Below the pieces are notes generated by a model. That model was not told the DNA's origin, made no database searches, and saw only the letters and a list, made by a program, of their open reading frames with translations. The translations under genes and the position numbers were made by a program. This document shows, one piece after another, positions 1 to 64,000 of a DNA stretch of 64,000 nucleotides. Source of the DNA: Neoechinorhynchus agilis (taxonomy: Eukaryota; Animalia; Acanthocephala); the NCBI GenBank assembly GCA_051530055.1, contig CM121341.1, forward strand, positions 12,130,784 through 12,194,783. Direction: 5' to 3'. The number at the start of each line of letters is the position of its first letter. Position 1 is the first letter of the stretch.

Positions 1-1325
1 AAAATGATAAGAGGATACGATACTAGCAATCAGTTCCTTTGGACAGCAGACGGTACCGCATTATTCACTAATGTACCGGGAAATGAGGCTAAGAGGTTAG
101 CCACGAACATACTGGCGGATCGAGGCTTAGATCCAAAGCTGGAAGTATACGAGTGGACTACACTGGTGGAATATTGCACGACCAAGTCTACTTTCGTATT
201 TGAGGACAAGTTGTACGATCAGACGAATGGAGTAACGATGGGTTCATCGCTAGGTTCAGTGCTCGCCAACGTTTTCATGATCGAATACGAAAAAGAACTA
301 TTGGTGAAGTTTCCACAAATCAAGGCTTGGTTAGCCTTGATTCAAAATGAAGCTGGAGAAACAGGTGAACAGGAAAAACCCGTCGATAAAGTGGATAATC
401 ACCTCAGAAGACAGAAATGATCGGATCAGCTTCTTGAACGTCTACTTACAACGAAACGGAGCGTCGATTACCACCTCGTTATTCCACAAGCCTGGTATAG
501 AGTGGGGTCCAACTCACTGAAAAAAATCATGGCTCCAATAGATATAAGGCTAACGCTGCCTGCAATCTATTCTGGAGAGCGCTGGAAATAGGGAGCAACA
601 AGTATGTGACAAAAAAGAGCATAAACATCATCGAGCGGAAACTAAGAGACATTGAGTACCCAACCCACGTCATTAAGAAGGCATTGGCCCATGCAGAAGG
701 AAAAAAAAGTAGCAGGAAAAAGGAAAAGAAGACAAGTTTAGCGAGAAGAAAACGGGATTCATCCGAGTTCATTACATTTCCCACATGGCGAAATCGACCT
801 CGGTGAATATCATACCGTACCACTAGGCAGGAGTAAATTTGAACAGCGTTTCAAGTCGAAGCCGAGGCAACTCAAGGGCAATGATTGCGTGGTCTACTCT
901 GTCCCCTGCAAAAACTGTGGCCATGTCTCTATATTGGACAAACGAAGCAGGGTATTTGGAAAAGAGCGCGGCAGCATGAATACGCACTCAAACGGAGTGA
1001 CGTGTCATCGGCCATCTTCAACCACGCCGTGCAAAACGACCACACAATCGACTTCGGAGGAGCGAAGGTGAAAATGGTGGAGAACGGGCTTCAAAGGAGG
1101 CTGATCAAGGAAGCTCTTCTCATCAACGCGGAGAGGACAATGGAAGACAACAACAGCAACTTCGCTCTTGTCCTTCCGACAAATAACCTCAGTGGTGCAG
1201 TAGCGCATAGGGTGAAGGGTCACCTCGGAAATTGATGGTCCTGCGTCCAGGGATCAAATGAGCTCCACTACTACATGTGATTTTTGATGCTTGATAAGGA
1301 GGTTGAGGCCTCGAAAATTTGCATC
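1..1325 (+). mobile_element. Penelope-like element (RT + GIY-YIG endonuclease), frameshifted, truncated by the window edge
   Basis: ORF 4-420 has the PLE RT motif 'YDQTNGVTMGSSLGSVLANVFM'. ORFs 889/885 give 'VYSVPCKNCG..YIGQTKQGIWKRARQH' (GIY-YIG with CxxC). The 3' end carries a hammerhead-like pLTR motif. Confidence 0.9.
1286..1325 (+). ncRNA. Minimal type I hammerhead ribozyme motif (degenerate) in PLE pLTR
   Basis: GATGC-ttgataa-g-GAGG-ttgagg-CCTC-GAAA-attt-GCATC. Stem I and stem II pair perfectly; the core is CUGAUGA with 2 changes; stem III is the palindromic AAUU. Confidence 0.65.
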
Positions 1326-1510
1326 CTTGCAAATACATTTCGAGGAGGGAAAAACTCGCCGTATAGAGAAAACTTAGGTTTATCCTTGAAATTACAAACC
1401 TCTTTATTATGATTAGCTGAGCAGACACTTTGTTTCTTTATCACATAGAGATGTTGTATGTCCCCATTCTGAACAATTCGTGCACTGTGTTAGCAGGTAA
1501 TCACGGATCG

Positions 1511-1665
1511 GCAGATTTTCGAGGCCTCAACCTCCTAATCAAGCATCTTAAATCACATGTAGTAGGGGAGCTCATTTAATCCCTGGACGCGAGACCATCA
1601 ATCTCCGAGGTGACGCTCCACCCTATGCGCTACTGATCCGCGGAAGTTATTTGTCGGAAGAGCAT
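1511..1665 (-). repeat. Inverted copy of the PLE 3' end/pLTR (tail-to-tail with ~1170-1320)
   Basis: The reverse complement of 1511-1665 matches ~1170-1320 (cttccgacaaataac...gtagcgcatagggtg...ggaggttgaggcctcgaaaat). Confidence 0.9.
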
Positions 1666-1719
1666 TCTCACCAGGAGTTCCATGCCTTCTGAACTTGTGA
1701 AAAATATTAAACTATCCCA

Positions 1720-2061
1720 TCAAGTATTTATTTGTTTCAAAATCTGAAACTCTCTGTGTTTGTTTAAGTTTCTAGGAACCATGAAATCCAGAAAATATCT
1801 CTTGACCAAATCATAACTGGAATTATTTATCATATCCTCTCTTTTCATGCGAATACTAGAATTCTCTTCTAATCTTGGAAGCCTCGGAATTACATCCTCC
1901 AATAAACGATTTTTTAATGACTGAGTACATAGGCGGAAGGCAGGTGATCCACTAAAATCTATAAGCATCTTTTTCTTCGCTTCGTTATTTATGAATTTCT
2001 CCACAAAAAGAGAAAGAGCAGAAACTAAACTCACCTTTTCCGCGTCACATTCCATGTCCAT
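1720..2061 (-). CDS. Unassigned intronless ORF (113 aa), possibly a TE ORF1 remnant
   Basis: Open frame only. It is preceded in frame by 'KPPDPQDD'. No recognised domain. Confidence 0.25.
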   Translation of the reverse strand: MDMECDAEKVSLVSALSLFVEKFINNEAKKKMLIDFSGSPAFRLCTQSLKNRLLEDVIPRLPRLEENSSIRMKREDMINNSSYDLVKRYFLDFMVPRNLNKHREFQILKQINT

Positions 2062-2243
2062 ATCCCCACCACCCCTGTCATCCTGAGGATCAGGGGGTTT
2101 TGATCATCCAAAAACGTTTTAATCGATCGGAGCCCCGTAATTTTTAGCACCAAAATTACGCATGTCATGGGTACTATAGAAATAAAATGTATTATTATAT
2201 AACATTTTCCAGATAAATAGTGACCACTAATTAACAAAGGACA

Positions 2244-3891
2244 ATGAGGCGACGATTAATAGGTAAATTCTTTTTATCTTGCATTTAAATGAAAAGGTAT
2301 TTTTAGATGTGGGTGCAAATCTTACAGGTTTCATCTTTTTTTTAAATAAAACAGTACCGTTTATAATTTCGCGGTAGATTTCATGTATCAAGGAATATAC
2401 AATGGACGCAAAGTTCACCAGCGTAAAGTTATAAGATGTTATTATTTTTAAGTGCTTTCTATTTAAGAGGATCTTACAAATGTAATCAATCGTGCGGTGG
2501 AGCACAAAGTTGGCGTGGTTTGTTTATGCAGATGACATTATTAATCGTCTTTGTAAAATTAGATTATTGTGACCGGAACTAATTTGAAGACAACACAAGA
2601 AGCAATTTCATTGGCCACATCTAACAGTAAGTCTTATTTAAGTAATCACAAAACGGGCAGTAAGTTGTCGCCTGAATAACTTCAAACTAAAAATTATTAC
2701 AAAGTTTAATGTCGACTTTTGAAAACAAATAAGTTATTATTGACTAAGTTTGTGTAGGTCTCGTCGCAGGTTTGAGAATCGACTGTATTTACAAATGCAT
2801 TATGAGCACAGGAAGCATTTTGATTTCAACTAAAGTCAAAAGTGTGAAAAAGAACGTTTTATTTTTTTGAATATTTTGATTTCTATAGAATTAAGCATTT
2901 TCACCATTTAAGATAATATATTTTGCACGGTCGGAACGCATCCAACGAATTGCAACGAATTTTTGGTTTTTGAACGAGGTGAATGTGGCTATTTCGAAGA
3001 ACTTTCATCAAAGGTAGATCTTTGTGTTGAAAAAGTAGCCGCCATTGGCGAAATTGGACTCGGTATGATAAACCACAGGTACATTCATCATTTAACTCAA
3101 TATATGCAGATTATGAACGCCTCAATTTTTGTAATGCTAATGTACAAAAGAGGTTTTATTCGATTTCAAAGACAACATTGAAAAACTGGTTTTTAGTTGT
3201 TTTGAACTCCAATTGAATTTGGCGAAGAAACACCGTCTTCCACTGTTCGTACATTGTCGAGCAGCTCATGATGATCTTTTTACAATTCTAAAGCGGAACA
3301 TTGATGCGTATCTTAGTCCTGAACATATTTTGGTAAATTGTCGGTGGTTTTGTTGTTTCGTTTGCAAAATATAAATGCCGAAAGGTTCATTCATTCACGG
3401 GAACAGCGGATGAAGCAACTCGATTAATACAAATGGGATGTAGTATTGGTTTGAACGGATGTTCCTTGAAAACAAAAGAAAATCTAAGCGTTATTGAGAA
3501 CTGTATACCCGTTGACAGAATTCTGTTAGAGACAGGTAAATGATTTTGTTTTTCGCGTAAACTACATCCATTCGAATAGATTGCCCATGGTGTGAGATCC
3601 GGCCGACTCATGCTTCTTATGAATTTGTAAAAACAAAATTTGAATCTGTTAAGAAGGGAAAATGGTGCTCGGAAAAACTAGTGCAAGGAAGAAATGAACC
3701 TTGTCAACTAATGTATGGATACCATTTTCTTCTTTTGAGTTTTATTTACAACCCAATCGCGATCTTTAAGTCAAGTCGCAGAGGTTATTAGTCACATAAA
3801 GCAAATGGACATTGAAGATTTCATTGAAACAGTCCACGCTAACACTTGCAGAGTATTTCCTGCATTGGAGAGGGCATCCTTTGAAGAATAA
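2244..3891 (+). CDS. TATDN1: TatD-family deoxyribonuclease (TATDN1-like), multi-exon
   Basis: Spliced reading MRRRLI|DVGANLT|DFMYQGIYNGRKVH...IVTGTNL...FCTVGTHPTNCNEF...VAAIGEIGL|DYERLNFC...LPLFVHCRAAH...VHSFTGT...IGLNGCSLKT...ILLET|DCPWC...RNEPC, with GT-AG introns. Confidence 0.92.
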
Positions 3892-4039
3892 AACAATTAA
3901 TAATCGACAAATCCACTGGGCAACAATTTGGGACTTTAATCGATTTCACACAAAATTACGGTTATTCTAAACTTATTTTCAGGCATAGACAATAACGGAT
4001 GAAAAATAAGCGCTAATAAACCGATATAACTTTTATTGA

Positions 4040-5790
4040 GAAATTACTTTTATAATTGTAATTATAATGCTAATCATTCAAAATGCAGCAATGAACAAAT
4101 GTTTATTAAATGAAGTTTAATGGCGGATTTAAACCAAGGATTTCCTAAAAGCGAACCGAAATTCCGATCACAATTGCCCATCACGTTCAGATCGAACTGG
4201 AATATCGTTCCGCGAAATAATCAAACATTGGTCCAACCTTTATTATTTAAAATATTTAGCTATTTCAATTAACATGAATTTTTCATTATTCGACCATTAG
4301 AACGCTATTTTAATAATTGTAATTATAATGCTAATCATTCAAAATGCAGCAATAAGCAAATGTTTATTAAATGAAGATTAATGGCGAGTTTAAACCAAGG
4401 ATTTCCTAAAAGCGAACCGAAATTCCGATCACAATTGCCCATCACGTTCAGATCGAACTGGAATATCGTACCGCGAAATGGCCAAACATTCACACAAATT
4501 TTATGTTTATATCATTCAGCTATTAAAATTAACATAGATTTTCCATTATTCGACCATTAAGACGCAATTTAAATAATTGTAATTATAATTCTAATTGTTC
4601 AAAATACAACAATGAACGAATGTTTCTTAAATGAAGATTAATGGCGGATTTAAACTAAGGATTTTCTAAAAGCGAACCAAGGTTCCGATCGCAATATCCC
4701 ATCACGTTCGGATCGAACTGGGATGTCGTTCCCCGAAATGGTCAAATATTCACGCAACCTTTATTGTTTAAAATATTCAGCTATTTCAATAAACATGAAT
4801 TTTTCATTTTTCGAACATTAAAACACTATTTTAATAAATGTAATTATTGTTTTTATCGTTTAAAATGCAACAAATAACGAATGTTTCTTAAATGAAGATT
4901 AATGGCAGATTTCAACTAAATATTTTCTAATAGCGAACCGAAATTCCGATCACAATTGCCCATCACGTTCAGATCGAACTGGAATATCGTTGCGCGAAAT
5001 AATCAAACATTGGTCCAACCTTTATTATTTAAAATATTCAGCTATTTCAATTAACATGAATTTTTCATTATTCGACCATTAAAACACTATGTTAATAAAT
5101 GTAATTATTGTTTTTATCGTTTAAAATGCAACAAATAACGAATGTTTCTTAAATGAAGATTAATGACGGGTTTCAACTAAGGATTTTCGAAAAGCGAACC
5201 AAGATTCCAATCACAATTGCCCATCACGTTCAGATCGAACTGGAATACCGTTCCGCGAAATGGTCAAATATTCACGCAACCTTTATTGTTTAAAATATTC
5301 AGCTATTTCAATTAACATGAATTTTTCATTATCCGAATATTAAGACGCTATTTTAATAAATGTAATTATAATGCTAATCGTTCAAAATGCAACAAATAAC
5401 GAATGTTTCTTAAATGAAGGTTAATGGCGGAATTCAACTGAGGATTTTCTAATAGCGTACCGAGATTCCGATCGCAATATCCCATCACGATCGGATCGAA
5501 CTGGAATATCGTTCCGCCAAATGGTCAAACATTCATACAACCTTTATTGTTTAAAATATTCAGCTATTTCAATTAACATGAATTTTTCATTATTCGACCA
5601 TTAAAACACTATTTTAATAAATGTAATTATAATGCTAATCGTTCAAAATGCAAAAAATAACGAATGTTTCTTAAATGAAGGTTAATGGCGGAATTCAACT
5701 CAAGATTTTTTTAATAGCGAACCGAGATTCTGATCACAATATCCCATCACGTTCGGATCGAACTGGAATGTCGTTCTGCGAAATGCTCCC
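4040..5790. repeat. Tandem satellite, ~261-bp unit, ~7 copies
   Basis: 'aaatgaag.ttaatggcgg...ccgatcacaattgcccatcacgttcagatcgaactgg' recurs at ~4109, 4370, 4629, 4891, 5151, 5413 and 5673. Confidence 0.95.
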
Positions 5791-5992
5791 ATTATTTCTT
5801 AATCATTTGTCTACAGTGCATTTATTATGTTCTGTTTGTCTTACAAGGACACTTACAGAAGGCACACGGCGTTACCAGCCACTAAAACAGCTCACAATCA
5901 CTCCAACCGATGTAATCGGCATAAAGATGTTGTTTTATGTTCTTATCGAACTGCTATAAATCCTGCGTGTTTCTGAACAACTCTCAATCAGT

Positions 5993-6409
5993 ATGCGATT
6001 CCTTCTATTCACCTGCGCATCCTCGCTTTTCCTGCTGAGCATTGTGCAAGCGATGGGGACCTTCAATTCCCCGTCCCATGCCCATGCAAGAGCCAAACGT
6101 GGAATATTAAGCAGCATCTTTGGAAGGCGAGCATGGAATTCCGATCGATATTATGATAGTCATAGTTCAGATATGTACTACGATTACGGTCGTCCAGTAG
6201 GCGGCTACCGTCCAGAACCTGCTTACGGTCCCGCGTATTACGAAGCTCAAAACAATGCAGGGTTCAGGGAACCTCAACCGCCTATTAATCAACAACCACA
6301 AGCGGTAGAATGTATTGACCGGGATCCGCGGTGCGCTTCAATCGTTGGATACTGCTATCAATATACTGTGATCGACTCATGCCCAAGAACATGTGGAGCC
6401 TGTGCATAA
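5993..6409 (+). CDS. Secreted precursor with furin/dibasic sites and a C-terminal ShKT domain
   Basis: Hydrophobic signal peptide (aa ~1-20), RAKR-GILSSIFG-RR, a Tyr/Pro-rich spacer, and terminal C-x6-C-x6-C-x8-C-x3-C-x2-C (CIDRDPRCASIVGYCYQYTVIDSCPRTCGAC). Intronless, with AATAAA ~45 nt downstream. Confidence 0.8.
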   Translation: MRFLLFTCASSLFLLSIVQAMGTFNSPSHAHARAKRGILSSIFGRRAWNSDRYYDSHSSDMYYDYGRPVGGYRPEPAYGPAYYEAQNNAGFREPQPPINQQPQAVECIDRDPRCASIVGYCYQYTVIDSCPRTCGACA

Positions 6410-6774
6410 TAATCGTCAAAACGAATTTTGCATGATCCGAAACATTAGAAGATAAATAAACTTAATGAGCAGACTATCAAAATCTTATCGATGTAATCGT
6501 ATTTTTCTCCACTCAATTTTATATCCCTTACTCGGCTGATAATTTTTGTAGTTGGGCTCACGTCCCAGGGATCTGGGTTAGGGAAACGCCTAAAATAGCT
6601 TCATACCCTGAACCACACGGTCATGAGTCTGTACCTTCCTCCGGATCCCCAGATACCTTTTGAGGACACGTTACTCATCAGTGAGTTTCCTTCCTTTCGT
6701 CGGTATTTCGTACCCTTTAGTTATCAGGCATTAGCGAGAATAGTTGGTGGATTGTCGACTGATTTCTCAACCGC

Positions 6775-7260
6775 ATGTTGTCGTTTCAATTGTTGTTATT
6801 TAAGCAATTTCCGCGGTTGAATCAAATGTTTATTTTGGACCGATATTTCGGGGTTTTACTCCTTCGGGGTCCAACAAAACACACGATATTATATAGAACC
6901 CAAAAGGGGAAAAAGTTCAAGACTGGATTTTGCATTGACTACAACAAAACTTTATAGACAATAACCCTTTTTTCTAGTTCCTGCTATTCTTGGGAAATGA
7001 GGTTTCCTTTCAGCACAGAAGGTCGCAAATATAATTGACATTTAATCGGCAGACCGCTGTTCTTAATTATCCTAGAGATTTTGTTACGTCAACAGTTGGT
7101 TTGTGGGCCCATGTCCGGCACTCGAATGCGCAGGTTCATTCGATTCGGGGTACAAATCCGGGGACTGTCAATGGGAAACAGCCTTGATCTTGTCCTGGAA
7201 ATGATTTTCTTTGATGAGTCTAATCCCACTGGGGGATAAAGGCAACGCGATTCAAACCAT
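6775..7260 (+). pseudogene. Possible highly decayed Penelope-type RT fragment
   Basis: 'QIRGLSMGNSLDLVLEMIF' (~7160-7220) resembles PLE RT motif B. 'MLSFQLLLFKQFP' (6775) weakly resembles motif A. No YxDD motif found. Confidence 0.35.
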
Positions 7261-7944
7261 AGGATTATCGGCCGTTCGCAAATTTCTGTTTCAAACTTCA
7301 TCAGATCACTGATTTCAGTTGGCATCCCAAAAGTCATGCATCGAGGTTCCCATCATCCTTGGGTGATGAAACTGGCAATTTATGCTGCGATACAGAGGAC
7401 AGAACTAAAGGAGATCACGCGATTCCGGCCGCAGTGTTATTCAAACGAGAAAACATGAAAAGATTAGCGCTCGCGAAATCGATATGATGGACAAACGGTT
7501 CCCAGGATACAACATTTCAATTAGTTCACTAGAGACGTTCGAAAGCTGCTGAGACGATCGAAAAGTGCGCCTACACTTTGGTGATTCCTGACGAGAACTA
7601 AACATCATGAAACGCCGGAAGCACGTCCAGCCTTGGGCTTGTTGTGTACGAACCGGTTTAGTCCATTGACAAAAATGGCCGACAAGATTCGATTTGCACT
7701 TGAAGAAACGTGGCCCACGAGCAGGTGACAATCGCGGCATTATCTACATTGCGAAAACTTAGCTGCCTTCGCTTGAACATTTTACGAAGCGCGTTCACAA
7801 AGCACTGAATCCGGATGCAAAATCATGGCGACAGCATGGGCAATGCGCCACTCAGAGTTCCACAGCGACGGAGAAGTAAAACTCTCGACGCGAGCTGGAT
7901 TTTTGGCTAAGGACACTATGAAAATATCTACCGCCAAAGCACGA

Positions 7945-10900
7945 CTTATATCTGGGGCGATTGGAAGGGATGGTGTTTCCATAGACAGTGTGAACTAGAG
8001 TTCTAGACATAAGCTCGAAAAACCGCAGAACTGCCCAACAGCCTGGACGAACTTTCCGTTTCGATGTCGCTTTGGTTAACACAAACTTCACATCTTCACG
8101 GGCTTTTGTAGATTCCTGAGGAAGCCATAAGACGGCCAAAGGTTTAGATTAAAGATTTTTCTCTGTTTTTGTCCTTACCATTCCGCCCAAGTGTCCATTT
8201 AAAACCAAAAGTTGGTCAATCGTGCAGCTGGCAAATCGAGTAGAATTTCACAAGATTATGAACATGCGGTTGATCAAACTGATCTTTAATATTTTCGACG
8301 CGAGTTAGATTTGTGGCCAAGAACTCGATGGAACTATCGCCGAGGTACTACTTATATCCTGGACGGTTTGAAGGGATGGTGTTTCCATAGACAATGCCAA
8401 CTAGAGTTCTAGACATAAGCTCGATAAAACCGCAGAACTGCTCAACAGCTTGAACGAACTTTCCGTTTCGATGTCGCTTGGTTAACACAAACTTCACATC
8501 TTCACGGGCTTTTGTAGATTCCTGAGGAAACCATAAGACGGCCAAAGGTTTAGATTAAAGATTTTTCTTTATCTTTGCCCTTACCATTCCGCCCAAGTGT
8601 CCATTTGAAACCAAAAGTTGATCAATCTTGCTACTAGCAAATCGAGTAGAATTTCACAAGATTATGAACATGCGGTTGATCAAACTGATCTTTAATATTT
8701 TCGACGCTAGTTAGATTTGTGGCCAAGAACTCGATGGAACTATCGCCGAGGTACTACTTATATATCTGGGCGGTTGGAAGGGATGGTGTTTCCATAGACA
8801 ATGCGAACTAGAGTTCTAGACATAAGCTCGATAAAACCGCAGAACTGCTCAACAACTTGGACGAACTTTCCGTTTCGATGTCGCTTGTTTAACACAAACT
8901 TCACATCTTCACGGGCTTTTGTAGATTCCTGAGGAAACCATAAAACGGTCAAAGGATGAGATTGAAGGTTTTTCTTTATTTTTGTCCCTACCATTCCGCC
9001 CAAGTGTCCATTTAAAACCAAAAGTTGGTCAATCGTGCAGCTGGCAAATCGAGTAGAATTCCACGAGATTATGAACATGCGGTTGATCAAACTGATCTTT
9101 AATATTTTCGACGCGAGTTAGATTTGTGGCCAAGAACTCGATGGAACTATCGCCGAGGTACTACTTAAATCCTGGACGGTTTGAAGGGAACAATGTCAAC
9201 TAGAGTTCTAGACATAAGCTCGATAAAACCGCAGAACTGCTCAACAGCTTGGACGAACTTTCCGTTTCGATGTCGCTTTGGTTAAAACAAACTTCACATC
9301 TTCACGGGCTTTTGTAGATTCCTGAGGAAGCCATAAGACGGCCAAAGGTTGAGTTTGGAGATTTTTCTTTATCTTTGCCCTTACCATTCCGCCCAAGTGT
9401 CCATTTGAAACCAAAAGTTGATCAATCTTGCTACTAGGAAATCGAGTAGAATTTCCCAAGATTATGAACATGCGGTTGATCAAACTGATCTTTAATATTT
9501 TCGACGCGAGTTAGATTTGTGTCCAAGAACTCGATGGAACTATCGCCGAGGTACTACTTATATATCTGGGCGGTTGGAAGGGATGGTGTTTCCATAGACA
9601 ATGCGAACTAGAGTTCTAGACATAAGCTCGATAAAACCGCAGAACTGCTCAACAGCTTGAAAGAACTTTCCGTTTCGATGTCGCTTGGTTAACACCGACT
9701 TAACGGGCCTTTGTAGATTCCTAAGGAAGCATTAAGACGGCCATAGGTCGAGGATGAAGATTTTTCTTTATCTTTGCCCTTACCATTCCGCCCAAGTGTC
9801 CATTTAAAACCAAAAGTTGGTCAATCGTGCAGCTGGCGAATCGAGTAGAATTCCACAAGATTATGAACATGCGGTTGATCAAACTGATCTTTAATATTTT
9901 CGACGCGAGTTAGATTTGTGGCCAAGAACTCGATGGAACTATCGCCGAGGTACTACTTATATCCTGGACGGTTTGAAGGGATGGTGTTTCCATAGACAAT
10001 GCCAACTAGAGTTCTAGACATAAGCTCGATAAAACCGCAGAACTGCTCAACAGCCTGGACGAACTTTCCGTTTCGATGTCGCTTTGGTTAACACAAACTT
10101 CACATCTTCACGGGCTTTTGTAGATTCCTGAGGAAACCATAAAACGGCCAAAGGATGAGTTTGGAGATTTTTCTTTATCTTTGCCCTTACCATTCCGCCC
10201 AAGTGTCCATTTGAAACCAAAAGTTGATCAATCTTGCTACTAGCAAATCGAGTAGAATTTCACAAGAATATGAACATGCGGTTGATCAAACTGACCTTTA
10301 ATATTTTCGACGCGAGTTAGATTTGTGGCCAAGAACTCGATGGAACTATCGCCGAGGTACTACTTATATATCTGGGCGGTTGGAAGGGATGGTGTTTCCA
10401 TAGACAATGCGAACTAGAGTTCTAGACATAAGCTCGATAAAACCGCAGAACTGCTCAACAACTTGGACGAACTTTCCGTTTCGATGTCGCTTGTTTAACA
10501 CAAACTTCACATCTTCACGGGCTTTTGTAGATTCCTGAGGAAACCATAAGACGGCCAAAGGTTGAGTTTGGAGATTTTTCTTTATCTTTGCCCTTACCAT
10601 TCCGCCCAAGTGTCCATTTGAAACCAAAAGTTGATCAATCTTGCTACTAGAAAATCGAGTAGAATTTCCCAAGATTATGAACATACGGTTGATCAAACTG
10701 ATCTTTAATATTTTCGACGCGAGTTAGATTTGTGGCCAAGAACTCGATGGAACTATCGTCGAGGTACTACTTATATATCTGGGCGGTTGGAAGGGATGGT
10801 GTTTCCATAGACAATGCGAACTAGAGTTCTAGACACAAGCTCGATAAAACCGCAGAACTGCTCAACAGCCTGGACGTACTTTCCGTTTCGATGTCGCTTG

Positions 10901-12235
10901 GTTAACACAAACCTCACATCTTCACGGGCTTTAGTAGATTCCTGAGGAAACCATAAAACGGCCAAAGGATGAGTTTGGAGATTTTTCTTTATCTTTGCCC
11001 TTACCATTCCGCCCAAGTGTCCATTTGAAACCAAAAGTTGATCAATCTTGCTACTAGCAAATCGAGTAGAATTTCACAAGAATATGAACATGCGGTTGAT
11101 CAAACTGATCTTTAATATTTTCGACGCGAGTTAGATTTGTGGCCAAGAACTCGATGGAACTATCGCCGAGGTACTACTTATATATCTGGGCGGTTGGAAG
11201 GGATGGTGTTTCCATAGACAATGCGAACTAGAGTTCTAGACATAAGCTCGATAAAACCGCAGAACTGCTCAACAACTTGGACGAACTTTCCGTTTCGATG
11301 TCGCTTGTTCAACACAAACTTCACATCTTCACGTGCTTTTGTAGATTCCTGAGGAAACCATAAAACGGCCAAAGGATGAGATTGAAGGTTTTTTTTATTT
11401 TTGTCCTTACCATTCCGCCCAAGTGCCCATTTAAAACCAAAAGTTGATCAATCTTGCAGCTGGCAAATCGAGTAGAATTTCACAAGATTATGAACATGCG
11501 GTTGATCAAACTGATCTTTAATATTTTCGACGCGAGTTAGATTTGTGGCCAAGAACTCGATGGAACTATCGCCGAGGTACTACTTATATATCTGGGCGGT
11601 TGGAAGGGATGGTGTTTCCATAGACAATGCGAACTAGAGTACTAGACATAAGCTCGATAAAACCGCAGAACTGCTATACAGCCTGGACGAACTTTCCGTT
11701 TCGATGTCGCTTGGTTAACACCGACTTAACGGGCCTTTGTAGATTCCTAAGGAAGCATTAAGACGGCCATAGGTCGAGGATGAAGATTTTTCTTTATCTT
11801 TGCCCTTACCATTCCGCCCAAGTGTCCATTTAATACCAAAAGTTGGTCAATCGTGCAGCTGGCAAATCGAGTAGAATTTCACAAGATCATGAACATGCGG
11901 TTGATCAAACTGATCTTTAATATTTTCGACGCGAGTTTGATTTGTGGCCAAGAACTCGATGGAACTATCGCCGAGGTACTACTTATATCCTGGACGGTTT
12001 GAAGGGATGGTGTTTCCATAGACAATGCCAACTAGAGTTCTAGACATAAGCTCGATAAAACCGCAGAACTGCTCAACAACTTGGACGAACTTTCCGTTTC
12101 GATGTCGCTTTGGTTAACACAAACTTCACATCTTCACGGGCTTTTGTCGATTCCTGAGGAAACCATAAGACGGCCAAAGGTTGAGATTAAAGATTTTACG
12201 TTATTTTTGTCCTTGCCATTCCACCCAAGTGTCTA
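7945..12235. repeat. Tandem array, ~392-407-bp unit, ~10.5 copies
   Basis: 'gaagggatggtgtttccatagaca' or a variant recurs at roughly 7965, 8370, 8777, 9183, 9577, 9975, 10383, 10790, 11197, 11604 and 12000. Confidence 0.97.
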
Positions 12236-12379
12236 TTTAAAAGAAAAATTTAAAAATAAATAACATTATAGCTAGTGTAGCCGGAGAAAACGGTGGTTAG
12301 TCACTTGTTTCTTATCGTGCACTGAACTTTGTGTAGAGGTATTGCGTACTAAAAACTTTATCTTAAGCCATAAGATCAT

Positions 12380-14000
12380 TCACACAGCCCCTCTGGATAT
12401 CTCAGCTGCCGTCCTGGTGCAACGGTCGAAAAGACAGTTGCGGCGTTCCCTCGTTGCACACCCAGAATTCTGCGATAGGTGACTCGTCGGAAGTCATTTG
12501 GAACTTACCGCCCGCCTGATTGCCGACAGACGATACCATGGCGTTCCGATGGTTCCACGATCGCTCCGCAACGGCAGCGACAGGATGTGCACATCGGTAC
12601 TCCTAGTCTCTGTTTCGTCGGAGAGAAGGGTAGCCACAGAAGCGGTTGGTGCAGCGTTGAGCCAAGCAAGCGATTCTCTTGTAGAGACTGCCGCTAATCG
12701 AGTTCGGTTCACCAGGCCACAAGAATCTGAAATTAAAGAGTTGTGAATTCTCGCTACCATGGATTAGCGCCAAACTGATTGTTTGCAACCACTGACGGGT
12801 ACCTGCTCGCTGCCTGAATCTCCACACCGAAGATTAAGCGCCCCCACGAAATATTCATTTAAAGTGTAATCCTTGCCAAGAACGGATTTAACTATTTTGC
12901 GGCTTGCTTCATACGATCCCAAATTAGCTAGCACAGAAATATCAGCTGCTTTTCGGAACGCCAAACCGCCTAATGAAACAGGCAAGGACGCTTGACGCCA
13001 GGCATCGTCCGACGGCTGAGTATTTAAAAATTTCTCGAGAGAGGCTTTCACCGTCTCGTCTAATTTTGCCAGTTTATCCTTATCTCTAAAAAAGGTGCTG
13101 TGCGAAGCTTATGCAACAATTTTGGAATTAAGAGGGTGTTCGTGGTCAGGAACAGAGCCTCGTGTGAATATAATTCATCAATTCGTTCGCACACCGCCGA
13201 AAGTTGCGGTTGAAGATTGGCAATCCCTGCTTCAACATTAGAACCAAAAATGCAGCTTCCTGGAAGACTCAACCGGTCTGGAGTGATCAATTCTATCCCG
13301 GGGGCCAGATTCTGAAAATCTTTCATGATAGTTTGCATGGACGCCTCATCTTCCACGTTCATCACTAAAATCTCGCATTTCGCAGCACTCAATTCAATGA
13401 AAATTTTTCGCCGTCTCCTTCACGAGTGTCTCCAAATCGTGCAGTACAACAGAGGGATTACCTCCGAACGTGGCATCGTCCAGGTACCAGCCGTTAAAGC
13501 TGGACTGGAGAGAGTGCGCGACGGGGTTGACTGCTAGTGGGAAGGTTATTGGGCCCAAAGGATCCCCTTATTAAACTGCTCTTTCTGACCACAAAACGCG
13601 GTTATTGAACAACAAGGGAGTTGAAGTCCCATTAAGCTTTAACGAAATAGCGAAGTGCTTCTGGTGCGTGATCTCTAGCTACTTCGAGCAAATCTGCTCG
13701 GTGTGTGTTGAATGCATTTTTGAAATCAACAATACAAAATTACGCACGGTTTTGAGTTTCCAGGGATGAGCGTGTGGAGTGAATGAACAATCTCCTCTGC
13801 GCCACAAGCCTAACTTAGTAGGGCGAAGCAGTATCCCTACTTTTTTTCGCGATCCGAGTTGAAGTCCCATTAAGCATTGACGAAATAGCGAAATGCTTCT
13901 GGCAATAGAACAAGAAGAGAACTAAGTAACTGCGTTGAATACATTTTTGAAATCATATTTCAAAATAACGAACGGCTTTGAGTTTCTGGTGCATCTTGAG
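12380..14000 (-). mobile_element. Degenerate CRE-like non-LTR retrotransposon (RT-REL) fragment with an internal segment duplicated
   Basis: Minus frames give DFKNAFN, 'GDPLGP...WYLDDAT', 'AWRQASLPVSLGGL', 'RTRLAAVSTRES' and 'VQRGNAA'. The segment 13619-13765 is repeated at 13857-13987. Homologous to 54101-56500. Confidence 0.9.
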
Positions 14001-14047
14001 TGCCCATAAGGAACATGGAATATTATTAATAGTTTTATTTTGCTGAA

Positions 14048-14455
14048 TCAATACTTTGATCCTCTTATACGTCTGGCCAAATGCATGTCCCGAGGCATAA
14101 TTGTAACTCGTTTTGCATGGATTGCACACAGATTTGTGTCCTCGAACAAGCTTACCAGAAACGACTCAGTGGCCTCCTGAAGAGCATTCAAAGCCGCTAC
14201 TTGCCATCGACAGTCTGCATATAATCCAGAAGCGATTTCCCTCACAAGTCTCTGGAATGGCAGACGACGAATCAACATATTTGTAGACCTCTGGTATTTT
14301 CTAATATCCCGAAGAGCAACTGTCCCAGGTCGATATCGACGAGTTTTAGTGACCTGACGTTTGCTCCGCTTTTTTCTCCTCACCACCTTCCTTGGCGAGA
14401 CCAACGGAGTAGGAAAGCCAGTGGACTTCTTAGCTGTCTGTTTGGCGCGCGCCAT
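14048..14455 (-). CDS. Divergent histone H3 variant (135 aa), CenH3/CENP-A candidate
   Basis: [13 protein letters not shown]...[37 protein letters not shown]...CRWQ...[30 protein letters not shown]. Intact and intronless. AATAAA follows the stop; no histone stem-loop seen. Confidence 0.9.
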
Positions 14456-14569
14456 CCCTATAACAAAACGATGATTCAATGCATATCTAGTCTGGCATAG
14501 TGGCTACGAGTCTTTCGGGGTTGCAGCGCAATTTTTTGTGACGTAACTTGTCGATTGCGCAAGCAAAAC

Positions 14570-15035
14570 CGCGCCACGAAATGCTGACGAAATTTCGCCG
14601 GAAGAATCTAAAAACCGACAAGAGCTAGTTTTGCCGCAGAACGCAATAACTAAAAACCTCTCACGCAATTTCTGCGAAAGAGGCTAAAAACGCAGAAAAT
14701 GACGAAAACTACGTTCATTTTCCAGCTGAACATATCAAGCAAAGCAAATCCTGACGCAATCCCAGACGAAGAACCTAATAACCGAGATAGTGACGAAAAT
14801 GAGGTTCATTTTCCCGCTGAACACATCAAATAAAACCAACCTCTGACGCAATTTCTGCGAAAGAATCTAATAAACGAGAAAAAATACGAAAATAATATTC
14901 ATTTTGCCGCTTAACATATCAACCAAAACAAACCTCTGACACAATCTCTTGTGAAGAATCTAATAACCGAGTAAATGACGAAAATAACGTTTATTTTCCC
15001 GCTTAACATATCAACCAAAACAAACCTCTCGCTAA
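14570..15035. repeat. Diverged left arm of the ~92-bp satellite
   Basis: About 5 degenerate copies of 'gacgaaaataacgttcattttcccgctgaacatatcaaccaaaacaaacctctgacgcaat'. Confidence 0.85.
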
Positions 15036-15039
15036 GAAT

Positions 15040-16217
15040 CGCTCCGAAGCTATACTACGAGAAGCTCAGAGCCGTACGTGATTCTTAAGTGTGATTTTCG
15101 GAACGCCTTTAACCCTCTTAATAGAAAAACCATGTTCTGCCTAATTAGGGATCATGCCCCAGAAGCCTTCCAGTATTTTCTCAATGCCTAAGGGACCGCG
15201 ACTCCTTTGCTTTTCGAAGACCACCTCATTTGGTTTGAAAGGGGAGTGCAACAAGGAGATCCTCTCGGTCCAATCGCATTCTCCCTAACAGTAAATCCAA
15301 TAGTGCAATCTCTCCATTCCAGCTTCAACGCTTTGTACTTGGAATACCCAACGCTCGGAGGTGATCCCTCCGTTGCACTGCGCGATTTGCAGACGCTGAT
15401 TAGGGAGACCTCGAGAATGGGCATTGATCTCAATGCTGGAAAGTGTGAGATTTTAGTATTAAATATTGAAGACGCCGCCAAAAGAAAGGAGCTAATGGAT
15501 CGGTTCGGGCCGTAGCTCCAGGTCTGAAACTCGTGACTCCAGAGCAACTCAGCCTCCTTGGTAGTTGCGTCTTTGATTCAAATGTGGAAGCTGAGGTCGG
15601 CCGTATCATACCAAACCTTTCGTTGCTGTGCGATAGAATGAGCGCTCTCTCGGTTCACGAAGTGTTATTTCTGATAAAGAACTAGCCCTTTATCCCCAAA
15701 TTGTTATATAAGGACCGCACAGCAATATGCTTCAAACATAAGGAAGGATTGGCTAAGCTCGACGACAAGGTGAAGGCTTGTCTCGAGCGTATTTTTAATG
15801 TCCAGCTCTCAGATGAGGCGTGGCGAAAAGCTTCAATGCCTGTGTCATCTCTGGGATTTGGCCTTCGGCTGCTAGTAGACCTTGCCAGCCTCTCTTGGAT
15901 CGTATGAGGGGAGTCAACCGATAGCGAAGATAATTCTGAGGGGAAAGTTTTGTCTTGACCAAGACTTTGTGGTGGCAGTCGAAGAATGGTGCAAGCAGAC
16001 AGGCGCAAACCATGTTCCCGTGAATCGCCTTAGACAGTCGATCTGGGACAGACCTCTCGTCGCGAGAGCTCACAGCTCTCTACATTCAGGTTCTCGCGAT
16101 GGGGTCGTCCGAGCTAGATTGTTGGCAGTTTCGACACGAGAATCGGGAGCGTGGTTGGAGGCTGTTCCTTTAACATCTGTGGGAACTCTTCTCACTGATG
16201 AGGTAACGAGGATCGCA
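15040..16217 (+). mobile_element. Internal fragment of the CRE-like retrotransposon inserted in the satellite
   Basis: Near-identical to ~54700-55880 (CDFRNAFN, GVQQGDPLGP, ARLLAVSTRES), with stops and frameshifts. Both ends are truncated. Confidence 0.93.
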
Positions 16218-16219
16218 AA

Positions 16220-19200
16220 GATCTAGCAAACGAGAAAATGACGAAAATAGCGTTCATTTTCCCGCTAAACATATCAACCAAAACAAACCTCTGACGCAAT
16301 TTCTGTTTAGGAATCTAACAACCGAGTAAATGACGAAAATAACGTTCATTTTCCCGCTGAACATATCAACCAAAACAAACCTCTGGCGCAATCTCTGTTT
16401 AAGAATTTAATAAGCGAGAAAATGACGAAAATAACGTTCATTTTCCCGAAGAACATATCAACAAAAACAAACCCCTGACGCAATTTCCGTTTAAGATCTA
16501 ATAAACGAGAAAATGACGAAAATAACGTTCATTTTCCCGCTTAACATATCCACAAAAACAAACCTCGGACGCAATCTCTTTTTTAGATCTAATAAACGAG
16601 AAAAATACGAAAATAACGTTCATTTTCCCGATGAACGTATCAACAAAAACAAACCTCTGACGCAATTTCTGTTTAAGATCTAATGAACGAGAAAATGACG
16701 AAAATAACGTTCATTTTCCCGCTTAACATATCAACCAAAACACACCTCTGACGCAATCTCTGTTTAAGATCAAATAAACGAGAAAATCCCGAAAACAACG
16801 TTCATTTTCCCGCTGAACATATCAACCAAAACAAACCACTGACGCAATCGCTGCTTAAGAACTTAAGGAACCGAGAAAATGACGGAAATAGCGTTCACTT
16901 TCACGCCGTACATATCAACCAAAACAAACATCTGACGCAATCTCTGTTTAAGAATCTAATAACCAAGAAAATGACGAAAATAACGTTCATTTTCCCGCTG
17001 AACATTTCAACCAAAACAAACATCTTGCGATGAATCACATAACCGTGAAAATGACGGAAATAACGTTCATTTTGCCGCTGAACATATCAACCAAAACAAA
17101 CCATTGACGCAATCTCTCTTTAAGAATTTAATGACCGAGAAAATAACGAAAACAGCGTTCATTTCCCGCTGAACATACAAACCAAAACAAACCACTGAAA
17201 CAATCTCTATTCAAGAATCTAATAACCGAGAAAATGACGGACATCTTCAAGCTGAACATATCGACCAAAAAAAACCTCCCACGCAATCTCTGTTTGAGAA
17301 TCTAATAACCGAGAGGCTGAACATATCAACCAAAACAAACCTTTGACGCAATCTCTGTTTTAGAATTTAATGACCGAGAAAATGACGAAAATAGCGTTCA
17401 TCTTCCCGTTGAACATATCAACCAAAACAAACCTCTGACGCAATTTCTGTTTAGGAATCTAACAACCGAGAAAATGACGAAAATAACGTTCATTTTCCCG
17501 CTGCACATATCAATCAAAACAAACTTCTGACGCAATTTCTGTTTAGGAATCTAACAACCGAGAAAATGACGAAAATAACGTTCATTTTTCCGCTTAACAT
17601 ATCAACAAAAACAAACCCCTGACGCAATTTCCGTTTAAGATCTAATAAACGAGAAAAATACGAAAATAACGTTCATTTTCCCGATGAACATATCAACAAA
17701 AACAAACCTCTGACGCAATTTCTGTTTACGATTTAATGAACGAGAAAATGACGAAAATAACGTTCATTTTCCCGCTTAACATATCAACCAAAACACACCT
17801 CTGACGCAATCTCTGTTTAAGATAAAATAAACGAGAAAATCACGAAAACAACGTTCATTTTCCCGCTGAACATATCAACCAAAACAAACCACTGACGCAA
17901 TCGCTGCTTAAGAACTTAACGAACCGAGAAAATGACGGAAATAGCGTTCACTTTCACGCCGTACATATCAACCAAAACAAACATCTGACGCAATCTCTGT
18001 TTAAGAATCTAATAACCAAGAAAATGACGAAAATAACGTTCATTTTCCCGCTGAACATTTCAACCAAAACGAACATCTTGCGATGAATCACATAACCGAG
18101 AAAATGACGGAAATAACGTTAATTTTGCCGCTGAACATATCAACCAAAACAAACCACTGACGCAATCTCTCTTTAAGAGTTTAATGACCGAGAAAATAAC
18201 GAAAACAGCGTTCATTTCCCGCTGAACATACAAACCAAAACAAACCACTGAAACAATCTCTATTCAAGAATCTAATAACCGAGAAAATGACGGACATCTT
18301 CAAGCTGAACATATCGACCAAAAAAACCTCCCACGCAATCTCTGTTTGAGAATCTAATAACCGAGAAAATGACACAAACAACGCAAATTTTCGGCTGAAC
18401 ATATCAACCAAAACAAACCTCTGACGCAATCTCTGATTTAGAATTTAATGACCGAGAAAATGACGAAAATAGCGTTCATCTTCCCGTTGAACATATCAAC
18501 CAAAACAAACCTCTGACGCAATTTCTGTTTAGGAATCTAACAACCGAGTAAATGACGAAAATAACGTTCATTTTCCGGCTGAACATATCAACCAAAACTA
18601 AACTCTGGCGCAATCTCTGTTTAAGAATCTAACAACCGAGTAAATGACGAAAATAACGTTCATTTTCCCGCTGAACGTATCAACGAAAACAAACATCAAA
18701 AGCAATCTCTGTTTAAGAATCTGATAACCGCGAAAATTACGAAAATAACGTTCATTTTCCCGCTGGACCTATCAATCAAAACAAACTTCTGACGCAATCT
18801 CTGTTTTAGAATTTAATGACCGAGAAAATGACGAAAATAGCGTTCATCTTCCCGTTGAACATATCAACCAAAACAAACCTCTGACGCAATTTCTGTTTAG
18901 GAATCTAACAACCGAGTAAATGACGAAAATAACGTTCATTTTCCCGCTGAACATATCAACCAAAACAAACTTCATTTTCCGGCTGAACATATCAACCAAA
19001 ACAAAATCCTGGCGTAATCTCTGTTTAAGAATCTAACAACCGAGTAAATGACGAAAATAACGTTCATTTTCCCGCTGAACGTATCAACGAAAACAAACAT
19101 CAAAAGCAATATTTGTTTAAGAATCTAATAACCGCGAAAATGACGAAAATAACGTTAATTTTCCCGCTGCACATATCAATCAAAACAAACTTCTGACGCA

Positions 19201-20945
19201 ATTTCTGTTTAGGAATCTAACAACCGAGAAAATGACGAAAATAACGTTCATTTTTCCGCTTAACATATCAACAAAAACAAACCCCTGACGCAATTTCCGT
19301 TTAAGATCTAATAAACGAGAAAAATACGAAAATAACGTTCATTTTCCCGATGAACATATCAACAAAAACAAACCTCTGGCGCAATTTCTGTTTACGATTT
19401 AATGAACGAGAAAATGACGAAAATAACGTTCATTTTCCCGCTTAACATATCAACCAAAACACACCTCTGACGCAATCTCTGTTTAAGATCAAATAAACGA
19501 GAAAATCACGAAAACAACGTTGATTTTCCCGCTGAACATATCAACCAAAACAAACCACTGACGCAATCGCTGCTTAAGAACTTAAGGAACCGAGAAAATG
19601 ACGGAAATAGCGTTCACTTTCACGCCGTACATATCAACCAAAACAAACATCTGACGCAATCTCTGTTTAAGAATCTAATAACCAAGAAAATGACGAAAAT
19701 AACGTTCATTTTCCCGCTGAACATTTCAACCAAAACGAACATCTTGCGATGAATCACATAACCGAGAAAATGACGGAAATAACGTTAATTTTGCCGCTGA
19801 ACATATCAACCAAAACAAACCACTGACGCAATCTCTCTTTAAATTTAATGACCGAGAAAATAACGAAAACAGCGTTCATTTCCCGCTGAACATACAAACC
19901 AAAACAAACCACTGACACAATCTCTATTCAAGAATCTAATAACCGAGAAAATGACGGACATCTTCAAGCTGAACATATCGACCAAAAAAAACCTCCCACG
20001 CAATCTCTGTTTGAGAATCTAATAACCGAGAAAATGACACAAACAACGCAAATTTTCGGCTGAACATATCAACCAAAACAAACCACTGGCGCAATCTCTC
20101 TTTAAGAATTTAATGACCGAGAAAATAACGAAAACAGCGTTCATTTCCCGCTGAACATACAAACCAAAACAAACCACTGACACAATCTCTATTCAAGAAT
20201 CTAATAACCGAAAAAATGACGGACATATTCAAGCTGAACATATCGACCAAAAAAAACCTCCCACGCAATCTCTGTTTGAGAATCTAATAACCGAGAAAAT
20301 GACACAAACAACGCAAATTTTAGGCTGAACATATCAACCAAAACAAACCTTTGACGCAATCTCTGTTTTAGAATTTAATGACCGAGAAAATGACGAAAAT
20401 AGCGTTCATCTTCCCGTTGAACATATCAACCAAAACAAACCTCTGACGCAGTCTTTGTTTAAGAATCTAATAACCGAGAAAAAACGAAAATAACGTTCAT
20501 TTTCCCGTGAACATATCAACAAAACAAAACTCTGGCGCAATCTCTATTTGGAAATCTAACAACCGAGTAAATGACGAAAATAACGTTCATTTTCCCGCTG
20601 AACATTTCAAAAAAACAAACCTCTGGCGCAATCTCTATTTGGAAATCTAACAAACGAGTAAATGACGAAAATAACGTTCATTTTCCCGCTGGACCTATCA
20701 ATCAAAACAAACTTCTGACGCAGTCTTTGTTTAAGAATCTAATAACCGAGAAAAAACGAAAATAACGTCCATTTTCCCGCTGAACAAATCAACCAAAAGA
20801 AACCTCTAGCGAAGAATCTAATTACCGAGAAAATGTCGAAAATAACGTTCATTTTCCAGCTGCACATTCGACCAAAACGAACCTCAAACGCAATATCGTT
20901 TTAAGAAACTAAAAACCGAAGAAATGACGAACTTATCTTGCATAT
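16220..20945. repeat. Satellite array, ~91-92-bp unit, ~50 copies, with higher-order structure
   Basis: 'cgagaaaatgacgaaaataacgttcattttcccgc' at 16231, 16323, 16415, 16506 and onward. Diagnostic variants recur at kb spacing. Confidence 0.97.
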
Positions 20946-21954
20946 TCCCGGCTGATCATTGTCAGAGATCTAGGTTATATCTTTCATTTATTAAAGGCCG
21001 CTTCTGCGGATCCAAAAATTTCGCAATTGCTCCCTTTTTTCGACCCACTCCACGGAAATCTTTAGTAAAAGGCGAAAGATTTATGCGAGATTGAAGCGGG
21101 CCAGGAGCTTACTGTTCCGGGTTTTAATTTTTCGTATTTTGATTTTTCACCCTTTACAGTATAGAAAACTTCTTCTCCAACTGCGTATTCGAAATGCGTC
21201 GTAACAAGGGCGTAGATGGTTTAAAAGAATGGCGTTTTTTCTACAATTCATTATTCTTTAACATTATCTTTACCGTTCTGATCCAATTCTGTTAGTTTAA
21301 ACTATGGGGTAAAGTTAAGGTCGCTTTTGTGCCACATAGAACCTTTTAATCCAGTAAATTTGTTAGTGAACGTGGAAAACTTAAATAACTCCTTTAGTTT
21401 TATTAAACAATTTTGTTTCTTTTAACAAATTTGCGCATTCACGCCACCATGTTCTGATCGAAATTACGGATGCAACGTTGTTTTCCGAAGGAATTGTCCT
21501 GCCCTTGGATCGTAACTGATTCGTCTCAGTCTCTTGGACAATTGCTATTATTCATTTAGGCGTTTGAATATCGAATTGTTCATGTTTTTTGTATGGCGGA
21601 AACAAACTTGATAAAATGCACAACAATATATTCCCTCAATTTTTTAACCATGTAAAACACACTCATTTATGTGTCAAATTTATCAAAATATTTTAATCTT
21701 CAATACTTGCAAAAATTTCATCACATATAAACTCCTTTTTTCACGAAAGAGAATTTCCAATTCAGATTCGATTGATTCCGTTCGTCAGCGCTTTGACTCA
21801 TAATAATTCAACGTGACTTCTTCGAGTCATACATTTCAGTTTTATGTTAGTTATTCAGTTCATTAACAGTCCAGAAGGAAATCATTTCTAAAATTGTCCC
21901 TTTTAGGTGCCAATAATTTTATTGATTTTACTCCATCGACTCTAATTTGACTCA

Positions 21955-22165
21955 CCTCGCGGTAGAATAAAAGAGAATGAAAATGACGTGTTTCAATTCG
22001 TTCATCCGTGTTTTTCAAATTATTTTACGTTTGTGCCATCAGCGGCGCGGTAGAATAAAAGAGAATGAAAATGACGTCATTCATTTTATTCGTCCGTATT
22101 TTTCAAATTATTTCACGTTTGCGCTATCAGCTGCGCGGGAGAATACAGAAGAATGAAAATGACAA
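21955..22165. repeat. Short tandem repeat, 88-bp unit, ~2.5 copies
   Basis: 'cgcgg..gaata.a..gaatgaaaatgac' at 21958, 22046 and 22134. Confidence 0.8.
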
Positions 22166-22516
22166 TTCGTATTCTACTGTATAGAATTTCATAAAATTAT
22201 AACTTCGTTATTGAAATCAGTTGTGTCAATTGATTTTTTAATGAAAATACGGGATTTATGCAAATTGATCCCTAGCGCTTGTTGCAGAATTGAATGTGAC
22301 GTTGCTGCGTTATGTGTTTTCTTTAGTGTTCATAACGTCATTTTCGAATGCATCATCGTCAAAAGTGAGCATTTTAAATGACGCCATTTTATACTCTCGT
22401 CGTTGCTTTCTTTCGGTTAAACAGCGGACAGGCCTCGATTTTTGCGATCTCGTCTACTGCTTTGGCGATGCAGCTTCAATAAAGTGAATTCTGTGGGTTT
22501 GTTCCATTTTTAGAAG

Positions 22517-24298
22517 ATGACGAATTCATCCTCAGCTGGAACGATGCTATCGAATGCGTCATCATCATCCGTCAAAACCAAATCCAACCACTGTATCAAG
22601 TTACGAGGATTGCCGTGGTCATCGAGCAAAGAAGATATTCTTAGCTTCCTAGATGGTATGATACGCTATCCGAGGGGAGGTTGCTCGTGTGAATCACCCG
22701 GATGATTTGTTGTTTTATTTAATGTTTTTTCTTATCCTCAGTTTTATATGTGGTTCTTTTTTAAAAAGAAAAGTTTTCCTATTAGAAGTTTATTTAAACC
22801 TACACTCTGTACTGATAGGTTGTTCTGTTGTTAATGGTATCGAAGGTATTCATATGATCCCACGCAGTGGACCAACGCGGGGTGAAGCGTTTGTTGAGCT
22901 CGAAAGTCAGGCGGATGTTGAAACAGCTTTATCGAAACACCGCCAGCACATGGGCTCTCGTTACATTGAAGGTACTATTTTTTCGGTCCGTCGGTTCGAA
23001 ATTGATGGGTTTGTAGTGTTTACGTCGTCTGCAACCGAGATGGCCCATATGACCAACCCTAAGGGACCCATGGCGTGGCGGGATCCCGTACTGCGACTAC
23101 GCGGTATCCCGTACTATTGCACTAAGCAGGATATATACGATTTCTTCTCGGGTGAGTCTTTGTTAGGACATCCGTCTGTAGTTTTTCAATCTCTGGCGTA
23201 AAGGACTCCAAATAGCCCACAACGGTGTTTATATATCAATGGACGAGGCAGGGAATGCGAGTGGGGTTGCGTTTGTCGCGTTTGTGAAGATGGATACAGC
23301 CTACAAGGCCTTAGAAAAACACCGTCAAATGATTGGGCACAGGTACGCAATCGCGATTTTTTGAAAAAGCTTTTGATTGTCCTGATTTTACCGCTATTCG
23401 GGCGCTAGATACGTTGAGTTGTTTCAATCGTCGTACGCAGAGGCTCGGGCTCGTATGGTCGATGATATGGAGGCCAACGGATATGGGGACCCAAGGCGTC
23501 TAATGACGGCTAAATTCACGGCAGCGGCGGCTATGGGTGTTTTGCCACAAGCGGCTGCTCCTGCACCTCTCATGGGTATGCCAACTTCGGCTTCGGCGAT
23601 GGTAGGGGCTGGGTTGCCCGGAATTACAGCAGCGGCGGGGATTAGTGGATTGATGCCGCCGCCACCACCGGTGGCTACGGCTCAATCGGTCGGCGGAGGA
23701 GGAGGAGGGTCAGGTCCTCATAACGTCGTAATGACCGGTCTTCCATATAAGACAAGTGAAGAGGAGCTCAACGATTTCTTCAGACCATTGAAACCAATTC
23801 GAGTGCAAATTCGGTTCGATGGACGAGGACGACCAACTGGGGAAGCCATCGCGGAATTCAAATCCCACGACGAAGCGTGTGAGGCGATGAAGTACGACAA
23901 ACGGTACATTGGTCAACGGTACGTCGATCTAACTCTCGAATCATCGAGACCGGACGTATCCAATAGCGCAGCGACGGCTGCAGCTCTTCTTTCAGCTTCC
24001 AATCAGGTGGCGGCTGCAGTCATTGGTGAAGGAGGTGATGGCGGTCCCGGAGGAGATTATTCATCCTTGGACACATCGAAGGCATATGATATGTACCGTG
24101 GACCTCCACCGCCTCATGGACAAATGCAAGGCGGAGCGCCACCGAATCTCACACAGCCTGCACCTGGATCGATGCCGCCCCCACCGCCGAATTATCCGAA
24201 TTGGGGAGGTGAGAGTGTGTGTATACGTCCATTGACAGTTTTTCACTACATCGAAAAATCGCCGTTTAGCAATGCCGGGTTATGATAGATGGTATTAG
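22517..24298 (+). CDS. hnRNP F/H-family (glorund-like) protein with three qRRMs, multi-exon
   Basis: 'CIKLRGLPWSSSKEDILSFL', 'GEAFVELES...HMGSRYIE', 'VLRLRGIPYYCTKQDIYDFF', 'GVAFVAF...HRQMIGH|RYVELF', 'VVMTGLPYKTSEEELNDFF...YIGQRYVDL'. Predicted last intron 24209-24269 (GT..AG) gives a terminal exon AMPGYDRWY*. Confidence 0.88.
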
Positions 24299-27200
24299 CG
24301 AGTGAAAGACAAACGAGCGTGTGAGCGAGTGTCGTGGAATAAACAACGCAGATGGTAGATTTGAGTTGTATAAGAGAACTCCTTGAGCTGTTAACGGTTA
24401 GTCTTCATTCGAGCCACGATTAGAGACAACCTCTATCAAATTGTACGGGTTGTTAACGTTTAATCTTCAATCTCTAAGATCGACGAGAGTAAAAGTATTT
24501 TTCAGCGTTTTGAAAAAATCAAAAATACTTGAGTTATTCAAAGAATTAAGAGACTAAAAAAATTACATTTTGTCAGAAACGGCAGGGATGCGCCGAATGG
24601 CATTTCGCTGCTGCGTTTGATAATTTCCTGTTATCTTTAAAATTGTTTGTACTATAAAGATTTACATAATTGCGCTACTAAACGTATTGCCGTCAAAAAA
24701 TTCCCTCCCCTCAGTAACTCTAAGCATATTATTTTTGGGAGCTTCATGAGAATTTGGATAGTATTAGCGAGTGAAAGACAAACGAGCGTGTGAGCGAGTG
24801 TCGTTGAATAAACAACGCAGGTGGTAGATTTGAGTTGTATAAGAGAACTCCTTGAGCTGTTAACGGTTAGTCTTCATTCGAGCTACGATTAGAGACAACC
24901 TCTATCAAATTGTACGGGTTGTTAACGTTTAATCTTCAATCTCTAAGATCGACGAGAGTAAAAGTATTTTTAAGCGTTTTGAAAAAACCAAAAATACTTG
25001 AGTTATTCAAAGAATTAAGAGACTAAAAAAATTACATTTTGTCAGAAACGGCAGGGATGCGCCGAATGGCATTTCGTTGCTGCGTTTGATAATTTCCTGT
25101 TATCTTTAAAATTGTTTGTACTATAAAGATTTACATAATTGCGCAACTAAACGTATTGCCGTCAAAAAATCTCTTCCTCGGTAACTTTAAACATATTGTT
25201 TTCGGGAGCTTCATGAGAATTTGGATGGTATTAGCGAGTGAAAGACAAACGAGCGTGTGAGCGAGTGTCGTTGAATAAACAACGCAGATGGTAGATTTGA
25301 GTTGTATAAGAGAACTCCTTGAGCTGTTAACGGTTAGTCTTCATTCGAGCCACGATTAGAGACAACCTCTATCAAATTGTACGGGTTGTTAACGTTTAAT
25401 CTTCAATCTCTAAGATCGACGAGAGTAAAAGTATTTTTCAGCGTTTTGAAAAAATCAAAAATACTTGAGTTATTCAAAGAATTAAGAGACTAAAAAAATT
25501 ACATTTTGTCAGAAACGGCAGGGATGCGCCGAATGGCATTTCGCTGCTGTGTTTGATAATTTCCTGTTATCTTTAAAATTGTTTGTACTATAAAGATTTA
25601 CATAATTGCGCTACTAAACGTATTGCCGTCAAAAAATCTCTCCCTCAGTAACTTTAAACATATTGTTTTCGGGAGCTTCATGAGAATTTGTATAGTATTA
25701 GCGAGTGAAAGACAAACGAGCATGTGAGCGAGTGTCGTTGAATAAACAACGCAGATGGTAGATTTGAGTTGTATAAGAGAACTCCTTGAGCTGTTAACGG
25801 TTAGTCTTCATTCGAGCCACGATTAGAGACAACCTCTATCAAATTGTACGGGTTGTTAACGTTTAATCTTCAATCTCTAAGATCGACGAGAGTAAAAGTA
25901 TTTTTCAGCGTTTTGAAAAAATCAAAAATACTTGAGTTATTCAAAGAATTAAGAGACTAAAAAAATTACATTTTGTCAGAAACGGCAGGGATGCGCCGAA
26001 TGGCATTTCGCTGCTGCGTTTGATAATTTCCTGTTATCTTTAAAATTGTTTGTACTATAAAGATTTACATAATTGCGCTACTAAACGTATTGCCGTCAAA
26101 AAATCTCTCCCTCAGTAACTTTAAACATATTGTTTTCGGGAGCTTCATGAGAATTTGGATGGTATTAACGAGTGAAAGACAAACGAGCGTGTGAGCGAGT
26201 GTCGTTGAATAAACAACGCAGATGGTAGATTTGAGTTGTATAAGAGAACTCCTTGAGCTGTTAACGGTTAGTCTTCATTCGAGCTGAGATTAGAGACAAC
26301 CTCTATCAAATTGTACGGGTTGTTAACGTTTAATCTTCAATCTCTAAGATCGACGAGAGTAAAAGTATTTTTCAGCGTTTTGAAAAAACCAAAAATACTT
26401 GAGTTATTCAAAGAATTAAGAGACTAAAAAAATTACATTTTGTCAGAAACGGGAGGGATGCGCCGAATGGCATTTCGCTGCTGCGTTTGATAATTTCCTG
26501 TTATCTTTAAAATTGTTTGTACTATAAAGATTTACATAATTGCGCTACTAAACGTATTGTCGTCAAAAAATCTCTCCCTCAGTAACTTTAAACATATTGT
26601 TTTCGGGAGCTTCATGAGAATTTGTATAGTATTAGCGAGTGAAAGACAAACGAGCATGTGAGCGAGTGTCGTTGAATAAACAACGCAGATGGTAGATTTG
26701 AGTTGTATAAGAGAACTCCTTGAGCTGTTAACGGTTAGTCTTCATTCGAGCTAAGATTAGAGACAACCTCTATCAAATTGTACGGGTTGTTAACGTTTAA
26801 TCTTCAATCTCTAAGATCGACGAGAGTAAAAGTATTTTTCAACGTTTTGAAAAAACCAAAAATACTTGAGTTATTCAAAGAATTAAGAGACTAAAAAAAT
26901 TACATTTTGTCAGAAACGGGAGGGATGCGCCTAATGGCATTTCGCTGCTGCGTTTGATAATTTCCACTTATCTTTAAGATTGTTTGTACTATAAAGATTT
27001 ACATAATTGCGCTACTAAACGTATTGCCGTCAAAAAATCTCTCCCTCAGTAACTTTAAACATATTATTTTCGGGAGCTTCATGAGAATTTGGATGGTATT
27101 AGCGAGTGAAAGACAAACGAGCGTGTGAGCGAGTGTCGTTGAATAAACAACGCAGATGGTAGATTTGAGTTGTATAAGAGAACTCCTTGAGCTGTTAACG

Positions 27201-28485
27201 GTTAGTCTTCATTCGAGCTACGATTAGAGACAACCTCTATCAAATTGTACGGGTTGTTAACGTTTAATCTTCAATCTCTAAGATCGACGAGAGTAAAAGT
27301 ATTTTTAAGCGTTTTGAAAAAACCAAAAATACTTGAGTTATTCAAAGAATTAAGAGACTAAAAAAATTACATTTTGTCAGAAACGGCAGGGATGCGCCGA
27401 ATGGCATTTCGTTGCTGCGTTTGATAATTTCCTGTTATCTTTAAAATTGTTTGTACTATAAAGATTTACATAATTGCGCTACTAAACGTATTGCCGTCAA
27501 AAAATCTCTCCCTCAGTAACTTTAAACATATTATTTTCGGGAGCTTCATGAGAATTTGGATGGTATTAGCGAGTGAAAGACAAACGAGCGTGTGAGCGAG
27601 TGTCGTTGAATAAACAACGCAGATGGTAGATTTGAGTTGTATAAGAGAACTCCTTGAGCTGTTAACGGTTAGTCTTCATTCGAGCCACGATTAGAGACAA
27701 CCTCTATCAAATTGTACGGGTTGTTAACGTTTAATCTTCAATCTCTAAGATCGACGAGAGTAAAAGTATTTTTCAGCCTTTTGAAAAAACCGAAAATACT
27801 TGAGTTATTCAAAGAATTAAGAGACTAAAAAAATTACATTTTGTCAGAAACGGGAGGGATGCGCCGAATGGCATTTCGCTGCTGCGTTTGATAATTTCCT
27901 GTTATCTTTAAAATTGTTTGTACTATAAAGATTTACATAATTGCGCTACTAAACGTATTGTCGTCAAAAAATCTCTCCCTCAGTAACTTTAAACATATTG
28001 TTTTCGGGAGCTTCATGAGAATTTGTATAGTATTAGCGAGTGAAAGACAAACGAGCATGTGAGCGAGTGTCGTTGAATAAACAACGCAGATGGTAGATTT
28101 GAGTTGTATAAGAGAACTCCTTGAGCTGTTAACGGTTAGTCTTCATTCGAGCTACGATTAGAGACAACCTCTATCAAATTGTACGGGTTGTTAACGTTTA
28201 ATCTTCAATCTCGAAGATCGACGAGAGTAAAAGTATTTTTAAGCGTTTTGAAAAAATCAAAAATACTTGAGTTATTCAAAGAATTAAGAGACTAAAAAAT
28301 TACATTTTGTCAGAAACGGCAGGGATGCGCCGAATGGCATTTCGCTGCTGCGTTTGATAATTTCCTGTTATCTTTAAAATTGTTTGTACTATAAAGATTT
28401 ACATAATTCCGCTACTAAACGTATTGCCGTCAAAAAATCTCTCCCTTCGTAACTCTAAGCATATTATTTTCGGGAGCTTCATGAG
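24288..28485. repeat. Tandem array, 467-bp unit, 9 copies, highly homogeneous
   Basis: 'gtattagcgagtgaaagacaaacgag' at ~24292, 24761, 25228, 25695, 26162, 26628, 27096, 27563 and 28029. Confidence 0.98.
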
Positions 28486-28487
28486 GA

Positions 28488-28877
28488 TTATTCGTCTTCT
28501 TCCCAGATATCTTGGGCTTCATCCGCCAGCATTTCAGTTGGATATTCAGTGTCGTCGTCAAATTTGTAACCAGGAAAGGGTTCATTTCCGATTAAATGAT
28601 ACGGAGGTTTAAAGGGCATTCCTTGGTACATATCGAAATAGTTGAATATATAAATCGACATAGGCAAACATATTGAACCGATAGCGAGCATGAAATAGGC
28701 ATTTTTACGTTTCCGTCCCATATACTCATTCCATTTGTGAATCGGTCGAGGAATAAAGTCCATTGTAGCCTTGGCTGCTACCATTCTACGCCGAATCTCT
28801 TCGCGAGATGTATGGACCAGACGCTGAGATTTAAAGAGCAGAGACTGTACACTACTTTTAGTGGAACCAACCACCAT
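28488..28877 (-). CDS. Small single-pass membrane protein, probably mitochondrial (weak COX6A resemblance)
   Basis: Basic/Ser-rich N-terminus, TM segment 'YFMLAIGSICLPMSIYIFNYF', then 'PPYHLIGNEPFP' (compare COX6A 'YPHLRIRTKPFP') and an acidic tail. Intact 129-aa ORF. Confidence 0.55.
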   Translation of the reverse strand: MVVGSTKSSVQSLLFKSQRLVHTSREEIRRRMVAAKATMDFIPRPIHKWNEYMGRKRKNAYFMLAIGSICLPMSIYIFNYFDMYQGMPFKPPYHLIGNEPFPGYKFDDDTEYPTEMLADEAQDIWEEDE

Positions 28878-30429
28878 TTTGAGCGATGCAAGGATCTAGA
28901 GAAGTGTGTTCATATTCTAACTTATTTTTTTCTAGTGTCATTGTACTGATAATTTTTTTGAAGTTCAATCTTATTGAAGAATCAAATAGAAAGCTTTGAG
29001 TGTCATGTAAGCACTTGTTGCTTTTTCTTTTCTGTGTCGATTAAGATTATACAATGATAATGACTGTGTTCATTTTCCTCAAGTCTAATTCCAACTTTGA
29101 AGCATTTCCTCATATTAAGATTAGGTTAACTTATTTTTTTCAATCTAGCAAACTCATCGGTTATAGATGTGATGAAAATCAAATTTTTAGAAATAATCAA
29201 GAACCTAATAAATGCAAAACGTCTCATATGAAGGGCTGCTTAAAATAAAATTCAAAATAAATGATCAGATTTAAAAATAAAATTCCTCTTGAATTTATCA
29301 GTTGTTTCATTCAATATTGTTGTGAAATTTCATGTTCGATTTTAATGACCTCAAATATGTTTCCGTCAATTTTGACCCAAAGAAACTTAATTTCTTATAA
29401 AAAATAACGGTGCATTTTTTAATCAAATTCAGATTTTGTATTTATTTTGCGGAATTCTAAACGTTATTCAGACGCAACCTAAGCGGGTTTTTTTATGAAA
29501 ATTTGAGTTTAATGAACACGGCTTTATGCTATTCGCTGATGGCTAAGGAGATTCCGCCGTTAAAATGTGCGACGAATTGGGTTGTCAAATGGGGGGGGAA
29601 ACGACCTACAACCACAAAAATAAGGCTGTCCTGTGAGAAAAAGGAGCCAGCATGCGAAATGGGCCTTAAAAATATTCAAACCGAAACTTAAACAAACCAT
29701 CCATCTAATCAATAGAATCGATATAGATTGATAAATGAAAAAGTCATCCCCAACAACCAGCAATCTTTAAGATCAATTTACGTGGTCTTTTTGTTTTTTA
29801 CGGCCATATCGCGTACATTCTTCCGTGTCTTTAAATAAATAAAAACATGACGTATAATCCTTCAATCATAACAGAAATCGACTTGTGATTGACTTTGGAA
29901 GCAAGTTTAAATATGTTTACTTTAAGAGTTGAATTGTTATGTTCTTAATGGAATTATTTTTTAAAGCAATTAAGCTTGGGCTTTTTTCGACAAAAAGAGT
30001 TTATAAGCATCGATTTCACCACTTTTTATTAATCAAGGCTGCCTTCCTGGTCGAAAGGACACATGCAACGTTGCTTTGCCGTAGGAATTTTCCCGCTCTC
30101 GGATCGTCAATCCTGCGACGCAGTAAAAAACGACCTGGGAGTCGATTTCGACTCAGGTCCCTGCATTTTGTCCTTTTGCGTTCCTTAGCGGCGGTTGCTT
30201 CTTGTTTTGTTAACATTTATTTGTTAGATTTTGATATTAATTGAGATAATTAATTTAAAAGCTTTTCAAGCGAAACAAACTCTTTAAACAAAAACCACAA
30301 ATCGATTTTGCCTTATTTAGTGCTTATTAATGGCGTAAAAATTAAGGAAATTTATTAAATCCGTTATTTCGGCAAAATCTTGTGCCTTTATCGAGAGGTC
30401 TAAAATCCACACATAGGGATGGTTAAATT

Positions 30430-31590
30430 CACGCTGCATTTAGATTTAGTTCAATGCCCTCCTTATTCTCCGGTCTACAGTTTCAACCCTTTCGATCTCA
30501 TTTGGATCCGCTTCGTGCAAAAATATGGTATGTAACAATGCCTCCACTTTCCATAATGAAATTGTGGTTCCGGCAAAATTGGCCTTTGATATCTTCTCCA
30601 TTTCAACGCGTAGTCTCGATGAGCTCCCTAACGGCATTTTTAACTAAATATTCATGACAGCGAACTCGTTTAAGGAAAATGGATGTTTTTATAACACAAC
30701 CACAGAAAACGGGAAGATTGGTAACCGACAGACATTGTCTCCCTTCATCACAATGGCAACATTTAAGTATAAAATGGCCAGGATTAAGTCGCTTTTTGAT
30801 CGTGCCTACAACTACTGCTCCAACCTAGATTCACTCAATAATGAGTTACAGTTTCTTGGGCATATGCTCAAAGGAAAGGGCTACCCAATCTGTATGATAA
30901 GAAGAGCTAGTTGCAGGGTCTTCTATCGTAGGAAAACAGTGCGCCAGGAGTCGAAACGAAGGACCTTCGTAGGTGCACCATTCGACGATGATGTGCTGTT
31001 CACCGCAATTAACAATCTAATAATTAAAGCTGCGCCCAAAGACCTCAATTGTTGTATCTACACGAAGAAAACTAAACCACTAAGCTCCATTGCGGAGAAA
31101 CGAGATGAACATGAAAGCAAATGTGTGGTGTATAGAATTCCTTACACCGAATGCAGTAAATCCCATTTTGGCCAAACAAACAATTTGGAAAGAAAAATCA
31201 AATAACTGAAATATGCTCTAACCATTTTGAACAACAAGGTGTCGTGATGGATATCGACAATGCCACCATTTTGGCTCGAAGTGAATCCAAATGGGATCGC
31301 GTTACAATGGAAGCCATATTTATTCGCCAGATTGAAACAGTTGATGCGAGTAAGGCGGACTTTAAACTAAATCTAAATGCAGCGTGAATTTAACTATCCC
31401 AACGTGTGGATTTTAACCTCTCAATAAAGGCACAACATTTTGCCGAAATATCGCTTTTAATAAATTCCTTTAAATTTTACTCCATAAACAGGCCATCTAT
31501 TACTAACAAACAAACTGATGATGAACCCGACGAGGTTCGAAACGTCTTTATTAAATATTCATTTACCGGGTGTAGACCTAAACAATTATT
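30430..31590 (+). mobile_element. Degenerate Penelope-like element (RT C-terminus/thumb + GIY-YIG + pLTR)
   Basis: 'KMARIKSLFDRAYNYCSN...ELQFLGHMLKGKGYP', 'CVVYRIPYTECSKSHFGQT', and a terminal hammerhead motif. Confidence 0.85.
31509..31552 (+). ncRNA. Minimal type I hammerhead ribozyme motif
   Basis: aacaaa-CTGATGA-t-GAACC-cgacga-GGTTC-GAAA-CG-TC-tttatt. Canonical core, palindromic ACGU stem III, and one mismatch in stem I. Confidence 0.75.
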
Positions 31591-34500
31591 CCAATCAAAC
31601 ACATTGCTTAATACAAAAAGAAATTAAAGTCAAGTTCACGTCGAGTTTTTTGAAAAAATCACTTTTTTGATTTAAATGATTTACTTATTATCTTTGTTAG
31701 CGTCGATCTGAGATTTCCATAAAATACTCGATTCACGTTCTTTAAAAGAAAAAGTCAAAATTGACGTTTTAATAAGCTGGTTTCTCGTGTACAATCGCCT
31801 CCGCTGCCGTGAATGTGCGTGTTAGTTAATAGCTATTTTTGATCTATATCGCAGTTTCCCAGGAGAGTCCCGCTGGAGGGGGGAGGGCGGAATAGTGGGT
31901 GTTGCCGTTGTGCATGGTACGAAAACACTGAGACTCTAATCGATAAAACTATTGCATGGCTTCCTGTCACAACTCCTCGCTTTCACCCACTGTTACAAAA
32001 ATAACCAAGAACTTCCCTGAAACGAAATGAGAAATCGGCGACGAACAAATCTGAGTTTATGATGTCAGCGATCCGAAGGTGAGTGGTTTATATCGAGGAA
32101 TCCGGGTTTTTAGCGACAAATGGAATTTTCTGTTTTTGTCCTTTTTTAAGAAAAAATGGGACCGCTATGAAGAAATTCCGCGTTGATTCTGAAACGAACG
32201 ATTAAAATTCTTAAGTTGTTTATTTTATAAAGTTCCCTAGAATAGAATGGACTGTCGGGGAATCAATCACGTTGAACGAAGAATAAATCAATAATTTATA
32301 GACTTTGAAAGTGATTCATACGGCTTTTATAATATATGCATAATTTTCGTTCATTAAAAATACTTTTTATTATTATAAAAGACCCGTATTTAATAATACC
32401 CATATTTTGGATTTTATGTCATATTATTGTAGTAATAAATATTTAAAGAGAAAACTTGACCAGATAAGAAATTGTGAAATAGATTTAATTTGCTATCCTG
32501 ATTTATGAGAGCAGAAAAAACGACAGTGCCAGAATATTAAATTGCATTTAAACGTTGAAAATTAATATCCAAAAAATCGCTGTTTGCTTTCGTAGAATTA
32601 ATGAAATTCTGAGCTTAGGGAATCGTTGTACTTAAAATCAGATAATGAAATATGCGAATCTTTCTCAACGCTTCATATATATTAATGAAATCATTTTTGT
32701 GTTTGATTGATGGAATAGTTGATACATGAACCTTCCCTCAATATACCTCATATAAATATTTTTACCTCTATCTTGAAGGGGAAATTGTAGCAAATTATTT
32801 AATCAACGAGGGAAAAATCTTAGAAATGTTAGAGTTATAGCTGTGGTGATCAATTTTGATCCAGTAAAATATGTTTTTCAAAGGGATATCCTCCATTCTG
32901 TCTTTGCAATAAACAAAAGCGTTGCTTACTTCAAAATGAACACAGAGCTGTAAAATTTGTCCATGCGAAATTGGGTAGCTTAACTTTTATTGATTAAAGT
33001 TTTAAACGAGTTTTTGCTGTTGACGGATCGGTTGAAAGATTAAGACAAACGCCTTACTATTGTTTCCCCCAAAGTCTTGTCGTCTTTTTAATTTTAAGTT
33101 TGCTAGTTCAAAACATGATGACAGACTTAGGTGTCTGTTTGATATCACGTTCTTATTTTGTTAATCTTTCATTAATTCTAACGAGCGGAAGATATAAGAT
33201 ATATCTGTTATTTTGCTTTGTCTAGACTTTATCGTAAAGTATTGATTTGTCGCAAATCAAAATAGCTTGAACAAAGGGTTGAAAAGCTTATTCAACGAGT
33301 AGAACATAACTGTTTCCAACGGATGTCATTGCAGTAAAAAAATAATCACATTCTTCAATTCAACATTGATTAGCGGTCGAATTTTCAATGGATTTATAAA
33401 AAACTCAAATTCGCTTCTTTGCTACCACCAGAAGCTTTAAAATGGTCGAATTTGTATGGGGTTTTTATTCGAAAAAAAAGAATCCACCTCTCACTATTTA
33501 AGAACTTTTATTCTTATGTCGAAACGAAACACGGCTAATCGGCGAAAAGGCTTTATAGAATAAACGCCTTTTTCCATCTCAAAAGTGTTATTTTTTTCAA
33601 ATTAACTTACAAATGTCCCTTCATTTTCTCTGACTTCTTTGAAAAATGTTTAAGCTTGTCTAAGATCCATGTAATGAAATATAAAAAGTAAGAATCATGC
33701 AACTCTTACTGCATTTTCACAAAATGAAAACCTGACATTAAAATCTACACCTCTAACATATCGACAACTTCATATATACACACACGCCTTCGTTAGGGTG
33801 CATTCTTGTTTGCTCAAGTTAGTCATATCTCCACCTCATAACTTCCTCAGTAACTAGTTTAGCAAAAGTAGTGCTATTCTTAAGTACTAAATTAGGACGG
33901 TTCATCTTTTGGTGTGTGAAATACCGAGAATTCGGTGTCTTGCATGAGGTTGAAGGCATTATAGGAAAATTTCAATTTTTTAAACCAAAATTACTTCTTG
34001 GAACAAGCCTGTTCCCTACGCAGAATCGTCTCTTACACTCAGCCCCGCCGCTGTCACGAAAATGAGCACGTGTGTGCCCTCAAAAGGCATGAATCTTTTG
34101 GGTTCAAGAGAATAAAAATTAATTTAGTGGAGATTTTTAGAAAATAGATATAACTTTTCTAAAGTAGGTCTTTTGTTCTTCACAGTCTACACAATTGATG
34201 TGGCGACAATAGAATTTTTATATCAGTTTATATGCTTTTCCTTTGTCTTGTCAAATAACGTACCAATATGCTTCTCAAAATCCTCAATGCGCGTATCGTC
34301 ACGCTTAAATATATCTTATTAATCCTAGAATTTCTACATTGGGGTTTTAGTTTCTCCATCTCAACCTTTGAATACGGCGGTTGTTTGCTCAAAAGCCGGA
34401 TTTTCGATTCGACGGAGCATGGAAGATATCATCACGTCGTATGAAATGCTACGAAACGCATCCATACGTCTCATTTATTTATTCCAAGATCGTGTTTCCC

Positions 34501-34741
34501 TTTCTATTCATGATTCGCATAGCAGACTTTCAAGGGCTGCGCTTGCTATCGGTTTTTATAATAATCTTTTACATCCAGTGTCCATGTTTACAGAAATTTA
34601 AGATGAACGTTTCGTTAGAGAAAATATCATCCGAAAAAACACTTCCAATTTGAGCGTTATGAGAAGTTTTCGGGGTGCTGAAAATAGAATACAGAAGGTC
34701 TTAGTTCAAATCAAAATAATATAAAATTTACCTTCGAAATT

Positions 34742-34871
34742 TACAAACTGATGATGAACCCGGCGAGGTTCGCAGAACGTCTTAAATAAATAATCATTTA
34801 CCGGATGTAGACCTAAACAATAATTAAAATCACATTCCCCAGTACCCCACATATCGACATGCCGATTAAAT
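34742..34871 (+). repeat. Solo PLE pLTR-derived element with a variant hammerhead
   Basis: 'ctgatgatgaacccggcgaggttcgcagaacgtc...catttaccggatgtagacctaaac...cacattccccagtacc' matches 31515-31590 and the reverse complement of 40431-40556. Confidence 0.85.
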
Positions 34872-36054
34872 TTTCCGGTGTTATCGGAACATAAAGCACT
34901 TGTTTTGGAAACAAAAATCCAGGTTGGGTTATTTTTATTTTCCCAAAAACGTTCAAAAAATTGAAACCAATCGGAAATGGGTGGCGTTTTTTTGTCACAA
35001 AGTTTACTGTATTTAACTCACCGAGAATGTGATTGCTAGGAAACCCACCTTTTTATCGCATCGCCAATCGTTATTTTCAGAAATAAATTAAAAATCTTAA
35101 TTATAAATTGAATATTTTGTGGATCGCTTTGGTAACACAAAAACTGGCGAAAATTTCACCGCATAGAATAGAGAAACGTGCACAACAGGCATTAAATTTT
35201 CTGAAAATAAAGACGACTAAAAATCGCAACTGACCTTAGTAGATTTTCTCAAGATGTTCGCGAATGATTCACAAGGCAATTCGGGGTCACGCGTACCTCA
35301 TTTCGTGGCAGATCCAAAAATAGCACAACTCAGAGGCGACGTTGATAAAGTGAGTGCTGATTGACTAACATAAAATCTCGCTTGAGTTTGCAAATCATTA
35401 CCAGGTAAGTGATTTAATGAGACACAATCTCGCGAGTGCGATGGACCGCGAAACGGCTCTGTCTGAATTACGCGATAAATCCGGTAAGCTGAATGATCGT
35501 TATCAAATAATCCTCCATTCCCGGACAAGATCGATTGCAAGACGGAGCAGAAGTGTTTAGAAACAATGCTGTCGCAACGAAAAGGAAGATGTGGTATGAA
35601 AACGTCAAAGTAAGAAAGGACCTTCTTTCACAGTCTGAAAATCTCAAAACGAACATATAGATGTGGATTATAATTGCTGCTATTGTTATTGTGCTCATCA
35701 TTGTTATAACTCGTAAGTTTTTCAACAAATGAGATTTAGTTAAAACGAATTTAAGCAGTGATTGCTGTGTTTACAAGCAAGAAAAGCGAAGGATCAGCGA
35801 CCACGCCGCCTGCGCTTCAACAGGGACCATGAATCAAAGTGTTTAGAATTCTTAGTCGAGACACATAAATCTTGAATTTTCTAAGGCCCTCAAGTATTCT
35901 GCATGAAACACAAATCTAATCCGCTCTATTAAGTTTCAGATTTTGATTAAATTCACTTTTTGACATCAGTGATAAAAGCCCACGAAATGTAAGACAAATT
36001 CATAAGTCTACTAACTCGGTGTTTCAAAACAGGTCAACTCCAGTGCATGATCAA

Positions 36055-37003
36055 ATGCCTCAATCCAATAATCAAACACAGTGAGTACTGCTTAGTGCCA
36101 CGAAATTTCAAAAATGAATGTTTCTTTGAAGTTTTATAAACCGATTTTTTGGCAATAGCAATAAGAGCGGTCATTACTGACTCTCAAAGGGTATTTATTA
36201 CAGAAAAGCAACATTGGAATTTACCATTAATTCACTATTTTGTACCCACAAAAAATATATTTTGTTAGAAACGAATTAAAGCTTAATTCTTTGCGCATTA
36301 TTTAATAGATCGAGTGAACGTCTTCAGACTCAAGGAACGTCGAAACGTCTCCTTCAAACTCATGCGCAAGTCAGTGATGTAAGTTTAATTTTTTTTGGTT
36401 TCGCGGCACTTAATGCAAATATGATGATCTTTGAAAGGTGGTTCAAATAATGCGGATGAACGTAGAGAAAGTTTTGGAACGAGATGCTAAATTATCTCAA
36501 TTAGACGACAGAGCAGGTAAGTGAACGTCTGCTATAAAGACAAAACAGTGATCTTAACCTGATTAAGATGCTCTGCAACACGGTGCAGCCCAATTTGAAA
36601 TGCAAGCTGGAAAACTGAAACGCAAATACTGGTGGAAAAACTGCAAGGCTCTAACAGCCTTGATAATTATAGTAGCGATAATCTTAATTGTATTAATTGG
36701 TAAGAATGGTCCATTGTGACCCATTGATGTTGTCTCGGTGTTTAACAAAATTGAAGCCGTTTTCACCTCACCTTGCACAACATACACATAGCCGGAGTCG
36801 CCTCTAAAAAGAAATCTGCAACGAATGCAGTACCGGCACACGAAACTGAGCCAGTGAAACCCGCACGAATATCTGATGATTCTGGGCAGTTGGTTCAACA
36901 AGGTCAAGAAAGCCGTCAACGTACTTTATTATTCAGACATCCACCACGCCGCCGTATCAATAAAACAGCGATCAATCATCTTCCTTCGCTAATACGTGAT
37001 TAA
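36055..37003 (+). CDS. Synaptobrevin/VAMP (R-SNARE), multi-exon; start codon uncertain
   Basis: Exons read '[13 protein letters not shown]|[26 protein letters not shown]|[27 protein letters not shown]', then TM '[17 protein letters not shown]', then a final exon 36817-37003. Confidence 0.92.
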
Positions 37004-37069
37004 AATTTTGTTGTGTGCGTGTTTAACATGATGATTTAAGCGGCAGAGAGAAATAAAGTTTAAAATTCT

Positions 37070-39944
37070 TTAAGTCTCTTCATTTTCATTAACTGAAACC
37101 TGACACAGTTCCGATTCGTTCCGAAAGGGGTAGTAGGCCAGAAAGGTGAACTTATTGGCGTCAAAAGGGCCCTTTGAAATTGCGGATCTTTAAGTTCAGA
37201 AAATAAATCAGGGGAAACGCTGACTTACAGGATTAGCGAATATTGGAAGTCTTTCCTGTAGCTCTTCGTCGGCAGCTGGATCATAAACGAACGTCGAGAA
37301 TTTGTCGGCCAGAACTACTAAATCTGGCACGCATGGATACAACCGAAATGTATGATCAAGCGAAGGAATAATTAGGGCCTTAAGACCCATTTGAGATTGT
37401 TGAGGAAGCGGAAGGAGATGGGATTGGCTAAGCATTGTCCGGACTACCTATATGGAAGGATATTATTGGAATCGATAGATTAAGTCTTACGTCTCGGTAA
37501 AGTTCACTTTTCTCCGATTTGGGTTTATGAAGCGAATTGCGGATCATGGCTTCGGTGAGTTCGTATCGAAAAACTACGATCGTCCTTGTAAAAAATGTCA
37601 ACCAAAGAGGATTCGAATGTAGTATTAATTTTGAACCGTTGCATCCGTCAATAGCGTGATGTGATTCGAGTGAAGGTATTGTTGAATGCGGAAACCTAAA
37701 GGCAACTCATAAAATTCACTGGCCATTCAGCCGTAGATTACTAGAGATGGCACGAAACAGGTGATTTTCCATGCCAATGATAATAGTTTGTTAAGTTTGT
37801 GGGTCGAAGAATAATCCGTTTTTCTGAGCTAAGTTCAAATTTATTAAAGAAGCACAATGATTAGTTGTACAGCTGTTTTCTGGCTAAACGGATGGACAAC
37901 CTTCAATTTTCTTAACATTAAGACTGTTCTGAAACGCTTTTAGTAAGTTTCGTAAAAGAATTTTACCACTGACTTATATTAAAAAATTTAATGCAGAACA
38001 TACCTGGGATATAAATTTGCTGGTGGACCAGGATCATTCGGTCCAGGAATCAAAATTATTTTACATTCTCTGTAAATTTTTTCATGCTTGACCAGCACAT
38101 CCCAAAGCTTATCCGTTGCATCTGAATGAATAACAGGAATTATTTAGATCATAAATCAAAAAGACTACCTTTAAAGGCCTTTAAACGATCTGATCGTTTT
38201 AAGTTCGGATCTATGAAATCCCCAATTAAAATCAAAACAGCTGGAATTGTAGTTTGATCGGTAGAACACTTTTGAAGCATTGCGTCCAATTTCGCCATCA
38301 CCTAAAAGTTGGGACAGTAAACAATCTATATTAAGCGATCATTATCTAGTGACCTCTGATTGATCTACTCGTACATCTGAGAAAAACATTATCATGTGAT
38401 CACCGGATGATTTCTCAAATTTTCTTAGACGATCATTTGCCCATACTGGCACTGTATCTTGCTCTGATATGTCAGAAGATTATCTTTGCTTCCGTTTTCG
38501 AAGCTTGTAAGTACAATAAGTGCTTATGAAACACAGAAAGTATAAGAACAACCATGGTGTAAAGTATAGCACCGTAGAATAGAAAGGAGTGTAAAGTTCT
38601 TGAAAATAGTACTTAAAAGGAATCAAGCTGGGATTTCGGGATATACAAATATATACATTCAAATATGGATCTGAGCTTCCTATCCATATTAAAAAGGTCA
38701 AAACGTGCATTGTCTCAAACCATTTAAATTTTATGGTAGAAATTGTAAAAGCGTGAAAATTTCAGTGGTTTCTCTAATATGTGCATGTCAAGAAAGGAAT
38801 GATAACCTCTGCTTTAAGAAATTAATGTTTCCAGAACTTCTTCTAAAGAGATAAGCAAAAAAAGTTGGAACCCTTGACATCCAAACAGTCTACCTTGCCA
38901 TATCTATCGGCTCCGGTGGAGGAAGACCAACCGAACGGACTTGTAACTCGTCATTTATGTAGACTCCTTCTACAATGATAATTGTATTTTCGGAATAAAA
39001 TCCAGCATGGAACCTGAAAAATGTATTTACGGAATGCAATTATAAGAAAATACACAAACTCTGCACTGTCAAACCCACTTATATCCAATACACCAGTTTC
39101 ATCTTCAATTGCGTATTTCCCCTATTTACAAATGTTTTTTGAAAATCCTATCTTTAAATGATGAAGAGTACCTCTCCTTTACTAAGTAGACATCCAATTA
39201 CAATCAAACGCTTTTCATTACTAGGAACATTGATGGAACCACTACTTTGAATGCCTTCCACTTTTACGAGGCAGAATGATGGAGCGGGTTGGGTGCCGCG
39301 ATGATGTTCATTCCAAATAACATGGCGTTCCATTCTCTTGTCAAAGAAATAAACAATCTCAAGTAAAATGAAGTAGATAAAAACCTTCCGCGCTATAGAT
39401 AATCGCTGAATAAACATCTCAGGACGTTCGTCATCCACTCGGTCATTATCTGTTGTACTCAACTTCTCGGTCCTAATGAATTTGTTTGTTTGTGGGTCAT
39501 ACTTGTAAAGTGGGATATCGTGCGCGTCGTATATCTTTACAATATCTCCTCTTTTGTGCGAGAATTAAACATTAAAGAAGAAAACAAAAAGAAATAAAGG
39601 ACGCACCTACAAGAACACAGTTCCCGCTTGACAATCGAAATGGCATCTCGGACAAGCTCACAGCCCACGAAAGTAGACGATACTATAAGGATAAAGATTT
39701 TTGACGAAGACCGAGTTAGAACCTACAATCCATTTTGAGGATTGTCTCGACGACGTGCTTGATCGTTGCAGCGTAGACGGAACGGTCATCCTGATCTTGC
39801 AGGGCATCGCATAATTCATCACATCCTTTACTTTAAAGAGATTTTTTAAGCAATCAGTCAAAGAAAATAAAAAATAACTGACGCATCAACGCTCAATCCG
39901 CTCAGTCGGAATGTCTTATAGATGGTATCGAATTTTTCTTGCAT
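37070..39944 (-). CDS. POLE2: DNA polymerase epsilon subunit 2, multi-exon
   Basis: MQEKFDTIYKTFRLSGL..., 'FHAGFYSENTIIIVEG...VGLPPPEP', 'MFFSDVRVDQ', 'LIPGPNDPG', 'SNPLWL', 'SQSHLLPLP', 'RLYPCVPDLVVLADK'. Confidence 0.9.
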
Positions 39945-40430
39945 TCACTGTATATCTAAAATCGATCAAAATAAAATTGCAAAATTCACTTGAGGGGAAG
40001 TTATTGCGTATTTAGAGACTACGTTTTCAGCAAGAAAAATTGCTCCAACGAAGTGTTCAGGGTGGCCCAAAAGGAGAAGAATAATGAGAACTTTTAAAAG
40101 TTTATTGTTTTTCACGTGAACATTTTAAGTCGAAAACCCGAAAACACTAAAAGTGTCACGGATCAGGGAACTCCTTAAACAGTGGAATAAGTTAAAAGGT
40201 TTACAGTCAATTCGAACGAAATAGATTGATATTTTCCTGGCTAATGAAAATGTTCAATTGCGATTTTTAAAAAAACCAGTCAAATTAGCTGATTATAAAT
40301 TTTTTTTTAATTAAATCGAGATATAAAATCCTCCTGAAAGTGATATTGTCAATAATACGAATTTCTTTCTCGACCATATTTCATTTGTTGTTTTGTAAAT
40401 CAACTTGTCAAACTCCGATTAAGGCATAAG

Positions 40431-40770
40431 GATTTAATCGGCATGTCGATATGTAGGGTACTGGGGAATGTGATTGGAATTATTGTTTAGGTCTACATCC
40501 GTTAAATGATTATTTATTAATGACGTTCTGTGAACCTCGTCGGGTTCATCGTCAGTTTTTTAGCATTTTTATGGATGTCTCAGCCGGTAGCGTTTTTGAT
40601 AGATATTTTATTATTCCATACACGGCTGGTGGACTGTGTGTCCATTCTGCCGTGTATGGAATAATAAAATATCTATCATCATCATCAGTTTATTTGTTGA
40701 TGATGAACCCGACGAGGTTCACAGAACGTCTTTAATAAATGATCATTTACCGGATGTAGATTTAAACATT
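40431..40770. repeat. Fold-back structure: two inverted pLTR/hammerhead copies around a perfect 29-bp inverted repeat
   Basis: pLTR on - at 40431-40556 and on + at 40697-40770. 40598-40626 is the exact reverse complement of 40649-40677. Confidence 0.9.
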
Positions 40771-40799
40771 AATTACAATTTAATATTTCACTTTCCGAC

Positions 40800-41645
40800 T
40801 TTGGGTCGAGGTTAAGCCCTCGCGCTTATGAAATGCTTATTCCAATGAAACAACTACAAAGATGTTCTACAGACTTATACGTTATGATTGTTCGGCAGCT
40901 TCCTTGATGGCCGCGACATTGCCGCGTTGGATTGCCGCGCTGATTCGCTGCAGCAGGAAGCTGCTGGAGCGCATGTCGCCGGTGGCATATTTCAACATCT
41001 TTCCCAGCCGTGAAAGGAAATAATCGGCTTCTTTTCCGAGGCATCCCAGTGTTTCCACCGCAATCGGGATGAAAATATATTGATGCCTACCGAGCGAGGA
41101 GTACTTATGCCGCTTCTTTTCCTCGCTGAAGCTGGCGACTGCTCCCGCTTTTGAGGTGGCATCCCGTAAGTGAGATGCTGCGAGCGTGTTGGGACAAGTA
41201 AAATCCAAAACCAGTATTTTCCCGGAGCACCGTGGGAGGAGAGTCGCTCCAGGGCGTTTACCGTCGTTCCGGGAAAGTCCGACTGGTTAGGGTCGAGCGG
41301 GAAAATCGGCCGTTGAGAGGGCTTCCTTGATTATGCGGTTGTCTGCTGAGTGCCGTGCGTGGCGAGCATTTGAACGTTTGCAGTCAAGGCCGTGAGTTCC
41401 CGACCTATTCACTGTCCCACCGCACCGACATGTATATGAGCCTGAGAATTCGATGCCCAACCGAAGTCCCACCGCGACGGTGATGGCTTGGTCATCCAGC
41501 CTCCTGCCAGCAGCCGCGATCGGGAAAGCCTTTAAGAAGTCGCTGGAGTGTGGAGCTGAGATTGCCAGGAGACGAGTTCTATCGGTTTGAGATGAACATG
41601 AGTTGAGAAGCTGCGGATAATACGCAGTGTGGAGCGATGACACGC
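40800..41645 (-). mobile_element. CRE-like retrotransposon 3' part (CCHC zinc finger + REL endonuclease)
   Basis: 'RTRLLAISAPHS', 'CRCG...HGLDC', 'DFTCPNTLA...KKRHKY...FIPIAVETLG...QRGNVAA'. Confidence 0.9.
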
Positions 41646-41654
41646 GTAATTATT

Positions 41655-42865
41655 CGCGGTTCCGTACCTCCTCCAGTCGCTCGTCTACTATGCGGTGCCA
41701 ACCTGATCGCTTTCACAAAAAAGGTGGAGGGGTTAGTCCGATTGCCGTGGGTTGTACCTTCCGTCGGTTGGCATCCAAAGTCGCGTGTCAGTTCGCCACC
41801 GGTCGATTGATCGATCAACTCTTGCCGGTTCAATTAGGAGTCGGAGTTCCTGCTGGAGCCGAGGCGGGTATCCATAAGGGAACGGCTATGGTCAAGCTTG
41901 ACATGGGGAACGTGTTCAATTCAATATGCCGCACCGCGATGACAGAGGTTGTCCGCCAGCACCTACCAGAAATCTACCAGTAGGTGTCCTTGTGCTACGA
42001 CCAGTCCAGCAAGCTGCTGTTCGGCGAGTTCCAGTTCGAATCAGCAGAGGGTGTTCAACAAGGTGATCCTCTAGGTCCTCTGCTGTTCGCACTGACGATC
42101 AATCATCTTGCCCACAGCTCTTCGTCAGATTTATCGATCTGGTACCTCGACGACTGTTGCATCGGAGGGGAGATCGACCAGCTCATCCGTGACATCAAAA
42201 ACATCTCCGAAATGGGTGCCGATATCGGACTATTCGTGAGAACGGACAAATGCGAAATAATTTCGGACGAGCAAGAGGATACATCGAGACTGCTCACCGT
42301 ACTACCCGGAGCAAAGACAACTGCAATCAACTCAGCTGACATTCTCGGGTCTCCAATCGGTAACCTGCCTAACCTGCAAACGTTCCTCACAAAAGCCATC
42401 GATCAATTGCGGCTCACTGCCTCCAGGCTCTTGTACATCGCGCGACACGACGCTCTGTTTATACTAGGACGATGTCTGTCGCTACCGAAGATTGCGTACC
42501 TTCTAAGGGCTTCTCCATGCTTCAAGTCAGTGCTCACAAGGGATTTCGACAACTGTGTTCGATCAATCCTGCCAGAAGTCCTTAACCCACGACTGTCCGA
42601 TACAGCATGGAAACAGGTGATCCTTCCCATTCGATTCGGCGGTCTTGGCATCCAGAGTGTCACCGAAGTAGCAATTCCTGCTTTTTCGTCATCGATTTCG
42701 GTCTCTTCAGACCTGGTGCTGAGAATCATCCCACCACACACTCTACTAGAGTCACATCCACCACCTCAACTGATTGAAGCGCACGCTCAATGGACATCAG
42801 TGTTCGGGCAGGTCGTTCCAACAGAAGCAAATTCCCAAAAATGTTGGACTTACGGGATTTGATCT
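41655..42865 (+). mobile_element. CRE-like retrotransposon RT part, inverted relative to 40800-41645
   Basis: 'PIAVGCTFRRLASK', 'QLGVGVPAGAEAGIH', 'GVQQGDPLGPLLFAL', 'WYLDD', 'LPIRFGGLG'. Confidence 0.92.
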
Positions 42866-43189
42866 GCTTCTCTTTTGGAGCTCGAGATACGCGACTGCTG
42901 AACGCGGCTCAAACCATCATGCCCTCCAGCTGACGATGGTGGAAAGGATGTCAGACGTTTACTCATCTGTAAAGACGCATTTTACATTCTGCGAATAATT
43001 GGTGATGAAGTCGTAAGTTGCGATATTCGACCACACTCGAGAGTTGATTTGAGCATTGAAATAGGGGACGTGTGACTTCATCTCTGATCTGAGAACGAGT
43101 TGTCCCTCGCAAGGGTGTAGAAATTCACCGGCATGTTGGACGCTTTGAGGTGGTCCCAGGTCTCCACCCCAAGTCAACAAACATTCTTA

Positions 43190-43900
43190 TCTCGTTCGAA
43201 ATATCTAAAGCTTTTGATAATATTGGCATTGCTTTTATGGTGAATATTTTGAGATTTTTTGTTTTCCTTTTAAAGTAATTGCTAGGGTGAACAACATCCT
43301 GAAATGTAAACGATTTTTCTTTGCAGATGATCCATCAAGGTCTATATTCTATCAATTCAAGGGGTTCCTCAAGGCTCACCTTTATCACCCATACTTTTTT
43401 GCTTGGCAACTCAATTTTTGATTAAAAATTGCACGATTTTGTAGTAGCGTCACTATGCACGCCGATGACCTTACCGTAGTTATCAAAGAGTTAAATTATT
43501 TGAGAGCACGTGCGAAACTGGCTGCCGTGCTGAACTTTTTAAAATCCCACCTACCTCAAATGGGTCTCTCTTTGAATGAAAAGAAGACGAAATTTTTAAT
43601 CAAATCTAAATCTCGAGTGGGTAAGAAGAACATCCGCGATTATATCAAGGATTTTTTGGGTTAGATTTCGACCCTGCTTATAAGAAGCTTGATATTTTAG
43701 GTTATACTTTCACTAATAACCTCTCGCCCGCCTCCGATATACACAAGATGAAAAAACTTTTAAAGACAGTCAGAGTTAAGGCGAGACGTGCCGCTCGTAT
43801 TGGGCTTAGCGCCAAGATATGCAAAGTAATATGATGCTTTTGGGCTATTTCAGGCCTAGTTTTTTATTCCGGAGGAAGGCCTCCAGAACAACGCCTAAAA
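43190..43900 (+). mobile_element. Degenerate LINE RT fragment
   Basis: 'SKAFDN', 'KGVPQGSPLSPILF', 'HADDLTVV', 'GLSLNEKKT'. Confidence 0.85.
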
Positions 43901-44099
43901 TTCCGCTGTGTATTCTTGAAAACCCTGTCGAGACTACCCTTTGAGTGGATTTCCTCAGCAGACTGGACCAACAGATCCATGCAGTGGATCGGATTGTGAC
44001 CTCAAATAAAAAAACGGATACTTAACTATAGAATGTTGCTTTGGTTATTCAGCGACAGCGGTCGATCCATGGTTTGCCTTTGACGAATAAATTTTTTTA

Positions 44100-47000
44100 G
44101 ATACGTTCGTGCAATATTAAAACGCGCTCATTGCTCCGATCAACAGCGATGGACAATGCGTTGTTATCGTTGAGCGCTGCAGCGGAGGGTGGCAAACGGC
44201 CACCCACTTCTCTGAGAATTCGGGTGTCTCTGGAGGTCCGGAATAGTATTCTAGGAGATATGAAGCTATTTCTCAATGACAAAAACTCCATGGATAAACC
44301 CAAACTTCTCGAAATAAAATCAGTTGAAAAACCAACGGATCCTATCTACTTATCCCCTCCATTACAAAAATGGCCACATTCCATCTCGATTGTCTCGAAC
44401 CCGATTCAAAATGTATCTCGTTTCATGGCTTCGTTCTTTCAACGATGATTGCCAGAGAATCATGAAAGTCACATACAAACCATGGAACAGAGAATGCAAT
44501 TTCCTGTTCTCAACTCAACGGAATTGTTGGTTGTGTACGCAAGAAGTGATCAGGACAAGCGAAGCAACATCCGAAAAACTCCAACCCGAGTTAATTGAGC
44601 CCACCCTTCCTATTTGGTAGCACCATCGAAAACAATGGCCTTATACGATATCAATTACATCGAATCCAATACAACCGAGAGAGTCTATGCACAAAGAATA
44701 TCTCACTCCTTGGGCGAGATTGTTCGACGACAACGTTGAACGGATTTCCAGAGTATCGTACTACGGTGGCAGTCTAAAAGTTTATCTTTTGACCGATACA
44801 TTTCGTAAAAGCTATGAAAAATTCCTGGAAAAATGCGATCAATCGAAAGTTATAATTCACTCGACATCTTACGACACTACGTTTGTGGACTGTGAATTAT
44901 CCCCAGACATCGATAATGAAGACAAAATAGCCTTTGAAGAGAAATTCCATGTCAAAATTTTGTTTTTCCAAAAAACCCGGAAGGACCGGCAAGCCCATTC
45001 CGAGGGCAATCGTGGAAGCAGATATCGGAACCAGGAATCACTTGACGGAACGGAAAAGCTATTTTCAATCCATGGAGATGATCCGACCAAGATGCGCCAT
45101 GGGCACAACAATGCCCAAGTAAAAGGATTATTTGCGCCTACTGCGCCGAGGAGCATGGGAGTGGTCAATGCGAGCGCCGAACCAAGAAATGCGCAAATTG
45201 TGGACAAGTAGGCCACTGCGCCTTCGCAAAATCGTGCACCAGTTTAAAAGCCTACATGTTCTGGGCTAGCGATGTGGACAATCAGAAGAGGTTAATTAAT
45301 ACTGAATGGTATGGGAGGAAATCGGTTAAGAATGTGATAGAGAACAACCCAGATATTACCAAAGTGTGCAATCCTAACAATTCATCAATGGAAGAAATTA
45401 CATGTTCATTCAACCGGAAGCTGGAGGCTTTTTCCGAGAAATAATGAAGATGATGAACCTAAGGATTAGTGCAACCATCCAGAATATGGAAAAACGATTA
45501 TAAAAACATTTCGAAGCTTTCTGGTCCTCCATTACGCAAAATATGAAGAATATGGAGGCATTATCAAGGACGCAGGAGTTTCAATATCCCAACAAGAGAG
45601 GGAGAACGGAACATGACAGTTGCCAATTAGATAAGGGCGCATACGACGATCCTATCGAGGGCAATGCGGCCTATTCACAACAAATAATAAACGAACAACA
45701 AGCGTTCTGCGATAGCGGTTTTGCTGATATCGTCAAAAAAGGGAAAAGGTGACCAGCGTAAGGTTGGTGCAGTGGAACTCCTGAGGTAAGTTCGGGTTAC
45801 CTAGATTATGTGGCGAAGCGCTGAAGAGTGATATACACTCGTCCAAGAGACCAAATCAATTTATGATCCCCTTCATATAGAAACTCTGTCAGCAGAGTAT
45901 TCTATATTCATAACACCACCTTTCTCGGCTAATTCCCAAGGACTTCTTTCAATTTTCCGTCATTCACTTTGCCCACCTTAGTAGATCAATATGTTTCCCA
46001 AAACCTGTCATACGTCATATTCTCTATACTTACTGGGAATAGAAAACTTCTAATTGTAAACATATACATTCACCCCAAGAAAATACATCTGGCACAAACA
46101 AAATCGATTCTTAGAAACCTCTTGCTCTCTGGAATCGATGGTATTTTTGGTGACTACAGAAATAGACTGGTGCAGTTATTAGAGCGACAAATTCTCACGA
46201 ATTGTTAGTGCCTCCATATCCAACATTTTCGAACTCAGCTTCATGCTCTTACTTGGATTTGTGCGTATGGAGTCGCTCTTGCCCCATAAGACCCAAGTTA
46301 ATTGCACAATCTACCACATATTACTTGGCAGGATACGACCTGATGATCTGGGATTTTTCGAGAAATACGCTCCTGTGTAAAGATTTTAAACTCTCTGCCC
46401 TCAATATTCATCTTTTTAATGAAGTTATAAAGTTCTTTTGCGATTTTAAAAATAACGCTCCAATCTCAGAACTTAAATAATTTCTCGCAAGCTCAAGCGA
46501 TTCCTTCCTGACTTATACATCCAAAACAGGCGCCTCTATAAGTGAACCGAAACTGCTCGCCCTTTATGGAAGTGAACTATTTTTAGCGAAGTCAAAGGGT
46601 AATCAAACGGATGAGAAATTTTGGGCATCTTTATTCTGGCCATGTAAAGCGCGTTTTCAGCTTTCTCATGACAGAAAAAGGATTCACGAATAAGTGCCCT
46701 ACTCCTCTAATTGGTGGGGCATAGCATCTAAGCGACGATGGAAGACGGCTGCCAAAAATTGGATTAAATCCGTTGTGCTAGATACCGTGATAACGAGTCT
46801 ATGTTCGGAACACTCTAGCGGTTAAAATAAAATTCCCATCAAGGTGGATCTTATTCCGATTAGGACACGGCGTTCGGATGTTACTTCGGACGAGATTACT
46901 CAATGTTGGCCTTCCAGGAATAAGATCTCTTCTAACGACTACTCTGCATGTTTTAAAGCCACCAACGTTCTGAACCAAGGCAATATACAATCAGTGGCTA

Positions 47001-47480
47001 AAGCTCTTGTTCTTGCATCTGCAGAGGAATGGGCCGAAATCAACATGGCGAAGCGCATTTTTTTAGCGTTGTCACGGTTTTTTACCTAAGAAATCGGTTC
47101 ACATTGCCTTAAAGGAAATTATGGAAAGTTTCTATAATGAGAAGAAATCAATGAACATCTTGATCTCATCTGACTTCTCTAAAGCTTTCGATACAATCAT
47201 TTTGATTTTATTTTAAATATGTTAAGGTATTTTAATTTTCCGTATAATATTATTGGAAGGGTGAGCAACACTTTAAAAACTAAGTTCTTTTTTCGAGATG
47301 ATACGCAGCATACCTTTCTTACCAGCAAGCCGATTTACAGGGCTTTGGAAATTCCTGAGATTAATAATAACAATTTTTATTATTTATCATACCTCCAGGC
47401 TCTTGTGAATACTATAACTAGCTATCACTTGAGTTATAATAGGTTCTTTAAATGTAAATGTTTATTTTGGAGCGGATGAC
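44100..47480 (+). mobile_element. Degenerate LINE (ORF1-like region + APE endonuclease + start of RT)
   Basis: 'LVQWNS' (~45765), 'LLIVNIYIHP...IFGDY', 'PTFSNSASCSYLDLC', 'SDFSKAFDTI' (~47170); many stops and frameshifts. Confidence 0.8.
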
Positions 47481-48500
47481 GATTCCGGTAAGATGGAAAT
47501 TAGTGGATATTGCTTTCAGGAGAGTTTATAAGTTTGGGCCTTTCCTCTGGTTCATTTCTGGTCATGATATCTGAGAAGATTGAGCAGTGTTGAAAAAGGA
47601 TCTGAAGTGGAGGGGGTGCGAGGTATAGGAGGATGAAATGATGTGGGATTACGAGTGTTGTGCTCATGTTAAAAAGGGAATCAAATGTGGTAAAAATTGC
47701 GGTAATAGAGATTAGAGGGGTTTTGATTGTTTGTTGTAAATGTTATATTTTTCCGCCATATAAAAAACATGAGTAGTTCAATCTTGAAACATGAAAATCT
47801 GATAGATGTACTCGGCTAGAGGGGAAAATCAAGTGTACAATTTTAGAAACTCTCCGTGAAACATTTCAAGGCGACGGATTTGTGATTTGGGCAGGTTGCG
47901 AAAGACGGGATAACCGCAGGCAAGGGAGAGTAAAATAAGGCTGTTGTAAAATTTGGAGAGGTCGGACTAGGGGTTCCTGAATTGTGGAGGCGTTTAAGGA
48001 GGTAAATTTTAAAGGGTCTTGTACTTGATTGAGAGTGAAATGTACGAGTCCCATTTCAAATTTGATTGAAATTGGAGACCCGGAATTCTGAGTAATATTG
48101 CTCGTATGATGTCATTTGGAAACTCTGGGTAGGAAGGGTGAGGTCGTCGGCATATAGGATAAGTTTGGAGTGAAAGGAGAGCGGTTTAAGTTCATTTAAG
48201 AAAATATTGGAAAGAAGTGATGAGAGTACAGCACCTTAAGGTTCATCTTTTGTGAGGGATTTGATGATCATGGTTGTAGATCAGCGGTGAATGCATTGTT
48301 TGCGATTGTGAAGATAAGAATCGAGCCATCGGATCTGCCACGAGTTGAGACCAAATTCGCAGCAGGCCCTTAGAAAGAGTGAATGGTCCACGTATTCGAA
48401 TGCTTTCGATTAGCCCAGTTGAATGGGATGGTTGAAGTGGGAAGGATTATTGCCGAGGTTGCTGCAGAAATTTTTGGGCGGTAGCCGAATTGTAGGACGA
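47480..48500 (-). mobile_element. Degenerate LINE RT fragment (CR1/L2/Jockey-like)
   Basis: Minus frames give 'LQFGYRP', 'SKAFEYVDH', 'WLDSYLHNRKQ' and 'GAVLSSLLSNIFLN...LILYADDLTL'. The plus strand is strongly G-rich. Confidence 0.85.
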
Positions 48501-50149
48501 TAAATTCTCGTTAAGAAGCGGGATCCTCTAATCTATACCGCTCTGTCCCTCTAAATGCATTTTTACAACGATAACCGCCCTTGGGAAATAACTTTTTAAA
48601 TCTGCTTAAAAATACGCAATTTTTCAATGTAAAAAAATTGGAGCAAAGATTTGAATTCGTTTTTTTGTAAGACTGCTCGATTCATGATCAGATCACGTAG
48701 CCGACTTTACTCTGCTCAACATGCACGAAAAAAACGATAATAATATCATTGCTTTTGTCACAGTTCATAAAATGATATAAGATCAAATACGCTTTTCTTT
48801 AAAAACAAATAGCTCGAAGACGATTCTGTACCCTACGAATATTCATGCTTTTATGATTTATCTGGCAATTTAATCAACGATTGTTGTTCAAAAAATCTAC
48901 AATCTCCTTCCCTTATATTTAGAATATGGTCCACGCGATGTGGTTCATCTTCTTCCAATATAGTAGTCACTTTTTCTGATTTCAATCTTAATTTATTGGC
49001 TCTTTCCCATCCTGGCTCGAACCAACGGTCCGCGGTGAACTAGATTTCTTTTTAATGTTGTCATCTTCTATTTATTTAATTTATCCATTTATCTTAAATC
49101 GCATACACTCATGGCATCATTGCATATCTTTTTTGGAGCCTCTCGGCTACATATCCTTTGGAGCCTCTCGTCTAACTGACGCTCTTCGGAAGCGCTCAGC
49201 CGTACTCGAAGGAATAGGGCCAACCTTCTTATGGGGCCGATGGGCGATCCCAACACCTGACCCCACCCTTACCGCAGCCTCGCAACCCCCGTGGAACCAA
49301 GCGACCAGTGGACCTGAACCTGCGTGTTGTCAACTTAAAAAATTGATTTAAATCGACGTATCAGTAGTTATTTGTTAAAAAATTCACGTTAACAAACTTT
49401 TTTGTTCACGTAATCATTTGAGTTATTTTTATTTAAACAAACTGGAATGTAAAAAATTAAAAATAGGGCCGGGAACATTTCCCGCACGCCACCGACAAAG
49501 ATACAGTTTAAATCGTTTATGCTCCAAAAACGATTGATCACTGGGTCGTCAGTTCAATTTCAACTATTTTATTTTTCACTAACACAAGATAAGAAACAGT
49601 ACTAAGGATTGTAATACTTTTGCCGAATTCTCGTTTTTTCCAATATGAACAATTGCCTTCTTAATCTCAGGTAGTAAAAGTAATTAATATGGTAAACTGT
49701 AAAAACGGCTTTCCATTTTTCAACATTTGGGGTTAAAATTTTTATCTTGAATTAAAAACAGGAAAAGTGCATAAAAAGAGCAGAAGCATAAATGCAAGCG
49801 GATTGGACGAATCAGAAGAGAAAAGTGAGTATGAATCCAGAGGACAAAACGCCGAAAAGGAGAAATTCTGACGGCCGCACATTAGAATCATTGTCATCAA
49901 TGTTTAGTGTTCACTTTTTGCTGTCTCCTGTATTTTGTTTTCTAGGAACAATGTTTTTGTAATTGTTAAGCCGGGAATGTTGTACTTAAACAGTTTTTGA
50001 TAAATTTGATATTTATGCTCCATAAAAATAATAATATTTCTTTGGTGACACAAGTTAGAACGGCACAAACCAGGTAAATCAAAAAATTGTTTGAAGATTG
50101 GACTGTTCATATTTTTTTACTTAGGGCGAAGAAATTAAAATGATTTTAT

Positions 50150-51320
50150 TTTAAAATCCGATGTTTCGATACAATATTGTGCCTAGGTACAAAGCTTACT
50201 TTTTTTTTCCTCTGATAATAACCTTGATGAAGGCACAAGATTGTGCTGAAATATCAGATTTTAAAATAAAATTATTTTAATTTTTACGCCATAAAACAAC
50301 TAAATAAAAACTCGTTGGATATGCAATGTTGTGACCTTTCTTTAGATTCCCAATCGTATTAAATATCGTAACGGTCAAGCAACCAGGACTTTCTTTGATA
50401 ACCCGAGTTTCCTTAGTTCGACCTCCGCATTCCTCGCGCGGAATTGCACAATCGTCCGTAATTCCAATGTAGCTGCGAAGAAGCTTACACAGATTCTGTT
50501 TTCCATTATTTGCGAAAATGGGTATCTTTTCGGATTCTTCGAAACGATAACTCACAGCACCGCGTTTTTCACATTTGTAGCTCAATGAAAAGTCACATTT
50601 GTACGATCCGATCGCAATCGAACATATATTAGCAAATTCAACAGGATCAGTTTTAGCAAAGTCATAGATTGTTTGATTTAATGCAATCATCAGGAACTCA
50701 TTCGCATCGGACTGTCTATGGAAGTTTATTCCTTTGACAAAAGTAAGTCGTCGAATATGCCGCTTAGGGGCATCGAATGGGCCGAGCTAACGTTTTTGAT
50801 TCGCCGTAAAATTTTCTTTAATTCACATTTGAAACAAAAGGCATTATCGTAAATGTCATAAATGCATTCCGTCTCGGTTTAGACGCTGATAAATTGGTAA
50901 AATCAACGGTTGTACAAGCTTGCCTGAAGAACAGAATTCAGAAAGCATTTTACGGTGACAGAGAATCGTCCCCTTTTGCTTGCGCTTCCTTCATTTCCAT
51001 CTTTGAATTTCCATTTCTTCAAAAGCATTCCACGATCCCGATTTCGTTTAACGATATCTGATTTTCAATCGTTTTGATCGAGGAGCTCGGTTCTTAATGT
51101 TAGCAAATCGCATAGATCGCCCTCCCAACACATTTTTCGGGTTTGATCGGGATCAATATCAGTTTAAGCGCCCGATTTCCTCTTTCTTGCTCTCTGTTCA
51201 CATCTCTGGGTTTTTCAGATTTCTCGTCAATCTCAATTTCATTCGCTTCCTCTTTTTTCTCTTCATAGTCACAAAAAATTAACTCTTCGCCGTTAATTGC
51301 TTCGCCCGCCACCGCCCAAC
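50150..51320 (-). pseudogene. Degenerate ubiquitin-specific protease (peptidase C19)-like sequence
   Basis: Cys-box 'KCFLNSVLQA' (50921-50950) and 'RQSDANEFLMIALN' (50681-50718), decayed CxxC remnants, in-frame stops, no introns seen. Confidence 0.65.
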
Positions 51321-52199
51321 ATTTTTCAATTTCATTTCAACCTTCCTCTTACATCTTCTTTGCATATCGTTCAAATTTATTTTTGATCTTACTTTTGAAT
51401 TCCGCTTTCCCCAAATTCTTTATGTTGATTCGAAAACTTTCTATATCGGTTCCTTCCATTTCCGCCTATATTTCTGCCACTCGGATTGCCTGAACAAATC
51501 TTGATTGAATCTCTTTTTCCATTGTTTTTCTGCTTATTTGATTGTATCAATCTGCTACTTCCAATAATCCAATAGAGAAGCCAATCGCGAGCAATATAAT
51601 TGGGGCCAATAATGTTGTTATTGTAATGCGTTCCCTCAAAACAACGAGTACAATTCTGCAGATTCAATTTTCATATAGTGGCTGATATTTTAGAACGTTG
51701 ACTTGGGAGAAAAATGAAAATAATGTTTAATCTGAAAATTTTATTTTGCATTCACGAAACATAAAAATCGTCCTAGCCAAAAATTATAATGTTTTTGGTG
51801 TTCATCGCTCTATTTTTTAATGTTCATTGTTGAGCGATGAACAAATATTTGGTTCCGTCTCGCTCGAATGATAATCGAGTCGATTTTCTATGAACGTCGT
51901 ATTGAGTGAAGCATTGCACTGTCCTTTTACCGTCGGTGTCAACAGAATCTCCAACGATGCAAATATTTAGGATATTGGGACTTTAATGGCGACGTTTCGG
52001 AAGTTGAAATTCCGACCCATAACAAGAAAATTGAGCTTATAGTGGTAGCAGTCCATAAAATTTCATGTATCCTTTGAATTTTTAGGTCACTTTTCCTGCT
52101 TTACTATTTCCAATGTTTTTAATCTCTGCGGTGGTTCTCTCTCTATTTTACTACTTCAACTATCGCAAAAGCATTAACTGAACGTCCAAAGTAGTATTT

Positions 52200-52800
52200 A
52201 TCCTCTTCGTCAATCGTTCCAACGTTTCGCTTACGAATTTCGTTTAATCTCGTTGATTGATGTTCCTTCTGTTCGTCGACTTAAAGCCTTCGCATTCATC
52301 GACTGGACGCCGTATTCCGTCTTTTTTGTCATTATCACAAGTTCCAGAACTTCTCGTCCGAATTTCGTTTAATCTGGGTGATTGATGTTCCTTCTATTCG
52401 TCAACTATAATCATTCCGAATTCATCAATTGGATGTCGTCGACCGTCTTTATCCTCGTCGTCAGCAGTTGCAGCTTCTCGCCTCCGAATTTCTTTTAATC
52501 TCTGTGAGCGATTTTCCTTCTCTTCGTCAACTTTAAGCGTTCCATGTCCATCAACATGACTTCGTCAATCGTCTTTATCCTCTTCATCAATCGTTCCAGC
52601 CCTTAGCTTCCGAATTCCCTTTAATCTCGATGAGTGATATTCCTTCTCTTCGTCGACTTAAAGCCTTCACTGTTCATCAACTGAACGTCTTCTACCGTCC
52701 TTTTTGTCTTTATCATAAGTTCCAGGACTTCTCTTCTGAACTTCCTTTAACCCTTCTCTTCGTCAACTTTAAGCGTTCCGAATTCATCAACTGGAAGTCA
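52200..52800. repeat. Degenerate ~125-bp tandem repeat (~5 copies)
   Basis: 'aatttc.tttaatct...ttccttct.ttcgtc.act' at ~52238, 52361, 52487 and 52612. Confidence 0.8.
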
Positions 52801-52820
52801 GGAACCACTATTATGTTATC

Positions 52821-53225
52821 TCAAGAAATTCTTCGTTTTAAAGGATCCTTCAACGGAGGATTGGGATACGCAACGACTACGGCATTCCAAGAAATCCCTC
52901 TATAACCCAACGATAGAATGGGGTGTACCACATTTGCGGGATCCCGAGAAATCCTTCGTTTTAAAGAATCCCCCAACCCCAACGAAGGATTGGGATGCTC
53001 CACGAATACGGCATCCCGCGAAATCCCTAGTTTCAAAAAATAACCCAACAAATGATTGGGATGTATCACGATTATGGAGTCCCGAGAAATCCTTCGTTTC
53101 AAAGCATCTCCCAACGAAGGATTGAGATGCACCATGATTACGGTATCCTGAAAAATACTTTGTTTCAGAGACAATGAATTGTTGGCTCGGAATGGATACT
53201 CAGGTAGGAGATCAGAAAACTTCAA
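52821..53225 (-). CDS. ORF with ~24-aa internal repeats (LKRRISRD..V.HPNPSLG); function unknown, probably decayed
   Basis: Four degenerate repeats are visible in the translation; they correspond to ~70-bp DNA repeats. Confidence 0.35.
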   Translation of the reverse strand: MKFSDLLPEYPFRANNSLSLKQSIFQDTVIMVHLNPSLGDALKRRISRDSIIVIHPNHLLGYFLKLGISRDAVFVEHPNPSLGLGDSLKRRISRDPANVVHPILSLGYRGISWNAVVVAYPNPPLKDPLKRRIS

Positions 53226-53229
53226 TTAC

Positions 53230-53955
53230 GCTCAGAAAAGGCTAACCAGCGAATAGTTCGTGATCTCGAGAGGAATCGGCAAAAGCTAAAGATTATTCTG
53301 AAGATTCCATTCGTCAGCGAGCAATTCACGAACGACATATTACGACTGCTGCGAAGAGCGGAACTGCATGTTCGCCTGGTTCTCCGGCGTTGCGTCGAAT
53401 CATGACGAGGACGGGGAACATCATGAAGCACTAAGTTCATGCCCGAACGCACGCCAGGCAAGGACAGGAATGGTCAATATGGTGGTGCACGGTGTGGAGA
53501 GAACGCAACGTTGTGTATAAGATGACCTGCGAACGTTGCAAAGAAGAAGGAAATGTCGTTATATCATACATTGGGAAGACGGAGCGACCGCTGAACAAAC
53601 GAGTTACGGAGCATGTACGTAATGCGCTCAACCCCAGTACGCAAGCAGTCACACCTCGGGCGAAACACAATTCGCGGTGCCATTCAGATGGCGAGGTGAA
53701 CCTCTTTACCGAGATCACTTATAAAGCCCGAGACCCGGTGGATTTAACGATAGCGGCGGTGATTTCGGGAGCGACGATGAGTTCGAATCGGGAAAGAACT
53801 GAGGATGAGGGCGGGCGGATGCACCTCATCAACCACAAGAGGGATGAGTTAGTGGCGTCGATGTGGATGTTGTGACTTGTTTGTGTGTCCCTGCCTCACA
53901 TTTTAGATTGCCCAGTTGAAGCCGTAAAACGGCGAAAGCTAGGCAAATAAATCAA
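53230..53955 (+). mobile_element. Penelope-like element 3' fragment (linker + GIY-YIG + pLTR)
   Basis: 'LKIPFVSEQFT' linker and 'NVVYKMTCERC...SYIGKTERPLNKRVTEH', then a hammerhead motif and AATAAA. Confidence 0.85.
53908..53946 (+). ncRNA. Minimal type I hammerhead ribozyme motif (core decayed)
   Basis: TTGCC-cagttga-a-GCCG-taaaa-CGGC-GAAA-GC-TA-GGCAA. Perfect stems I and II, palindromic AGCU stem III; the core differs from CUGAUGA at 2 positions. Confidence 0.7.
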
Positions 53956-54100
53956 CTACATTTCAGTGTATATGTCAAATTAATTTAAAATCCTTTGATA
54001 GCAAACTCAAGGTTCATGTAACCGACGAAATTTAGCGTAGAAGTTACGAAGTTGTCACAAAAAATGACTGATTCAACGTTCATGGTATTATGTCTTTCAC

Positions 54101-56500
54101 GTGGACAAAGGAATTTCGCCGTCAACGATGCCACCACCGCCGTCAACGATGCCACCACCGCCGTCAACGATGCCACCACCGCCGTCAACGATGCCACCAC
54201 CGCCGTCAACGATGCCACCACCGCCGTCAACGATGCCACCACCGCCGTCAACGATGCCACCACCGCCGTCAACGATGCCACCACCGTCGTCAACGATGCC
54301 ACCACCGCCGTCAACGATGCCACCACCGCCGTCAACGATGCCACCACCGCCGTCTTCGGGTCACGGGCTTGACGGACTAAGGCCTCAGCACTTAAAGGAC
54401 ATGATGTCCTTTTCAACTGGTGAAGCAGCTCTCTCTCTAGAAAGTGCGCTTTCTCGAATAGTCGACCGCCTGACTGGAGAGGACCTGAACCCCGTTGCAA
54501 AAGACCTATTTTTCGGAGCATCATTATGTGCTCTCACAAAAAAAGAAGGTGGGATTCGTCCCATCGCCGTATCTTCGACGATACGCCGACTTGCAGGAAA
54601 AATTCTCTGCAAACGTATTACAGAGAAAACCGGGCAGCAACTTCGTCCAGTCCAACTGGGCTGCTGCACATCCTGCGGGGCGGAAGCTATCGTCCACTCG
54701 CTCCGAAACTTTGCTACGAGTAGCTCAGCGCCGTGCGTGATTCTTAAGTGCGATTTTCGGAACGCCTTTAACTCTCTTAATAGAGAAAGCATGTTCCGCG
54801 CAATTAGGGATCACGCACCAGAAGCCTTCCAGTATTTTCTCAATGCCTACGGGACGGCGATTCCTTTGCTTTTCGAAGACCACCTCATTTGGTCCGAAAG
54901 AGGAGTGCAGCAAGGAGATCCCCTCGGTCCAATCGGATTCTCCCTAACAGTAAACCCAATAGCGCATTCTCTCCATTCCAGCTTCAACGCTTGGTACTTG
55001 GATGACGCTACGCTCGGAGGTGATCCCTCCGTTGTACTGCGCGATTTGGAGACGCTGATTAGGGAGACCTCGAAGATGGGCATTGAGCTTAATGCTGGAA
55101 AATGTGAGCTCCTTGTACTGAATATTGGAGACGCCGCTAAAGTCAAAGAACTAATGGCTGGGTTCGAGGCCGTAGCTCCAGGTCTGAAACTCGTGACTCG
55201 GGAACAACTCAGCCTCTTGGGCAGTTGTGTCTTCGATTCAAATGTGGAAGATGAGATCATCCGTATCATACCAAAACTTTCGTTGCTGTGCGATAAGGTG
55301 AGCGCTCTCTCGGTTCACGAAGCGTTATCTCTGATAAAGAACTCACTCTTTATCCCCAAATTATTATATAAGGACCGCACAGCAACATGCTTCAAACATA
55401 AGGAAGGATTGGCTAAGCTCGACGGCAAGGTGAAGGCTTGTATCGAGTGTATTTTAAATGTCCAGCTCTCAGATGAGGCGTGGCGACAAGCTTCTTTGCC
55501 TGTGTCATCTGGGGGATTGGGAATTCGGGCACTAGTCGACCTTGCTTTGCCGGCCTTTCTTGGATCGTTTGAGGGGAGCCTACCAGTCTCGAAGAACATT
55601 TTGAAAGAAAAGTTTTGTCTTGACCGGGATTTCGTGGTGGCGGTTGAGGAATGGTGCCAGCAGACAGGCGCTAACCAAGTTCCCGTGAATGGCCTCAGAC
55701 AGTCGATCTGGGACGGACCTCTTGTCGCGAGAGCTCACAGCTCTCTTCTTTCAGGTTCTCGCGATGGGGTCGTCCGAGCTAGACTGTTGGCAGTTTCAAC
55801 ACGAGAATCTGGGGCGTGGTTGGAGGCTGTTCCTCTGGCATCTGTGGGAACTCTTCTTACTGACGAGGTGACGAGGATCGCAGTATCCTTAAGACTCGGT
55901 CTCCCGATATGCACGCCCCATCGCTGTCGATGTGGGTCTTTGGTTGATGCTTTCGGGCGACACGGTCTCGTCTGCAGAAGGTCAGCAGGAAGGTTTTCAC
56001 GCCATTCTGAAATCAATAACGTAATTTCTCGGGCGTTGAGAACGGCGAACTTCCCGAACATCCTGGAACCCGCCCACCTCTGCAGACTAGACGGCCGTAG
56101 GCCCGATGGAATTTCGGTCTTCCCGTGGCGGGAGGGCAAATGCCTTCTCTGGGACGCCACGTGTGTGGACACCCTCGCAGCCAGCAACATCCCCTACTCC
56201 CTCGAAATCGCCGGTGGTGCCGCCAGTGCAGCGGAAGGGAGGAAGGTACGAAAATATATGCAGCTATCGAGGGCTCACTATTTTGTCCCCTTTGGGGTAG
56301 AGACGTATGGAGCGCTCGGCAGCTCGGCACTCTCTCTGCTCAAGGATCTCTCGAAGAAATTGAGAGAGGCAACCGGAGACTCAAGAGCAGGCTTATTTCT
56401 TCGACAAAATATCTCGCTGGCAGTACAACGGGGCAATGCTGCCAGCGTGATGGCGACGGTCGAGGAAGGACAAAAGCTGGAATTTGGTGGGAGGTGGTGA
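54101..56500 (+). mobile_element. CRE-like non-LTR retrotransposon with an uninterrupted RT-ZnF-REL ORF (799 aa), 5'-truncated
   Basis: 'DGLRPQHLKD', 'RPIAVSSTIRRLAGK', 'DFRNAFNS', 'GVQQGDPLGP', 'WYLDD', 'CRCG..HGLVC', 'RPDG..WDATC..KVRKY..VETYG..QRGNA'. AATAAA at ~56552. Confidence 0.95.
54118..54354 (+). repeat. 21-bp minisatellite x11 (tcaacgatgccaccaccgccg) encoding (STMPPPP)n
   Basis: Directly visible; one copy has a single substitution. Confidence 0.98.
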
Positions 56501-56689
56501 ATGTAAAGAAAAGTAACCAAATAGAAAAGAGCTCCGAAAATAATCGGATTTAATAAAAAATAAAGATATTTTGATCCCAGAAAAATAAGAAAACGATTCC
56601 TAAAGCGACGGCGAAGGCAGAAATTATTACAAGGAACGTCCTTACCATTTAAAGACGCTTTTCAATTGGATGGAAATTAATTTTTCGTC

Positions 56690-56740
56690 CAATGAAATTT
56701 TCATGATGGGCGACTTAAACTTTCCGAGATGCTCTGGGTG
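56690..56740 (+). pseudogene. Possible APE endonuclease remnant
   Basis: A single motif, 'IFMMGDLNFP'. Confidence 0.3.
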
Positions 56741-57263
56741 CCAAAAATGCGGAGACTGGCATCGCACATTGCTCAAAAAACATAACAACATAAAATTCCA
56801 GAATAGATTTAAGAAATGTTCAAATCATAAATACGATGAAGATGAAACCATGGTCCAACAAATAATCGCAGGACAATAGGTGATCTGTAATTAAGATATT
56901 ATAGGTCTTATCAAGAAAAGAAGCGCATGAGTTAAAGATTGATGCAGTGGACACAGGCGGAAAGTTCGGTAACGCTTTAATATAATTTTCATACAGGACA
57001 CAAAATCAATTTATGACCTAGAAAGTTTACGAAAATGTTTCCGAAATCTACAAGCAGACTTTATTACATTTTTAACACCCCTGCCGGTAAAAATTCCAAA
57101 GGTCTTTTATCTATCTTCAACGTTTCTCTCAATCCGATTCTTATTGGCCAATTTATCACGAATTATATCTCATATGCTATTTTCGCCGTTTGTTTAGATG
57201 AGTATAAATTGATATTTATTAATGGCGAATTTTTACCTCCTCGAGAGTAGAGAAATTTATTTT

Positions 57264-57298
57264 GAATTTTCGAGGCCTTAGCCTCCTCATCAGACATC
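57264..57298 (-). ncRNA. Hammerhead motif with a canonical core, lacking the 3' strand of stem I
   Basis: Reverse complement reads gatgt-CTGATGA-g-GAGG-ctaagg-CCTC-GAAA-AT-TC|aaaataaa. Confidence 0.7.
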
Positions 57299-58510
57299 TA
57301 AAAGGGGAAATTCAGTCAGACGTCATCCAATTTCGCTATCTGGATTCAGGAGCGCGAGGTCATTAGTTATTGGTAGGCTCAATGCGAAATTGTTTTTGTT
57401 ACCCCCCATCGTTTCTTCCGTCTCGATAAATATCGCTTCCATAATTAGTCGCCTGTGTAATTGGTCCACTACCTTCGCGCCATCGAAGTCGATACGGTGG
57501 TCGTGTACACTGGCGTGATTAAAAATAGCAGAAGCGATGTCACCCCTTCTTAATGCATACTTGTGTTTTTGAATTCTTTTTGTGATACCCTGCTTTGTTT
57601 GTTAAATGTAGACTTGTGAACAGTTTTTGCAGGGTATCGAATAAACAACACAATTGTTCTCCTCATAATTGTCGGGCTTCGATTTGAAAATTCCGCTCAA
57701 TTTCGCGCTAGAAAGGTGATATGGTACTAAATCAATATCTTTAGATTCCCTCGCTATATGTGTGAGGTAATTCGACACTTTCGTGGAAACATAGGTCGAA
57801 CGAATAAACCTCTTTTCCTTGGCCTCTGATTGTGGTGGTCTTGTACTTATGTGAGTTGCTCTGTATCTTGCTTTGTTGATGGCGAATTTTGGATACTCAA
57901 ACTCAATCAATTTTTGGCAGATTTCGTGGATACCTTTGTCTCTTAGGATTTGATTACTTCCGATCTCCATTGCCCTTTTCATCAAATTAGAAGCTGCATT
58001 GATTTTGTACTTGATAGGGCCATGGCTTTTCCAGTGATTAGGTCCCCACGGAATATTAAGTTTATGGTAGACGCAAGTATCGATAGACGTATCAAATCTT
58101 TGCACTAAAACATCCAAAAAGTTCGTTTTGTTATCACTGTTCTCGAAGCCTATTGTCCATTTTATGGATGGATGGATGAATGTCATTTAACCTCTTTTGT
58201 AGATCAATCGTTGTCGGGTCAACGTTCGTTATTAAGAAAGCATCATCCACGTACCTCCACCATTCTAATATTTCGGGAAATCTGTTCTTGATGACGCTTT
58301 CATAATTAATCATAAAAATGTTCGCCAACACTGGGCCAAAGGCGAACCCATTGTAACTCCATCGGTTTGTTCGTAGTATTTTTCGTCGAATTGAAATGCT
58401 GATTTCGTTGTGCAAAAATCAATCAACCTAATCCATTCTGCTTGTGGTAATTTTGGATCCCTGACAGCGGATGTTGTATCTCTATTTACCAACATTCCTC
58501 TTGCCGAAAC
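57264..58510 (-). mobile_element. Penelope-like element (RT + GIY-YIG + hammerhead), frameshifted; related to the element at 1-1325
   Basis: 'YEQTDGVTMGSPL', 'WWRYVDDAF', 'NFLDVLV', 'CVVYSIPCKNCSQVYI'; pLTR similar to 1290-1320. Confidence 0.92.
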
Positions 58511-58519
58511 AATGACGAT

Positions 58520-61470
58520 GGCGGCTAAACTATTGGCTCCGAACACTTACCGCGACTAACGGTTCCTCAATCAAAACATTCGGAACCCGGATGGTGGTGC
58601 TTCGTTTCGGTAAATGGACGATTAAGTGGAAGTTCTGATCGCAGCTGTGCGGCAACCGCTGCTGGGGGCTGATTTCTTCGACACAGCGGACTGCTAGTCG
58701 ATGTCCGTGGGAAAAAGTTGGTCGACCCATTAACCCACAGGGGAGAAGGTATTCCCTCATCACGAAAAGAAACCGGAGTAGCTCAAGTGGATATGACAAG
58801 TCCAAAAATTTTGATTTACGCAAAGATGTTGAGTGCATTCCCGGGCATCAGTACTCACGATTTCTCGGGTACTGAGGTGAAGCATGGTGTGCGGCGCCAC
58901 ATTCAAACGAATTGTGCTCCTATCCACGCACGCGCGCGACGCCTTACACCTGAGAAACTAGCCATCGCACAAGAGGAATTCGCCAGAATGGAATCGCTCG
59001 GAATCATTCGACGATCAAGCAGCCAGTGGGCGTCTCCGTTACACGTGGTTCCGAAATCAGACGGCATATGGAGGCCGTGCGGCGATTATTGACGATTAAA
59101 CGAAATCACCACTAATGATAGATATCCGGTCCCTCACATCCACGATTTCTCAGCGCAGCTTTTCGGACGGAAGATATTCTCGATGGTCGATTTTGTCCTA
59201 GGCTATCATCAAATCCCGGTCGCAGAGCAAGGCAATCATAACGCCATTCGGTTTGTTCGAATTCCTCAGGATGCCTTTTGGCCTCAAAAATGCTGCACAA
59301 ACCTTTCAACGGCTGATGGACGCAGTCTGCTCCGGTCTTGATTTCGCTTTCGTGTACCTATATGACATCCTCATCGCCAGTTACAATCAGGCCGATCATT
59401 TACCCGACCTTAGAGTCCTATTCACTCGTCTAGCTGAACAGGGACTGGCCATCAACCTGCCAAAGTGCGTATTCGGCGTAAAGGATCTCGACTTTCTAGG
59501 TCATCGTGTCAGTGAAGAAGGAACCATCCCGATGCCCAGCAAGGTGGAAGCCATTCGAAGTTTTCCACGGCCAACGACAGTGAAGGCCCTTCAGGAGTCC
59601 GTGGGCATGGTAAATTTTTACCACCACTTTATGCCGGCGGCTTCCAAGTTGATGCGTCCACTATACCTCGCGTTATCACAAAAACCCCGAAAAAGATGTT
59701 TCTATGGACTGAAGAAATGGATAAAGCTTTCGAAGTTACAAAAAAGCACTGGCAGATGCCACCTTGCTTACCCACCGCGCCAAAGACATCCCCATTGCAA
59801 TCACCACGGACGCTTCCAATTATGCTGTCGGTGCCGTATTGCAACAGAAAATATCTGACAGTTGGAGACCGCTCGCCTTTTTCAGCCGTCAATTACGAAA
59901 ACCCGAGCAAAAATACAGTGCCTTCGATCGAGAGCTGCTAGCAATTTGTCTTGTGATCCGACATTTCCGTTATGCCGTGGAAGGACGCTCTTTGACGGTT
60001 TTCACGGATCATCGACTACTCACTTTTGCAATGGCACGAGTATCGGATCCCTGGTCAGCACGGCAACAACGACACCTGAGCTATATTTCCGAGTATACCA
60101 CAGACATCCAGCACGTTAGCGGACGTAACAATAGCGTGGCCGATACACTCTCTAAAGCAAAATTGAATAACGTCGCCGAGGGTATATCCTTTGAAGAGAT
60201 GTCGCGAGCACAAAAAGATGACTCGGAAACACAGGCTTTACGAACAGCAAAGACTGGATTACGTCTCCTTGATGTTCCAATTGGTGATGGTGAGATGACC
60301 ATTTTGTGCGATATTTCAACAGGAAGGCAAAGGCCGTTAGTACCCGTTGCTTGGAGACGCCGCGTTTTTGATGCCGTCCACGAACTTTCTCATCCTGGAA
60401 TCGGAGCTACGCGCAAGTTGGTTTCGAGCAAGTTCGTCTGGCAGGGTCTCGCCAAGGACGTGGGAAACTGGACGAAAATGTGTCTAGCCTGTCAAAAAGT
60501 GAAGATTCATCGACACGTTAAAGCACCGCCGGAAATATTCGATGTACCTACAAACAGATTTGCACACATACACGTGGATCTCGTAGGCCCTCTCCCACCT
60601 TCTCAGGGATCCACACACTTGTTGACGATAATAGACCGCTTCACGCGTTGGCACGAAGCGATTCCACTTTCAAAAACCGACACACTTTCATGTGCGCGAG
60701 CTTTGGTCAGCAATTGGATTTCGCGATTCGGGGTTTCGACGGACATCACCTCAGATAGGCGAGCGCAATTCACCTCCAAAATATGGACCGACATGTCCAA
60801 ATTACACCATACGACAGCTTATCATCCGCAGTCCAACGGTATGGTTGAAAGGATGCACCGGCACCTGAAAACGTCCTTAAAAGCCCGTCTCAAATGTGCC
60901 AATTGGTATGACGAGCTGCCGTGGGTATCGCCTAAATCCGATTTTGGGACGTCATCCGCTGAACAAGTCTACGGGAGCCCAATTAGAGTTCCCAGCGATT
61001 TCGTTAGCCCTACACAGACACGAGCCAATCAAGGAAACAAACTCGAAAGTTTGCTCGATAGGATCCGTTCGTTAGTCCCTGTACCGACTTCACGACATGG
61101 AAATATCTCGACCTACGTCCCAAAAGCCCTTAAGATCGCACATCATGTGTTCGTCAGGAGTGAGCAGATCGGAGGACCGCTGCTGCCAGCATACAGAGGA
61201 CCCTACAGAGTAATCGAAGCAGGTGAAAAATATTTCACGATTGATTATGGAGGACGCAACGAAAAGATTGCGATAGACAGGTTGAAACCCGGGCATTGTG
61301 ACCCTTCCTCTACAGTCGAAGCCGACATACCACGCAAGCGAGGACGGCCACGGAAGAAGACTTAGCGGAGCCTCTTGGGGGAGCTGTGTGGCGAGTACGT
61401 CAGAGGTCCACCAATCGATATGCACGCATAGAAGACAGAGCGCGCTGGTTTTTGTGTTGAACTACACATT
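58520..61470 (+). mobile_element. Gypsy/Ty3 LTR retrotransposon pol (PR remnant-RT-RNase H-IN) with PPT and possible short 3' LTR remnant; frameshifted
   Basis: 'WASPLHVVPKSDGIWRPCGDY', '[17 protein letters not shown]', 'TDASNYAVGAVL', 'YSAFDRELLA', 'H..SHPG...CLAC', 'VDLVGP..SD..QSNGMVER'. 'ggggga' is followed by TGT...ACA (~61385-61468). Confidence 0.93.
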
Positions 61471-61908
61471 TGTAAAATACTCCTCGTCCTGGTGGGGGAC
61501 AATATCTAATATTGGCTGGATAAAATCTGTAGATTTTCACCGGGTTATTGATACAATGCGCTCAAAACACCCTCTAGGATTCGTTTCAACGTCAGCAGCG
61601 TCGACTTCCTTTCAATCAAGGGCCGTCGCTTTGACCTTAAGGCCAATGGGATAGTTCTATATTTCAAATCTAAGAAAGACGATCAAAGTATTGAATCAAA
61701 AGAATATTTTAACGATAGCAAAAAAAATGAATTCTGCATCTCCTCATGATTGCAATAACGTCAGTTTAGGTAAGAGCATTTTTAAACTAAAAAAGACGAA
61801 CATAACGTCTGCCAAGGAGATGACGACTCTTCAAACGTGCGTATTACTTTAATTCGAAATTTATTTTAATCAAAGTAACTCACGATCGAGGAAAATGAGC
61901 AATAAATA

Positions 61909-62240
61909 GTGTTCCAAACCAGTCTACCATCGAATAAAAATGCTCTTGCAATGGATCGAGAAGATGCGCCTTATCTCTTAGATAGCCAAGGCATTTTCAA
62001 GGGAAAAATCAATCATAAGGAAGTCGTTGCGTACCTGTACGTTGCCTGCAAACGGAAGCACAGACCGAGAAGTCTGTTCGAATTCTCCAAGGTTTGCGGG
62101 ATACCACGAGCAGAACTTCATCAAAAGGTTTCTATCATCCTTGAGGCCTTGGGCAATAAATTTCCCTGTTCAAACGAAATGGATTATCTCAAAGAAGGTT
62201 GCATTCGATTAAGACTGAACACCAAAATTGAGGAAAAAGT
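61909..62240 (+). pseudogene. TFIIB-like cyclin-fold fragment
   Basis: 'SLPSN...FKGKINHKEVVAYLYVACKRKHRPRSLFEFSKVCGIPRAEL...ILEALG...DYLKEGCIRLRL' follows the first TFIIB core repeat pattern (KGR..AACLYIACR...PRT..EI...). No ATG start seen. Confidence 0.7.
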
Positions 62241-63440
62241 TCAAAGATGGAGGATCGAGCTTTCGAAATTTCCATTTCGAGATTCGATACCGACCTGGAC
62301 AGTACAACATTTGTACTGATGCTATTTCCAGACTTGATTGCAAAGCCTTACAGATTGACGAACTGAAAAGGATACATGAGAAACTAGCACATCCTGGAAT
62401 CACGAGACTTGTGCATTTCGTGAAAACGAGAAATCTACCTTATTCTACCTACGAAGTAAGAAAAGTGTGCCAGGAATGCACAGTGTGTTCCGAATTTTAA
62501 GCCTTGCTTGCACAAACCAGAAAATCTACATCTCGTGAAAGCGGCGAAACCCTTCGAACGGCTGGTAGTCGATTTCAAAGGCCCACTGCCAAGTTCCTCA
62601 ACCAATAGATACATCTCTCTGGCCGTAGACGAATACTCGCGATTTCCTTTCGCTTTTGCTCGTAAAGATACTACGAGTTATACGGTACAGAAGTGTCTGG
62701 AACAACTGTTAATATTGTTCGGCATACCTCAATATCTTCACAGTGATAATGGATTCTGTTTTCGCTCAGAAGAGACAAGGAAATTCTATATCTATCTTGG
62801 AATTCCCACGAGCTATACAACACCGTACAACCCGATAGGGAACCGGCAATGTGAATGATATGTAGGTGTACTCCGGAGGAACATCCTAATGCTACTCAGG
62901 GAAAAGTCGCTCCCGGTTACAGAACGGGAATCTGTGTTGCCGTGTGCTTTATACTAGATCAGATCGTAACTTGGCACTTTGACAAATTCGACTCGGCATC
63001 AGCGACTATACATCCATTCTAGAAATCTAAGTTATACACAAAAGCTACCTTCCTGGTTATGTGGACCGAAACATGCGTGGTGCAAGAAGCCTATTTGTGA
63101 CTTCAAATATGATGACAAGGTGGAAAAGATAGAAGTGCTAAACGCCAATCATGGAAATGCGAGTATACGGGATGTACATGGCTTAATAATGAATGTTTCA
63201 AATAAGAGCCTCGCCCCTTATCCTGATCAAGAACAAGCGTCGAACAATGAAGCATCTTCAAAGGAGACATCAAGAATCACGCCTATCAATGAAGATGATG
63301 ATGAAGACGGTCTAAATAAAGAATCGAATTACATCACGCAAGGACTGACTCACGATCAGATCGACGAGATAACTAGAACACAATTCAAAAGAAATAGAAG
63401 ACCGCCCGATACCTAGTGGAAAGCTACGATTTCGGTGGGA
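62230..63440 (+). mobile_element. Second Gypsy fragment (RNase H end + integrase), decayed
   Basis: 'KVQRWRIELS', 'FEIRYRPG.YN..DAISR', 'HEKLAHPG...CQEC', 'VDFKGPLP', 'VDEYSRFPF', 'SDNG'; purine tract after the stop. Confidence 0.88.
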
Positions 63441-64000
63441 GAGAATGACGCAAAAAGTCAATGTTAAAATAATCGATATGTGCGCATTGAACCCAGCATA
63501 TTAGGTTGCGTTATACTTTTCTACGCGAACATCGTTGTAGCTTTTAAGGAACAGCGACTAATAGAATTTCCAAAATGAACGTCTTTTTGGTGTGGGCGTT
63601 TCGGTTAGAGTCGAGATGCTAAAAGAGCTATCCATCGGAATATAATGCCAAATATCACTCCGTCAGAAGTATTCAAAATATATTTGAAGTTTTAAAGGAT
63701 GTTAATTATATAGATACGCTCAATTCCGATTGGGTTTTAGTTGAATGTCGAAAATCCACTAGAAAGTAAGTCCGTTAGCAATAAGGCCTCCAATTGTAGA
63801 GGAAATTATAGAACTGATTAACTCTTCGCTGTTACACTCGCGTATCAATAAGGCAAATTATTTTCGAATAAAAGAAAACAAATTGCTTGCAATCCAATGA
63901 TTTAAGATTCTGTTCAAGATGTGAGTTATGCCGGGACGAAGTCAAGTAGAGATATGTGTGGAAATATTACTGAATTCACCAATAATGATAATATGTTCAA

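Follow-up and report, generated by a model that had tools for sequence, protein, structure and literature searches.

A nine-copy tandem array formed from the interval between two convergent genes of Neoechinorhynchus agilis

In the thorny-headed worm N. agilis (Acanthocephala), the complete interval between the stop codons of two convergent genes is present as nine head-to-tail copies of a 467-bp unit, with 96–98% identity. The array is genuine and arose locally, and it belongs to a known class, the tandem repeats of the minisatellite/macrosatellite type. In a region rich in repeats, it is most likely a structural peculiarity that does no harm, rather than a genetic element of a new kind. The window that we analysed is a stretch of 64,000 nt from chromosome CM121341.1 of assembly GCA_051530055.1 (positions 12,130,784–12,194,783, forward strand), and all coordinates given here are positions in this 64-kb window, position 1 being its first letter. 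The genome has 46.2 Mb and 13,655 genes, and the public gene calls are a BRAKER annotation built with RNA-seq. In the literature, we found neither this locus nor an equivalent amplified inter-stop spacer described. The features of the locus are collected in Table 1.

Table 1. Features of the array and of the two genes that flank it.
Feature	Position	Strand	Basis
hnRNP F/H-type gene, 464 aa, three RRM-type domains	22517..24298	+	exon model = public gene call
hnRNP exons	22517-22655, 22819-22971, 23017-23151, 23204-23342, 23409-24208, 24270-24298	+	GT..AG introns
hnRNP last intron, 61 nt, GTGAGA...GTTTAG, ahead of 29-nt terminal exon	24209..24269	+	exon model and public call
Tandem array, 9 units of 467 bp	24288..28489	none	Tandem Repeats Finder, BLAST, unit alignment
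Overlap of unit 1 with hnRNP coding end, GA TGG TAT TAG = (R) W Y stop	24288..24298	+	sequence
AATAAA, predicted native hnRNP poly(A) signal	24338..24343	+	sequence; use predicted
Inverted repeat, 10-nt arms AAGTATTTTT / AAAAATACTT, 18 nt between	24493..24530	none	sole inverted repeat in the unit
ATTAAA, predicted native poly(A) signal of the 129-aa gene	28197..28202	-	sequence; use predicted
129-aa gene, single exon, prag01/Deltameth_res-like	28488..28877	-	ORF and public gene call

Structure and divergence of the array

Tandem Repeats Finder reports the array with a period of 467 and 9.0 copies (97% matches, 0% indels, score 7959). A BLAST search of unit 1 against the whole window returned nine copies with 96.1–100% identity and, above noise, nothing beyond these nine. 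Both programs thus confirm the ninefold amplification between convergent genes that an earlier note had described. The units start at 24288, 24757, 25224, 25691, 26158, 26625, 27092, 27559, and 28026; unit 1 has 469 bp, and unit 9, which is without the 2-nt junction TG, has 464 bp. The copy number is whole, 9 × 467 minus the 2-nt junction filler.

At the left edge, the similarity between flank and unit begins at GATGGTATTAG (24288–24298), which is the end of the hnRNP F/H coding sequence, (R)WY and TAG, and it is here that the unit had been proposed to start. The interior copies carry these 11 nt of coding end as well; of the eight units other than unit 1, five have G>A or G>T changes. At the right edge, the similarity extends to 28489 and takes in two bases that are complementary to the TAA (28488–28490) of the 129-aa gene. 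The last unit does reach the stop codon of the opposite gene, as had been claimed, but it ends at 28489 and overlaps two of the stop bases, a small difference from the end at 28485 given before. The unit is the complete interval between the two stop codons, starting inside conserved hnRNP coding sequence, and both of its ends run on into native flanks, unit 1 into the hnRNP coding end and unit 9 into the stop codon of the 129-aa gene.

The alignment of the units has 36 substitution columns (23 transitions and 13 transversions) and 5 indel columns. Fourteen variant sites are common to at least two units, including non-adjacent ones. The interior units differ by 2.0% on average, while unit 1 differs from them by 3.3% and unit 9 by 3.8%, and the two edge units differ from each other by 4.3%. 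The array has a homogenised interior and its greatest divergence at the edges, as expected from unequal exchange. Furthermore, at alignment columns 433 and 437 the bases of units 1 and 9 agree with each other but with no interior unit, and the base that they share at column 444 recurs only in units 6 and 7 of the interior. There, unit 2 is likewise distinct from the rest of the interior. Alternating states in columns 1, 4, and 32 hinted at a higher-order (dimer) unit of 934 bp, but the pairwise distances give no support for it.

The window contains other arrays, with repeats of 261 bp (6.7 copies) and 407 bp (10.6 copies) and about 5 kb of a 91–92 bp satellite, and the 467-bp unit is unrelated to them by BLAST. 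Large tandem arrays, including the 467-bp array, make up about 26% of the window. Amplification is therefore common here, and the array is less exceptional than the earlier note implied. The window is also rich in transposon fragments and satellites.

Flanking genes and predicted 3′ ends

The exon model of the left gene has GT..AG borders at all introns, and both the model and its 464-aa product are identical to the public call; the product is a 100% match to a protein named for N. agilis. A Pfam search found RRM_1, and the precomputed Pfam domains are RRM_1 and RRM_11. The product matches hnRNP H/F of many animals with E values of about 1e-60 to 1e-68, and its three quasi-RRM domains, together with the similarity to named hnRNP F/H proteins, place it in this family. 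Splicing of the last intron gives the ending ...NWGAMPGYDRWY and the stop codon, which aligns to the last residue with the closest relative (UPI00079DC825, 63% identical, ...GWGVPGYDRWY). The unspliced reading would end in ...GGESVCIRPL...SNAGL and a stop, with no similarity to this relative. The last intron at 24209–24269 and the protein end ...GYDRWY, both predicted earlier, thus agree with the public call ending at 24298 and with the alignment. Since the two proteins have PGYDRWY and the stop in common at 63% identity, the coding end predates the array, and the unit arose by copying in place, from this end.

The protein of the right gene is small, with a single membrane pass, a presequence-like N-terminus, and an acidic tail. 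It has no Pfam match itself at E ≤ 0.1, and a word-index search returned only the protein itself. An exhaustive HMMER search did find relatives (E 8e-13 to 4e-7), the only ones, and PF16020 is present in each; the four closest pass the PF16020 cut-off and have the common motifs KAT.D..P, W.E, and PYHL.G..FPG. By this similarity, which is transitive only, the 129-aa protein appears to be a distant relative of the prag01 or ‘Deltamethrin resistance’ (PF16020) family. In Pomphorhynchus laevis, the hnRNP gene has huge introns and a C-terminus unlike that of N. agilis; nothing similar to the 129-aa protein or to the unit is found near this gene, and a prag01-like gene is on another contig.

What signals does the unit carry? 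The plus-strand AATAAA is located 40 nt past the hnRNP TAG, is followed by a GT-rich stretch, and recurs at offset 51 in all nine units. On the minus strand, ATTAAA is located about 290 nt past the TAA of the 129-aa gene and recurs at offsets 177–172, again in nine of nine units. The AATAAA at 24338 agrees with the earlier note, and there is one canonical hexamer of each kind per unit, each at a sensible position downstream of its stop codon. The sequence downstream of both is GT-rich, so that a hexamer with a GT/T-rich element is present on each strand. The two genes each keep a native, proximal predicted poly(A) signal. Judged by where the hexamers are, transcripts ending at these gene-proximal sites would not overlap, and their 3′ ends would be separated by about 80 nt. 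With 8% of the columns variable, the chance that all 12 hexamer positions are kept in nine of nine units is about 37%, and the retention therefore argues neither for nor against a function. The inverted repeat of the unit is located within the predicted minus-strand 3′ UTR.

Proposed origin of the array and alternative explanations

We consider it likely that this is a locus-born, large-unit tandem array of the minisatellite/macrosatellite type, near-neutral and not an inserted element. Ancestrally, the two genes, hnRNP F/H (+) and prag01-like (−), would have been arranged tail to tail, with about 454 nt between the stops. This spacer would have contained AATAAA 40 nt past the TAG and, on the other strand, ATTAAA about 290 nt past the TAA, with predicted cleavage sites about 80 nt apart. 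The first event would be a single non-homologous tandem duplication of 467 bp, with one end in the last 3–4 hnRNP codons and the other just inside the complement of the second gene's stop codon, at its first bases. The founder junction has no microhomology, just the 2-nt TG; with 24286 (TAGATGG) taken as the starting point, a single later A>G change suffices. Subsequent expansion to about nine copies may have occurred by unequal sister-chromatid exchange or by replication slippage between the 467-bp copies, and exchange would have homogenised the interior copies and left the edge copies behind, to give the divergence pattern observed. Unit 1 would have remained joined to the hnRNP gene and unit 9 to the 129-aa gene, and each gene would have retained its native coding end, its proximal 3′ UTR, and the first of its poly(A) signals. 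The genes would now be 4.2 kb apart, compared with about 0.45 kb before, and any read-through transcript would meet up to eight further copies of its signal. Because both genes keep their native ends and first poly(A) signals, the functional effect is most likely close to none. The region amplifies sequence readily, so a neutral origin is the default, and the whole copy number is what duplication of unique local sequence predicts.

The neutral model does not explain the fit of the breakpoints to both stop codons. Both are 0–13 nt from a stop codon, which has a probability of about 5e-6 per array under uniform breakpoints (our own rough calculation, with 13,655 genes in 46.2 Mb). It could be that this coincidence is not due to chance, and that arrays are preferentially seeded at the termination zones of convergent genes, for example, by breaks at collisions of converging transcription or replication, or that the predicted two-way terminator has been retained by selection as an insulator or small-RNA source between the genes; we regard this as quite improbable. 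The array might have a selected function, the reiterated predicted two-way terminator acting as a fail-safe insulator or as a source of alternative long 3′ UTRs, or giving dsRNA or small RNAs from read-through transcripts that overlap. The enclosure of the exact inter-stop interval, the conservation of both hexamers in every unit, and the convergent flanking genes, which are presumably well expressed, would be in keeping with such a function. However, that conservation is expected by chance about as often as calculated above, and with the proximal native signals intact the distal copies need never be reached. The interior copies vary freely, including the copied coding fragment, and nearby arrays of similar size show amplification without need of a function. 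We thus find a selected function unlikely.

Could the nine copies be an artefact of assembly, made from one or far fewer true copies by noisy long reads or pooled haplotypes? The only existing assembly is a MaSuRCA hybrid in which Nanopore R9.4 reads, kept if they had at least 5 kb, were combined with Illumina reads and very little HiFi data, 0.088 Gb (PMC12690905); the Nanopore reads came from some 50 worms pooled together. Arrays of 97%-identical units are difficult to assemble. Nanopore errors, however, are indel-rich, whereas substitution columns outnumber indel columns by 36 to 5 in the unit alignment. Furthermore, the 14 shared sites in non-adjacent units, with a tree-like pattern and divergent edges, are impossible from a single copy. 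The predominance of substitutions, the shared differences, and the divergent edges fit unequal exchange better than a misassembled single copy. Reads of at least 5 kb can span the 4.2 kb of the array, although the exact number of copies could still be wrong or differ between worms. An artefact is distinctly unlikely.

It is very unlikely that a dispersed satellite or transposon-derived repeat (a MITE, Helitron, or SINE tail) landed between the genes and that its match to the gene ends is incidental. Transposon fragments and satellites are abundant in the window, but the opening 11 nt of the unit are hnRNP gene sequence, the conserved final codons with the stop, for which a chance match has a probability of about 4^-11, and the array has a whole number of copies and ends exactly at the native flank. 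The unit has no terminal inverted repeats, no coding capacity, and just the one internal inverted repeat with 10-nt arms. We found no further copy in the window plus 4 kb beyond it (about 68 kb, or about 0.15% of the genome) or at the P. laevis locus, and a metagenome scan with an exact 27-nt piece of the unit gave 0 matches. Note that an old small element within the ancestral spacer would leave the conclusion unchanged. Small non-coding RNA genes, such as those of the spliced-leader RNA, snRNA, or 5S type, often occur in tandem with units of a few hundred bp, and such genes might fill the spacer. A sequence like an Sm site, AATTTGG, is present at every unit junction, though about 0.2 per unit are expected by chance (our rough estimate). 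The unit has no match to an Rfam family even at E ≤ 1, ARAGORN finds 0 tRNA genes in it, and the folding of either strand is no better than that of shuffled sequence (z = −0.24 and −0.92). Its ends are set by two coding regions and not by an RNA gene, and we consider an RNA gene array extremely improbable.

Comparison with known systems and significance

The human macrosatellites D4Z4, DXZ4, and RS447 are locus-specific large-unit tandem repeats that grow by unequal exchange, and copy-number variation is a usual hallmark of minisatellites and macrosatellites. The N. agilis array is similar to these three in its head-to-tail units of hundreds of bp, its high identity, and its edges, which are more divergent than the interior. 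It differs from them in that the unit is the exact non-coding interval between convergent coding regions plus a few bases of each. Reiterated terminators are known in the sub-repeats of rDNA intergenic spacers, such as the mouse Sal-box T1–T10 and the Xenopus spacer repeats. As in those, tandem termination signals, here predicted, are located downstream of a gene, where read-through polymerases would meet several in a row. However, the rDNA elements terminate RNA polymerase I, and their function and protein binding have been demonstrated, whereas the array contains predicted polymerase II hexamers on both strands. The array resembles tandem alternative polyadenylation in having several predicted poly(A) signals in series past one stop codon, but ordinarily the sites differ within one unique 3′ UTR, and here identical copies of the predicted signals are 467 nt apart.

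A satellitome has reportedly been described for Acanthocephalus, and the N. agilis array shares with such satellite- or transposon-derived arrays its tandem organisation in an acanthocephalan genome; the 91–92 bp satellite is in the same window. Unlike satellite DNA, it has no other copy in the 68 kb searched, its unit comes from local gene ends, and it is short, with nine copies. In yeast 3′ UTRs, also between convergent genes, short AT-rich tandem repeats coincide with places where poly(A) signals cluster, and slippage has been proposed as their origin (PMC4393290). The likeness is that repeats and multiple poly(A) signals occur together in the 3′ region common to convergent genes. However, the yeast repeats are (TA)n-type tracts of 23–89 bp (PMC4393290), whereas the unit described here is complex, has 467 bp, and spans 4.2 kb as an array.

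If the array is only what it appears to be, it is a tidy example of the birth of a tandem array from unique sequence, in which one can still read the junction of the founding duplication, both native flanks, and the edge copies with their divergence. It could also be used as a length-variable marker of populations of N. agilis. Given the pooling of worms, the figure of nine copies could reflect a consensus, or a mosaic put together from several haplotypes. If genome-wide data showed a preference for gene ends, or for intervals between convergent genes, as the starting points of arrays, or if distal copies act as poly(A) sites or yield small RNAs, the birth or the retention of tandem repeats would be linked to transcription termination. 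Seeding at termination zones, if true, would be satellite birth caught at a defined functional element, in a compact and array-prone genome.

Elsewhere in the window, a reverse-transcriptase ORF (54440–56500) used as query returned no N. agilis protein, and an 88-bp repeat upstream of the hnRNP gene is unrelated to the 91-bp satellite. The spacing of 66 bp between the VAMP and POLE2 stops given in the earlier note was not reproduced; the public coding calls place these stops 350 bp apart, at 36719 and 37070.

The 467-bp array and its origin

Tandem Repeats Finder reports the 467-bp array at 24288-28489 as 9.0 copies with 97% matches, no indels, and a score of 7959. A sensitive BLAST of unit 1 against the whole 64-kb window gave nine head-to-tail copies at 96.1-100% identity and nothing beyond them above noise. 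These results bear out the proposal of the earlier note that the interval between the two convergent genes has been amplified nine times. Each of the eight internal junctions has the sequence ...CATGAGAATT-TG-GATGGTATTAG... or a near variant of it. At the left edge, the similarity between flank and unit begins at GATGGTATTAG (24288-24298), the last codons of the hnRNP F/H gene with their TAG, and at the right edge it ends at 28489, taking in two of the three bases complementary to the TAA of the 129-aa gene. The reading that the unit comprises the entire inter-stop interval, with one stop codon and the predicted 3' ends of both genes, is therefore supported. The array amounts to 9 x 467 bp less the 2-nt 'TG', which matches the prediction for tandem duplication of a unique local sequence followed by expansion. 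No microhomology was seen at the founder junction, and the 'TG' there represents filler or an original 'TA' altered by a single early A>G change.

What is the source of the unit? The first 11 nt of the unit belong to conserved coding sequence, so it was copied from its own locus and not imported. It contains no Rfam family at E ≤ 1, no tRNA was found in it, and neither strand folds better than shuffled sequence. It has no terminal repeats, and its only inverted repeat is 10 nt. The unit does not resemble any other array in the window, and no copy was found in the 4 kb beyond the window, in the hnRNP locus of Pomphorhynchus laevis, or in the metagenome scan. The 467-bp array is a locus-born large-unit tandem array, of a known kind.

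Alignment of the nine units, numbered left to right, gives 23 transition, 13 transversion, and 5 indel columns, with 14 variant sites common to at least two units. The mean difference is 2.0% among the interior units (2-8), 3.3% from unit 1 to the interior units, 3.8% from unit 9 to the interior units, and 4.3% between units 1 and 9. At alignment columns 433 and 437, units 1 and 9 have a base in common that is present in none of the seven interior units; at column 444, the base of units 1 and 9 is also present in interior units 6 and 7 only. Unequal exchange classically leaves this pattern of edge and interior divergence. It might be supposed that the assembler inflated a single copy. Nanopore errors are mostly indels, so this is hard to reconcile with the differences among the units, which are unlike such errors. 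It is a MaSuRCA hybrid assembly, in which Nanopore R9.4 reads no shorter than 5 kb, obtained from a pool of about 50 worms, were combined with Illumina and Hi-C data (PMC12690905), and the exact copy number may for this reason be a consensus.

Features of the window, with positions in nucleotides
Feature	Position	Strand	Remarks
hnRNP F/H gene	22517..24298	+	public call, 464-aa product
467-bp unit starts	24288, 24757, 25224, 25691, 26158, 26625, 27092, 27559, 28026		
129-aa ORF	28488-28877	-	exact match to called gene on CM121341.1, GCA_051530055.1
Array, 261 bp x 6.7	4048-5785		
Array, 407 bp x 10.6	7877-12242		91% matches
91-92 bp satellite	14654-15030 and 16231-20931		~5 kb
Repeat, 88 bp x 2.3	21958-22163		just upstream of hnRNP start
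126 bp and 66 bp repeats	52197-53167		
138-aa secreted-type protein	5993-6409	+	between the 261-bp and 407-bp arrays
Histone H3-like gene, 135 aa	14048-14455	-	175-200 bp from the 91-92 bp satellite
VAMP/POLE2 interval	36717-37072		AATAAA at 36960 (+) and 36931-36926 (-)
Non-LTR reverse-transcriptase ORF	54101-56500	+	fragments 41287-42862, 15188-16226
21-bp coding repeat	54117-54354		perfect, 11 copies, PSTMPPP
GIY-YIG-type ORFs (by eye)	30654-31205, 885-1235, 53492-53875, 57602-58186		
LTR-retroelement pol	58718-61365		with integrase

The two flanking genes

The left gene encodes a typical hnRNP F/H protein, which is recorded under the name of the acanthocephalan Neoechinorhynchus agilis. 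In our own exon model, six exons are separated by five GT..AG introns, the last of which occupies 24209-24269, and the translation is exactly 464 aa, ending in ...NWGAMPGYDRWY and the stop. The public annotation was built with BRAKER and RNA-seq (PMC12690905). Within the protein collection, the nearest relative is P0003 (UPI00079DC825), which is 63% identical over its full length and ends ...GWGVPGYDRWY, and its alignment with the N. agilis protein reaches the last residue. The public call, our model, and this ending agree, so the terminal exon predicted in the earlier note is well supported. An unspliced form would end in ...SNAGL and a stop, an ending that shows no similarity to the relative. 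Because P0003 keeps the same ending, the coding end of the hnRNP gene is older than the array.

The 129-aa protein itself has no Pfam match, and a word-index search returned only the self-match. An exhaustive HMMER search gave four small relatives (E 8e-13 to 4e-7). Each of them scores above the Pfam cut-off for PF16020 ('Deltamethrin resistance', prag01-like), and several invariant motifs are common to them and the 129-aa protein. The acidic tail of the 129-aa protein exceeds that of three of the four by 15-20 residues and that of the P. laevis relative by about six. This P. laevis homologue, P0122 (KAI0979778.1), appears in the annotation as the C-terminal portion of a 428-aa fusion with a ZIP zinc transporter, which is probably two neighbouring genes joined by the gene caller. 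The 6.4 kb from the 129-aa gene to VAMP is without a called gene.

Predicted 3' ends and the position of the breakpoints

The poly(A) hexamers first noted from the sequence were found in every unit, one per strand. Each unit has exactly one AATAAA on the plus strand, at offset 51, which in unit 1 corresponds to 24338, 40 nt past the TAG, with GT-rich sequence following. ATTAAA occurs exactly once per unit on the minus strand at offsets 177-172, and in unit 9, it lies at 28202-28197, about 290 nt past the TAA. If these hexamers are native, the ancestral spacer would have given the hnRNP gene a 3' UTR of ~65 nt and the 129-aa gene one of ~310 nt, with the 3' ends ~80 nt apart and without overlap. 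Both hexamers are unbroken in all nine units, for which the chance expectation is ~37% at 8% variable columns. In the copied coding fragment, TGG has become TAG in four of the eight other copies, three of these with a G>T change at the first base as well. The fragment varies freely, showing that the interior copies are without coding constraint. Since the proximal signals are intact, the functional consequences of the array are probably small.

With 13,655 genes in 46.2 Mb (PMC12690905), the N. agilis genome is compact, and an ancestral spacer of ~454 bp would have been ordinary. The 66 bp previously given between the stops of the neighbouring convergent pair VAMP and POLE2 does not hold, as the public coding calls place these stops 350 bp apart (36719, 37070). 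The AATAAA hexamers present there on both strands suggest a possible overlap of several tens of nucleotides between the 3' UTRs of VAMP and POLE2.

Both breakpoints of the 467-bp array lie 0-13 nt from a stop codon. Selection is no obvious explanation, because duplications reaching into either coding region leave both genes intact. A back-of-envelope estimate, which ignores the look-elsewhere effect of the scan and assumes ~3,400 convergent pairs, with a window of 13 nt at one side and a length tolerance of 5 nt for spacers whose lengths spread across ~1 kb, puts the coincidence at ~5e-6 per array. The genome-wide expectation, similarly rough, is ~0.02 such cases if arrays are everywhere as dense as in this window. 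Tandem arrays are unusually abundant in the window and, with the 467-bp array included, make up ~26% of its 64 kb. In this region, units several hundred bp long are evidently amplified as a matter of routine, and a neutral origin is therefore the default reading. The coincidence with the stop codons is unexplained and is not taken as evidence of function, and we consider it very improbable that the link of the array to termination zones is mechanistic or selected.

Other repeats and retroelements in the window

The 407-bp array holds, at 10364-11430 and 8758-9090 (both minus strand), repeated 110-aa ORFs and a public 203-aa 'gene'; this call is probably spurious, made on repeat sequence. The C-terminus of the 138-aa protein has a cysteine-rich motif, C..C......C......C..C..C, which is ShK-domain-like. 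The divergent H3-like gene (Pfam Histone) is altered in the loop-1 region and unusual in its basic N-terminal tail, and it may encode a centromeric-type H3 variant.

Many retroelement fragments are also present. Among the matches listed for the long non-LTR reverse-transcriptase ORF, which starts with the 21-bp coding repeat, one is a protein named SLACS and the others are unnamed or uncharacterised reverse-transcriptase proteins. The protein collection has no N. agilis paralogue of this ORF, so such elements are seemingly not annotated in this genome. The only GIY-YIG-type ORF scanned, 30654-31205, had no Pfam match; the appearance of the four ORFs suggests fragments of Penelope-like elements. 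An LTR-retroelement pol with integrase lies to the right of the non-LTR element.
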